Shown here: positions 1 to 32,000 of the stretch, in pieces
Layout of the letters: each line of letters opens with the position of its first letter
Position numbering within the stretch: the first letter of the stretch is position 1
From: Candidatus Saccharimonadota bacterium
GTDB taxonomy: Bacteria > Patescibacteriota > Saccharimonadia > Saccharimonadales > UBA4665
Length of the DNA stretch: 32,000 nt
Direction: 5' to 3'
NCBI GenBank assembly: GCA_002952755.1
Contig: CP025011.1
Coordinates: 1,410,001-1,442,000 of the forward strand
The notes under the pieces: generated by a model
What the model was told of the DNA's origin: nothing
The model's database searches: none
Seen by the model: only the letters and a program-made list of their open reading frames with translations
Position numbers and translations under genes: made by a program

Positions 1-43
1 GTCAGAAGTACCTCCTCGTGTATATGAAAATATCGTAGCTGCG

Positions 44-976
44 TTGAGTGATGAGGATGCGCTTACAAGGGATGCTCCTGAAGGCTCGCTAACGGGGCAG
101 ATCTGGGAGCAATTCGATACTGAACATGGTATGGGCAAGAACAGACGTGAAGATCCACGTTGGAGTAGTGGGAAAGACCGTGAAGCCGGCATAGACCCCG
201 ACAAAGACATCCTTCGGGGAGCGCCCGGCAGAGAAGAGATACAGCAGACACAGAGTGCTCCTGATTCTGTTGTCGAATCCAAAGGCCCCGATTTTCCCAT
301 CAGCATTGCCCCAGCAGAAATTATGCAAGGAGATAGTCAAGAAACGACTCCTGAGTCGTCACGCTGGCGAAAAATGCGCGGCTTCTTGGGCGTGGTGACA
401 CATCCTGGGGGTGCCATTGGCGCCAAACTCGCGGCGCGGGAGACTACTCCACAGGACGGGCAGCGTAGTCACTGGCGCCGTATCGCCACATTAGGAGCAG
501 TAGCAACTGCTGCTATGGTTGGCGCCTACCTTGGTATGAAATACGGGCACCATAGCGGTTCTGGCGGCAATGCACTCACACAAGTTCACCCTCCTCATGG
601 GGGTAGCGGTATGGAACAGTTACCCACACCTTCGGGTTCAGCCAATGTAGACGACGGGCTTCGCCTGCCCCATCCACACTTCACCGCACCAGCACACCCC
701 CCTATAGAAGTGCCGAAGACAAGCTACACTACAGTAGAGCTTGGAGAGTGGAAGCCAGGTCCTGGGGGACAGGGCACTGTATGGGGTGCAGCCTCCAATG
801 CCTTACGAAGCCAGGGTGTTCACAACCCATCCGGACCGCAAGTCTTGGAGGCATCACGTATAATTGCTAAAACGAGTGATATCCGCTGGGATAATGACAC
901 TCTAACGCATCTAAGTTCTACCCAAACCCTCAAAATACCTGTTGATCTAGCCGAACTTATAGATAAAAAATCATAG
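44..976 (+). CDS. hypothetical bitopic membrane protein
   Basis: 310-codon ORF from TTG at 44, with an in-frame stop at 38-40 and the first in-frame ATG at 131. One central hydrophobic segment (IATLGAVATAAMVGAYLGM). Gly/Pro/His-rich linker. No catalytic motif recognised. The C-terminal ~70 aa is only loosely LysM-like (ends QTLKIP). Confidence 0.5.
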   Translation: MSDEDALTRDAPEGSLTGQIWEQFDTEHGMGKNRREDPRWSSGKDREAGIDPDKDILRGAPGREEIQQTQSAPDSVVESKGPDFPISIAPAEIMQGDSQETTPESSRWRKMRGFLGVVTHPGGAIGAKLAARETTPQDGQRSHWRRIATLGAVATAAMVGAYLGMKYGHHSGSGGNALTQVHPPHGGSGMEQLPTPSGSANVDDGLRLPHPHFTAPAHPPIEVPKTSYTTVELGEWKPGPGGQGTVWGAASNALRSQGVHNPSGPQVLEASRIIAKTSDIRWDNDTLTHLSSTQTLKIPVDLAELIDKKS

Positions 977-1074
977 ACGATCTTGTGCTGACATTGATGC
1001 GCCAGCTACACGGCGCTTGGATTCGGTAACTACGGCGTAGGGCGTGAACGTGTTGAGTTACACTTGGGCGCCCT

Positions 1075-2448
1075 TTACGATTTGTGATTCGGGCGTTTGT
1101 GGAGTGCTGTACGGGCGCATTTGATTTCGTCGTAATCGCGTTTGACTACGCGGCGGGGGTCGCTATCGTCTTGCTGGAGATGGCGTAGTTCGGCGGCTTT
1201 GGGGCCATTACCTAATATTGATTTTTCGTGGCCCTTGCCCAGCAGCAGTACGATGTCGCCCTTTTTTGCCATATCGATGGCCGCCTGTACCGCTTCTTCG
1301 CGGTTATGGATTAAGAACAAATCGACACCGTCTTTCTTACCCGATTCGAGCGCACCTTCGGCAATTTGCTGCAGAATTTCGGTACCGTCGATATCGCGGT
1401 CATCTTCTTCGGTAGCGATCACTATGTCGCAGTCCCGGCCGGCAACCTTGCCTTGCATAGCTCGTTTAGCTTCATCGCGGCGGCCGGCAGAGCCGAAGAC
1501 AGCAATCAGCCGGCCTTTGGTGAGCGGACGGACTTCAGCAAAGAGTTTCTCGAAGCTTTCGGGCGTGTGCGCGTAGTCAACAATCACCTCGAAGTTCTGC
1601 CCCTCATCCACGCGCGTCATACGACCCTCAACAGCATGGAGGCTGGCAATACCCTTTTCGATTTGCGCTGGCGTAAGGCCAATAGCCCGCCCCACGCCTA
1701 CTGCAGCCAGCGTGTTATAAACATTAAAACTCCCTGGCAAATGACAAGTAATATGATAACTATCGCCCTCTATGGTGGCATTATAGCTGCTTCCACTAGG
1801 GGTAAGCTTGATGTCTTTTGCCCGCAGATTGCCTTTCTTAATGCCGTATGTGATGGGGTTTTTGACCGCCTTAGCGAACAGTCCCCCGCTTGGATCATCG
1901 GCATTAGCAACGCCGACGCGTAAGCCCTGCTTGTTGCGGTCTGTTTGGGTAAAGAGCATTTTTTTGGCATCGCGGTAACGCTCGAAGGTGCCGTGGTAGT
2001 CCAGATGCTCATGACCGATATTAGTCATAACAGATACGACGTATGGAATAGACCACACCCGGTGTTGCGCCAGCGCATGGCTGGTTGTTTCCAACACCAG
2101 CCACTCTGCGCCGCTGGCTTTGATCTTCTTGATTTTAGCTACCAGCGAGCCCACGCCCATGGTGGTCAATCGTGTGGGATTGGGTTGAGGGCCACTGCCA
2201 TCGCCGTAATCAACGGAGATAGTGGTCATCATAGCTACCTTGTAACCATTGGCCCGAAGCATGGCAGTAATGAGCGTACAGGTGGTAGTTTTGCCGTCGG
2301 TACCTGTCACGCCGATTACCTTTAGCCCCTTCGCCGGAAAACCAGCCCGGACCTGGGTAAGCACAGCCTCACCTAAATGACCATACGGCTCAACAGCCCG
2401 AAATACACCTCTAGGAACAATCTTCTTTACTAATGTACGCATGGGCAC
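1075..2448 (-). CDS. murE: Mur ligase family, MurE-type (UDP-MurNAc-L-Ala-D-Glu:diamino acid ligase), short N-terminus
   Basis: P-loop GVTGTDGKTTT plus the MurE hallmarks DYAHTP, FGSAGRRD and GKGHE. The P-loop sits at residue ~46, not ~110 as in E. coli MurE. The track start is GTG 2448. ATG 2442 lies 6 nt downstream of a TATACT box (2454-2449 on the minus strand), so a leaderless start at 2442 is plausible. Confidence 0.85.
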   Translation of the reverse strand: MPMRTLVKKIVPRGVFRAVEPYGHLGEAVLTQVRAGFPAKGLKVIGVTGTDGKTTTCTLITAMLRANGYKVAMMTTISVDYGDGSGPQPNPTRLTTMGVGSLVAKIKKIKASGAEWLVLETTSHALAQHRVWSIPYVVSVMTNIGHEHLDYHGTFERYRDAKKMLFTQTDRNKQGLRVGVANADDPSGGLFAKAVKNPITYGIKKGNLRAKDIKLTPSGSSYNATIEGDSYHITCHLPGSFNVYNTLAAVGVGRAIGLTPAQIEKGIASLHAVEGRMTRVDEGQNFEVIVDYAHTPESFEKLFAEVRPLTKGRLIAVFGSAGRRDEAKRAMQGKVAGRDCDIVIATEEDDRDIDGTEILQQIAEGALESGKKDGVDLFLIHNREEAVQAAIDMAKKGDIVLLLGKGHEKSILGNGPKAAELRHLQQDDSDPRRVVKRDYDEIKCARTALHKRPNHKS

Positions 2449-2516
2449 AGTATACGACCGGCACTCACCTTACACCAGGCATAGAATCAGCACAGTCTTG
2501 AAAGTTTAGGCTGTTG

Positions 2517-4100
2517 TTAGCGTTGGTAATCGTCATCCTCTGCAGCCTGTCTCAACATTTCTTCCAATGTTTTCTCTGGCGTGAGAGGTGCGTAAAAAAT
2601 ATTACCCTTGTATTCACGATTTATCCTAAATGCCCCTGTAGTACCGCCGGGTACTACAGCCCCAATCTTAATAAGCTGTTCGAGTAGGGCTTGCTGGCCT
2701 CTAAAGCCTGGCATAAACGCCTCTTCAAACTCGTCCAGACGAAAGCCGTCTTCTAGTGACCAGGCAATGCCAGCGGCATACTTCAGGTCCTTCATCTGCC
2801 CGGGGTCAGGTTTAAAACCTAAAAGTTTTAATTCTTCAGGGGTTAGAGCGTTGGGGTCACTAGTCTGTTCAGATTTGTTTTCAGACGTAGAGCGAAGCCC
2901 CGGGCCCGGGGCTTCGCGAGCTAACATCCCCAGATGGTCAAGATCATCACCTAACTGCTCTAATGGCTGTTGGACGACGTCAACAAAAGCAGGATGCATC
3001 GTTGCCGTTGCTTCTGCGCCCACATCGCGTTGCCTGACTGCCTGGACAGGAGGTCTTTGGGAATCTGGCGGTACATTTACTTCTGAAGGGGGCGGCTCTG
3101 CCTGGTTATAGAACGTTCCAGGACTTGCAGTTTGGTGGCTTGGATGAATGGCACCGTGGGGATCGGGCTGTTGCCGCACTGGAGGAGTTCGTTTTGGAGA
3201 CGGGTTTGGCTCGGAACGCGACGGGCGGGTTGCAGGTCTTGCTGCCCGGGCATGATCTATCTGGGTAGCGATGCGGTCAAAAACCGAATCGGCGACCGCA
3301 ATAGCGCGGCCTCTCTCGAATGCTTCTAACTGTGGCCCTACTGCATCGTATTTTTCCCTTGCCCTTGTTAGATCATGGGCACGCTGCCCCTCTAAAGACG
3401 ATTGATGGGTTCTCAGCATTACCAGGAATGCTGCAGTCGAAGCAGCATCTCGCATTTTCTTTGCGTTCTGCCCGTTATCCGAAAAGGGGAAGCTTGCCTC
3501 ATATGCCCGCTCAGCAATCGCTTGCCGATCAGCAACCCCAATCTCCCGCCGAAGCCCAGGGTTGGTTGCGAGTGCTGTCAAGAAATCATTCGCCCGTTGA
3601 TTGCCGTAGGCATCGGCGTCTGGCAAACGGTTTGCGCAAAGACTACGAGCATCTGCCTCGGTCATAGTATTCTGTTGAAAACGCCCGTCAGTGCGTACCG
3701 CCTCAGCAAGAACCGTTTGTTTCGCATGCTGTCCAATCGTGCGACGTGCCAAGGCGTTCTCTGCTGCCTGATGCGCATTCAGTACCCCTTGCGCAGCAGT
3801 AACGACTTCGTCCCACTCTGCTACCCTACTAAATCGTTCAAGCAAACGACCATCTTCTATTGGAGTGAGCCCCGTACGTTGACCATTCGCCAGCCGCCAA
3901 GCAATCCGGACTTGATCTGGTCCCAGATAATCATTTTGTAACTGCTCGATCCGGGGCAAGCTAGGATCGGTCGTGACTTCTGATACGATTGCATCCACAT
4001 CAAAACTAGGCTGCCTATACGCTGCCCTGACAGGCATGGGCATTGGAGGCGGAACGCGCAAAGTATCGTCGGGTCCAAACCCGAATTCTGAGGCTGACAT
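2517..4100 (-). CDS. hypothetical soluble protein with Pro-rich central linker
   Basis: 527-codon ORF with no TM segment or signal peptide. Ala/Arg/Asp-rich N-terminal half, a ~100-aa Pro/Ser/Gln low-complexity centre, and a compact C-terminal ~110 aa. No known motif recognised. Confidence 0.6.
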   Translation of the reverse strand: MSASEFGFGPDDTLRVPPPMPMPVRAAYRQPSFDVDAIVSEVTTDPSLPRIEQLQNDYLGPDQVRIAWRLANGQRTGLTPIEDGRLLERFSRVAEWDEVVTAAQGVLNAHQAAENALARRTIGQHAKQTVLAEAVRTDGRFQQNTMTEADARSLCANRLPDADAYGNQRANDFLTALATNPGLRREIGVADRQAIAERAYEASFPFSDNGQNAKKMRDAASTAAFLVMLRTHQSSLEGQRAHDLTRAREKYDAVGPQLEAFERGRAIAVADSVFDRIATQIDHARAARPATRPSRSEPNPSPKRTPPVRQQPDPHGAIHPSHQTASPGTFYNQAEPPPSEVNVPPDSQRPPVQAVRQRDVGAEATATMHPAFVDVVQQPLEQLGDDLDHLGMLAREAPGPGLRSTSENKSEQTSDPNALTPEELKLLGFKPDPGQMKDLKYAAGIAWSLEDGFRLDEFEEAFMPGFRGQQALLEQLIKIGAVVPGGTTGAFRINREYKGNIFYAPLTPEKTLEEMLRQAAEDDDYQR

Positions 4101-4165
4101 AATTACTAATTAATAGCATAAAATTACAATATAGTCAATGGGGAATTCCGTCGATTTCCTATGTT

Positions 4166-5242
4166 ATGCTGGGCACTAGAATGATTGTGCTGGGTATTGA
4201 GTCGAGTTGCGATGAAACGGCCGTAGGCGTGGTGCAGGACGGCCACATGCTGCGAAGCAACATTGTGGCTAGCAGTATGAGTCTGCATGCCCAGTACGGT
4301 GGTGTGGTACCGGAGATTGCAGCACGCAGCCATATTGAGGCAATTATACCGGTCATCGAAGAAGCTCTAGCGGCCGCCAAGTGCACCTGGAATGACATTG
4401 ACGCCATTGCCGTCACCTATGGTGCCGGCCTTAATGGCAGCTTGCTGATCGGCGTGCTCGCTGCGCGCACGTTGGCAATTATCAAACGTAAGCCGTTGTA
4501 TGCCGTCAATCACGTTATCGGGCATATCTACGCTAATTTTCTTACCCAAACGACGCTGAAGGGTTACCAGATGCGCAGGCAGCAGCCTGAATTCCCCATG
4601 CTGGGTATTATTGTAAGCGGCGGCCACAGCCAGCTGGCTATCTGGCGCAACCATTTCGACTACACACTACTGGGGCAAACCCAAGACGATGCCATTGGCG
4701 AGGCCTTCGACAAGGTAGCTAAAATTATCGGCTTGCCCTACCCTGGTGGTATCAATGTGTCGCGCCTTGCCCAGCAGGGTAACAGAGACGCCTTCCAGCT
4801 CCCCAAGGCACGGATGGCCGGTAAGTACGACTTCAGCTTTAGTGGTATCAAGACAGCCGTGCTGCGCCTGGCTCAGGAGCAAGTCGGCAAAGATTACTCC
4901 CTTCCCTCCTACGAGTTATCCGGACTTCTGAATGAACAGCAAAAGGCCGATATCGCCGCCAGCTTCCAGCGTGTAGCCTGCGAAACGATTGCCGATAAAG
5001 CCTTGCTCGCCTACCAGGAGTTTGTGCCGAAGAGCGTCGTCGTAGGCGGCGGCGTGGCGGCAAACACCGAGCTGCGCGAATGCCTGGCTCGCACACTTCC
5101 CTACTCTATCGAATACCTGGACCTTAAACTATGCGGCGATAACGGCGCCATGATCGCTGCTCTGGGCTGCTTCCACGCCATGGAGCAGCAAGCTACCGCC
5201 AACCCGTATACCCTCGAAACAGCCCCTAACCTCTCAATGTAA
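4166..5242 (+). CDS. tsaD: tRNA N6-adenosine threonylcarbamoyltransferase TsaD (Kae1/Gcp family)
   Basis: N-terminal VLGIESSCDETAVGVV signature, and the rest of the sequence also looks TsaD-like. The true start may be the second ATG at 4181 (MIVLGIESSCDE). Confidence 0.95.
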   Translation: MLGTRMIVLGIESSCDETAVGVVQDGHMLRSNIVASSMSLHAQYGGVVPEIAARSHIEAIIPVIEEALAAAKCTWNDIDAIAVTYGAGLNGSLLIGVLAARTLAIIKRKPLYAVNHVIGHIYANFLTQTTLKGYQMRRQQPEFPMLGIIVSGGHSQLAIWRNHFDYTLLGQTQDDAIGEAFDKVAKIIGLPYPGGINVSRLAQQGNRDAFQLPKARMAGKYDFSFSGIKTAVLRLAQEQVGKDYSLPSYELSGLLNEQQKADIAASFQRVACETIADKALLAYQEFVPKSVVVGGGVAANTELRECLARTLPYSIEYLDLKLCGDNGAMIAALGCFHAMEQQATANPYTLETAPNLSM

Positions 5243-5628
5243 CCCCCTGCCCTTTAGTAACACGGCCTTTTGGGCTACCGTTTTCTATGCCATGTCGGAC
5301 TTGATCCGTCATCCAGACGAATAACAGAAGTCATCTGTATTCTGAGACGGGTTCAGAATGACGAGAATACGATGCATTACTTTTTGAGCTTGCAATGTCG
5401 GGGAACTTGTCTTACGCTTGCGCTGCAAAAACAAACACGTTCGAAAAAACACTATCTACGGATCGTTCCTTTAATAGACAAAATGCAAACAAAAATACCC
5501 TACATTTTTAGGTTAGTTAAAGGTGGGCTTTCACGTGGAAAGCTTTGTTTGCGTTGAACTCAGATTAGAAGACATGACTATTCATGTAGCTGGCTCTCAA
5601 TTAACAGAGGTGGCCAAACGTGCCGTAA

Positions 5629-5668
5629 GGTGGTATTCTTAGGTTGCAACGTAAACTAAATCTAAGGA
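5629..5668 (+). promoter_or_regulatory. possible SD-sequestering helix with T-box-like GGUGGUA core in the valS leader
   Basis: TTCTTAG (5636-5642) can pair with CTAAGGA (5662-5668), which contains the valS Shine-Dalgarno sequence. GGTGGTA (5629-5635) just upstream resembles the T-box core GGGUGGUACC. The intergenic leader is ~430 nt. Stem I and the specifier were not identified. Confidence 0.25.
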
Positions 5669-5675
5669 TGCGACT

Positions 5676-8225
5676 ATGAAGCTACCGAAAGTGTACGAGC
5701 CGTCGTTGTACGAGGCCGACATCTACGCACTCTGGGAGAAATCCCAGGCTTTTCTGCCACGTAAGACAGGGAAGAGCTACTCGGTCGTCGTCCCTCCACC
5801 CAACGCCAACGGTAACCTCCACCTGGGGCATGCTATTACGCTGGGCCTGCAAGATATTGCCGTTCGGTATCACAGAGCACGCGGCGAACGTGCGTTGCTG
5901 CTGCCCGGTGCTGATCACGCTGGCTTTGAAACTCAAGCCGTGTACGAAAACTTTCTAGCCAAAGAAGGGAAGAGCCGCTTCGACTTTACCCGCGAAGAAC
6001 TGTACTCAAACATCTGGGACTTTGTAGCTCAAAACAGAGACAACTACCAAGGGCAATTTCGGCGTCTGGGTGCGAGTGTCGACTGGAGTCGCCACTCGTT
6101 TACGCTCGATGAAAAGATTGTCAAACGCGCCTATGCTACCTTTCGCAAGATGTGGGATGAAGGACTCATCTACCGCGGCGAACGCCTTGTAAACTACTGT
6201 ACCTTCCACCGCACTGGCTTTGCCGACATCGAAGTTATTTATAAAGAGGCAAAAACTCCGCTGTACTACATGAAATACGGGCCTTTTACCTTGGCCACGA
6301 CCCGTCCGGAGACTAAGTTTGGTGACACCGCTGTGGCTGTACATCCTGACGATGAGCGTTACCAGAAGTATGTAGGGCAGGTGGTAGAAGTAGAGGGGGT
6401 CAATGGCCCGTTCACTGTACAAGTCGTGGCTGATGAAATGGTAGATCCTAACTTCGGTACAGGCGTCGTAAAGATAACCCCCGCCCACTCGTTTGACGAC
6501 TGGGAGGTTGCCCAGCGCCATAATCTGCCGGCGAAACGAATTATCAACCACGACGGTACGCTCAATCATCTGACGGGGAGGTTCGAGGGCATGACCGTGC
6601 TCGAGGCCCGAAGAGCAGTTGTGGCAGCGCTCAAAGAAAAAGACTTACTGATCAAAGTAGACGAAAATTATCAAAACCGCATGGGGCATTGCTACAAATG
6701 CGATACCATCATCGAGCCCATGCTCATGGAACAGTGGTTCGTCGATATGCAGCCGCTGGCCAAACCAGCTATCGCTGCTTTGCAAGCAGGGAAGATCGCC
6801 TTTTATCCAGAGAGCAAGAAAACACAACTCATCACCTATCTCAAAAATCTCAGAGACTGGAATATCAGCCGGCAGATCGCCTGGGGCATTCCGATCCCCG
6901 CCTACCAAAATGTCGACGATACCGACGACTGGATCTATAATGCCGACGACCTAACGCAAGAAATCATCGAAAAAGACGGCAAAACCTACCGCCGCGACCC
7001 TGACGTCTTCGACACCTGGTTCAGTAGCAGCTCGTGGCCCTACGCCACACTCAATTACCCCGATGACGCTGATTACAAAGACTTCTACCCGCTCAGTCTA
7101 ATGGAGACGGGATTCGACATCCTCTTCCCCTGGGTCAGCCGCATGTTGATGCTCGGCTTGTACGTCACTAATGACGCGCCATTCAAGGCCGTATATTTGC
7201 ACGGTCTGATTCTCGACGAACATGGCCAGAAGATGAGCAAGAGCAAAGGCAATGTCGTAAACCCCATGGACATTATCGACGAATATGGATCCGATGCGTT
7301 GCGTATGGGCATCATCACTGGCATGTCCGCAGGGAACAACCAGCCGTTTGGGGTGCCGAAGGTGATTAGTGCACGTAACTTTGCCAATAAGCTGTGGAAT
7401 ATTGCCCGTTACATCGAAAGTGTCATTCCCAGGGCGCCGCAAGGTGAAATCATTCCTCGCACCGATGCCGACCATTGGATCCTAAGTCGCCTAGATACCA
7501 CCGTAACTACTATTGCTGATTGCCTCGACGCCTACCATTTCTCAGAAGCATATGAAACGCTGTATCACTTTGTCTGGGACGATTTTGCCGATTGGTATCT
7601 GGAGGCCGCTAAGGCCGAGGAAAATCTGCCACTGCTGGCTTTACTCCTCCAATCGATCCTTAAGATTGCGCACCCGTTTGCGCCGTTCGTCACCGAGACT
7701 ATCTGGCAAACCCTCAATTGGGCACCCGATACATTGCTCGCGATTACCGCCTGGCCAGAAGACTTGCCTGAGTATGACAAAAAGCGAGTGAGCAGCTTCA
7801 CCGAACTGAAGATAATCGTTACCGAAATTCGTGCTATAGCCAAAGCAGTGGGGATTCAAAAAATGGAGGCCAGCTATGCACAGTCGCCCCTTATTGCCGA
7901 TAATCAAACGCTCATCAAGCGTCTCGCGCGCCTTGGGGCGCTGACGGAGGTAACCGAAGGCCAGGGGGTGCAATTAACGCAAACCAAAGAGCACGTCTGG
8001 CTCACTATTGACTATTCAGCTGCCAGGCACTACACCGATACACTTGCCGGGGAGGCAGCGTCCGAAAAAGCAGCTATTGAGCGACTCGAAGCACGCCTTA
8101 ATAACAAAAACTACACCGAACATGCGCCAAAGGCCATCGTTGCTGAGTCGCAGGCCCAACTGCAAGCCGCCCAAGACCATTTGCAGGCCATTGAGCAGGA
8201 AATTGCCCGCTTCCAAACTAGCTAG
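5676..8225 (+). CDS. valS: valine--tRNA ligase
   Basis: HIGH motif PPPNANGNLHLGHA and KMSKS motif KMSKSKGN. ValRS-type editing region (TTRPETKFGDTAVAVHP) and C-terminal coiled coil. AAGGA Shine-Dalgarno 7 nt upstream of the ATG. Confidence 0.97.
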   Translation: MKLPKVYEPSLYEADIYALWEKSQAFLPRKTGKSYSVVVPPPNANGNLHLGHAITLGLQDIAVRYHRARGERALLLPGADHAGFETQAVYENFLAKEGKSRFDFTREELYSNIWDFVAQNRDNYQGQFRRLGASVDWSRHSFTLDEKIVKRAYATFRKMWDEGLIYRGERLVNYCTFHRTGFADIEVIYKEAKTPLYYMKYGPFTLATTRPETKFGDTAVAVHPDDERYQKYVGQVVEVEGVNGPFTVQVVADEMVDPNFGTGVVKITPAHSFDDWEVAQRHNLPAKRIINHDGTLNHLTGRFEGMTVLEARRAVVAALKEKDLLIKVDENYQNRMGHCYKCDTIIEPMLMEQWFVDMQPLAKPAIAALQAGKIAFYPESKKTQLITYLKNLRDWNISRQIAWGIPIPAYQNVDDTDDWIYNADDLTQEIIEKDGKTYRRDPDVFDTWFSSSSWPYATLNYPDDADYKDFYPLSLMETGFDILFPWVSRMLMLGLYVTNDAPFKAVYLHGLILDEHGQKMSKSKGNVVNPMDIIDEYGSDALRMGIITGMSAGNNQPFGVPKVISARNFANKLWNIARYIESVIPRAPQGEIIPRTDADHWILSRLDTTVTTIADCLDAYHFSEAYETLYHFVWDDFADWYLEAAKAEENLPLLALLLQSILKIAHPFAPFVTETIWQTLNWAPDTLLAITAWPEDLPEYDKKRVSSFTELKIIVTEIRAIAKAVGIQKMEASYAQSPLIADNQTLIKRLARLGALTEVTEGQGVQLTQTKEHVWLTIDYSAARHYTDTLAGEAASEKAAIERLEARLNNKNYTEHAPKAIVAESQAQLQAAQDHLQAIEQEIARFQTS

Positions 8226-8256
8226 ATATTGCAACAAAATCGCAATATAGTACAAT
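8226..8256 (+). promoter_or_regulatory. promoter of the Fur-family gene with overlapping inverted-repeat operator candidate
   Basis: -35 TTGCAA (8229-8234), 16-nt spacer, -10 TACAAT (8251-8256). The ATG at 8263 lies 6 nt after the -10, so the mRNA would be leaderless. Inverted repeat ATATTGC(8226-8232)-N9-GCAATAT(8242-8248) overlaps the -35 and spacer. Confidence 0.5.
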
Positions 8257-8262
8257 CAGTGC

Positions 8263-8682
8263 ATGAGTTCCGCACGTGATGATTTTATTGACATCCTGAA
8301 AAACAACCAACAGAGCGTTACCAAAGCGCGTTTGAGCGTATTTGAGGCGCTTCTGGGACAGGAACCGCTCGATATGCACACATTAGTGGCCCGGGTGCCC
8401 AAAACCGATCGTGCAAGCGTATATCGCGCCGTAGAATTATTCGAGCGGCTGGACATTGTGCAGCGATTGCATACCGGCTGGAAGTATAAACTGGAACTAA
8501 CCGATAAATTTACTGCGCACCACCACCATCTCACCTGCATCAACTGCGGTCGCACTATACCGATGAACGAAGCCGAGCTGGAACGGGTGATCGAAGATCT
8601 CGCCAAGGCTCACCACTTTCGCCCCACCGCCCACCAGATAGAGCTGCAAGGGTACTGCCATCGATGCTCCGCAGTGAGTTAA
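8263..8682 (+). CDS. Fur family transcriptional regulator (Fur/Zur/PerR type)
   Basis: 139 aa. Winged-helix N-terminus (RASVYRAVELFERLDIVQRL), metal-site HHHHLTCINCG and a C-terminal CHRC pair, as is typical of the Fur family. Confidence 0.85.
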   Translation: MSSARDDFIDILKNNQQSVTKARLSVFEALLGQEPLDMHTLVARVPKTDRASVYRAVELFERLDIVQRLHTGWKYKLELTDKFTAHHHHLTCINCGRTIPMNEAELERVIEDLAKAHHFRPTAHQIELQGYCHRCSAVS

Positions 8683-8707
8683 AAACGCAACTCAGCCTCA
8701 CGACTAC

Positions 8708-9796
8708 TTAATTAAGAGTTGGAAAGGGAGAGCCTCGGTATCTAAATACAGCTTGCTGGCCTAGTACTCTATCTTCATCATCGGTCATCGGGACTACCAT
8801 ATCAGGGCCCCTGCCAAACACCCTCTGGGCTTGCCGTAGCATGAACTCTATTGAATTAGAGAAACCGAGATGCTCGTGCAAGCCACTTAGTACGAGACTG
8901 CCGCCAGGAACCATCAGCGCTGGGGCAGCGTGTATAGTCCCTCGGACAGTTCTCTCAGGCAAATGATGGGCTAGTGGCATAACTACCGCGCCATAACGAT
9001 GCCCTTTATCTTGCCTAAGCTCATTCACTATTGCCAGCCGAACAACTCCCTTCAAGATGTCATGACTGGTCAATACATGCTCTAAAGAAACGGTAAACAC
9101 TTCTTGGGCCATGGCTACAGAAAATGCCTCGTTAAAAACAGTGCTGCTAAATAAAGCCACATTCTTTAAGTGGTTTCGCTTCACGTATAGACTAAGCGCG
9201 GCGCTATCAGCCATGCTTGGTGCACACCAGGCTATTCCATCATGACGCTTGGGCAATTGAACCTCTAGCCCATCACGAGATGTTAGTTGGCCGTCTCCAT
9301 TAAGGCGAAACGCGCCCCTCATAAATGTTTGGGCAAATTCTGAACGCTCGTCCAATAGGTGGGGCCTGAGCAGTCCGGCGATAAAATAAGCAGCAGTCTG
9401 TTCAAAACGCTGATCATCATAACTTGGACTCTGTTCACGCAAACGTATCATGGCATCAGTAACCTCGTTGTCTACAGGGCCGATAAGCTCATCATAGCGT
9501 TGGGTAAACGACTCGAACGATTGCAGATGTGTCGGCAGACGCCCTTCCAGCATGAGCTGGTTATGTCGGTGCCGCATCGTGTCTTCGTCAGCAGGAATAC
9601 TAAGATTTGTGCCCTCTTCTGAAAGCGTCGATACAGTAGCAGCCAACCACTCTTCAAGCGGCACAATCTCAATATCCGGGCTCAATCCGAGTCTTTCGGT
9701 GGCGTATGCTAAAAGTTCTGGGTCAGAAAAAAGATGCCCACCCTGTTCAGATGGTTGTGACATATTTGTACCTTTTATAACTTCGTTATGGGTCAC
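8708..9796 (-). CDS. hypothetical protein
   Basis: 362-codon ORF convergent with the Fur-family gene. An alternative start is Met12 at 9763. No motif recognised with confidence. Confidence 0.55.
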   Translation of the reverse strand: MTHNEVIKGTNMSQPSEQGGHLFSDPELLAYATERLGLSPDIEIVPLEEWLAATVSTLSEEGTNLSIPADEDTMRHRHNQLMLEGRLPTHLQSFESFTQRYDELIGPVDNEVTDAMIRLREQSPSYDDQRFEQTAAYFIAGLLRPHLLDERSEFAQTFMRGAFRLNGDGQLTSRDGLEVQLPKRHDGIAWCAPSMADSAALSLYVKRNHLKNVALFSSTVFNEAFSVAMAQEVFTVSLEHVLTSHDILKGVVRLAIVNELRQDKGHRYGAVVMPLAHHLPERTVRGTIHAAPALMVPGGSLVLSGLHEHLGFSNSIEFMLRQAQRVFGRGPDMVVPMTDDEDRVLGQQAVFRYRGSPFPTLN

Positions 9797-9968
9797 GCTT
9801 CTAGAGACTATAAGCGCTTAAAAAACGGCCTAAAGCATGTGCGCGACCTGACGAGTATACCTCAGCCAGCCACCATAATACATGCCTATGTCTATAATAT
9901 GTTCGGGTCATGCGGACGCCAGCCAGCTAGATAATTACATACGGTGCAATTCTGTTATGATAGTGGTC

Positions 9969-10616
9969 ATGAGTCATCAGCAAGAAGAAATTGTCGATAT
10001 TTTGCAGCCGCCATTCTTCACCAAAACAGGCACGCATAAACCGCAATCCCAGGCCTGGAAAGACGGGGACTGGATTGGCACATTTAATTTGTGGATCGTA
10101 CAAGACAGTCCGCGCCCGGCGATTGTCTACCAAATGCGCAGCCCCGATTCCTCATGGGCGCCAAATAAACTCGATGTAACGGCTGGCGGCCACTACCAGG
10201 CCGGCAAGGAGCGGACAGACGGCTTGCGCGAAGTAGTCGAAGAACTAGGCAAGCACTATAAGCCTGAGCAGCTCACTTTCGTAGGACGTAAACTACATGT
10301 TGCGCCGGATGTACTCGGTAATGAACGCCGCAACATCATCGATATATCGCTGATAATTGATAACGCCCCGCTCGAGAGTTATATCCTGCAGCCAGAGGAA
10401 GTCTATGCTATCTGTATCTGCCCCATCGACGAACTCGTCAAAGTCCACAGCGACCCAACATATAGCTTTGAGACCGCAGCCCAGAGAAGCGACGGCACTA
10501 CCTGGGACATCAGCGTCACCAATGATTTATTCCCAGAGAATTGGGACGCCTACCACTTCAAAATGGCGCTGCTTGCCCAGCGCTTCCTACAGGGCGAACA
10601 GCACCTTATTTACTGA
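9969..10616 (+). CDS. Nudix hydrolase family protein
   Basis: Nudix-box-like GGHYQAGKERTDGLREVVEELG. The REVVEELG core is clear but the spacing is slightly non-canonical. The track ORF starts at 9882, but a TATAAT box at 9893-9898 lies inside that extension, so ATG 9969 (or 9957) is preferred. Confidence 0.7.
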   Translation: MSHQQEEIVDILQPPFFTKTGTHKPQSQAWKDGDWIGTFNLWIVQDSPRPAIVYQMRSPDSSWAPNKLDVTAGGHYQAGKERTDGLREVVEELGKHYKPEQLTFVGRKLHVAPDVLGNERRNIIDISLIIDNAPLESYILQPEEVYAICICPIDELVKVHSDPTYSFETAAQRSDGTTWDISVTNDLFPENWDAYHFKMALLAQRFLQGEQHLIY

Positions 10617-11455
10617 GCGAACTCAAGTGCGCTCTTGATTCGGGCGACTGATTCCTCCGCCCGGTAATCATCGAACCACAACACATGCCAGCCATGTTTC
10701 TCCGCTGCCATGAGATTGATGCGCGAATCGTCTACCAGTAAGATTTCCGAAGCAGGGGAGTGTGCTTTGAGCGTAGCCTGGGTGTACATCCTGGATTCTG
10801 GCTTAATAAGTCCGACTTCCGACGAATCAACGATTGCATCATAGGGCACATTAGGTATCAGGCCTTTTTGGATCAGCACATCGACAAAACCAGGCATAAT
10901 GTTCGTGAGCAGACCCACCCGGTAGTGCTGGGCTGTCCATTGGACCATTTTATGCATGGCAGGAATAGGCTCGATGGCGTCCATATAGTAGGCCTGCCAA
11001 TCGATCGGCTCAGCTGTGTGCAAGTCACTGGCCAGTTTGCGATTAAACGCGGCCATAGTCATTTCGCCCCGGCAAACGCGGTCGTTATAGTGCCAGAAGG
11101 TTGTCTCGATAATATCGGCCGAGGCACCTGTTTGCTGGCTTAGGCGAGTAAACGCCCGATGGAAAAAGCGTACAAGGCAACCATTAATGTCGAAATAAAC
11201 GAATGTAACGCCGCTTTTAGAACGCTGCCTGGGCCGGGGGCGTGCAGGCGCAACGCCGAGCAATTGATCTAAGCTCAATCCGAGCGCCGTGGCAATATTC
11301 TGAATCGTAAAAATCGAGGGCGACTTGATAGCTCCGCGCTCGATCTTGGTAAGCGTAGAGTAGCTCAGGCCAGCTTTTTGACACAGCGTCTGCTGCGTCA
11401 TGCCCGCCTTCACACGCGCCAACTGCAGGCGCTGGCCTAACCCCTCCTCATCCAT
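10610..11455 (-). CDS. XRE-family HTH domain fused to HAD-superfamily hydrolase-like domain
   Basis: N-terminal LGQRLQLARVKAGMTQQTLCQKAGLSYSTLTKIERG (Cro/C1 HTH). The C-terminal domain has HAD motifs: FDINGCL (motif I with Asn at Asp+2), LLTN, KPES and LVDDS. Its 3' end overlaps the Nudix gene by 7 nt, convergently. Confidence 0.8.
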   Translation of the reverse strand: MDEEGLGQRLQLARVKAGMTQQTLCQKAGLSYSTLTKIERGAIKSPSIFTIQNIATALGLSLDQLLGVAPARPRPRQRSKSGVTFVYFDINGCLVRFFHRAFTRLSQQTGASADIIETTFWHYNDRVCRGEMTMAAFNRKLASDLHTAEPIDWQAYYMDAIEPIPAMHKMVQWTAQHYRVGLLTNIMPGFVDVLIQKGLIPNVPYDAIVDSSEVGLIKPESRMYTQATLKAHSPASEILLVDDSRINLMAAEKHGWHVLWFDDYRAEESVARIKSALEFAQ

Positions 11456-11521
11456 AGCCTTATGATACCAGCTTATGGCAAAACTGCCTAGCGGACTAGC
11501 CGCAAACGGCCAGCTTTTTCC

Positions 11522-11549
11522 TTGGCCGAATCACGCAGACATGTACAAT
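11522..11549 (+). promoter_or_regulatory. sigma70-type promoter, leaderless configuration
   Basis: -35 TTGGCC (11522-11527), 16-nt spacer, -10 TACAAT (11544-11549). The ATG at 11557 is 7 nt downstream and has no Shine-Dalgarno sequence. Confidence 0.45.
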
Positions 11550-11556
11550 ATGAACT

Positions 11557-12678
11557 ATGAATATACTACGCAAAACCATCGTCGCACTAGCAGGGACATT
11601 TCTTGTACCGCTTTTATTTAGTTTCGGATTCGCCTGGAGCGTACATCAGGTCTTTGGCAACTCTACCGATATAAAACAAGCATTGAGAAGTAGCGGGTTG
11701 TATACCTCAGTTGTGGGTGAGGCATTGGATCAATCTCAAAGACAGCAACATAGCAATACTTCCAGTAGTGATGTGCCAGTAGGCGATCCGCACATCCGAG
11801 CCGCTATCCAATCTGCCTTTCCACCGTCCTACTTGCAGTCACAAACCGAAAATACCATCGACGCCACCTATGCCTGGATCCAGGGGAAGACACCGACACT
11901 GCAGTTCCGCATCGATATGTCCGGCGCCAAAGCTAAACTAGCCGATGGGGTCGGGCAATACGCCCAAGCACGTGTCGCTTCGCTGCCGCGCTGTGCTGCA
12001 ACTACCACTCCAAGCGGCGACATCGACCCGTTTACCGCCACCTGCGTACCAAAGGGGGTAGACGATGCGGCCATTGCCTCGGCCTCCCGTAACAACATCT
12101 TGCAAGGTGATTTTCTCAAGGACAGCACTATCACCGCCGACACCATTAAGACTAAAGACGGCATCACGCTGAATCAACAGCTTAAAAACGTACCGAAAGC
12201 GTACCAGAGGAGTGTCTCCGGCCTCTATATCAGCGGGGTCATCACGCTTTGTTTGCTTGTGGCTGTGGCATGTTTAAGCATAGATTGGCGTCATGGCGTG
12301 CGGCGGGCCGGCATCTTTATGGTTGTTATGGGAGCCTTCAGCGCAGCCAGCGCTTGGCTGGCCAGCTTTATTGTGCACAAAGTCGCAGTAAAGGTTGCAG
12401 AAAAACAAACCGCCGATACGCCGTTGCAAACGCAAATCCTCCATGTAGTACAGACACTGACTAACAACGTGCGAACCTGGTGGATGGCATATAGTATTAC
12501 ACTCCTCGTAGCGGGGACCGTTGCCATCCTGATTTCAGTACTGGTGAAACCGCGCTTAGATCAGAGTCAGGAGGTTAATCTCCCAAGTGGCGTCGATGGT
12601 ATTGAGGGGCTCCCGCAGGAAAACCTGCCAGCTGCCGTGCCCTCCAAAACTGCTCATCCTCGCAGGCCGCAGAAATAA
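11557..12678 (+). CDS. hypothetical polytopic membrane protein
   Basis: 373 aa. N-terminal TM segment (IVALAGTFLVPLLFSFGF), a ~200-aa extracytoplasmic region with Cys residues, then 3 C-terminal TM segments. No family recognised. Confidence 0.65.
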   Translation: MNILRKTIVALAGTFLVPLLFSFGFAWSVHQVFGNSTDIKQALRSSGLYTSVVGEALDQSQRQQHSNTSSSDVPVGDPHIRAAIQSAFPPSYLQSQTENTIDATYAWIQGKTPTLQFRIDMSGAKAKLADGVGQYAQARVASLPRCAATTTPSGDIDPFTATCVPKGVDDAAIASASRNNILQGDFLKDSTITADTIKTKDGITLNQQLKNVPKAYQRSVSGLYISGVITLCLLVAVACLSIDWRHGVRRAGIFMVVMGAFSAASAWLASFIVHKVAVKVAEKQTADTPLQTQILHVVQTLTNNVRTWWMAYSITLLVAGTVAILISVLVKPRLDQSQEVNLPSGVDGIEGLPQENLPAAVPSKTAHPRRPQK

Positions 12679-12781
12679 GTAAGGAAGTTTACGAGCCTCG
12701 GGCGAGTTTTTCACTCCTGGTTAAAGATAGGTAACTAGATACAGGATGGGGGTCCCGTATGACGGGAGGGCAAAAGGTTAC

Positions 12782-13384
12782 TCAAATTGCTAACGAATAG
12801 TTGTCGAGCGGCATTCCATTAAAATCAGGGGGTCCTAAATCTTTGATAAGCGAGAAGTGATCGACATGCTCGATCAGCTTAACCTTCGTATCGCCTGTCA
12901 GACGAGTAGCATCATCAAGATTAATTGGCCGGGTATACCGTGCAAGCGTGCAATGGGTGATGCCTGGTGGTTGTTTAGTACCTTCCGGCAGCGAAATTCG
13001 CTCAAGCAAGCGGACACGGATTGCATTCAACGCGGACGTATCGCTGGCCTTTATAATGATCGCCCCCTGACTCACAATGAGCTGATCGAACATAATATCG
13101 AATGGCGGGCAGGTGGACAGCACCTCGTGCACAATCCGGTTATACTTCTGATACCACTGCGCAAAATGTTCGGCCCGCGTTTTGTCTCTATACTCCGCAT
13201 CACAGATAATTTCCATAACCGTCACATGGAGGGCGGGAGGTTGCTGCAGCCAAATAGCGTCGCCAAAAGTCTGCACCAACTTTTCTTGTAGCGCTGCCAC
13301 ATATTGCGTTGCTGCTTTGCTCAATAAGATTGCTATATTATGCTCATCTTTAGAGTGTACTAGAGGGCTAGGAATTGTTAGCAT
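12782..13384 (-). CDS. 2H phosphoesterase superfamily protein (LigT / 2'-5' RNA ligase-like)
   Basis: Two H-x-T-x motifs at the expected spacing: LHVTVME and THCTLARY. The track start is TTG 13411; ATG 13384 (MLTIPSP) is preferred. Confidence 0.7.
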   Translation of the reverse strand: MLTIPSPLVHSKDEHNIAILLSKAATQYVAALQEKLVQTFGDAIWLQQPPALHVTVMEIICDAEYRDKTRAEHFAQWYQKYNRIVHEVLSTCPPFDIMFDQLIVSQGAIIIKASDTSALNAIRVRLLERISLPEGTKQPPGITHCTLARYTRPINLDDATRLTGDTKVKLIEHVDHFSLIKDLGPPDFNGMPLDNYSLAI

Positions 13385-13498
13385 GACGATATCATAGCAA
13401 GAAAAGAACAAAAATAGCCTAACTGTTCTGGCCCTAAATCTTCATATGTTGTTTGTTTTTTAGAGGACTCGACTAATCACTTACAGAGGAGTGGCTTC

Positions 13499-13650
13499 GA
13501 CACTGAGCAGGATAGTGAGCTTTGCCTTCTACAGAAAAACTTCCTCGGAATGCATTCCTGTGAGAGCTTTCCTTTCGCCAAACCTACGACTACGGTATCT
13601 TGCGCTACGCAAGATCCCTATCGTAGAACCAAACTCGGCGAATGTATCAA
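13499..13650. repeat. E1: ~150-nt structured repeat, degraded copy of E2
   Basis: Aligns by eye over its full length with 15311-15462 at roughly 80 percent identity. Contains the perfect hairpin ATCTTGCG-CTA-CGCAAGAT. Its left end (GACACTGAGCAGGAT) resembles the reverse complement of the tRNA-Arg 3' end. Confidence 0.7.
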
Positions 13651-13723
13651 GTAACGAAATGCGGAGCCCGGTTATTACAGAGCACTCCGTCTTGCGCGAT
13701 TAGTTAGCTGTTATGATTATTCC

Positions 13724-14290
13724 ATGCAACCCATAGAAGCTTTTAAACAACTCTGTTTGCTGTCAGTATTCATATTGCTCATTGGCCTTACTTTCTTGGC
13801 TATAAGGTGGCCAAAAGGCGTACATGCCACCTTCAGTCAGCATGCGGCAGTACAAAAGAAAACGATAGTTTACTATATTGTGCTGTTCATACTTGCCCTA
13901 CCACCACTTACTGCGTTCTTTATATTTTGGTTTGTGCCTACTTTTCATCTGAGTACCTGGTTTATTGCTTTTGCCGTATTGTCAGAGCTGTTTCAGCACA
14001 GCGTTACTTTTATACCGGAAGTTGGAGGCTGGAAAACGAAGTGGCATGTTTTCCTGACGAATTGCTCAGCGGCGTTGCTAGTTCCTATGCTTTTGATCTT
14101 GTTGGCTTCTTCCTATGTGACCGGGATAGCCAAGATTATCACGCTGCTTGGCTTATTTTCCATGCTATCAATAACGGCTTACTTCCAATCTATGAAGCTT
14201 GCTAATAAGCTTAAGTATCTAATGCTCCTGCAGGTGGGTTATTATGGAGCTTTCTTCATAGCAATACTCGTTACAGCCTATAGCTACTGA
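13724..14290 (+). CDS. hypothetical integral membrane protein (5-6 TM)
   Basis: 188 aa, almost entirely hydrophobic helices. AT-richer than its neighbours. Followed by a hairpin terminator inside repeat T-rep A. Confidence 0.6.
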   Translation: MQPIEAFKQLCLLSVFILLIGLTFLAIRWPKGVHATFSQHAAVQKKTIVYYIVLFILALPPLTAFFIFWFVPTFHLSTWFIAFAVLSELFQHSVTFIPEVGGWKTKWHVFLTNCSAALLVPMLLILLASSYVTGIAKIITLLGLFSMLSITAYFQSMKLANKLKYLMLLQVGYYGAFFIAILVTAYSY

Positions 14291-14300
14291 CCAAATAATC

Positions 14301-14401
14301 CCAACCCCGTCTAAGGTGTTAGCAAAAAGGAGCTTTTCTAAAAATCAAAAACAGAGGTACACATTGCCTCTGTTATGAGTTTTGTGATTATCAATTGGTA
14401 C
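14301..14401. repeat. T-rep A: ~100-bp direct repeat containing a terminator hairpin
   Basis: Shares TAAGGTGTTAGC ... AAAATCAAAAACAGAGG-loop-CCTCTGTTATGAGTTT ... GATTATCAATTGGTAC with 15213-15316. The stem ACAGAGG/CCTCTGT (14351-14373) is conserved while the loop has diverged. Confidence 0.75.
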
Positions 14402-14456
14402 GCCGTTGTAGATGAAGTTGTAACCTGTATTATACAGGAAGCTCTGGAGATGGACC

Positions 14457-14485
14457 TTTACATTCTAGACTGTCTAGACTATTAT
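14457..14485 (+). promoter_or_regulatory. toxin-antitoxin promoter with tandem TCTAGAC operator candidate
   Basis: -35 TTTACA (14457-14462) and -10 TATTAT (14480-14485). The 17-nt spacer consists of TCTAGAC-TG-TCTAGAC (14464-14479). The ATG at 14492 is 6 nt after the -10, so the mRNA would be leaderless. Confidence 0.55.
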
Positions 14486-14491
14486 GAACAT

Positions 14492-14740
14492 ATGATATGG
14501 CAACTGCAAGAAGCCAAGAACAAACTAAGCGAGGTCGTAGACACGAGCATTAACAATGGTCCGCAAATTATTAGTCGGCACGGCCATAATGCCGCTGTCG
14601 TCATTAGCTACGCGGACTATCAGCGCTACATAGCATCCACAAAAGGATTGAAGAAGACGCTCCTATCAAGCGGCCTGGACGAGCTTACATTGGCCCGAGA
14701 TAATTCCACTGTCGGTCGCACTACCGGCTTCTCGCTATGA
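14492..14740 (+). CDS. type II antitoxin, Phd/YefM family
   Basis: MIWQLQEAKNKLSEVVDTSINNGPQIISRHGHNAAVVISYADYQRY matches the Phd/YefM N-terminal pattern. 4-nt ATGA overlap with the PIN toxin gene. The track extension to 14375 lies inside repeat T-rep A and is rejected. Confidence 0.85.
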   Translation: MIWQLQEAKNKLSEVVDTSINNGPQIISRHGHNAAVVISYADYQRYIASTKGLKKTLLSSGLDELTLARDNSTVGRTTGFSL

Positions 14741-15165
14741 TAACGGGTTACTTACTTGACACCAATGCGATCAGTGAAGCGTCCAAAAAGAAGCCAGACA
14801 CTGGTTTTATTGAGTGGTTCACAAAAACCGATGAATTAGCCATGTTTACTTCTTGTATTGTGCTTGGTGAAATTAAAAAGGGTGTTTCACTCATCCGGGA
14901 CGAACCTAGACATAAACAGTTTGACACTCTTCTTGCTAAGCTCATCGTGCAGTTCGACGGTCGCATTGTAAATGTAGATAGTCGCACGGCTCTGCATTGG
15001 GGTGAACTACTGGCAACTGGCCAGCTCTCAGGGCAAACACCGCCTCTCATTGACGCGCTTATAGCCGCGCAATGTATTACACAGAATTTGATACTGGTAA
15101 CACGTAACATGAGAGATTTTGAGCAATTTGCAGGGGTCAAACTACACAGCCCCTGGGTCGGATAG
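14737..15165 (+). CDS. vapC: type II toxin VapC (PIN domain ribonuclease)
   Basis: N-terminal YLLDTNAISE (first acidic residue), LGEIKKG, and C-terminal LVTRNMRDF, as is typical of VapC. Translationally coupled to the antitoxin gene. Confidence 0.9.
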   Translation: MITGYLLDTNAISEASKKKPDTGFIEWFTKTDELAMFTSCIVLGEIKKGVSLIRDEPRHKQFDTLLAKLIVQFDGRIVNVDSRTALHWGELLATGQLSGQTPPLIDALIAAQCITQNLILVTRNMRDFEQFAGVKLHSPWVG

Positions 15166-15212
15166 TATATAAGTTTCCTATACTAATTCTGGCAATATAA
15201 GCCAACAAGAGT

Positions 15213-15316
15213 CCAAACCTAGCTTAAGGTGTTAGCGAAAAATGTAGTTTTCTGAAAATCAAAAAACAGAGGCACTGCTGACCTCTGTTATGAGTTTGTG
15301 GATTATCAATTGGTAC
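15213..15316. repeat. T-rep B: second copy of the ~100-bp terminator-containing repeat
   Basis: Direct repeat of 14301-14401. Hairpin ACAGAGG/CCTCTGT at 15266-15288. Runs straight into E2 at TTGGTAC. Confidence 0.75.
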
Positions 15317-15462
15317 ACCGGGGCAGGATAGCGGGCTTTGCCCTTCTACAGAAAAGCTTTCTCGGAATGCATTCCTGCGAGAGCTTTTCTTTCGCCGAAC
15401 TTACGACTACAGTATTTGCTGCGCAAATCCCTAGTCGTAGAACCAAATCAGACGAATGTACC
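15311..15462. repeat. E2: ~150-nt structured element beginning with a degenerate tRNA-Arg 3'-end copy
   Basis: Starts TGGTACACCGGGGCAGGAT, compared with TGGTACACCCGACAGGAT at the real tRNA-Arg end (15497). Three hairpins (GGGC-TTT-GCCC; a ~16-bp AGAAAAGCT...AGCTTTTCT stem; TACGACTA...TAGTCGTA enclosing ATTTGC-TGC-GCAAAT) are closed by GGTACA/TGTACC. Confidence 0.7.
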
Positions 15463-15499
15463 AAGCAAAAACCCCACACAAGGTGGGGCCTTTGCTTGG
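15461..15499. terminator. bidirectional hairpin terminator abutting tRNA-Arg
   Basis: CCAAGCAAA-AA-CCCCAC-ACAAG-GTGGGG-CC-TTTGCTTGG. The outer arm includes the complement of the tRNA CCA end. Confidence 0.6.
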
Positions 15500-15573
15500 T
15501 ACACCCGACAGGATTCGAACCTACGACCTTTGGCTCCGCAAGCCAACGCTCTATCCAGCTGAGCTACGGGTGC
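15497..15573 (-). tRNA. tRNA-Arg (anticodon GCG)
   Basis: Reverse complement is GCACCCGTAGCTCAGCTGGATAGAGCGTTGGCTTGCGGAGCCAAAGGTCGTAGGTTCGAATCCTGTCGGGTGTACCA. It folds into a cloverleaf by eye. Anticodon stem TTGGC/GCCAA with loop TTGCGGA. CCA is encoded. Confidence 0.85.
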
Positions 15574-15627
15574 GTGTGCAACAGGGGTAATTCTAGCACG
15601 TTTACCAGTTAATTACCAGTAAATATA

Positions 15628-15636
15628 TGGTAGAAT
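15628..15636 (+). promoter_or_regulatory. extended -10 promoter for tRNA-Ser(CGA)
   Basis: TGGTAGAAT (TGn plus -10) lies 14 nt upstream of the tRNA 5' end. Confidence 0.4.
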
Positions 15637-15650
15637 GGAGCAGTATTTAC

Positions 15651-15741
15651 GGAGAGGTCGCATAGTTGGTCTAGTGCGCTGCACTCGAAATGCAGTATGG
15701 GTGCAAGCCCATCGAGGGTTCGAATCCCTCCCTCTCCGCCA
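15651..15741 (+). tRNA. tRNA-Ser (anticodon CGA)
   Basis: GGAGAGG acceptor stem, anticodon arm CTGCA-CTCGAAA-TGCAG, long variable arm ATGGG-TGCAAG-CCCAT, T arm GAGGGTTCGAATCCCTC, and CCTCTCC-G-CCA at the 3' end. Confidence 0.9.
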
Positions 15742-15746
15742 GTATA

Positions 15747-15790
15747 AAACAGCCTGCTAACTAGCCTACTAACTAATATGCAGGCTGTTT
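15747..15790. terminator. bidirectional hairpin terminator
   Basis: AAACAGCCTGC ... GCAGGCTGTTT with a flanking A-run and T-run. Lies between tRNA-Ser(CGA) and the convergent CDS ending at 15805. Confidence 0.65.
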
Positions 15791-15804
15791 TTATTTTAGG
15801 CAGG

Positions 15805-16398
15805 TTAAAAACGAACGCGGCGCATCAGCTGATCGAACCCATCTCTGACAGCAGGCTGCATAGGCAAGTGTGCGCCGAGGGCGGTCATAATGGCGTGCTC
15901 GTCTTCTGGCGAAAAATAGATACTTAAAGGCGGCATAAAACGCTTTAGCGGAGCAAAGGTGATGCTGGTGAATGCCCCCTCGTTAATGAGTGCAAACGAT
16001 TTAAACTCGCCATAAGGGTGAAATTTCTGACCAATCGTCAGCCCGGACCGATCGAGCCGGTAGGTAAGTACGCGCGGTTGGCGCGACGTGGCATATCCCA
16101 GCACACAACTTAAAATTACAATCACGACTACCGAAAAAATGTCACGGGTAAGTGCAAAAATACCGACGGCCAACAGCAAGCCAATACCTCCAAATCCAAG
16201 ATACCAGGCGAAGCCTTTCTGGTGAGCTACGAACTCTGATGCCGTCCACTCGACATCCCCAGGCGCTGGGGCAGAGGGGCCGGGATTGGGGGTGGGGGTG
16301 TTGGCCGGTCCACTGCTTGGCGCGTATTGCCACCCGCTCTGAGGTTCCTGGCCGGTCGTTTTCTGATTGCCCTCATCCATATGCGCTTTATTGTACAA
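15805..16398 (-). CDS. hypothetical membrane protein (Pro-rich N-terminus, 2 TM, PH-like C-terminal domain suspected)
   Basis: 197 aa. Pro-rich N-terminal ~50 aa, then two adjacent TM helices (FAWYLGFGGIGLLLAVGIFAL, FSVVVIVILSCVLGY), then a ~90-aa soluble domain. The topology resembles YdbS/T-type bacterial PH-domain proteins; that link is an inference. Confidence 0.6.
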   Translation of the reverse strand: MYNKAHMDEGNQKTTGQEPQSGWQYAPSSGPANTPTPNPGPSAPAPGDVEWTASEFVAHQKGFAWYLGFGGIGLLLAVGIFALTRDIFSVVVIVILSCVLGYATSRQPRVLTYRLDRSGLTIGQKFHPYGEFKSFALINEGAFTSITFAPLKRFMPPLSIYFSPEDEHAIMTALGAHLPMQPAVRDGFDQLMRRVRF

Positions 16399-16544
16399 CG
16401 TAGCATTATTGGTTGGTAGAGGGAAGTATGCGCGCTGCTTACGATCATGAGGGGGGTGTTAGCATCTCAGACCGATGCTCATCTTTACAAACTGAGATAC
16501 GGTGACTGTCTGCAAAACAGTCGCAAAGCTGCTATCATCGGAAG

Positions 16545-17138
16545 GTGGAAAAAGGCAGTATTGTTTTTACTGAAGTGAGTAGGCTTTACAATACAGCCGC
16601 AACAAGCATGGGCAAATGGATGTGGGACAACCATGTGCAATGGGTGACCAGCAAGGCCATCCAACTAGCCAAAAAATATGGAGCCGATACTCAAAAAGTA
16701 TACTGCGCTGCTTTATTGCATGACCTAGGAGATGCACGATACGAGCGGGATCATTCCGCTTTTGAGTCTTGGTCGTGGGAGACGGGCAAGGCAATACTTA
16801 AAAAGGCCGGCCTTCGCAAAGCTGCGCGCGATGCGATTCTCGAAGCCATTCGCACACATTCATGTCATCCCGGTCACCTCCCAACAACCATTGAAGGGAA
16901 GGTGCTCGCCACAGCGGACGGCATGTGGCACGTGCAAACAAACTTCTTTCCAGTTATTTGCTACATGAATCGGCCAGACACCACTAAAACATTCAATGAG
17001 TGGCAGGAGTGGTTTACGACCAAAATTGAGCGCGATTTCGGCCCTAAAATCTTCTTTAGAGACGAACGAAATGAGGTGCGTGAAAATTACGAAGCCCTCA
17101 AAAGAGTATTCGAGAATAAAACGTTGTCAAACCCCTAG
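16545..17138 (+). CDS. HD-domain phosphohydrolase family protein
   Basis: HD motif AALLHDLGD, with downstream His residues (RTHSCHPGH). The start is uncertain: GTG 16545 or ATG 16608. Confidence 0.7.
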   Translation: MEKGSIVFTEVSRLYNTAATSMGKWMWDNHVQWVTSKAIQLAKKYGADTQKVYCAALLHDLGDARYERDHSAFESWSWETGKAILKKAGLRKAARDAILEAIRTHSCHPGHLPTTIEGKVLATADGMWHVQTNFFPVICYMNRPDTTKTFNEWQEWFTTKIERDFGPKIFFRDERNEVRENYEALKRVFENKTLSNP

Positions 17139-17240
17139 CTCTACATCTGCTATCAGTAGAGTGGGTCTATCTTGCATCGCTCCCCCGTTCAGTCGCTTTA
17201 GGCGTAGACCTGCACCGTATGCTCGTTCACTCTATACAAT

Positions 17241-17280
17241 CAAAACAAAACAGCCTACTACTGCAGACTGTTTTGTTTTG
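17241..17280. terminator. bidirectional hairpin terminator abutting tRNA-Ser(GCT)
   Basis: CAAAACAAAACAG-N14-CTGTTTTGTTTTG, a 13-bp perfect stem. Lies between the HD gene and the tRNA 3' end. Confidence 0.7.
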
Positions 17281-17371
17281 GCGGAGAGGGAGGGATTCGA
17301 ACCCTCGCGGGAACTTGCGCCCCCCTATCGATTTAGCAAACCGACCCCTTCAGCCGCTTGGGTACCTCTCC
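17279..17371 (-). tRNA. tRNA-Ser (anticodon GCT)
   Basis: Reverse complement is GGAGAGGTACCCAAGCGGCTGAAGGGGTCGGTTTGCTAAATCGATAGGGGGGCGCAAGTTCCCGCGAGGGTTCGAATCCCTCCCTCTCCGCCA. Anticodon arm TCGGT-TTGCTAA-ATCGA. Long variable arm. CCA is encoded. Confidence 0.9.
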
Positions 17372-17590
17372 ATATGGACCAAGTTATTGTACTACAATTG
17401 GTCTCTGTTGGCGAGTGATTTTAAAGACTTTGTTTCGAAGTCGACACCGGCACTTCGTTGTTCGATATACCCAAATCTCTTTTGCCGCTCGCGGGTAGTG
17501 CGGATGCGAACGATATGCGGCAATTGCCGCAGCACTTTCTGCACGGCCCATAGATAACACCCGTTTTTGAATAATACCTAAATGAGCTAC

Positions 17591-17627
17591 ATCATAATTT
17601 CCATTTTCCATGGGCTGGCCTTGGAAG
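17591..17627. repeat. R1: ~37-nt repeat, copy 1
   Basis: ATCATAATTTCCATTTTCCATGGGCTGGCCTTGGAAG matches 18029-18063 apart from two single-nt indels. Confidence 0.7.
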
Positions 17628-17628
17628 A

Positions 17629-17848
17629 GGTTGGAAAATCAGAATGAATGCAGATCGTACAAGGCGGGGGCGTCTGCTTCGAAGACTGGACGTGGGGAAG
17701 GGGTGGGATCGCTCCGTTTCACTTCGCTCCGCCGCTCGGACATGCTCGGTGCAAGCACCTGCGCGTGTCTTCGCTCTACCGAACCCACGGTGACGCGACG
17801 CTTGCGCGCCGCTCTCACCGTGGGTTCGAATCCCACACTCAACCGCCA
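17629..17848 (+). other. GC-rich tRNA-like segment built from tRNA-Ser fragments (pseudo-tRNA or unknown structured RNA)
   Basis: Ends CACCGTGGGTTCGAATCCCAC-ACTCAACC-GCCA, with an intact T arm identical over 21 nt to that of tRNA-Ser(TGA). It is followed immediately by the shared terminator. No D arm or anticodon arm could be found. Also contains GGAAGGGGTGGGAT (17696-17709, a copy of 17887-17900) and the 13-bp inverted repeat GAACCCACGGTGA (17781-17793) / TCACCGTGGGTTC (17815-17827). Confidence 0.35.
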
Positions 17849-17850
17849 AA

Positions 17851-17880
17851 GCAAAAGCCCGCTTTCATGCGGGCTTTTGC
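17851..17880. terminator. bidirectional hairpin terminator
   Basis: GCAAAAGCCCGC-TTTCAT-GCGGGCTTTTGC, a perfect 12-bp stem flanked by AAA and TTT. Lies between the tRNA-like segment and tRNA-Ser(TGA). Confidence 0.8.
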
Positions 17881-17882
17881 TT

Positions 17883-17970
17883 TGGCGGAAGGGGTGGGAT
17901 TCGAACCCACGGTGAGTTGCCCCACGACGGTTTTCAAGACCGTTACCATCGACCGCTCGGTCACCCTTCC
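17883..17970 (-). tRNA. tRNA-Ser (anticodon TGA)
   Basis: Reverse complement is GGAAGGGTGACCGAGCGGTCGATGGTAACGGTCTTGAAAACCGTCGTGGGGCAACTCACCGTGGGTTCGAATCCCACCCCTTCCGCCA. Anticodon arm ACGGT-CTTGAAA-ACCGT. CCA is encoded. Confidence 0.9.
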
Positions 17971-17982
17971 GTAACAGAGGCG

Positions 17983-18012
17983 ATTATACCACCAATCAGG
18001 ATAATCGAGCAA
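17983..18012 (-). promoter_or_regulatory. promoter of tRNA-Ser(TGA)
   Basis: Minus strand reads TTGCTC (-35, 18012-18007), an 18-nt spacer, then TGGTATAAT (extended -10, 17991-17983). The tRNA 5' end lies 12 nt downstream. Confidence 0.6.
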
Positions 18013-18028
18013 AACGGACTGCCGCTAG

Positions 18029-18063
18029 ATCATAATTTCATTTTCCATGGGCTGCCTTGGAAG
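18029..18063. repeat. R2: ~37-nt repeat, copy 2
   Basis: ATCATAATTTCATTTTCCATGGGCTGCCTTGGAAG. Lies immediately after the comF stop codon (on the minus strand) and upstream of the tRNA-Ser(TGA) promoter. Confidence 0.7.
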
Positions 18064-18072
18064 GGAAAGGGT

Positions 18073-18735
18073 TTAGGCGGCAGCGAAAACTGCTGCGCTT
18101 ACTCGGCGGGCTCCGGCGCTTTTTAGCGCTTGAGCGGCCGCTTCGCATGTTGCACCCGTTGTAAGAACATCATCAATCAAAAGTACATGCTGGTTTAACA
18201 ATTCTGGTCGAATGGCCCGGAATGCATTCCGCATCTGGCGCTGACGTTGTGTGCGTTTTTGTCCCACTTGGCGCTGCTCTCCGGTGCGCACGAGCAAGGT
18301 AGCGTAAGAAATACCGACACGCCTGGCCAAAGCACGGGCAATAAGCGCAGCCTGGTCGTACCCACGTTGGCGTACGCGTGCGGGCGCGGTTGGTATGTGA
18401 CTAATAACAGTACACTCTCTCACTTCTAGGCAGTCGGCGAGCAAAGCAGCCATGTCATCGGCCGCTTTGCGACAACGGTCAAATTTTAACTTATATACAA
18501 GCTCTTTGGCTGCAGCATCGTACATTGTGCCCACCCACACCCTATATAAATTTGACGTCGATCTACAAAGGCGACAAGTACGAAAATCGTCAGTCAACCG
18601 CTTGCAGCGATAGCAGCGCGACGGAAAGGCAGGGATGGTTTGGCTGCACGAAGCACATAATAAGCGTCCTTCACTACCGCACAATAGGCAGTCATAAGGG
18701 GCCACGAGGGAGAGTAATTGATCTACTATGCTCAT
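18073..18735 (-). CDS. comFC: ComF family protein (phosphoribosyltransferase-like competence protein)
   Basis: N-terminal zinc-finger-like CLLCGSEGRLLCASC ... CYRCKR ... CRLC, plus the PRTase motif VLLIDDVLTTGAT. Met15 of the track ORF (18735, MSIVDQLL) is the preferred start. Confidence 0.85.
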   Translation of the reverse strand: MSIVDQLLSLVAPYDCLLCGSEGRLLCASCSQTIPAFPSRCYRCKRLTDDFRTCRLCRSTSNLYRVWVGTMYDAAAKELVYKLKFDRCRKAADDMAALLADCLEVRECTVISHIPTAPARVRQRGYDQAALIARALARRVGISYATLLVRTGEQRQVGQKRTQRQRQMRNAFRAIRPELLNQHVLLIDDVLTTGATCEAAAQALKSAGARRVSAAVFAAA

Positions 18736-18857
18736 GTTGTATTTTTTGTGTTGTAAATAACCCGTTTGCGGTTGCAACCTAAATATTACCTAAGCTATAC
18801 TACCATTAACACAAACATTCGAACACCTTAGAACTAAGTACGTGGAGGGTAACAACT

Positions 18858-19343
18858 ATGGCGCGACGCACAAGTGGCGACGACGACCTGCTCATGCAAG
18901 AGGACGAATTAACCGCCGCTTTTTTGGGTGATGATGAAGCAATTGCTCCAGCAGATACCCAGAGCGCAGGCGCTGGACCAACGGCCGCAAATGATGATTG
19001 GGACGAAAGCGAAGACCTGCCAGGGCAACTCGCAGTAGACGTATACGAAACCAGAGAAAAACTGGTTGTAAAAGCCCGGACTGCCGGTGTAAATAAGAGT
19101 GACCTTGACGTTAGTATTTCTGACAACACACTCAGTATTCGCGGCACATTATCTGCCGGCAACGAAGACGGAGTAGAGAACTACTTTGTTCAGGAATGCT
19201 ACTGGGGCGAATTCTCTCGCAGCATTGCGCTGCCGGTGCCAGTTAAGGAAGAAGAGATCGAAGCTGTTCTTAAAGACGGCGTCCTTACCATCAGCTTTGC
19301 AAAAGTAAAACAGGATACGGTAAAAAAGATCCAGGTCCTCTAA
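18858..19343 (+). CDS. Hsp20/alpha-crystallin family small heat shock protein
   Basis: Alpha-crystallin domain: QLAVDVYETREKLVVKARTAGVNKSDLDVSISDNTLSIRG ... GEFSRSIALP ... IEAVLKDGVLTISFAK. GGAGGG Shine-Dalgarno 8 nt upstream of the ATG. Confidence 0.9.
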   Translation: MARRTSGDDDLLMQEDELTAAFLGDDEAIAPADTQSAGAGPTAANDDWDESEDLPGQLAVDVYETREKLVVKARTAGVNKSDLDVSISDNTLSIRGTLSAGNEDGVENYFVQECYWGEFSRSIALPVPVKEEEIEAVLKDGVLTISFAKVKQDTVKKIQVL

Positions 19344-19360
19344 AAAACTGCCAGAACTAT

Positions 19361-19390
19361 AAAACACCATCGTTCATCCGATGGTGTTTT
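19361..19390 (+). terminator. rho-independent terminator of hsp20
   Basis: AAAACACCATCG-TTCATC-CGATGGTGTTTT, a perfect 12-bp stem with a T-run. Confidence 0.8.
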
Positions 19391-19641
19391 ATTATATGCA
19401 AAACGCAACAGGTCCGCTGGCCATATAGACTCACCCCCTTTAAAAATAATGTATATGGTACCTGAGTGAGGCTAATTTTATTTCAGCATTCCTGGCAACA
19501 GTGCCTGGTATATTGTGTGGAAATTAATTCAGGGTGGGAGCGAGAGAAGGACAGATGCCAATGCTTACGTCTAGTGTTATCAGCTCATACTGTACGGTAT
19601 GCTGCCTCATAGACCTGCTCTTATATTCTCAGCCCATATAT

Positions 19642-19672
19642 AAAAACCCGCCTTTTTTAGGGGCGGATTTTT
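19642..19672. terminator. hairpin terminator at the 3' end of the pilin array
   Basis: AAAAAC-CCGCC-TTTTTTAGG-GGCGG-ATTTTT, 24 nt beyond the stop codon of the last pilin gene (19696). The A and T runs allow it to work in both directions. Confidence 0.5.
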
Positions 19673-19695
19673 GACGTGTTCGAAATAAATGTAGC

Positions 19696-20148
19696 TTACG
19701 GTCCTGCCGGCGCTCCGGTGCCCGTATTGTTCACTTTGTCGAAGACAAACTTAACAACAACTTGTGCCAGAGCAACGATAACGAGGCCGATTACCGCATA
19801 CACAATAGTGTTTTTGGCGCTGGTAATATTGCCTGAATCGCCCCCGGAAGTAATGTACTTAAAGCCGCCAAGCACGATCATGATAACGGCAATAATACCG
19901 ACTACGATAGAGAAAATGTTTATAACCGTAGTAACAATATTCTGGACTTTGGTCGCCGATGATTGGTCGGCACTCGTATCAGCAGTACAAGTCTGGCCAT
20001 TACCAGCAGTGCTCAACCCGGTGCCTTGAGATAAGCAGTCGCCGATAGTAGGAGCTGCATGCACCGCAACAGGCACTAGCGCAGGCACAATGCTAAGCGC
20101 AAGAGTGGCGACGATAGCCGCGAAATGCTTACGAACGGTTTGTAACAT
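19696..20148 (-). CDS. VirB2/TrbC-like T4SS pilin paralog a
   Basis: Signal peptide ending VAVHA/AP. Variable Cys-bracketed region (C38...C54). Conserved core INIFSIVVGIIAVIMIVLGGFKYITSGGDSGNITSAKNTIVYAVIGLVIVALA, i.e. two TM helices around a GGxxYxTSxGD loop. AAAGGA Shine-Dalgarno sequence. Candidate extended -10 TGGTATAAC upstream. Confidence 0.75.
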   Translation of the reverse strand: MLQTVRKHFAAIVATLALSIVPALVPVAVHAAPTIGDCLSQGTGLSTAGNGQTCTADTSADQSSATKVQNIVTTVINIFSIVVGIIAVIMIVLGGFKYITSGGDSGNITSAKNTIVYAVIGLVIVALAQVVVKFVFDKVNNTGTGAPAGP

Positions 20149-20228
20149 AATGAAATGTCCTTTCTTTGAACGCTTTATTTACGTTATACCACAGGCATAA
20201 GCCGCATTACAATGGCACCGGAAAAAAA

Positions 20229-20678
20229 TTAGGATCTTGCTTTGGCCTTAACTGGGGGCGGGGTAGCAGTCGAGGTAGTGACGACATACTTAACGAGAAT
20301 TTGAGCAAAGAACACCAATACCAAGCCAATAATTGCGTACGTAATAGTTTGCTTAGCCTTGGAAACAGCATTGGCGTCACCCCCAGAAGTTATATAACGA
20401 AACCCGCCAACCATCATCATAATCACCGCAACAATACCGACTATGATACTAAGTATGTTCACTGCCGAAGCAATCGTATTGTCCAGGGATGGGCCGCTAC
20501 TTACACACACTGCGCCAGTACCCGGATTTGTCCAGGTACCCCCCGAACCAATACAAGCCTGCTGCTTAGCAGCATCAGTAGAAGTGTCGGCCGAAGCTGG
20601 AGCGGGTAACAGCCAGTTGCTCGCAACGACGCTAATAAGAGTTACGCTTATGAGCAATATACGCCTGAATATATACAT
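20229..20678 (-). CDS. VirB2/TrbC-like T4SS pilin paralog b
   Basis: Signal peptide ending PASA/DT. Cys pair C42...C58. Core VNILSIIVGIVAVIMMMVGGFRYITSGGDANAVSKAKQTITYAIIGLVLVFFA, the closest match to paralog a. GGAGG Shine-Dalgarno sequence. Confidence 0.75.
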   Translation of the reverse strand: MYIFRRILLISVTLISVVASNWLLPAPASADTSTDAAKQQACIGSGGTWTNPGTGAVCVSSGPSLDNTIASAVNILSIIVGIVAVIMMMVGGFRYITSGGDANAVSKAKQTITYAIIGLVLVFFAQILVKYVVTTSTATPPPVKAKARS

Positions 20679-20688
20679 GTTGCCTCCA

Positions 20689-21102
20689 TTATTTCACGAT
20701 ATTAACAGCTAGGGCAAGAATTGCTTGGGCAAGAAGAATAACGAGCAGCCCAATGCCTGCAGCAATCATGGTACGCCGGGCGTTCGCCGCTTTATTGGGA
20801 TCGCCAGCGGCCGTAACATAATTAAAACCACCGACTATCATTAAAATTACCGCGGCGATACCTGAGACAGTCGACAGTATGAGCCCAACCTTGTACAAAA
20901 TGCCGTTGGTGCCGCCAATAGGATTTTGCCCACTCGTCGTACAAACCGTTGAAGGGTTTTTGCCGGGCGTATTAGTCACACCTGTGTTCGAGCAGGCGTT
21001 TTGAAATGGATTAAAAGCTGCTGCTGAATGTGGTAAGAAAACAAAGACGATTCCAAACGCCAGTACAAAAACCGTAACCAGCAAGCGCGTATGTCGCAAC
21101 AT
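20689..21102 (-). CDS. VirB2/TrbC-like T4SS pilin paralog c
   Basis: Signal peptide ending HSAAA/F. Cys pair C37...C54. Core LILSTVSGIAAVILMIVGGFNYVTAAGDPNKAANARRTMIAAGIGLLVILLA. AGGAGG Shine-Dalgarno sequence. Confidence 0.75.
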   Translation of the reverse strand: MLRHTRLLVTVFVLAFGIVFVFLPHSAAAFNPFQNACSNTGVTNTPGKNPSTVCTTSGQNPIGGTNGILYKVGLILSTVSGIAAVILMIVGGFNYVTAAGDPNKAANARRTMIAAGIGLLVILLAQAILALAVNIVK

Positions 21103-21115
21103 ATTATATTACCTC

Positions 21116-21811
21116 CTATATATGACCAAGTGCATAGTTAACAATCGAGAAGGCAAGCATGGATACAACCAGTCCAATAGCAGCATATATAATCGTGTTT
21201 TTCGTTTTTGCCATAGTATTAGGGTCGCCATTGGAAGTAACGTAGCGCAATCCGGCGATAATCAGCACTAATAACGCCACGCTGCCAAATAGCCCAATCA
21301 CAATATTATAGAGGGAGAGAAGTGTAGTATTTGATGCCGCTGCATTAGGCAGGCTACTTAGGTCTACCCCGCTTGAGGTTTTGCCTGCACCTCCAGTTCC
21401 ACCAAGACTCTCGCCAAGGAACCGTACGGCAGCAGCAGCGACGACGGTGATTCCTAGACCCACGAGGGAATTAATAATGGTGCCGAGGGCATGCTTGGCT
21501 TTTTCGGGTTCACCCTGCGCGGTTATATATTGAAAGCCGGCATACACGATAAACCCGATGGCAACCAGAGCGCCGACACGGAGCAAAATATCGACAACAC
21601 CAAGACCGACCAAACCAATCGAGCTAAGATCAAGATTACCGGTTGTATGATCAATAAAATGCGGGTCCACCGAACAAAGACCGCTCGAATCTATTGTTAC
21701 GTACTTCGCCCTGTCGAGATACTCAAACCACGAAGGGATCCCAAAGAAATTTCCTGGCTCCGGGCAGGGGCTCGCTCCAGCGGCAAAATGAGTCAATATA
21801 TCCAAAAACAT
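21116..21811 (-). CDS. tandem double-domain VirB2/TrbC-like pilin paralog d
   Basis: Two copies of the core in one ORF: VGALVAIGFIVYAGFQYITAQGEPEKAKHALGTIINSLVGLGITVVA and GLFGSVALLVLIIAGLRYVTSNGDPNTMAKTKNTIIYAAIGLVVSMLA, joined by a Gly/Ser-rich linker. The N-terminus (MFLDILTHFAAGASPCPEPGNFFGIPSWFEYL) has no obvious signal peptide. No clear Shine-Dalgarno sequence. Confidence 0.7.
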   Translation of the reverse strand: MFLDILTHFAAGASPCPEPGNFFGIPSWFEYLDRAKYVTIDSSGLCSVDPHFIDHTTGNLDLSSIGLVGLGVVDILLRVGALVAIGFIVYAGFQYITAQGEPEKAKHALGTIINSLVGLGITVVAAAAVRFLGESLGGTGGAGKTSSGVDLSSLPNAAASNTTLLSLYNIVIGLFGSVALLVLIIAGLRYVTSNGDPNTMAKTKNTIIYAAIGLVVSMLAFSIVNYALGHI

Positions 21812-21839
21812 GTCGATACCAGATACCGTTCATTACTCA

Positions 21840-22454
21840 TTATAGGATACCTCCGGGTGTAATCCACTGCAGGAAGGCCCACAAAAATCCAAAGGCTATA
21901 ATCGCTATAACCGCATTAATAATACGCTGCTGAGCCGCTGCTGTGACATTCGGCTGGTCTGCCGAGGTGCTGTACTGAATACCCGCGACAATAATAGAAA
22001 TGACAGCGGCAAGTACTACCACGACAGCCAATGTATTAATAATGGGATTTAGGTATTGGCGAACGATGCTGCACTGCTGCTGCGGGTCGAGTTCTGTTGG
22101 GCAATTGTTCCCACCTTTTGCGGCATTGTCAGTGCTGCCCGACGCGGTCTGAGCCTGGACGACATTCTTGGCTTGAAAAACGTCCCCGGAACAGTCGGAT
22201 TGCGATACCCAGCCTTTCGCGGCATCCGATAGGGTGTAACATTTACCGGCTGCAAAGATGCCTTTACTCGGAGCTTTACCGTCCACGGGAAGGGTAGGAG
22301 TATCTGCGCATTGTGTAGTTATGCCAGCTAGTGCGTCAAAACATAATGCAGGACTGGCAGCGTGCACAATGGCTGCCGGAAATACTGCCGACGGTACCGC
22401 GACTGCCGCACTGAAGAGGACTACTTGAATTATGTGTTTTACGCGCTGCAGCAT
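21840..22454 (-). CDS. VirB2/TrbC-like T4SS pilin paralog e (long ectodomain)
   Basis: Signal peptide ending AIVHA/AS. A ~115-aa Cys-containing variable region. Core INTLAVVVVLAAVISIIVAGIQYSTSADQPNVTAAAQQRIINAVIAIIAFGFL, the most diverged of the paralogs. Confidence 0.65.
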   Translation of the reverse strand: MLQRVKHIIQVVLFSAAVAVPSAVFPAAIVHAASPALCFDALAGITTQCADTPTLPVDGKAPSKGIFAAGKCYTLSDAAKGWVSQSDCSGDVFQAKNVVQAQTASGSTDNAAKGGNNCPTELDPQQQCSIVRQYLNPIINTLAVVVVLAAVISIIVAGIQYSTSADQPNVTAAAQQRIINAVIAIIAFGFLWAFLQWITPGGIL

Positions 22455-22738
22455 ATCTTCCGTTTTTTAGTTCTGCTTATTATAGAGTATAGGTCATCGC
22501 AGAATAATCACAAGCTACCCCGTATTTACACTTATCCCTACTCGCGTCATCCCGGATCTATTCTTACCGACTTCATGTATTCCGCTGCTGGATGTCGGTC
22601 AAGTCCGGGAGGACCAAGAGTGGACGTTTTAAGACATGCGCGGGCACGAGCAGACGGGTATAAGCAACCGCATGCTCGTTGTATTAAATAGTGCCTGCTG
22701 CTACACTTTAACTTGAAAGCAAAGAGATACTACAAAGC
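22455..22738. promoter_or_regulatory. divergent intergenic control region between the pilin array and the T4SS-like operon
   Basis: 284-bp ORF-poor spacer between the divergent starts at 22454 (minus) and 22739 (plus). Contains the inverted repeat ACGAGCA (22646-22652) / TGCTCGT (22673-22679). No consensus promoter is assigned with confidence. Confidence 0.4.
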
Positions 22739-23173
22739 ATGCGTCCTCGTCGATTAATCGTCATAGCTTCGCTGGCAACCATCATTTTAGTGGCCATTCC
22801 TTTGATTTTTATTCATAAGGGCGATGGTTATCGTGGTGTTTGTGACTCGCTACTAAAAGATATTCAAAAAAACGATGCTGCCAGCAGCTACAGTTTGCTT
22901 TCTGATACAGCCAAACGCACTGACTCGCTTTCTAGCTGGACGGGTAAAGTAAAGTTGCTCTACAACGTCTACTATAAAAGTACAGTTACGCCCGTAAAAA
23001 GTGTCGATTTAACCACCACTGTCAATAAAAAGAAGGGGCCGACGCGTATCGAGTACGTCTATACGGTTACTAATCAATTTGCCACCTCCGATGCACTTTG
23101 CTACGCCACGAAGCCTTCAGGCTATAAAGTAGATTCTTTCTCGAGCGCAGTGAGACAGGAGGGCACTCAATGA
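22739..23173 (+). CDS. small N-terminally anchored protein (possible NTF2-like / VirB8-like accessory)
   Basis: 144 aa. N-terminal TM segment (LIVIASLATIILVAIPLIFI), then a ~110-aa domain whose pattern (LLKDIQKNDAASSYSLLSDTAKR...) recalls small NTF2-like lipoprotein domains. ATGA overlap with the next gene. The functional assignment is an inference only. Confidence 0.55.
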   Translation: MRPRRLIVIASLATIILVAIPLIFIHKGDGYRGVCDSLLKDIQKNDAASSYSLLSDTAKRTDSLSSWTGKVKLLYNVYYKSTVTPVKSVDLTTTVNKKKGPTRIEYVYTVTNQFATSDALCYATKPSGYKVDSFSSAVRQEGTQ

Positions 23174-26100
23174 GGCGCCCTAAAGTTGCGAAAATTGGGC
23201 ACTCGTTTCAGCAAGCCACTATCATTTTCGCCGCCCTAGTTGGAATCATTCTGCCTGCGACCGCACCTTTTCTCAAAACCAGCCATGCAGATGAGGTTGG
23301 AACGTCTTTTACTACTATAAATGGAGGCATATTCAAGGGTCCCGGCGGTGGAGTACCTATCGCTCATGCTATTGCATGTAAGGGGGGCATGATACCGGGA
23401 CAGACGCTTGCGGCCACTAGTATAGATACGTCACTCGGCCGAAATCCGGCTGGCGATTCTGGCAACACCTTCAATGATGTCTATAATTCTACCGGTATGT
23501 ATGCTGGCTTGCCCCGGCAGACAAACATCTTCGGATATCTGGGTCTTCCTGCTGCTGGCCGCGACCCTGGTGCCATACCCGAAGCAACAGCCACTGCATG
23601 GACATCATATATTTATGACCACTTTAACCAGCGAGTTACCACCCTAGGCCTTTTTCAAGGAGTAAATGGGCCTGGCCTGGACCCATGCGGATCAGGGCCA
23701 AACCGTCAATCAGATACGCCGCATCTTGTCATGATTCCAGTCGCTGACGATACTTGGGTCGCGTCGCAGTACAGCAATATTATTGCACAGGGAGGAGTTG
23801 GACAGCCAGCCCTGATTATCTTTCATCAAACCGGGCTGTCTCCTGCGGGTAACGCTGTTGGCTCCCTCTCATATTGGTACCCTGATTCCAGTAAAGGTAT
23901 AGGCATGGCCTACAAGGGGCTGGACACTCAGGGTAAGCCTATCAACGGCGGCCCTCAGCAGAACGTTATCGTTGAGGGCGTGTCCACCTCATCTAATCCT
24001 GTTGCTACAGGTAATGTCTCTAACGCTGAGTGGGTAGACGTGTCGACTATTAAAATACAGGTGAGCTACAATGGCGGCGCACCTATTACAGAAACGTACA
24101 TCAACCCTTCGTGGGATAATCATAGTTTCTATTTCCTGGCGAGCACTCCAAGCCCGACTCGTCAGGCCCTTATAGGCGCGGCCAAACAAGCCGATCCGTT
24201 CAGTAACGCCGCGCAAAACCAGGTACCTTTTATATGGATTCCGGACGCCGGCTTTACCGAACATAACGGCGAAGGTATTCTTAACTTATCCTACGATCGG
24301 CTCAGTCAGAGCCCGGGACTTGGTGACCTAAATCATAACATCGCCGGGTACACGTTTGCCAATCCGGCGTTTTATGATTACTCCCCCGGAAACCCGCCTG
24401 TGCCTGTTGGCCATGATGGAAAAAATCCGGCCCTTCCGGCAGGTCAGGTTATTACCAATAGCAGCCATCTTAATGGCGATATCTGGTTCTATGGCAGCAA
24501 AGCAAGCAATGCCTTTGTTACTGCTTGGACCAAAGGCAATGGCAACGAGCAGAACTATATTGGAGTCTACACCTTTGACAATGCATCAAAGTTTTACGTG
24601 CACAGTGCCAAAGACTGTTCTGCGCTTGGCCAGATTAATTTAGGCACAACTATTGATAATATTACGCCGAACACAGAATTTCCGATACCGAAGTGGACCC
24701 TAGAGCCGCCGGGCCAATCCTGTCAGCCCCCTGCATATGGCAGCATCACCAAAGCATATGCAATTATTGATGACCAAAAATTCACGGCTATCTCGGGCAT
24801 TATAGCCGGCGCTGCTGCCAATTCGAATGGAAATAACCAGCAGTTGATATGTGATATCGGATGGAATCCTCTCACATGGCTGATTTGCCCGATCGCCCAA
24901 GGCGCCATCTCTCTGGCTGGTACGTTCGATACTGCCATCAACGACATGCTCAATATAAGCGTCAATACCTATCTAGACGAAAGTAAGCCCGGATCGGCAG
25001 GGGCAGATTTTTATGCAGCCTGGAACAGTTTCCGCGTTATCTCCATGGCGCTCATTGTAATTGCTGGGTTGATAATGGTGATGTCGCAAGCGCTGGGTGC
25101 CGAACTACTGAATGCTTACACCATCAAAAAAATGCTGCCTCGATTGCTCATGGCCGTCGTGTTCATTGCTGCTTCATGGCAACTACTTAAAGCGGCGGTA
25201 ACTGCATCAGACGTGGTCGGCTACGGGACACGTTATCTTATCTACAAGCCATTTAGTACGGGGTTAGGTGCCGCCCACATTGGCGCAGGCACATCCGACG
25301 TTCTAGGAGTGTTAGGGGGTGCGGCTGTTGTTGGCCTAGGTATTTTTGGCATCTTGAGCTTTGCACTTACTGGTCTACTTGCGTCACTGGTTGGATTCGT
25401 GTTGCTTACGTTCCGGGAAATGGTCGTTTTATTTGCGATTGCAATATCTCCTGTCCCCATCGCACTCTCTATCTTGCCGAATACCCGTAAGGGCTGGAAG
25501 ATTTGGGGGGATACTCTGAGCGGCGCACTCCTGATGTTCCCGATTGTGGCTGGCTTTATCGCGATAGGCCATGTCTTTGCTCAAGTCGCCGCAAAAGTAA
25601 ATGCCGGCGTGATCGGCCAACTCATATTTATCATCGCCTACTTTGCACCATACTTCCTTATTCCTTTAGCCTTCCGTCTGGCTGGCGGCCTGGTAGCCAC
25701 AGTAGGTGGAGTAGTGAACGACCGCAGCAAGGGTGCCTTTGACCGTCTTAAGAATTATCGCTCCAACAAATTCAAAACCAACATGCAAAAGGTTGCTGAA
25801 GGACGGCGCTTTAACGAGCTTGGTCAATTCCAAAGTAATAACCTGCTTGCACGGACAGCTAACCGGGGTATTCGCGGGCTCAACCGGGGTATTAGTGGTT
25901 TTAATGATACAACTGAGGTCGCCGGTGCTTTCGGTGCAGCAGAAGCAAAATTCGGTTTCTTAACGAATCGGGGAATACGCCAAGCTGCCCTAAGCCAACA
26001 TCGTGACATGGTTGGCGCCAAATACGCTCAGACCGGACGGGCGCAGGCGACCAAGGAAGACGACCTACTGCACCAAGCACGAACGTTCGGCAGCGAAGAA

Positions 26101-27141
26101 GAAGCGCGTGCCGGCCTCGCTGCCCGCTTCCGAAATATGAATTACGACGTCAACACTGACGAAGGACGCCGCAACATGGAAGCAGCCCTTTCTGCCGCCC
26201 GGGCAGCAGGCGGATACAGCAGGGCATACCAACGCTACTCATTGCGTCGCCTTGCAGCTACAGGAACTGGCTATGGTGACGTGGGCGACATGCTGCGTGC
26301 AGTAAGTGACGTGGCCGGAGATAATCGCGCCGAAGCTTCTGCCTTGCTCGGCGAATTAAATGCTGTTTCTGGCAATGTAGGCCGTCACGACCTCAAGCTT
26401 GGGTACGGTACTCAAATGCGCTTGTACGACCGGCTTCAGGCAGCCGGCCACCTGACCGAGGAAGAAGTTGACGATGCGGTGTATACAGCCGATAAAGACC
26501 TCGATAGCGTCAGCCGTATTCGCGACAAAAAGGTCTCCGTCGAAAACCTGAGCAAATCAACGGCACGGGTGTTTAGGCGCCTGGAGGTTCAGCGCGATAC
26601 TGCCACTGACCCTGTTGTCATACAACAAGCTCGCGACGAACTGGATCGAGCAACGGGCCTTATCAACAAGGCGGAATCAGCCTTTGCATATGGATCTACG
26701 ACGAATGTACAGGCTACTAATGATAACGTCGGCCGTGCGACCAGCGGCGCAAATACCGGCCTGGTAGTCGAAAACGCCGCGTATAACCCCGCGCTTCCGC
26801 CCTCACCGACAAATCCGCAAACTATATACGTTCCCGCCACTGGCCGGCGACGTGTGCAAATGGAGGCTAACCCTGTGGAAACAAAGATTAACCCAACAAC
26901 TGACCGACCTGAAATTACCTACGAGATCGCTCGCTATCCCGCAGGACATGCGTTGGCGGGGCAGGAAATTATCGACGAATTTGGTACTCCAACACTATAT
27001 AGAGATCCTGACACTGGCCGCCCCGTTCTCAGACAAAATCCAGCTACGAATGCTGTCACACAGCGTTCTGCGGAAAACCAACGTATCTACGGCGTAGGCA
27101 CGGGCACGGGCGACCCTCAAAACAACGGTCTTATAACCTAA
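23170..27141 (+). CDS. 1323-aa VirB6/TrbL-like polytopic membrane protein with large N-terminal ectodomain and C-terminal cytoplasmic domain
   Basis: AGGAGGG Shine-Dalgarno sequence. Signal peptide (IIFAALVGIILPATAPFLKTSHA/DE). A ~570-aa Gly/Asn/Pro-rich extracytoplasmic region. A cluster of ~6-7 TM helices at aa ~615-850 (nt ~25010-25720). A ~470-aa charged Arg/Ala/Asp-rich C-terminal region. The position and topology match the VirB6-type channel subunit of Gram-positive T4SSs (ConG/PrgH/TcpH class). Confidence 0.7.
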   Translation: MRRPKVAKIGHSFQQATIIFAALVGIILPATAPFLKTSHADEVGTSFTTINGGIFKGPGGGVPIAHAIACKGGMIPGQTLAATSIDTSLGRNPAGDSGNTFNDVYNSTGMYAGLPRQTNIFGYLGLPAAGRDPGAIPEATATAWTSYIYDHFNQRVTTLGLFQGVNGPGLDPCGSGPNRQSDTPHLVMIPVADDTWVASQYSNIIAQGGVGQPALIIFHQTGLSPAGNAVGSLSYWYPDSSKGIGMAYKGLDTQGKPINGGPQQNVIVEGVSTSSNPVATGNVSNAEWVDVSTIKIQVSYNGGAPITETYINPSWDNHSFYFLASTPSPTRQALIGAAKQADPFSNAAQNQVPFIWIPDAGFTEHNGEGILNLSYDRLSQSPGLGDLNHNIAGYTFANPAFYDYSPGNPPVPVGHDGKNPALPAGQVITNSSHLNGDIWFYGSKASNAFVTAWTKGNGNEQNYIGVYTFDNASKFYVHSAKDCSALGQINLGTTIDNITPNTEFPIPKWTLEPPGQSCQPPAYGSITKAYAIIDDQKFTAISGIIAGAAANSNGNNQQLICDIGWNPLTWLICPIAQGAISLAGTFDTAINDMLNISVNTYLDESKPGSAGADFYAAWNSFRVISMALIVIAGLIMVMSQALGAELLNAYTIKKMLPRLLMAVVFIAASWQLLKAAVTASDVVGYGTRYLIYKPFSTGLGAAHIGAGTSDVLGVLGGAAVVGLGIFGILSFALTGLLASLVGFVLLTFREMVVLFAIAISPVPIALSILPNTRKGWKIWGDTLSGALLMFPIVAGFIAIGHVFAQVAAKVNAGVIGQLIFIIAYFAPYFLIPLAFRLAGGLVATVGGVVNDRSKGAFDRLKNYRSNKFKTNMQKVAEGRRFNELGQFQSNNLLARTANRGIRGLNRGISGFNDTTEVAGAFGAAEAKFGFLTNRGIRQAALSQHRDMVGAKYAQTGRAQATKEDDLLHQARTFGSEEEARAGLAARFRNMNYDVNTDEGRRNMEAALSAARAAGGYSRAYQRYSLRRLAATGTGYGDVGDMLRAVSDVAGDNRAEASALLGELNAVSGNVGRHDLKLGYGTQMRLYDRLQAAGHLTEEEVDDAVYTADKDLDSVSRIRDKKVSVENLSKSTARVFRRLEVQRDTATDPVVIQQARDELDRATGLINKAESAFAYGSTTNVQATNDNVGRATSGANTGLVVENAAYNPALPPSPTNPQTIYVPATGRRRVQMEANPVETKINPTTDRPEITYEIARYPAGHALAGQEIIDEFGTPTLYRDPDTGRPVLRQNPATNAVTQRSAENQRIYGVGTGTGDPQNNGLIT

Positions 27142-27219
27142 TTTACGACCTTAAGATGGCAGAGATAACGCCGCTCATCTACCCATACTGGCTCATATAG
27201 TAATTACATAAGCACTATA

Positions 27220-27249
27220 TTGACATTATACCAATCATGTGTTTATAAT
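27220..27249 (+). promoter_or_regulatory. near-consensus sigma70 promoter inside the T4SS-like operon
   Basis: -35 TTGACA (27220-27225), 18-nt spacer, -10 TATAAT (27244-27249). An ATG at 27256 lies 6 nt after the -10 and opens a 14-codon mini-ORF (27256-27300) that overlaps the 27285 start codon out of frame. Confidence 0.6.
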
Positions 27250-27284
27250 TTAGATATGAAAAATTCACTCTTAGGCTGGTCGAC

Positions 27285-29162
27285 ATGGCTTTTCCAATAG
27301 CACTAGTAGGGGAATTTCCTGAACTGGCACATCGAAATCCGAATGTGATGATCGAGCCACGAGTGGCCGATGTACCCGGCAATCCATTGACCGTCCAAGA
27401 CCGAACCGCAAACATACATGCTGTCCACGACGAAATGAGCAACTTGCGCCGACAGCTTATAGATATGAATCGGGCTGAAGGAAATCTATTACCTGGCGGG
27501 AATGTCGGCAACTTAACAGCAGGCATAGACCCCCGCGGCCGAAGTAGCACGCGGGCGGCATATAGCGCTAACCTGCGACGAGATCGTCTTACGCGACAAC
27601 ACGAAGCCATAGACGACCGTTTACACTCGCTATCCGACACTCAAGAAAGGTTACGAGATCTCGTAAATACGGGAGGGAATCTCGATGACCATATACCCGG
27701 TATCGGGGACCGCATCGAAGCGGCACAAAACGTCGAAGACGCCTCCGAGCGCATGGTTGACGGCGCCGAAGCCGCAGAGCAGCGTGCACGAGCTGTCGAA
27801 AACTACCGCTACCACACTATGGAAGCACGCATGGCTTTTGAAGCGGCACACCCAGAACCGCATGCAGATGCCGACCGGCAACTAGTGCTCCGGCTCAGAA
27901 TGAACAGCCTCATTGGCTGCGCGATTAACGCGTCACTTGGTGACCCTAATGAGCAGCGACTAGGTGGCCGTGGCAATAGGGAAGCAGCCCTGGGGCGAGA
28001 AGAGCACTCGAGACAACTTGCATATGCTATTGCCGCGCGTGACGAGTTGGAAGGTTTATCGTTTTTGACCAGCGATACATTCGAGCCGCTCATTACGAGG
28101 CACATAATTGCAAGACAGCGTTCAGCCAACCTTGGTTTTGAGGTTGATATACGATTAAGCAAAACTCGTATTGGCGATGAGCTTGAGCAAAATGACGTCA
28201 ATGTCGTAAACCATACACAAGATCTCCGTATGGAAACTATTGAGGGGATGCAAATCCATTCTACTGGTCGTGCCAACGAGCTGGCTGACGCCATTATTGC
28301 GGACTACCGTAACGAAGAACGCCTTGCACACCGCCCTGATCAGAGCCTCAACACGTACGACAGAGTCTACACTCGGGATGGCGGCATACTAACTCATCAT
28401 GGCGTAGTCAGGTATGATGACGGAAGTCAGGCCCGATACAATGGTACGAACTGGGTAAGGAGAAACTCTGACGGTAATGTATGGACCGGGCGGCCGACAG
28501 CAAACTTCAACGTGCCGGGCTTTTATACTGACGGATCTTTGGATACCTTACCGCTCAACGATTTCTATGATAGAGTGCTCGAGAGGCGGGATCGGGCTGA
28601 AGAAGTCCGAGGTCCGAACGCAACTCGCGAGGCCTATTTTATGGACCGGGCTTTTACTGAAAGATGTACGGCTGAGATTGCAAACATAAACACTCTCACC
28701 GACCAACTTCGCGGTCAAGTCACTGACTTAGACACTTACAGGACTGAGTGGCAAAATGAAATGGCACAAATTCAAGGACGCTACGCTCCCGGTACCCCGC
28801 CAGCTAACTATGCGCAAGCCGACTGGAGTCGTTGGAGCAAGCTACATGACGCTATTACGCTTAATCAAGCCAACACCAATCTACTCCATCAGCAAATCCA
28901 TGATGCTGAAGCACCTATAGGTGACATCCGGATCGCTGAGAACGTCACACGCTACTGGATGGCACGTTACGAAGTAAACTATCGTAATCCAAGGGACACA
29001 TCGAACAATCGCACGATGAGTCGTCGCGGCCACGTATTTCTAGATAATGTCACTATAAACGGTGTCCATGGTAACTGGGAGATAGCCATTGGCGGTAGTG
29101 GATATCATACCGACCCTAACACCGGTGTAGCCACTTATTACCATCCGGATGGCACCGTTTAG
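27285..29162 (+). CDS. hypothetical 625-aa soluble protein (orphan; candidate secreted substrate or accessory factor)
   Basis: Long ORF with no TM segment or signal peptide, no Shine-Dalgarno sequence, and no motif I can recognise. Arg/Asp/Glu/Ala-rich helical N-terminal half and an Asn/Gly/Tyr/Thr-rich C-terminal half. The start codon is uncertain. Confidence 0.6.
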   Translation: MAFPIALVGEFPELAHRNPNVMIEPRVADVPGNPLTVQDRTANIHAVHDEMSNLRRQLIDMNRAEGNLLPGGNVGNLTAGIDPRGRSSTRAAYSANLRRDRLTRQHEAIDDRLHSLSDTQERLRDLVNTGGNLDDHIPGIGDRIEAAQNVEDASERMVDGAEAAEQRARAVENYRYHTMEARMAFEAAHPEPHADADRQLVLRLRMNSLIGCAINASLGDPNEQRLGGRGNREAALGREEHSRQLAYAIAARDELEGLSFLTSDTFEPLITRHIIARQRSANLGFEVDIRLSKTRIGDELEQNDVNVVNHTQDLRMETIEGMQIHSTGRANELADAIIADYRNEERLAHRPDQSLNTYDRVYTRDGGILTHHGVVRYDDGSQARYNGTNWVRRNSDGNVWTGRPTANFNVPGFYTDGSLDTLPLNDFYDRVLERRDRAEEVRGPNATREAYFMDRAFTERCTAEIANINTLTDQLRGQVTDLDTYRTEWQNEMAQIQGRYAPGTPPANYAQADWSRWSKLHDAITLNQANTNLLHQQIHDAEAPIGDIRIAENVTRYWMARYEVNYRNPRDTSNNRTMSRRGHVFLDNVTINGVHGNWEIAIGGSGYHTDPNTGVATYYHPDGTV

Positions 29163-29227
29163 CTAAGCCTGTAGTCTTTTTAATAACACTACAAGCAGCC
29201 CTTACTCTCGCGTATACTATGTAAGTA

Positions 29228-30496
29228 ATGTCTACCTACAAGGTCATTCAGGATGTGGAGGCCGAGGACAAGCTCATTGGGCCGTTGTCGCTTCGGCAGT
29301 TTATCTATGCCGGCATTTCGGCTATCTGCTTGTATCTTTGCTATTTCTTAAGCACGCATCATGCGGCGTTCTTGACGATCGTCTTGATCCCGGTTGCTTT
29401 TATATCGGGCTTTTTTGCATTCCCTTGGGGGAGGGACCAGCCGACCGAACTCTGGGCGCTGGCCAAGATCCGCTTTTTTTTGAAACCCCGTCGCAGAGTC
29501 TGGGATCAGGATGGCGTCAAGGAACTGGTGACCATTACAGCGCCTAAGCATGTACAGGTTGATTACACCAACGGCCTTTCGCAAGACGAAGTGCACAGCC
29601 GGCTGCAGGCGCTGGCCGCCACCATTGATAGCCGTGGTTGGGCTATTAAGAATGCCAACCTCACTGTGTCTACCCAGCCAACGCTCGTCATGGGCGATCC
29701 GCAGTCCGACCGTCTGGTGAATCCCAGCTCCTTACCCCAACCTGTATCCGACGTGCAGATAAGCGCTGCCGACGACATTCTGGACGAAAAGAACAATGCA
29801 GCAGCGTCACGTGTCGACAGTATGATTTCGGCCAGCTCAAAAGCGCACCGTGATAAACTACTGGAAGAGATGCGCAAAAAGGATGCGCCAACCCTGCCGC
29901 CGCCGCCAAAGTCCGCAGCTACAGCAGCGGCTCCACAGAAGCCAAACGACTACTGGTTCCTCAATCAGCCCGCCCAGCCTGCCGGTATTCCTAATAATAT
30001 GGTTACTTTTAACACCCAGGTTGTCACCCCGGCCACCCCCAGTACATCCGCGCCTATCTCCGATCCTGTCATAACTTCAGCGGTGACTCCTGTACAAAGT
30101 ACTACGAGCACTCCACCCCAGGACGAAGCGAGTATCGTCGCCGAACTCGATGCTAAAAAACAGGAATTACCGACAACCGCCTATTACAATCACTTGCACA
30201 CCATTCAACCGCTTTCTGCCCAGCAGCAGGCTAGTACACCTCCAGCGCAATCACCAGACATACCTACCGCTCAACCGGTAGCGCCACAGTACAAATACAA
30301 CGCCGTGACACCCACAACACCGAGCCCCGGTCCCGTTGCTCCGCCGGCCGCTGCAGCCGTAGCAGCGCCGGTGACACCCATTCAGCAGGCTGCTATACTA
30401 CAGCTATCCAGGAATGACGATCTGAATGTGGCCACCTTGGCCCGCGAAGCCGAACGATCGGCACCACAAGACGAAGTCGTCATTAAACTGCATTAA
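29228..30496 (+). CDS. PrgI/VirB3-like T4SS membrane protein with long Pro/Thr/Ala-rich C-terminal tail
   Basis: N-terminal YKVIQDVEAEDKLIGPLSLRQFIYAGISAICLYLCYFL followed by a second TM helix (FLTIVLIPVAFISGFFAF) and the motif WALAKIRFFLKPRRRVW, which is the PrgI-family pattern. Residues ~190-400 are low-complexity P/T/A/Q. Confidence 0.7.
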   Translation: MSTYKVIQDVEAEDKLIGPLSLRQFIYAGISAICLYLCYFLSTHHAAFLTIVLIPVAFISGFFAFPWGRDQPTELWALAKIRFFLKPRRRVWDQDGVKELVTITAPKHVQVDYTNGLSQDEVHSRLQALAATIDSRGWAIKNANLTVSTQPTLVMGDPQSDRLVNPSSLPQPVSDVQISAADDILDEKNNAAASRVDSMISASSKAHRDKLLEEMRKKDAPTLPPPPKSAATAAAPQKPNDYWFLNQPAQPAGIPNNMVTFNTQVVTPATPSTSAPISDPVITSAVTPVQSTTSTPPQDEASIVAELDAKKQELPTTAYYNHLHTIQPLSAQQQASTPPAQSPDIPTAQPVAPQYKYNAVTPTTPSPGPVAPPAAAAVAAPVTPIQQAAILQLSRNDDLNVATLAREAERSAPQDEVVIKLH

Positions 30497-30505
30497 AAGA
30501 GGGAT

Positions 30506-31519
30506 ATGAATCCGAACGCACCAAACCAACCATATTCAGGTGGACAAACTCAGCCGGGCATGCCTTATGTGTCGCAGCAAGCTGCCTCGATGGCACCCGC
30601 TGGGGGCCCGCAGAACGTAGCCGGTGCTCATCCTGTTATTGCCAGCGATCTCATGCACCAGGCAGCTGGCATGGCAGCGTCGGTCGGCGCTCCTGATGCT
30701 TCCGCTGCGCCACAACCAACAAATGTAGTCGCCGGCGGTCCCGCCGCAGCCACTGGGGCAGACGGCAAGCCTTTAGTAGCTACACCACACACCAATCCTA
30801 ACAGCACCCAAAATACGCTGCTAATTGCCGAGATCCGCGACGGTATTGTGATCATGAACGACGGCTCATTCCGATCTGTTGTGATGGTCAAATCAGTCAA
30901 CTTCGACCTGATGAGTCCCCAGGAGCAGGAATCAGTAGAGTATTCGTATCAAGGATTCTTAAACTCGCTCTATTTCCCAATTCAAATCTTCATCCGCTCG
31001 CAAAAAGTGGACTTACAACCATACGTCGAGAAACTCGACAAAATCCGCACCGAGCATGACAACATGCTCCTTGCCATGCTCATGGAAGATTACATTACCT
31101 ATATCGACCAGTTGTCGCAGCAAACCAACATTATGGACAAAAAATTCTACATAGTTATTCCGTACTTTCCGCATGTTGATGTCCAAAAAGCACTCACTCA
31201 AAGCAAGAACTTTTTTACCGGCTTTTTGAACCTATTTAATACCAAAGAACAGCACGTAGTAGTGAATGAAGCCGATCTCGAAAAGGCCAAAACCGAGCTT
31301 CGTAACCGCGTCCAGGCCGTCCTCCAAGGTGCGTTACAATGTGGTATTCAAGGCTTGCCGCTCGACACCCAGGAGCTTATCGAACTATTCTACGACACCT
31401 ATAACCCAGACACGGCTACCCGCCAACAACTAAAGAATTTTGGAAGTCTGACCGCCGATATTATCACTAAAGGGCAAGGGAATGCCCCTCAGGCACACTT
31501 ACAACGGGAGCTCAACTAA
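30506..31519 (+). CDS. T4SS-associated protein: disordered N-terminus plus VirB4 N-terminal-domain-like region, no ATPase motifs
   Basis: AGAGGGA Shine-Dalgarno sequence. The first ~100 aa are Ala/Pro/Gly/Gln-rich. The remainder (LLIAEIRDGIVIMNDGSFRSVVMVKSVNFDLMSPQEQESVEYSYQGFLNSLYFPIQIFIRSQKVDL...) follows the pattern seen at VirB4/TrbE/CagE N-termini. No Walker A motif. The stop codon overlaps the next ATG (TAATG). Confidence 0.55.
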   Translation: MNPNAPNQPYSGGQTQPGMPYVSQQAASMAPAGGPQNVAGAHPVIASDLMHQAAGMAASVGAPDASAAPQPTNVVAGGPAAATGADGKPLVATPHTNPNSTQNTLLIAEIRDGIVIMNDGSFRSVVMVKSVNFDLMSPQEQESVEYSYQGFLNSLYFPIQIFIRSQKVDLQPYVEKLDKIRTEHDNMLLAMLMEDYITYIDQLSQQTNIMDKKFYIVIPYFPHVDVQKALTQSKNFFTGFLNLFNTKEQHVVVNEADLEKAKTELRNRVQAVLQGALQCGIQGLPLDTQELIELFYDTYNPDTATRQQLKNFGSLTADIITKGQGNAPQAHLQRELN

Positions 31520-32000
31520 TGGCACGTAAAAAACAACTTGACCCTGTTGCATTGGCACAGGCCCAGCAGCAGCGCGAACAGCAAGAAGTGGCTGCCGCTT
31601 TCCAAAAGGGTGTCACGGCGCTGCGTGATTTTATCGCGCCAAGCTCCCTGGAATTTAATAGTAGTTATTTTCACCTCGGAACCCGTATGGCACGCACCTA
31701 TTATGTATACGGCTACCCGCGCCAACTATACACCGGTTGGATGAGCAGCATGGTGAACCTCGATGAAGTAATTGATATTTCACTATTTATTTACCCGGTC
31801 GAAAGCCAGGTCGTGCTCGACAACTTGCGTAAAAAAGTCACCCAGCTGGAAGCCGGCATCCAGATCGACTCCGAAAAAGGTCGGGTACGCGACCCGCAAA
31901 AACAGGCCGCCATCCTCGACGCCGAAGAAATGCGTGATAAGTTGCAGGTGGGCGAAGAGCGCTTCTTCCGCTTTGGTTTCTACTTTACCGTCTACGCCGG
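31519..32000 (+). CDS. virB4: VirB4-like T4SS ATPase, N-terminal fragment (runs off the window)
   Basis: This ORF is absent from the supplied track because it has no stop codon in the window. I translated it by hand from ATG 31519 and found 160 open codons. FIAPSSLEFNSSYFHLGTRMARTYYVYGYPRQLYTGWMSSMVNLDEVIDISLFIYPVE and EERFFRFGFYFTVYA match the conserved N-terminal region of Gram-positive VirB4 homologs (ConE/PrgJ/TrsE class). GGGAG Shine-Dalgarno sequence. Confidence 0.75.
   Translation, partial: MARKKQLDPVALAQAQQQREQQEVAAAFQKGVTALRDFIAPSSLEFNSSYFHLGTRMARTYYVYGYPRQLYTGWMSSMVNLDEVIDISLFIYPVESQVVLDNLRKKVTQLEAGIQIDSEKGRVRDPQKQAAILDAEEMRDKLQVGEERFFRFGFYFTVYA

Follow-up and report, generated by a model that had tools for sequence, protein, structure and literature searches.

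We analysed a stretch of 32,000 nucleotides (the window) from an uncultured Saccharimonadales bacterium, with the focus on the locus at 19696-32000 (Table 1). All the open reading frames of the initial annotation were recovered there at the same coordinates. Five VirB2-like pilin genes, one of them a tandem fusion, lie on the minus strand and encode six pilin domains. A divergent operon on the plus strand encodes, in this order, a 144-aa anchored protein (p144), a 1323-aa VirB6-like protein, a 625-aa near-orphan (p625), a PrgI/VirB3 protein, a TrsD-like protein and VirB4. About 62% of the coding capacity of the locus has no recognizable domain, in agreement with the earlier estimate of more than half.

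Table 1. Features of the locus and its left border in window coordinates.
Feature	Position	Strand	Evidence or remarks
comF-type phosphoribosyltransferase (context)	18073-18777	-	Pfam
hsp20 (context)	18858-19343	+	Pfam
Terminator-like GC hairpin, A/T runs on both sides	19648-19666	.	8-pair stem, 5 GC pairs; consensus match only
VirB2-like pilin 1, 150 aa, signal peptide and two TM helices	19696-20148	-	PF18895 E 2.2e-13; TrbC PF04956 28.2 bits; topology
VirB2-like pilin 2, 149 aa	20229-20678	-	PF18895 E 1.5e-15; topology
VirB2-like pilin 3, 137 aa	20689-21102	-	PF18895 E 8.6e-9; topology
Fused double pilin, 231 aa, four TM helices	21116-21811	-	PF18895 E 3.7e-21, two stretches
Divergent pilin 5, 204 aa	21840-22454	-	PF18895 26.1 bits vs 26.6 cut-off; topology; core alignment
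Divergent intergenic region, 284 nt	22455-22738	.	separates pilin operon from plus-strand operon
144-aa N-terminally anchored protein (p144)	22739-23173	+	one TM helix, residues 7-25
1323-aa extended VirB6-like polytopic protein	23170-27141	+	topology; homologues share TM core
625-aa soluble protein (p625), near-orphan	27285-29162	+	no signal peptide, no TM helix
PrgI/VirB3-like protein, 422 aa	29228-30496	+	PF12666 E 2.4e-12, residues 5-92
TrsD-like protein, 337 aa	30506-31519	+	NCBIfam TrsD NF041427 E 1e-6
VirB4 ATPase, first 160 codons	31519-32000	+	gene runs past window end

Four of the five genes that had been read as VirB2-like pilins reach the gathering score that Pfam sets for PF18895 (T4SS_pilin), our criterion here, and the fifth falls just short of it. 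The 231-aa gene carries two PF18895 stretches and is therefore a fused double pilin, which corrects the earlier count to six pilin domains. It lacks an N-terminal signal-like segment. Its counterpart in most relatives is two separate genes of ~95 and ~130 aa, e.g. in L002, L007, L016, L024 and L055, and it is fused in L003, L082 and L084. Pilin 1 has relatives with 30-62% identity in 45 loci among the best 80 of at least 488. Pilin 5 has a long Cys-rich region between its signal peptide and its pilin core, and shares the signal peptide, the two-TM topology and an invariant A/G/Y/T core with the other pilins; its orthologues in L082 and L084 match T4SS_pilin weakly. The hairpin just 3' of the last pilin gene probably marks the end of the pilin operon. 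The intergenic region presumably holds promoters for both directions, and one promoter-like match was found in it, on the minus strand at 22513-22486.

The p144 gene overlaps the 1323-aa gene by 4 nt. Its product is anchored, as first annotated, by a single N-terminal TM helix and has two invariant residues, Cys35 and Cys121, and is therefore probably extracellular. We consider it a candidate accessory subunit. Relatives of p144 were found only in L082, L084 and L003 (21-32% identity), searches of Pfam, NCBIfam and the PDB gave no match, and its AF2 model (pLDDT 44.7) is too low in confidence for use. No VirB8-like subunit was identified in the locus. The 1323-aa protein consists of a signal or anchor segment, a ~580-aa ectodomain, ~7 TM helices (620-849) and a ~470-aa hydrophilic C-terminal domain. 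Only the TM core is common to its positional homologues in ~59 loci, with C561, W570, C573, R622, Y650, P657 and R658 nearly invariant. The VirB6-like label proposed for it agrees with this topology and with TrbL matches in some relatives, i.e. PF04610 at E<=0.01 in 5 of 50 family members and a precomputed PF19590 (TrbL_3) annotation on the L082 orthologue and on P0003 and P0004, while direct searches of Pfam and the PDB gave no match for the window protein. On its topology and these weak sequence similarities we tentatively keep this label.

The rest of the plus-strand operon, i.e. PrgI/VirB3, a VirB4-N-like region and VirB4, is confirmed by matches to PF12666, NF041427 and conju_CD1110, respectively. 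The PrgI/VirB3-like protein has an N-terminal hairpin of two TM helices (25-43 and 47-65) and a ~330-aa tail rich in Pro, Ala, Thr and Gln, and is present in 74 of the best 80 among at least 488 loci. In the TrsD-like protein ~95 aa of low-complexity sequence precede the domain. This protein, which also aligns to positions 11-119 of conju_CD1110 and to N-terminal stretches of further VirB4 profiles and has a precomputed PF26593 (TraC-like) annotation, is the detached equivalent of the N-terminal domain of VirB4. Its counterparts are 61-85% identical in 78 of the same best 80 of at least 488 loci. The VirB4 start and the TrsD stop share 1 nt. The complete VirB4 (634 aa), read from the identical contig L001, scores 361 bits against the NCBIfam family conju_CD1110 (cut-off 325; profile positions 178-734 of 752), matches PDB 4AG5 with E 5e-47, and has intact Walker A (KSGAGKS) and Walker B (ILIVDEAW) motifs. 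The translocon is of the Gram-positive type (MPF-FATA), with a VirB4 whose TrsD-like N-domain is separate, a PrgI/VirB3 membrane hairpin and an extended VirB6-like protein.

Contig L001 overlaps the window by 3163 nt with 0 mismatches, and we used it to read the downstream part. The locus extends ~7 kb beyond the window to recF, through the remaining part of virB4 and the genes for p866 (anchored, 866 aa), p508 (508 aa) and two small anchored proteins; the products downstream of VirB4 are envelope and peptidoglycan-remodelling proteins. The absence of a cell-wall hydrolase claimed by the initial annotation is an artefact, because the window ends before the hydrolase-type gene p508. Only a weak NlpC/P60-like end is recognizable in p508, which aligns with the NlpC/P60 region of a relative's counterpart (E 6e-9). 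The second gene after virB4 in relatives encodes Amidase_3, NlpC/P60, CHAP, Phage_lysozyme2, Peptidase_M23 or Amidase_5 domains. Relaxase, coupling protein (T4CP) and integrase are, as had been claimed, absent from the window, including the 31 kb upstream, and the 7.4 kb downstream, where their presence was to speak for an ordinary conjugative element, has none of them either. Other parts of the genome, which has a contig of 1.45 Mb, may still encode a relaxase or a coupling protein.

Of the related loci, at least 488 in number, we compared the best 80, almost all of which are labelled as Saccharibacteria, Saccharimonadales or Patescibacteria MAGs. The order comF-hsp20-pilins / VirB6-like-(slot)-PrgI-TrsD-VirB4-big anchored protein-hydrolase-PEGA-recF-dnaN-dnaA was found in 57 analysable loci, and is conserved across species in dozens of Saccharimonadales genomes. 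The comF and hsp20 genes are the conserved left border, outside the apparatus and with the same neighbours in relatives, and recF lies on the right, followed by dnaN and dnaA in relatives. The locus hence has a fixed chromosomal place among core genes, as had been noted. Its organisation was called atypical, which is true against classical systems only, as the layout is standard for Saccharimonadia. VirB4 is 83-93% identical across species, compared with 49-78% for recF in the same loci, and the motor is under strong purifying selection. The identities to L084 are 96% for VirB4, 76% for TrsD, 69% for PrgI, 53-66% for the pilins and 55% for p866, and at the lower end 44% for the VirB6-like protein, 29% for p144 and 28% for p625.

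The slot between the VirB6-like gene and prgI is hypervariable, with unrelated soluble proteins in different species. The window protein in this slot, p625, was described as an orphan. It has no structure match (Foldseek against the PDB, E<0.1), but four relatives exist among 1.84 billion representative proteins, which makes it a near-orphan. Two of the four occupy the same slot in L082 and L084, where they are 28-31% identical to p625, against 96% for VirB4. The AF2 model of p625 (pLDDT 65.6) consists mostly of long helices with two small beta modules. A few genes of the locus are lineage-specific and fast-evolving, and we take the VirB6 ectodomain, the pilins, p144 and the slot protein to be host-facing or cargo parts adapted to the host.

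We are highly confident that the 19696-32000 locus is this organism's copy of a Saccharimonadia-wide chromosomal T4SS. The machine has already been described as the pilus-encoding T4SS of the ultra-small parasitic Saccharibacteria, adjoining the replication origin. The reading as a chromosomal, probably non-conjugative T4SS for host contact is supported by the taxonomy of the relatives, the synteny, the lack of a relaxase, T4CP or integrase in the 7.4 kb downstream and the published Southlakia epibionticum cluster, but it is not novel, because the gene order recurs in dozens of Saccharimonadales and mirrors that cluster. The hypervariable slot of p625 is a modest addition to the known picture. 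In the mechanism we propose, VirB4, TrsD and PrgI would energise and anchor a VirB6-based channel, hydrolases would open the cell wall, and Sec-processed pilins would polymerise into a tube or fibre reaching the host bacterium that the cell lives on. Macromolecules would then move across the host contact, and conjugation would not be carried out. Our best guess is protein export into or onto the host, with import of host material as the main alternative.

The import alternative, in which a parasite unable to make nucleotides would acquire cytoplasmic macromolecules of the host (RNA, DNA or nucleotides) through pilus and channel, is possible though we doubt it. Importing T4SSs are known in H. 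pylori (ComB) and in archaea (Ced, with the VirB4-like CedB). Their partners were not seen at the locus, and VirB4 reaches only 52.6 bits against the CedB profile, with a cut-off of 700. The absence of a coupling protein and a relaxase from the locus, both needed for DNA export, would fit import. In addition, the T4SS is essential in S. epibionticum and the ComEC competence route dispensable, and the T4SS is proposed in a review as a candidate route of nutrient uptake (PMC11665869; PMC12857230). A 2026 preprint reports uptake of host RNA by a cultivated Patescibacterium and describes tubular structures, possibly T4SS pili, at the interface, but itself leaves the mechanism undecided. We find it unlikely that the VirB4 machine only assembles the pilus and a large VirB6 ectodomain for host attachment, with nothing translocated. 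Type IV pili already serve adhesion and motility in Saccharibacteria (PMC10633639; PMC11623550), in S. epibionticum each of the two systems is essential independently of the other, and a signal-less soluble family encoded within the operon is more readily accounted for as cargo or as a partner in the cytoplasm. The rapid evolution of the six pilin domains and the ~580-aa ectodomain would suit such a surface fibre, as would the lack of a detected coupling protein and the adhesin-type Pfam matches in the ectodomains of relatives (Peptidase_S74, CarboxypepD_reg, SdrD_B and fn3_3).

That the locus is the transfer apparatus of an ordinary integrated conjugative element or plasmid, with its relaxase, coupling protein and integrase outside the examined sequence, is very improbable and largely refuted by the housekeeping flanks, whose order is conserved in S. 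epibionticum and dozens of species, and by the lack of these three genes within 31 kb upstream and 7.4 kb downstream. The GC content of the locus (0.45-0.56) does not stand out from that of the other parts of the window (0.44-0.55), and VirB4 is more conserved than recF, as expected for a vertically inherited core gene. On the other side, VirB4 belongs by its NCBIfam score to the conjugative CD1110 family. The Gram-positive conjugative operon of pCF10 has the order VirB6-VirB3-VirB4-hydrolase. The locus resembles such operons in this order and, according to the accessible part of a Patescibacteria survey (PMC12102498), T4CP homologues occur elsewhere in many Patescibacteria genomes, but relaxases are rare there, with 109 counted. 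The host-contact T4SS without conjugation hence stays our preferred reading.

The closest known system is that of Southlakia epibionticum ML1, whose genes SEML1_0003-0022 follow the mirror-image order almost gene for gene, as compared by gene order and annotation: recF, two small exported proteins (one PEGA), a lysozyme/peptidase protein, a large anchored protein, VirB4, TrsD-like, PrgI, VirB6-like protein(s), the pilin array, hsp20 and comF (together SEML1_0020/0021), and tRNA-Ser. Neither cluster has a relaxase or T4CP. SEML1_0006-0019 were reported to be essential by Tn-seq, with a pilin array and no recognizable relaxase or coupling protein (PMC10633639, Wang 2023). ML1 encodes a pair of large VirB6-type proteins (998 and 1088 aa) that are separated by a 278-aa NTF2-like protein with a Tat signal, whereas the window has a single one of 1323 aa, preceded by p144 and followed by the soluble p625. 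The ML1 pilin genes of 103 and 126 aa correspond to the fused 231-aa gene, and its hydrolase has clear lysozyme and Cys-peptidase domains, compared with the weak NlpC/P60-like end of p508.

The same T4SS reading has been published for Patescibacteria at large (PMC12102498, in its accessible part; PMC12857230). That part of the survey (PMC12102498, Quinonero-Coronel 2025) agrees with our data on an MPF-FATA-related VirB4, TrsD and PrgI adjoining virB4, the presence of VirB6 homologues, arrays of 2-11 divergent VirB2 genes, the lack of a relaxase, and a chromosomal location near replication genes or dnaA. Nothing in it is contradicted by the window locus, and neither the hypervariable slot that precedes prgI nor the 625-aa family is described in it.

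Gram-positive MPF-FATA conjugation systems (pCF10 Prg, pGO1 Trs and C. difficile CTn2 CD1110) share with the locus a CD1110-type VirB4, PrgI/VirB3, a polytopic VirB6 analogue and multi-domain cell-wall hydrolases after virB4, with no outer-membrane core complex, and the TrsD-like N-domain is split off as in pGO1. They differ in being mobile elements with their own relaxase and coupling protein and no VirB2 pilin, while our locus is chromosomal, encodes six pilin domains and, over the region examined, has neither a relaxase nor a coupling protein. The effector T4SSs of Bartonella, Anaplasma and Rickettsiales are diderm MPF-T systems with VirB7/9/10, VirB11, VirD4 and eukaryotic targets; none of these components was seen at the window locus, and its host is a bacterium. 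They are alike in having several divergent VirB2 paralogues and a VirB6 enlarged by big hydrophilic domains, which are thought to be host-interaction features in those genera and orders (PMC12102498, accessible part; PMC12857230).

The secretion locus is a member of the chromosomal type IV secretion systems (T4SS) already published for Saccharimonadia and Patescibacteria. Every gene named in the initial annotation is present by ORF listing and translation. Its description of the locus as atypically organised holds only against classical systems, as the layout that looked atypical is normal in this class and recurs as the standard one across relatives and in Southlakia epibionticum ML1.

The plus-strand operon encodes six proteins, i.e. 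the 144-aa protein, the 1323-aa VirB6-like protein, the 625-aa protein, a 422-aa PrgI/VirB3, a 337-aa TrsD-like protein and VirB4. The overlaps between the 144-aa and 1323-aa protein genes (4 nt) and between the TrsD-like and VirB4 genes (1 nt) are as expected of one operon. Profile searches in Pfam, NCBIfam and PDB matched the pilins to PF18895, PrgI to PF12666 and VirB4 to conju_CD1110. VirB4 (634 aa) scores 361 bits against the conju_CD1110 cut-off of 325 in NCBIfam, matches P-loop_TraG and AAA_10 in Pfam, aligns to the solved Thermoanaerobacter VirB4 domain (PDB 4AG5) with E 5e-47, and has intact Walker motifs. Judged by sequence, it is an ATPase of the monoderm (MPF-FATA-related) type. 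The NCBIfam match covers model positions 178-734 of 752; positions 1-177 are missing from VirB4, and the 337-aa protein matches positions 11-119 of the same model. The latter protein also matches TrsD (NF041427, E 1e-6) and, over their N-terminal parts, the profiles of VirB4. The NCBIfam matches show VirB4 to be split, with the adjoining TrsD-like protein being the homologue of its N-domain. PrgI/VirB3 matches PF12666 with E 2.4e-12 (47.6 bits against a cut-off of 27) and has a two-TM hairpin. Both PrgI and the TrsD-like protein are far longer than their Pfam domains, the former through a ~330-aa tail rich in Pro, Ala, Thr and Gln, and the latter through a ~95-aa low-complexity N-terminal extension rich in Pro, Ala, Gly and Gln. 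PrgI is similarly large in the mapped relatives (328-441 aa).

Coordinates of the features discussed, in the window unless the contig L001 is named
Feature	Coordinates	Strand	Basis or remark
HTH-HAD protein	10610-11455	minus	281 aa
Most AT-rich stretch	13000-15000		GC ~0.44
Toxin-antitoxin pair	14375-15165		overlapping genes
Four tRNA genes	15497-17970		Arg-GCG, Ser-CGA, Ser-GCT, Ser-TGA
Gap between hsp20 and last pilin gene	19344-19695		350 nt
Terminator-like hairpin	~19363-19392		in the same gap
Terminator-like hairpin	~19648-19666		after last pilin gene
Five pilin genes, six pilin domains	19696-22454	minus	ORF listing and translation, Pfam
Fused pilin	21116-21811	minus	four helices, two pilin stretches
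Pilin below the Pfam threshold	21840-22454	minus	half a bit short of PF18895 gathering score
625-aa protein	27285-29162	plus	
PrgI/VirB3	29228-30496	plus	422 aa
TrsD-like protein	30506-31519	plus	337 aa
VirB4	from 31519	plus	634 aa
p508	L001 7206-8732		second gene after virB4

Four of the five pilin genes pass the gathering score of PF18895 (T4SS_pilin) in Pfam. The VirB2 hallmark, a signal peptide and then two hydrophobic helices, was found in all the pilins except one, which is a head-to-tail fusion of two pilins because it has twice the usual helices and two pilin stretches. All six pilin domains have an invariant A/G/Y/T core in common, and identity to the first domain is 22-38% for the remaining five. 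The relatives with full coverage of the pilin side typically encode 5-7 pilin genes, and up to 9. The fused pilin has no N-terminal signal-like segment. Most relatives, and S. epibionticum too (SEML1_0016/0017), have two separate genes of ~95 and ~130 aa in its place, and the fusion is common to three related loci, L003, L082 and L084. A divergent intergenic region of 284 nt lies between the pilin array and the plus-strand operon. The gap on the hsp20 side contains two terminator-like hairpins, and neither an ORF reaching 60 aa nor an Rfam match was found in it. Four tRNAs are the only Rfam matches, and the intergenic regions gave no RNA element.

The 1323-aa protein consists of a signal/anchor, an ectodomain of ~580 aa, ~7 TM helices and a hydrophilic tail of ~470 aa. 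This topology fits VirB6, and the link of its family to TrbL (PF04610) is a weak one, found in 5 of the 50 members with a best E of 1.9e-4. The protein itself has no significant match in Pfam, NCBIfam or PDB, and neither has the profile of its 50-member family against Pfam or PDB. Its best profile matches, F-BAR and haemagglutinin coiled coils, were rejected as noise. A precomputed PF19590 match on the L082 orthologue, which our own hmmscan did not reproduce, would add weak support to the VirB6 identity. Conservation in this family is confined to the TM core, and the ectodomains of the relatives carry assorted adhesin-type domains. The 144-aa protein has one N-terminal TM helix as its anchor and is a candidate VirB8/NTF2 protein; no Pfam or PDB profile matches it or its four-member family, and its AF2 model from a single sequence has a pLDDT of 44.7, too low for use. 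Word-indexed homologue searches with the 625-, 1323- and 144-aa proteins gave almost nothing beyond the queries themselves.

We followed the operon past the window on L001, a public contig identical to the window over 3163 shared bases; a second contig, L087, agrees. VirB4 is followed by an 866-aa protein with one TM helix, an exported 508-aa protein (p508), a 205-aa PEGA protein and a 222-aa anchored protein, and then by recF on the opposite strand. The absence of a cell-wall hydrolase reported in the initial annotation is correct for the window but probably not for the region downstream, where p508 is the likely candidate. It has no direct match in Pfam, NCBIfam or PDB, and an alignment to the L084 protein covers only its residues 346-435, against the NlpC/P60 region (E 6e-9). 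The gene at the same position in L003, L005, L016, L024 and L084 encodes varying combinations of Amidase_3, NlpC/P60, CHAP, Phage_lysozyme2, Peptidase_M23 and Amidase_5 domains. Across species, this second gene downstream of virB4 is a mosaic of peptidoglycan-hydrolase domains; here it has almost no recognisable domain.

A VirB4 scan with one genome per species gave 488 or more related places, and the best 80 of these are almost all labelled as Saccharibacteria, Saccharimonadales or Patescibacteria MAGs, with VirB4 being 83-93% identical. Synteny is well kept, as one gene order recurs in the gene maps of the Saccharimonadales loci. First come comF and hsp20, followed by five to nine pilin genes on one strand. 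The other strand carries the VirB6-like gene, none to a few variable genes, PrgI, TrsD and VirB4, and after these an 800-1050-aa protein, the hydrolase, PEGA and sometimes a small protein; recF, dnaN and dnaA come last. The locus is bordered by comF-hsp20 on one side and by recF on the other, and recF-dnaN-dnaA was seen in the relative L002. In the same loci, identity is higher for VirB4 than for recF (median 86% vs 58%), which argues for strong selection on the motor.

Could the locus be an ordinary conjugative element? The initial annotation had named the sequence just downstream as the place where a relaxase, a coupling protein and an integrase might lie. None of the three turned up among the ORFs of the window or among those of L001, which extend 7.4 kb downstream and include recF, and this supports the earlier reading of a chromosomal, possibly non-conjugative T4SS. 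The flanks are conserved housekeeping genes, and in GC content the locus does not stand out from the rest of the window. On these grounds we rejected a conjugative T4SS or ICE for the window and the 7.4 kb examined beyond it; the locus is a vertically inherited chromosomal one near the replication genes and not an island. Conjugation is also unlikely as its function because no relaxase or coupling protein is nearby. From what is known of the T4SS family, VirB4 hexamers, with TrsD as the detached N-domain, would dock on PrgI/VirB3 and the VirB6-like channel, the wall would be breached by hydrolases, and the pilins would be pulled out of the membrane to polymerise as a tube or fibre directed at the host. 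We favour the delivery of proteins to the host as the direction of transport, with the fast-evolving parts possibly being host-facing or cargo elements. A serious alternative is that host nucleic acid is imported: nucleotide synthesis is absent in these organisms, ComEC is dispensable in S. epibionticum (PMC11665869), and a 2026 preprint describes RNA uptake together with T4SS-like tubes at the interface.

The slot between the VirB6-like gene and prgI is hypervariable although VirB4 is 83-93% identical across the same loci. Of the 57 Saccharimonadales loci, 25 have nothing in it and 32 have an occupant. Most occupants are plus-strand proteins without a TM helix, 130-790 aa in length; almost none of them are alike, and none of the eight large ones that we scanned has a significant Pfam domain. 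The slot holds a split piece of VirB6 in two loci (L014 and L007). In L031 and L077 it holds an AdoHcy hydrolase and a PfkB kinase on the opposite strand. The occupant here, the 625-aa protein, has no hydrophobic segment, and an exhaustive HMMER search found four relatives of it among 1.84 billion representative proteins. The two that are full-length and placeable have exactly the same position and the same locus architecture (L082 and L084), with a homologue of the 144-aa protein (154/173 aa), a VirB6-like protein of 1336/1313 aa and the fused double pilin. The identity to L084 is 96% for VirB4, 29% for the 144-aa protein and 28% for the 625-aa protein; at ~30% protein identity the synonymous sites are saturated for dN/dS. 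The AF2 model of the 625-aa protein from a 5-sequence alignment (pLDDT 65.6) consists mostly of long helices and two small beta modules, and Foldseek against PDB found coiled-coil look-alikes alone (E>0.1). We considered whether this protein is a split-off C-terminal domain of VirB6, as in L014 and L007, and rejected this as neither phmmer nor the family HMM gave any similarity.

We speculate, with a good deal of doubt, that the slot is a cargo position, which in each lineage would hold different soluble proteins without signals, either as effectors or substrates delivered into the bacterial host or as adaptors substituting for the coupling protein. Under this cargo-slot reading the helical 625-aa protein may be the occupant of this lineage. 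If true, the slot proteins would be the first candidate cargo of this T4SS, and we consider the hypervariable slot, with its soluble occupants as candidate cargo or adaptors, the one lead worth passing on.

Several features outside the secretion locus may be mentioned. Four tRNA genes, three of them for serine, are found within 2.5 kb, and a tRNA-Ser also lies beside comF in S. epibionticum. An overlapping pair of a Phd/YefM antitoxin and a PIN-domain toxin lies in the most AT-rich stretch (GC ~0.44, against ~0.51 elsewhere in the window), beside a 188-aa ORF without a family. This may be a small acquired patch. A 281-aa protein has the unusual pairing of an N-terminal Cro/C1-type HTH and a HAD-family hydrolase domain. 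A public contig that encodes the proteins of the window has 1,450,269 bases, large for a Saccharibacterium; typical genomes are below 1 Mb according to a T4SS review (PMC12857230).

Among the machines of the ultra-small CPR bacteria, the Saccharibacterial T4SS is one of a small number with a known essential role in parasitic life. The window gives no new kind of system, but illustrates the standard layout cleanly in a Saccharimonadales lineage of soil type. VirB4 and TrsD are its frozen parts, whereas the pilins, the VirB6 ectodomain, the hydrolase domains and the slot protein turn over fast; this contrast indicates where host specificity or cargo might be sought in cultivable relatives.

The closest published counterpart is in S. 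epibionticum ML1, whose Tn-seq table gives the genes in mirror order, starting with recF and going on to two small exported proteins, a lysozyme/peptidase protein, one large protein and VirB4; next come a 293-aa protein, PrgI and a pair of large VirB6-type proteins on either side of an NTF2-like protein, and then six pilins, hsp20, comF and tRNA-Ser (PMC10633639). Its chromosomal placement between comF-hsp20 and recF is the same as here. SEML1_0006-0019 were described as an apparent T4SS, and by Tn-seq growth on the host requires these genes, except for the NTF2-like gene SEML1_0012, which is non-essential (PMC10633639); the requirement for epibiotic growth is shown for this species alone. A Patescibacteria-wide survey (PMC12102498) describes VirB4 related to MPF-FATA, abundant TrsD, PrgI and VirB6, arrays in which 2-11 divergent VirB2 genes are found, a near absence of relaxases, and a location close to dnaA. 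The Gram-negative VirB/D4 (MPF-T) T4SS is different: we found no Pfam or NCBIfam match to VirB7/9/10, VirB5, VirB11 or VirD4, and it shares only the VirB2-like pilins with this locus. A 2025 review describes the Patescibacteria systems as the sole monoderm exception with VirB2 pilins (PMC12857230).

Follow-up and report, generated by a model that had tools for sequence, protein, structure and literature searches.

A tandem array of six T4SS pilin modules in a Saccharibacteria chromosome, orthologous to the known array of Southlakia epibionticum

We found that the window, the whole 32,000-nt stretch of DNA that we analysed, carries a chromosomal set of VirB2-like pilin genes that belongs to the monoderm-type T4SS of Saccharibacteria (Patescibacteria). 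The array is real but already known: it is the ortholog of the published six-pilin array SEML1_0014-0019 of Southlakia epibionticum, a cultivated relative in which the array is essential, and it falls within the catalogue of 441 VirB2 arrays from Patescibacteria that Quinonero-Coronel et al. published in 2025 (Microb Genom, PMC12102498). Tandem pilin arrays have been published as typical of Patescibacteria T4SSs. With a probability of roughly 55%, the six modules form a fixed, non-redundant set that is co-assembled into one pilus or conduit, pil1 being the major subunit and modules 1-5 specialised minor ones.

Content and layout of the pilin array

A preliminary description had placed five VirB2/TrbC-type pilin paralogs at 19696-22454, and the ORF listing agrees exactly, as five minus-strand ORFs fill this interval. 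They encode six T4SS_pilin (PF18895) hairpin modules, since the 231-aa pil4 contains two; the "five or six" modules spoken of earlier are thus six, and there are five genes rather than six because two modules are fused.

21840..22454, minus strand: pil5, module 1, 204 aa (ORF listing, Pfam, hhalign, module-1 HMM position)
21116..21811, minus strand: pil4, modules 2 and 3 fused, 231 aa, four-helix (two PF18895 stretches)
20689..21102, minus strand: pil3, module 4, 137 aa (ORF listing, Pfam, ortholog alignment)
20229..20678, minus strand: pil2, module 5, 149 aa (ORF listing, Pfam, ortholog alignment)
19696..20148, minus strand: pil1, module 6, candidate major pilin, 150 aa (PF18895 and TrbC matches)

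The ORFs are separated by 28 nt (pil5-pil4), 13 nt (pil4-pil3), 10 nt (pil3-pil2) and 80 nt (pil2-pil1). The six core modules align without gaps at 21-51% pairwise identity. Their loop motif, TM1-GG(F)xY(I/V)T(S/A)xGD, had been ascribed to every ORF; it is good in pil1, pil2, pil3 and core B of pil4, and looser in core A of pil4 (AGFQYITAQGEPEKAK) and in pil5 (AGIQYSTSADQPNV..AAQQ).

The mature N-terminal regions measure about 37-102 aa. In pil5, a signal peptide (..IVHA, then AS) is followed by an ectodomain of about 100 aa with six Cys, a hairpin core at aa 133-200 and the end ..PGGIL. Signal peptides are also present in pil3 (..SAAA, then FNPF), pil2 (..ASA, then DT) and pil1 (..AVHA, then AP), followed by the loops Cys37-x16-Cys54, Cys42-x15-Cys58 and Cys38-x15-Cys54, respectively. 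The hairpin core occupies aa 67-137 of pil3 and aa 64-133 of pil2, which ends in a Pro/Lys-rich tail; that of pil1 is the array's most conserved (GGFKYITSGGDSGNITSAKNTIVYAVIGLVIVALAQ), and its AF2 model is a hairpin (H58-100/H108-141, pLDDT 72.9). Without an N-terminal signal peptide, pil4 begins with an acidic stretch of 60 aa that holds C16/C46 and the motif FFGIPSWFEYL, followed by core A (aa 61-133, nt 21413-21631), a linker (aa 134-159) and core B (aa 160-231, nt 21119-21334); its AF2 model has hairpins H62-97/H102-136 and H161-192/H197-230 (pLDDT 63.6).

The exported, Cys-bracketed N-terminal regions of the preliminary description were thus recovered, with 2, 2, 2, 2 and 6 Cys in pil1 to pil5 and pil4 lacking the signal peptide. 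That these regions "differ completely" was slightly overstated because pil1-3 share a Cys-x15/16-Cys loop; beyond it, we found no significant similarity between the ectodomains of the window paralogs. Paired Cys occur in the N-terminal extension of five of the six modules and may form disulfides there, and each module is expected to lie N-out/C-out in the membrane with its extension outside the cell. Each gene had also been credited with its own Shine-Dalgarno sequence: a canonical one (GGAGG or AAGGA) precedes pil1, pil2 and pil3, whereas that of pil4 and pil5 is weak or absent.

Profile searches identified the modules as pilins, as the preliminary description had proposed. PF18895 matched pil1 (E 2e-13, 50.5 bits), pil2 (1.5e-15), pil3 (8.6e-9) and pil4 (3.7e-21, in two separate stretches). 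Although pil5 fell just under the 26.6-bit cutoff (E 9.4e-6, 26.1 bits), its membership is secure because its ortholog profile matches that of pil1 (hhalign 98.7%, E 3.5e-16) and its ortholog in a related locus, L013, scores 39.8 bits on PF18895. In addition, pil1 passes the gathering score of TrbC PF04956 (28.2 versus 27.9), and all five proteins match the NCBIfam pilin-like conjugal transfer family NF045849 (80 positions) at 31.8-53.2 bits. Neither sequence-profile search nor Foldseek recovered a solved pilin structure, so structural equivalence to VirB2/TraA draws only on Pfam profiles and secondary structure.

Five neighbouring ORFs that all belong to one small Pfam family are not a chance pattern. 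Generic small hydrophobic membrane proteins outside the T4SS, with a motif that arose by compositional coincidence, could account for weak, spurious Pfam and PDB matches to DctQ and cytochrome bd subunit II and for the cytochrome-type name given to homologs in some sources. This idea has a negligible probability, as PF18895 E-values reach 1e-21, the NCBIfam pilin-like family is matched by all five proteins, and the array invariably lies next to T4SS genes in every relative examined; Pfam, hhalign and NCBIfam matches together with synteny effectively refute it.

Neighbouring T4SS operon and expression signals

The T4SS setting noted earlier was also found, with VirB6/TrbL-like, PrgI/VirB3, TrsD-like and VirB4 genes alongside the array; VirB4/PrgI/TrbL-like genes adjoin it in every relative examined. 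The neighbouring genes and the candidate signals are as follows.

22739..23173, plus strand: first gene of the divergent T4SS operon, 144 aa, N-terminal TM segment
23170..27141, plus strand: extended VirB6/TrbL-like polytopic membrane protein, 1323 aa (homology to an L013 protein)
27285..29162, plus strand: T4SS-associated protein with no assigned family, 625 aa, syntenic and fast-evolving
29228..30496, plus strand: protein with a PrgI (VirB3-like) N-terminal domain, 422 aa (PF12666, E 2.4e-12)
30506..31519, plus strand: TraC-like/TrsD-like protein, relative of the VirB4 N-terminal domain, 337 aa (PF26593 from precomputed annotation; match to NCBIfam TrsD NF041427 weak)
31519..32000, plus strand: VirB4-like ATPase, N-terminal 160 aa, the gene running past the window end
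20158..20212, minus strand: candidate pil1 promoter and RBS, in the 80-nt pil2-pil1 spacer
22486..22513, minus strand: promoter-like site 5' of pil5 (consensus scan only)
19648..19666, no strand assigned: GC-rich hairpin with T-runs on both strands, 30 nt past the pil1 stop

The 144-aa protein has no family match in Pfam and is syntenic in all relatives, with 29% identity to its ortholog in locus L006; the 625-aa protein is 28.5% identical to L006. The 1323-aa protein has no Pfam match of its own, and is homologous (E 1e-67) to a 1196-aa protein of L013 that matches TrbL PF04610/TrbL_3; its Southlakia counterpart, SEML1_0013, is annotated as TrbL/VirB6-like. The VirB4-like N-terminus is 94% identical to that of a 633-aa L013 protein with DUF87/P-loop_TraG/AAA_10.

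The candidate pil1 promoter consists of a -35 TTGTAA (20212-20207) and an extended -10 TGTGGTATAAC (20193-20183), with the Shine-Dalgarno sequence AAGAAAGGA at 20166-20158. In 51 loci, the junction that precedes the last gene is wide (median 76 nt, versus 0-10 nt at the other junctions), and TGnTATAA occurs in 38 of 50 such spacers, versus a background of 0.21 per kb. These motifs suggest a dedicated promoter activity for pil1. The pil5 site (TTGTGA, 16 nt, TATACT, overlapping TCTATAAT) lies within the 284-nt divergent intergenic region that the pilin genes and the T4SS operon have in common. Judged by its sequence, the hairpin past pil1 (CCGCCCCTAAAAAAGGCGGG-TTTTTAT when read on the minus strand) is likely a bidirectional terminator that ends the pilin operon.

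Conservation of the array and its relation to known systems

We surveyed 80 loci picked by similarity to pil1, a biased sample, and compared 69 complete Saccharibacteria arrays. Copy-number variation and recombination in relatives, which had been envisaged earlier, were little in evidence: 57 arrays have six modules, nine have seven, three have eight and none has fewer, all co-oriented, and we found no recombination cassettes, silent cassettes or long repeats at the locus save the 71%-identical core of pil1 and pil2. With position-specific HMMs, modules 1, 2, 3 and 6 each fell where expected in 53-54 of the 54 independent six-module arrays (module 1 at position 1 in all 54). The extra modules of the larger arrays lie at the array end and, with a single exception, are pil1-like. 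Over 66-69 species-level genomes, down to about 45% pil1 identity, the six modules keep the same number, order and identity, and five metagenomic contigs are 100% identical over the whole array. Each module is an ancient 1:1 orthogroup with a fixed place in the array.

In most Saccharibacteria, modules 2 and 3 are separate genes of about 125 and 97 aa, the stop of the first overlapping the start of the second, and pilin junctions in unfused loci overlap or are tight (median gaps 0-10 nt). In-frame fusions arose independently, 2+3 in the window's clade, where the fused form is conserved, and 1+2 in L038 and L069. Other CPR lineages have single polypeptides with 6-11 modules, and several have exactly six (e.g. 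P0149, P0166, P0168/P0296, P0178, P0181).

The ectodomains had been called hypervariable. Their mean ortholog identity is 22-46%, versus 48-76% for the cores, of which that of pil1 is the most conserved (76%; dN 0.06-0.12). A faster rate did emerge, as in four of the five genes the ectodomain outpaces the core by a factor of 2-5 (dN 0.38-0.61 versus 0.06-0.32), but omega is below 1 wherever computable. Each paralog retains its own ectodomain motif and Cys pair among orthologs, and two T4SS envelope neighbours, the 144-aa and 625-aa proteins, are more diverged than the ectodomains (28-29% identity to L006). The ectodomains are faster-diverging than the cores, yet not hypervariable.

In Candidatus Southlakia epibionticum ML1, the six PF18895 genes measure 399, 558, 312, 381, 384 and 417 bp, with a 4-nt overlap of genes 2 and 3, and all six were individually scored essential ("GD ES ES") by Tn-seq (Wang 2023, Cell, PMC10633639), with few insertion sites (11-16) in each gene and with the proviso that essentiality of small operon genes can reflect polar effects. 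That T4SS array is reviewed in PMC12857230. Both loci have six tandem PF18895 modules on one strand, a divergent VirB6/TrbL-like gene before them and a convergent Hsp20 gene after; in both, the rest of the T4SS precedes the array, the annotation "pilin" falls on the last gene, and the locus lacks a relaxase and a coupling protein. They differ in that modules 2 and 3 are two genes there and one 231-aa ORF here, and the sequences have strongly diverged. Essentiality is known for Southlakia only.

The arrays catalogued by Quinonero-Coronel et al. comprise 2-11 PF18895/PF04956 genes near virB4 in 383 assemblies, are abundant in Saccharimonadia and have a mean internal identity of about 25% (window cores, 21-51%). 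In the passages used here, the authors put the emphasis on variability and, drawing a parallel with Bartonella and Anaplasma, suggest adaptation to host strains (PMC12102498), whereas our survey shows, within Saccharibacteria, a fixed order of six orthogroups, module fusions and a dedicated last-gene promoter motif. Genomes of Anaplasma phagocytophilum, Rickettsia and Bartonella likewise contain multiple diverged copies of virB2, of which some are tandem; those differ between strains and are interpreted as antigenic or host-interaction variants, whereas the Saccharibacteria copies are conserved as 1:1 orthogroups throughout the class and each is essential in Southlakia.

Like VirB2/TrbC/TraA pilins (Agrobacterium T-pilin, RP4 TrbC, F TraA; PF04956), the modules are small proteins in which two hydrophobic helices, linked by a short polar loop, come after a long signal peptide, and they are encoded with VirB3, VirB4 and VirB6. 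Diderm T4SSs differ in that they normally have one pilin gene, whose product has no Cys-bracketed N-terminal extension; their diderm envelope contains an outer-membrane core complex of VirB7/9/10, and VirB5 forms the tip (established knowledge, PMC12857230). The window system is monoderm, with six modules and no VirB5. The NF045849 proteins Mbov_0395 and MMCAP2_0565 of Mycoplasma ICEs likewise belong to a monoderm, MPF-FATA-type system with VirB4, and the profile spans the whole hairpin core of the window proteins. However, the single-module window proteins fall below its equivalog cutoff of 40 bits, and theirs is a mobile conjugative ICE (by NCBIfam name and description) rather than a chromosomal housekeeping locus. 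Minor pilins of type IV pili and T2SSs offer a functional analogy only: there, one abundant major subunit accompanies a conserved operon of non-redundant, low-abundance, pilin-fold subunits with roles in fibre priming and at the tip, the logic that may apply here, but fold and machinery (PilB/PilC) are unrelated, with no sequence relationship.

Proposed assembly of the module set

In the explanation that we favour, six helix-loop-helix membrane hairpin modules, four with cleavable signal peptides and modules 2 and 3 without, would be pulled from the membrane by the VirB4/VirB3/VirB6-like machine next door and co-assemble into a single extracellular pilus or conduit. The bulk subunit would be pil1, since this gene comes last in the array with a conserved extended -10 of its own, since no other core is as well conserved, and since hardly any other module is found duplicated. 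Modules 1-5 would be present in few copies and specialised for priming, for the tip or for the base, where they would take the place of the missing VirB5 in the manner of the minor pilins of type IV pili. The ectodomains, which evolve faster, would make up the exterior that comes into contact with the host cell. The fusions, the 6-11-module polypeptides and the conserved pil1 promoter motif together suggest a non-redundant, co-assembling set, with pil1 likely major. We infer both the major/minor roles and the filament, and the literature records no observed filament of any Patescibacteria T4SS. The concatenated proteins imply equal stoichiometry in their lineages, and thus fit poorly with a major/minor split.

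Such stoichiometry would suit a hetero-oligomeric ring or short conduit with one copy of each hairpin, forming a pseudo-symmetric membrane- or wall-spanning channel and no long pilus, perhaps resembling a c-ring-like bundle or the stalk found in diderm T4SSs. We regard this as a tentative but serious alternative. It gains from the independent fusions of neighbouring modules, from whole arrays in one polypeptide (exactly six modules in several CPR lineages, up to 11 elsewhere) and from the tight spacing or overlap of unfused genes; moreover, "F1F0 ATP synthase subunit C" and helical-bundle folds are the nearest ECOD domains of the Southlakia pilins (structure-based annotation), and monoderm conjugative T4SSs normally lack pili. 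However, the pil1-specific promoter motif, larger spacer and duplications suggest unequal dosage, and the exported, faster-evolving Cys-bracketed ectodomains, up to 100+ aa, look surface-exposed. Other Patescibacteria arrays are reported to have 2-11 modules (PMC12102498), so a ring fixed at six could not be a general feature.

It is improbable that the modules are interchangeable pilins, each able to build a filament, that form a repertoire for antigenic variation or host-range switching. The preliminary description had listed alternative modules, antigenic variation and a heteropolymer; only the heteropolymer fits the comparative data. The great divergence of the exposed N-terminal regions among paralogs, their faster evolution in four of five genes and the one or two extra copies in 12 of 69 arrays (pil1-like save one case) speak for a repertoire, which Quinonero-Coronel et al. 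raised as a possibility with the virB2 analogy. Against it stand the conserved number, order and identity of the modules, the retention of each ectodomain's motif and Cys pair, omega values below 1, the identical metagenomic arrays and the absence of silent cassettes and of long repeats other than the pil1/pil2 core. Modules once fused cannot serve as alternatives, and individual essentiality of all six Southlakia genes is the opposite of redundancy. Slightly less probable still is that pil1 is the sole structural pilin and the five upstream proteins are unincorporated pilin-fold chaperones, a membrane platform or regulators: pil1 alone passes the TrbC/VirB2 gathering score and is the most conserved module, with its own promoter-like element, but all modules share the hairpin core and loop motif and, modules 2 and 3 excepted, each has a signal peptide and an exported region with a Cys pair, as fits subunits that leave the membrane. 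Pfam and NCBIfam searches of the modules gave no indication of an enzymatic or regulatory domain.

Homologs of pil1 number 5002, and pil1-type homologs are named "cytochrome bd-type quinol oxidase subunit 2" in some sources.

Pilin genes inside a T4SS locus

The preliminary description placed an array of five pilin paralogs at positions 19696-22454 of the window. We found that five minus-strand ORFs fill this interval exactly; we refer to them as pil1 to pil5, a numbering that runs against transcription. The ORF listing, with the modules (M) counted in transcription order, is as follows:

19696-20148, minus strand: pil1, 150 aa (M6)
20229-20678, minus strand: pil2, 149 aa (M5)
20689-21102, minus strand: pil3, 137 aa (M4)
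21116-21811, minus strand: pil4, 231 aa (M2 and M3, fused)
21840-22454, minus strand: pil5, 204 aa (M1)

From pil1 to pil5, the spacers measure 80, 10, 13 and 28 nt. The five ORFs hold six hairpin modules, which align without gaps at 21-51% pairwise identity; in each, the core (a hairpin of two hydrophobic helices) is preceded by an N-terminal mature region, the ectodomain. Hydropathy segments and AF2 models both reveal the hallmark of the T4SS pilin family PF18895, two hydrophobic helices with a short polar loop: the model of pil1 is a helical hairpin (helices 58-100 and 108-141; moderate confidence, pLDDT 72.9), and that of pil4 comprises two such hairpins (moderate confidence, pLDDT 63.6). 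Signal peptides with AxA-type ends can be read from the sequences of pil1, pil2, pil3 and pil5. The pil4 protein has none, and its acidic N-terminus (60 aa, net charge -6) would fit an N-out tail. The proteins pil1 to pil5 contain 2, 2, 2, 2 and 6 Cys, and pil1-3 have in common a Cys-x15/16-Cys loop directly ahead of helix 1.

The pil4 N-terminus (21764-21811), like that of M2 in most loci, carries only a hydrophobic stub of 10-15 aa (MFLDILTHFAAGASPC), although the 60-aa N-terminus of M2, which contains Cys, would have to be exported. In a few lineages (L078:6374-6826 and L014:4631-5401, both pilin loci of relatives), M2 has a full signal peptide that ends just ahead of the first conserved Cys. 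We rejected the FAAxxC stub as a lipoprotein signal: it has no basic n-region, too short a hydrophobic stretch and a poor lipobox.

Profile searches addressed family membership. Against PF18895 (gathering score 26.6 bits), pil1 scored 50.5 bits (E-value 2e-13), pil2 57.5, pil3 35.8 and pil4 75.4 over two stretches (E-value 3.7e-21). Although pil5, at 26.1 bits, lies slightly under the cutoff, we count it as a member because its ortholog profile aligns to the pil1 family profile (hhalign 98.7%, E 3.5e-16) and its ortholog in locus L013 scores 39.8 bits. Against TrbC/VirB2 (PF04956; gathering score 27.9 bits), pil1 scored above the cutoff (28.2), and pil2 (27.4) and pil4 (21.9) below it; pil3 and pil5 gave no match to this profile. 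By these scores, pil1-pil5 are members of PF18895 and at most marginal members of PF04956. The PF18895 matches, together with the pil1 score on PF04956, bear out the VirB2/TrbC-type assignment of the preliminary description. No solved T4SS pilin structure (F, pED208, T-pilus) was matched in a PDB profile search or in a Foldseek search of the PDB with the pil1 model. The sole PDB profile match was a chance one to cytochrome bd; Foldseek returned nothing meaningful (E 9.8), helical hairpins being poor queries. Both outcomes are uninformative rather than negative.

Scores on NF045849, the NCBIfam equivalog for the Mbov_0395 pilin-like conjugal transfer protein (cutoff 40 bits), were 36.6 (pil1), 31.8 (pil2), 33.7 (pil3), 35.7 (pil5) and 53.2 for the two-module pil4, the window pilins being related to this family but outside the equivalog. 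This link to a Mycoplasma ICE family shows that VirB2-like hairpins are not restricted to diderm systems. It bears on a published idea: Quinonero-Coronel et al. 2025 (PMC12102498) describe MPF-FATA systems as being without virB2 homologues and suggest that Patescibacteria co-opted their pilin from another T4SS class. Through NF045849, at least one monoderm conjugation system of MPF-FATA type has a VirB2-like hairpin. A tblastn search of pil1 against 72,556 plasmids gave zero matches, and thus no evidence for a plasmid-borne source.

The pilin array adjoins a divergent T4SS operon that starts at 22739, and is followed by a convergent gene:

22739-23173, plus strand: 144-aa protein, T4SS operon, no family match
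plus strand: 1323-aa polytopic protein, T4SS operon, homologous to an ortholog that matches TrbL/VirB6
27285-29162, plus strand: 625-aa protein, T4SS operon, no family match
plus strand: PrgI (VirB3-like) protein, T4SS operon
plus strand: TraC/TrsD-like protein, T4SS operon
plus strand: first 160 aa of a VirB4-like ATPase, T4SS operon, the gene continuing past the window end
18858-19343, plus strand: Hsp20, convergent, downstream of the pilin array

As is characteristic of PF18895, the pilin genes thus lie inside a T4SS gene cluster, with TrbL/VirB6-like, PrgI (VirB3), TrsD/TraC-like and VirB4 genes alongside. Together, these results show, at the level of sequence and gene order, that pil1-pil5 encode T4SS pilin-family hairpins within a T4SS locus. 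The pilin array is the most unusual feature of the Saccharibacteria T4SS, since monoderm T4SSs normally have no pilin; the component list that we infer for the system contains no VirB5. The function of this essential T4SS has been called 'completely unknown' (PMC11665869).

A fixed set of six modules in Saccharibacteria

The window locus is the same array locus, in another Saccharibacterium, as one already published for the class. Wang et al. (PMC10633639) report six PF18895 proteins, SEML1_0014-0019, in the cultivated Candidatus Southlakia epibionticum ML1 (Southlakia), all scored GD/ES/ES, with genes 0015 and 0016 overlapping by 4 nt, Hsp20 after the array and a TrbL/VirB6-like gene before it. 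Essentiality of the pilins for epibiotic growth is known only from this Tn-seq work (PMC10633639), the window's organism being uncultivated; because the genes are small and share an operon, polarity could contribute to the scores. Quinonero-Coronel et al. 2025 (PMC12102498) describe 441 VirB2 arrays of 2-11 genes from 383 Patescibacteria assemblies, with a mean within-array identity of about 25% and a suggested role in host-strain adaptation. The window is one more copy of a known array and nothing categorically new; its only local peculiarity is the M2+M3 fusion.

We compared the window with relatives, almost all of which are labelled Candidatus Saccharibacteria or Saccharimonadales. Contigs encoding pil4 homologs at 39-67% identity, our close-relative set, reproduce the five genes and their order, flanked by the T4SS operon and Hsp20/ComF. 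The layout of a divergent VirB6-like/T4SS operon upstream and a convergent Hsp20 downstream is common to the window, L006-L014 and Southlakia. A contig scan of species representatives with the 1323-aa VirB6-like protein yielded no confirmed relative; the genome of the window itself is apparently absent from that set.

When species representatives were scanned with the pil1 alignment, 393 genomes matched, and we retained the 80 best loci. In 69 of these, an HMM built from the six cores found complete arrays, all co-oriented: 57 had six modules, nine had seven, three had eight and none had fewer. Order was equally constant. Position-specific HMMs, trained on close relatives only and tested on 54 independent six-module arrays, assigned M1, M2, M3 and M6 to their own positions in 53-54 of the 54 and M5 in 48, M4 often being confused with M5; among 66 independent loci, those with six modules have them in the order M1-M6. 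The window follows it, with the M2+M3 fusion as its sole deviation. The surplus modules of larger arrays lie at the array end and are pil1-like in all but one case. Exactly two Cys occur in M2 at 49 of 51 loci, in M5 at 44 and in M6 at 43; M3 usually has none.

Four labels depart from this taxonomy: MAGs assigned to Bacillota bacterium, Candidatus Limnocylindria, Nevskiaceae and Candidatus Parcubacteria bear the typical Saccharibacteria six-pilin locus (L032/L006, DATIJU010000008.1; L055, DATHJH010000032.1; L094, DATLCF010000001.1; L026, JAEYSX010000003.1). They are probably mislabelled or contaminated bins; L006 also has the complete T4SS operon and the syntenic Hsp20/ComF genes.

Mean ortholog identity was 48-76% for the cores, 22-46% for the ectodomains and 11-45% for the signal peptides. 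Every paralog retains its own ectodomain signature among orthologs, for example:

pil1 ectodomain: IG.CLSQGS.L......C
pil2 ectodomain: DASTDAAKQQAC.G.GGT...C
pil3 ectodomain: FNPF...C......C.T.G.NPI.G.NGIL
pil4 N-terminus: C...FF.IP.WYEYL

Identity to genome L006 places these rates in context:

cytoplasmic proteins: 64-93%
pilin cores: 56-89%
pilin ectodomains: 38-67%
144-aa, 625-aa and 1323-aa T4SS envelope proteins: 28-44%

Given the values for the envelope proteins, the ectodomains are fast-evolving but unexceptional. The 144-aa and 625-aa proteins evolve fastest in the locus (28-29% identity to their L006 orthologs) yet are strictly syntenic, beside cytoplasmic neighbours at 64-93%.

The dN/dS estimate proposed in the preliminary description gave dN values 2-5 times higher in the ectodomains than in the cores, except in pil2; all computable omega values were below 1. 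Since dS was saturated or not computable even for the closest available genomes (about 65% amino acid identity), we relied on dN and, for omega, on its being below 1; positive selection at individual sites may still be acting. The sampled material offered no within-species polymorphism: the region compared, 19301-23200, is 100% identical to metagenomic (Logan) contigs from five runs (SRR9952761, SRR9952756, SRR9952762, SRR34954208 and SRR34954209), and two MAG pairs are likewise 100% identical over the array. A search for repeats that could act as recombination cassettes turned up only the related cores of pil1 and pil2 (71% identity over 104 nt). Taken together, these comparisons show a class-wide fixed set of six pilin orthogroups, with sequence divergence indicating more constraint on cores than on ectodomains.

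Fused modules, a candidate pil1 promoter and a possible subunit arrangement

The counterpart of pil4 in most genomes is a pair of genes, encoding about 125 aa and about 97 aa, the second start overlapping the first stop; the ~125-aa M2 protein has no signal peptide and bears the motif C..FFGLPTWYKYL. We found the single 2+3 ORF only in the window's clade (L016, L025, L029, L032 and the close-relative loci with pil4 homologs). An independent in-frame 1+2 fusion is present in two other Saccharibacteria genomes (L038:5918-6760 and L069:6018-6836), where the ...PGG C-terminus of M1 continues directly into the C..FLGLKPWFAYL N-terminus of M2. An apparent 3+4 fusion in L069 (6836-7516) was rejected as a frameshift that garbles the second helix of M3.

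With pil4 as the query, phmmer run exhaustively over 1.84 billion representatives returned 13,358 matches. Among the best 150, a sample biased to multi-module proteins by the two-module query, 109 had at least two modules, several held exactly six in one polypeptide and others up to eleven. The polypilins P0149, P0158, P0166, P0168/P0296, P0171, P0178, P0181, P0201 and P0267 (380-1150 aa) contain 4-11 tandem T4SS_pilin modules and come from other CPR lineages; P0168/P0296, with exactly six, is from a Candidatus Andersenbacteria MAG (cluster member PIT98131.1). We found no description of polypilins in the accessible portions of the literature on Patescibacteria T4SS pilin arrays. The ORF structures show that neighbouring modules have been fused independently.

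The last gene, pil1, is distinguished by its upstream spacer, which every relative has in a long form (median 76 nt vs 0-10 nt at other junctions). An extended -10 (TGnTATAA; background 0.21 per kb) occurs in this spacer in 38 of 50 loci, and a conserved AAGAAAGGA ribosome-binding site comes after the extended -10, about 34 nt before the ATG. The window elements are:

20212-20207, minus strand: candidate -35 of pil1
20193-20183, minus strand: candidate extended -10 of pil1
20166-20158, minus strand: SD of pil1
19648-19666: hairpin with T-runs, probably ending the pilin operon

By its conservation among relatives, the spacer shows that pil1 carries a promoter-like element of its own.

The preliminary description read the paralogs as alternative modules suggesting a diversified surface filament, which could serve host-range adaptation, antigenic variation or a heteropolymer, and proposed to look for copy-number variation and recombination between them. 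What we found runs against alternative pilins: the six-module set and its order are fixed, the signatures are conserved, each gene scores as essential in Southlakia, cassette-like repeats are absent, modules are fused, metagenomic contigs are identical and the computable omega values, with dS saturated, are below 1. The comparison narrows the hypotheses: the pilins act like a fixed kit of six parts without redundancy, in which one is a probable major subunit and neighbours can be fused, and not like an antigenic-variation repertoire.

A possible and more far-reaching reading, to which we give roughly one chance in three, is that the six modules are obligate partners and together form a single hetero-oligomeric T4SS fibre or conduit, its subunits in a defined arrangement. 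Its genomic traces would be the joining of M2 and M3 in the window, the independent 1+2 fusion of L038 and L069, and the 6-11-module polypilins of other CPR lineages. In our overall interpretation, the modules would insert N-out/C-out, a topology that the observed fusions need to function; the Cys pairs would form extracellular disulfides, and the six proteins would co-assemble into one structure, with pil1 as the major subunit and modules 1-5 as specialised, low-copy subunits. The main rival, a hetero-oligomeric ring or a short conduit with its subunits in equal amounts, is favoured by the concatenated polypilins; the promoter-like element specific to pil1 and the pil1 duplications speak against it. 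A heteromeric fibre would differ from the F, T and H pili, which are single-pilin polymers in the accessible accounts of their structures; we found no reports of filaments for any Patescibacteria T4SS in the literature. If the heteromeric reading holds, the T4SS pilus on which Patescibacteria depend for their epibiotic life would be heteromeric and partly concatenated, and set in a monoderm envelope. The comparative analysis makes concrete predictions testable in the cultivable Southlakia and TM7x, concerning stoichiometry, the internal promoter, contacts between neighbouring modules, and surface Cys loops as host-contact sites.

Other features of the locus and window

Upstream of the first pilin gene in locus L010 (L010:9328-9446), we observed an imperfect inverted repeat of ~120 nt (82% identity), which sits in the promoter region from which the T4SS operon and the pilin array of this relative diverge. 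In the window, a perfect 14-nt inverted repeat with a 6-nt loop (ATAAAACACCATCG/CGATGGTGTTTTAT, 19359-19392) begins 16 nt past the Hsp20 stop codon and likely terminates this convergent gene.

Beyond the pilin array and the T4SS operon, the window carries chromosomal housekeeping genes: Mur ligase, TsaD, ValRS, Fur, ComF-like and Hsp20 genes, a Phd/PIN pair and four tRNAs:

14375-15165: Phd/YefM antitoxin and PIN-domain toxin, overlapping genes
15497-15573: tRNA-Arg-GCG
15651-15741: tRNA-Ser-CGA
17279-17371: tRNA-Ser-GCT
17883-17970: tRNA-Ser-TGA

Positions 13001-15000 have a lower GC content (0.44-0.45 vs about 0.51), and the Phd/PIN pair adjoins unannotated ORFs and the tRNA cluster; this lower-GC segment with its toxin-antitoxin pair may be a small acquired island.
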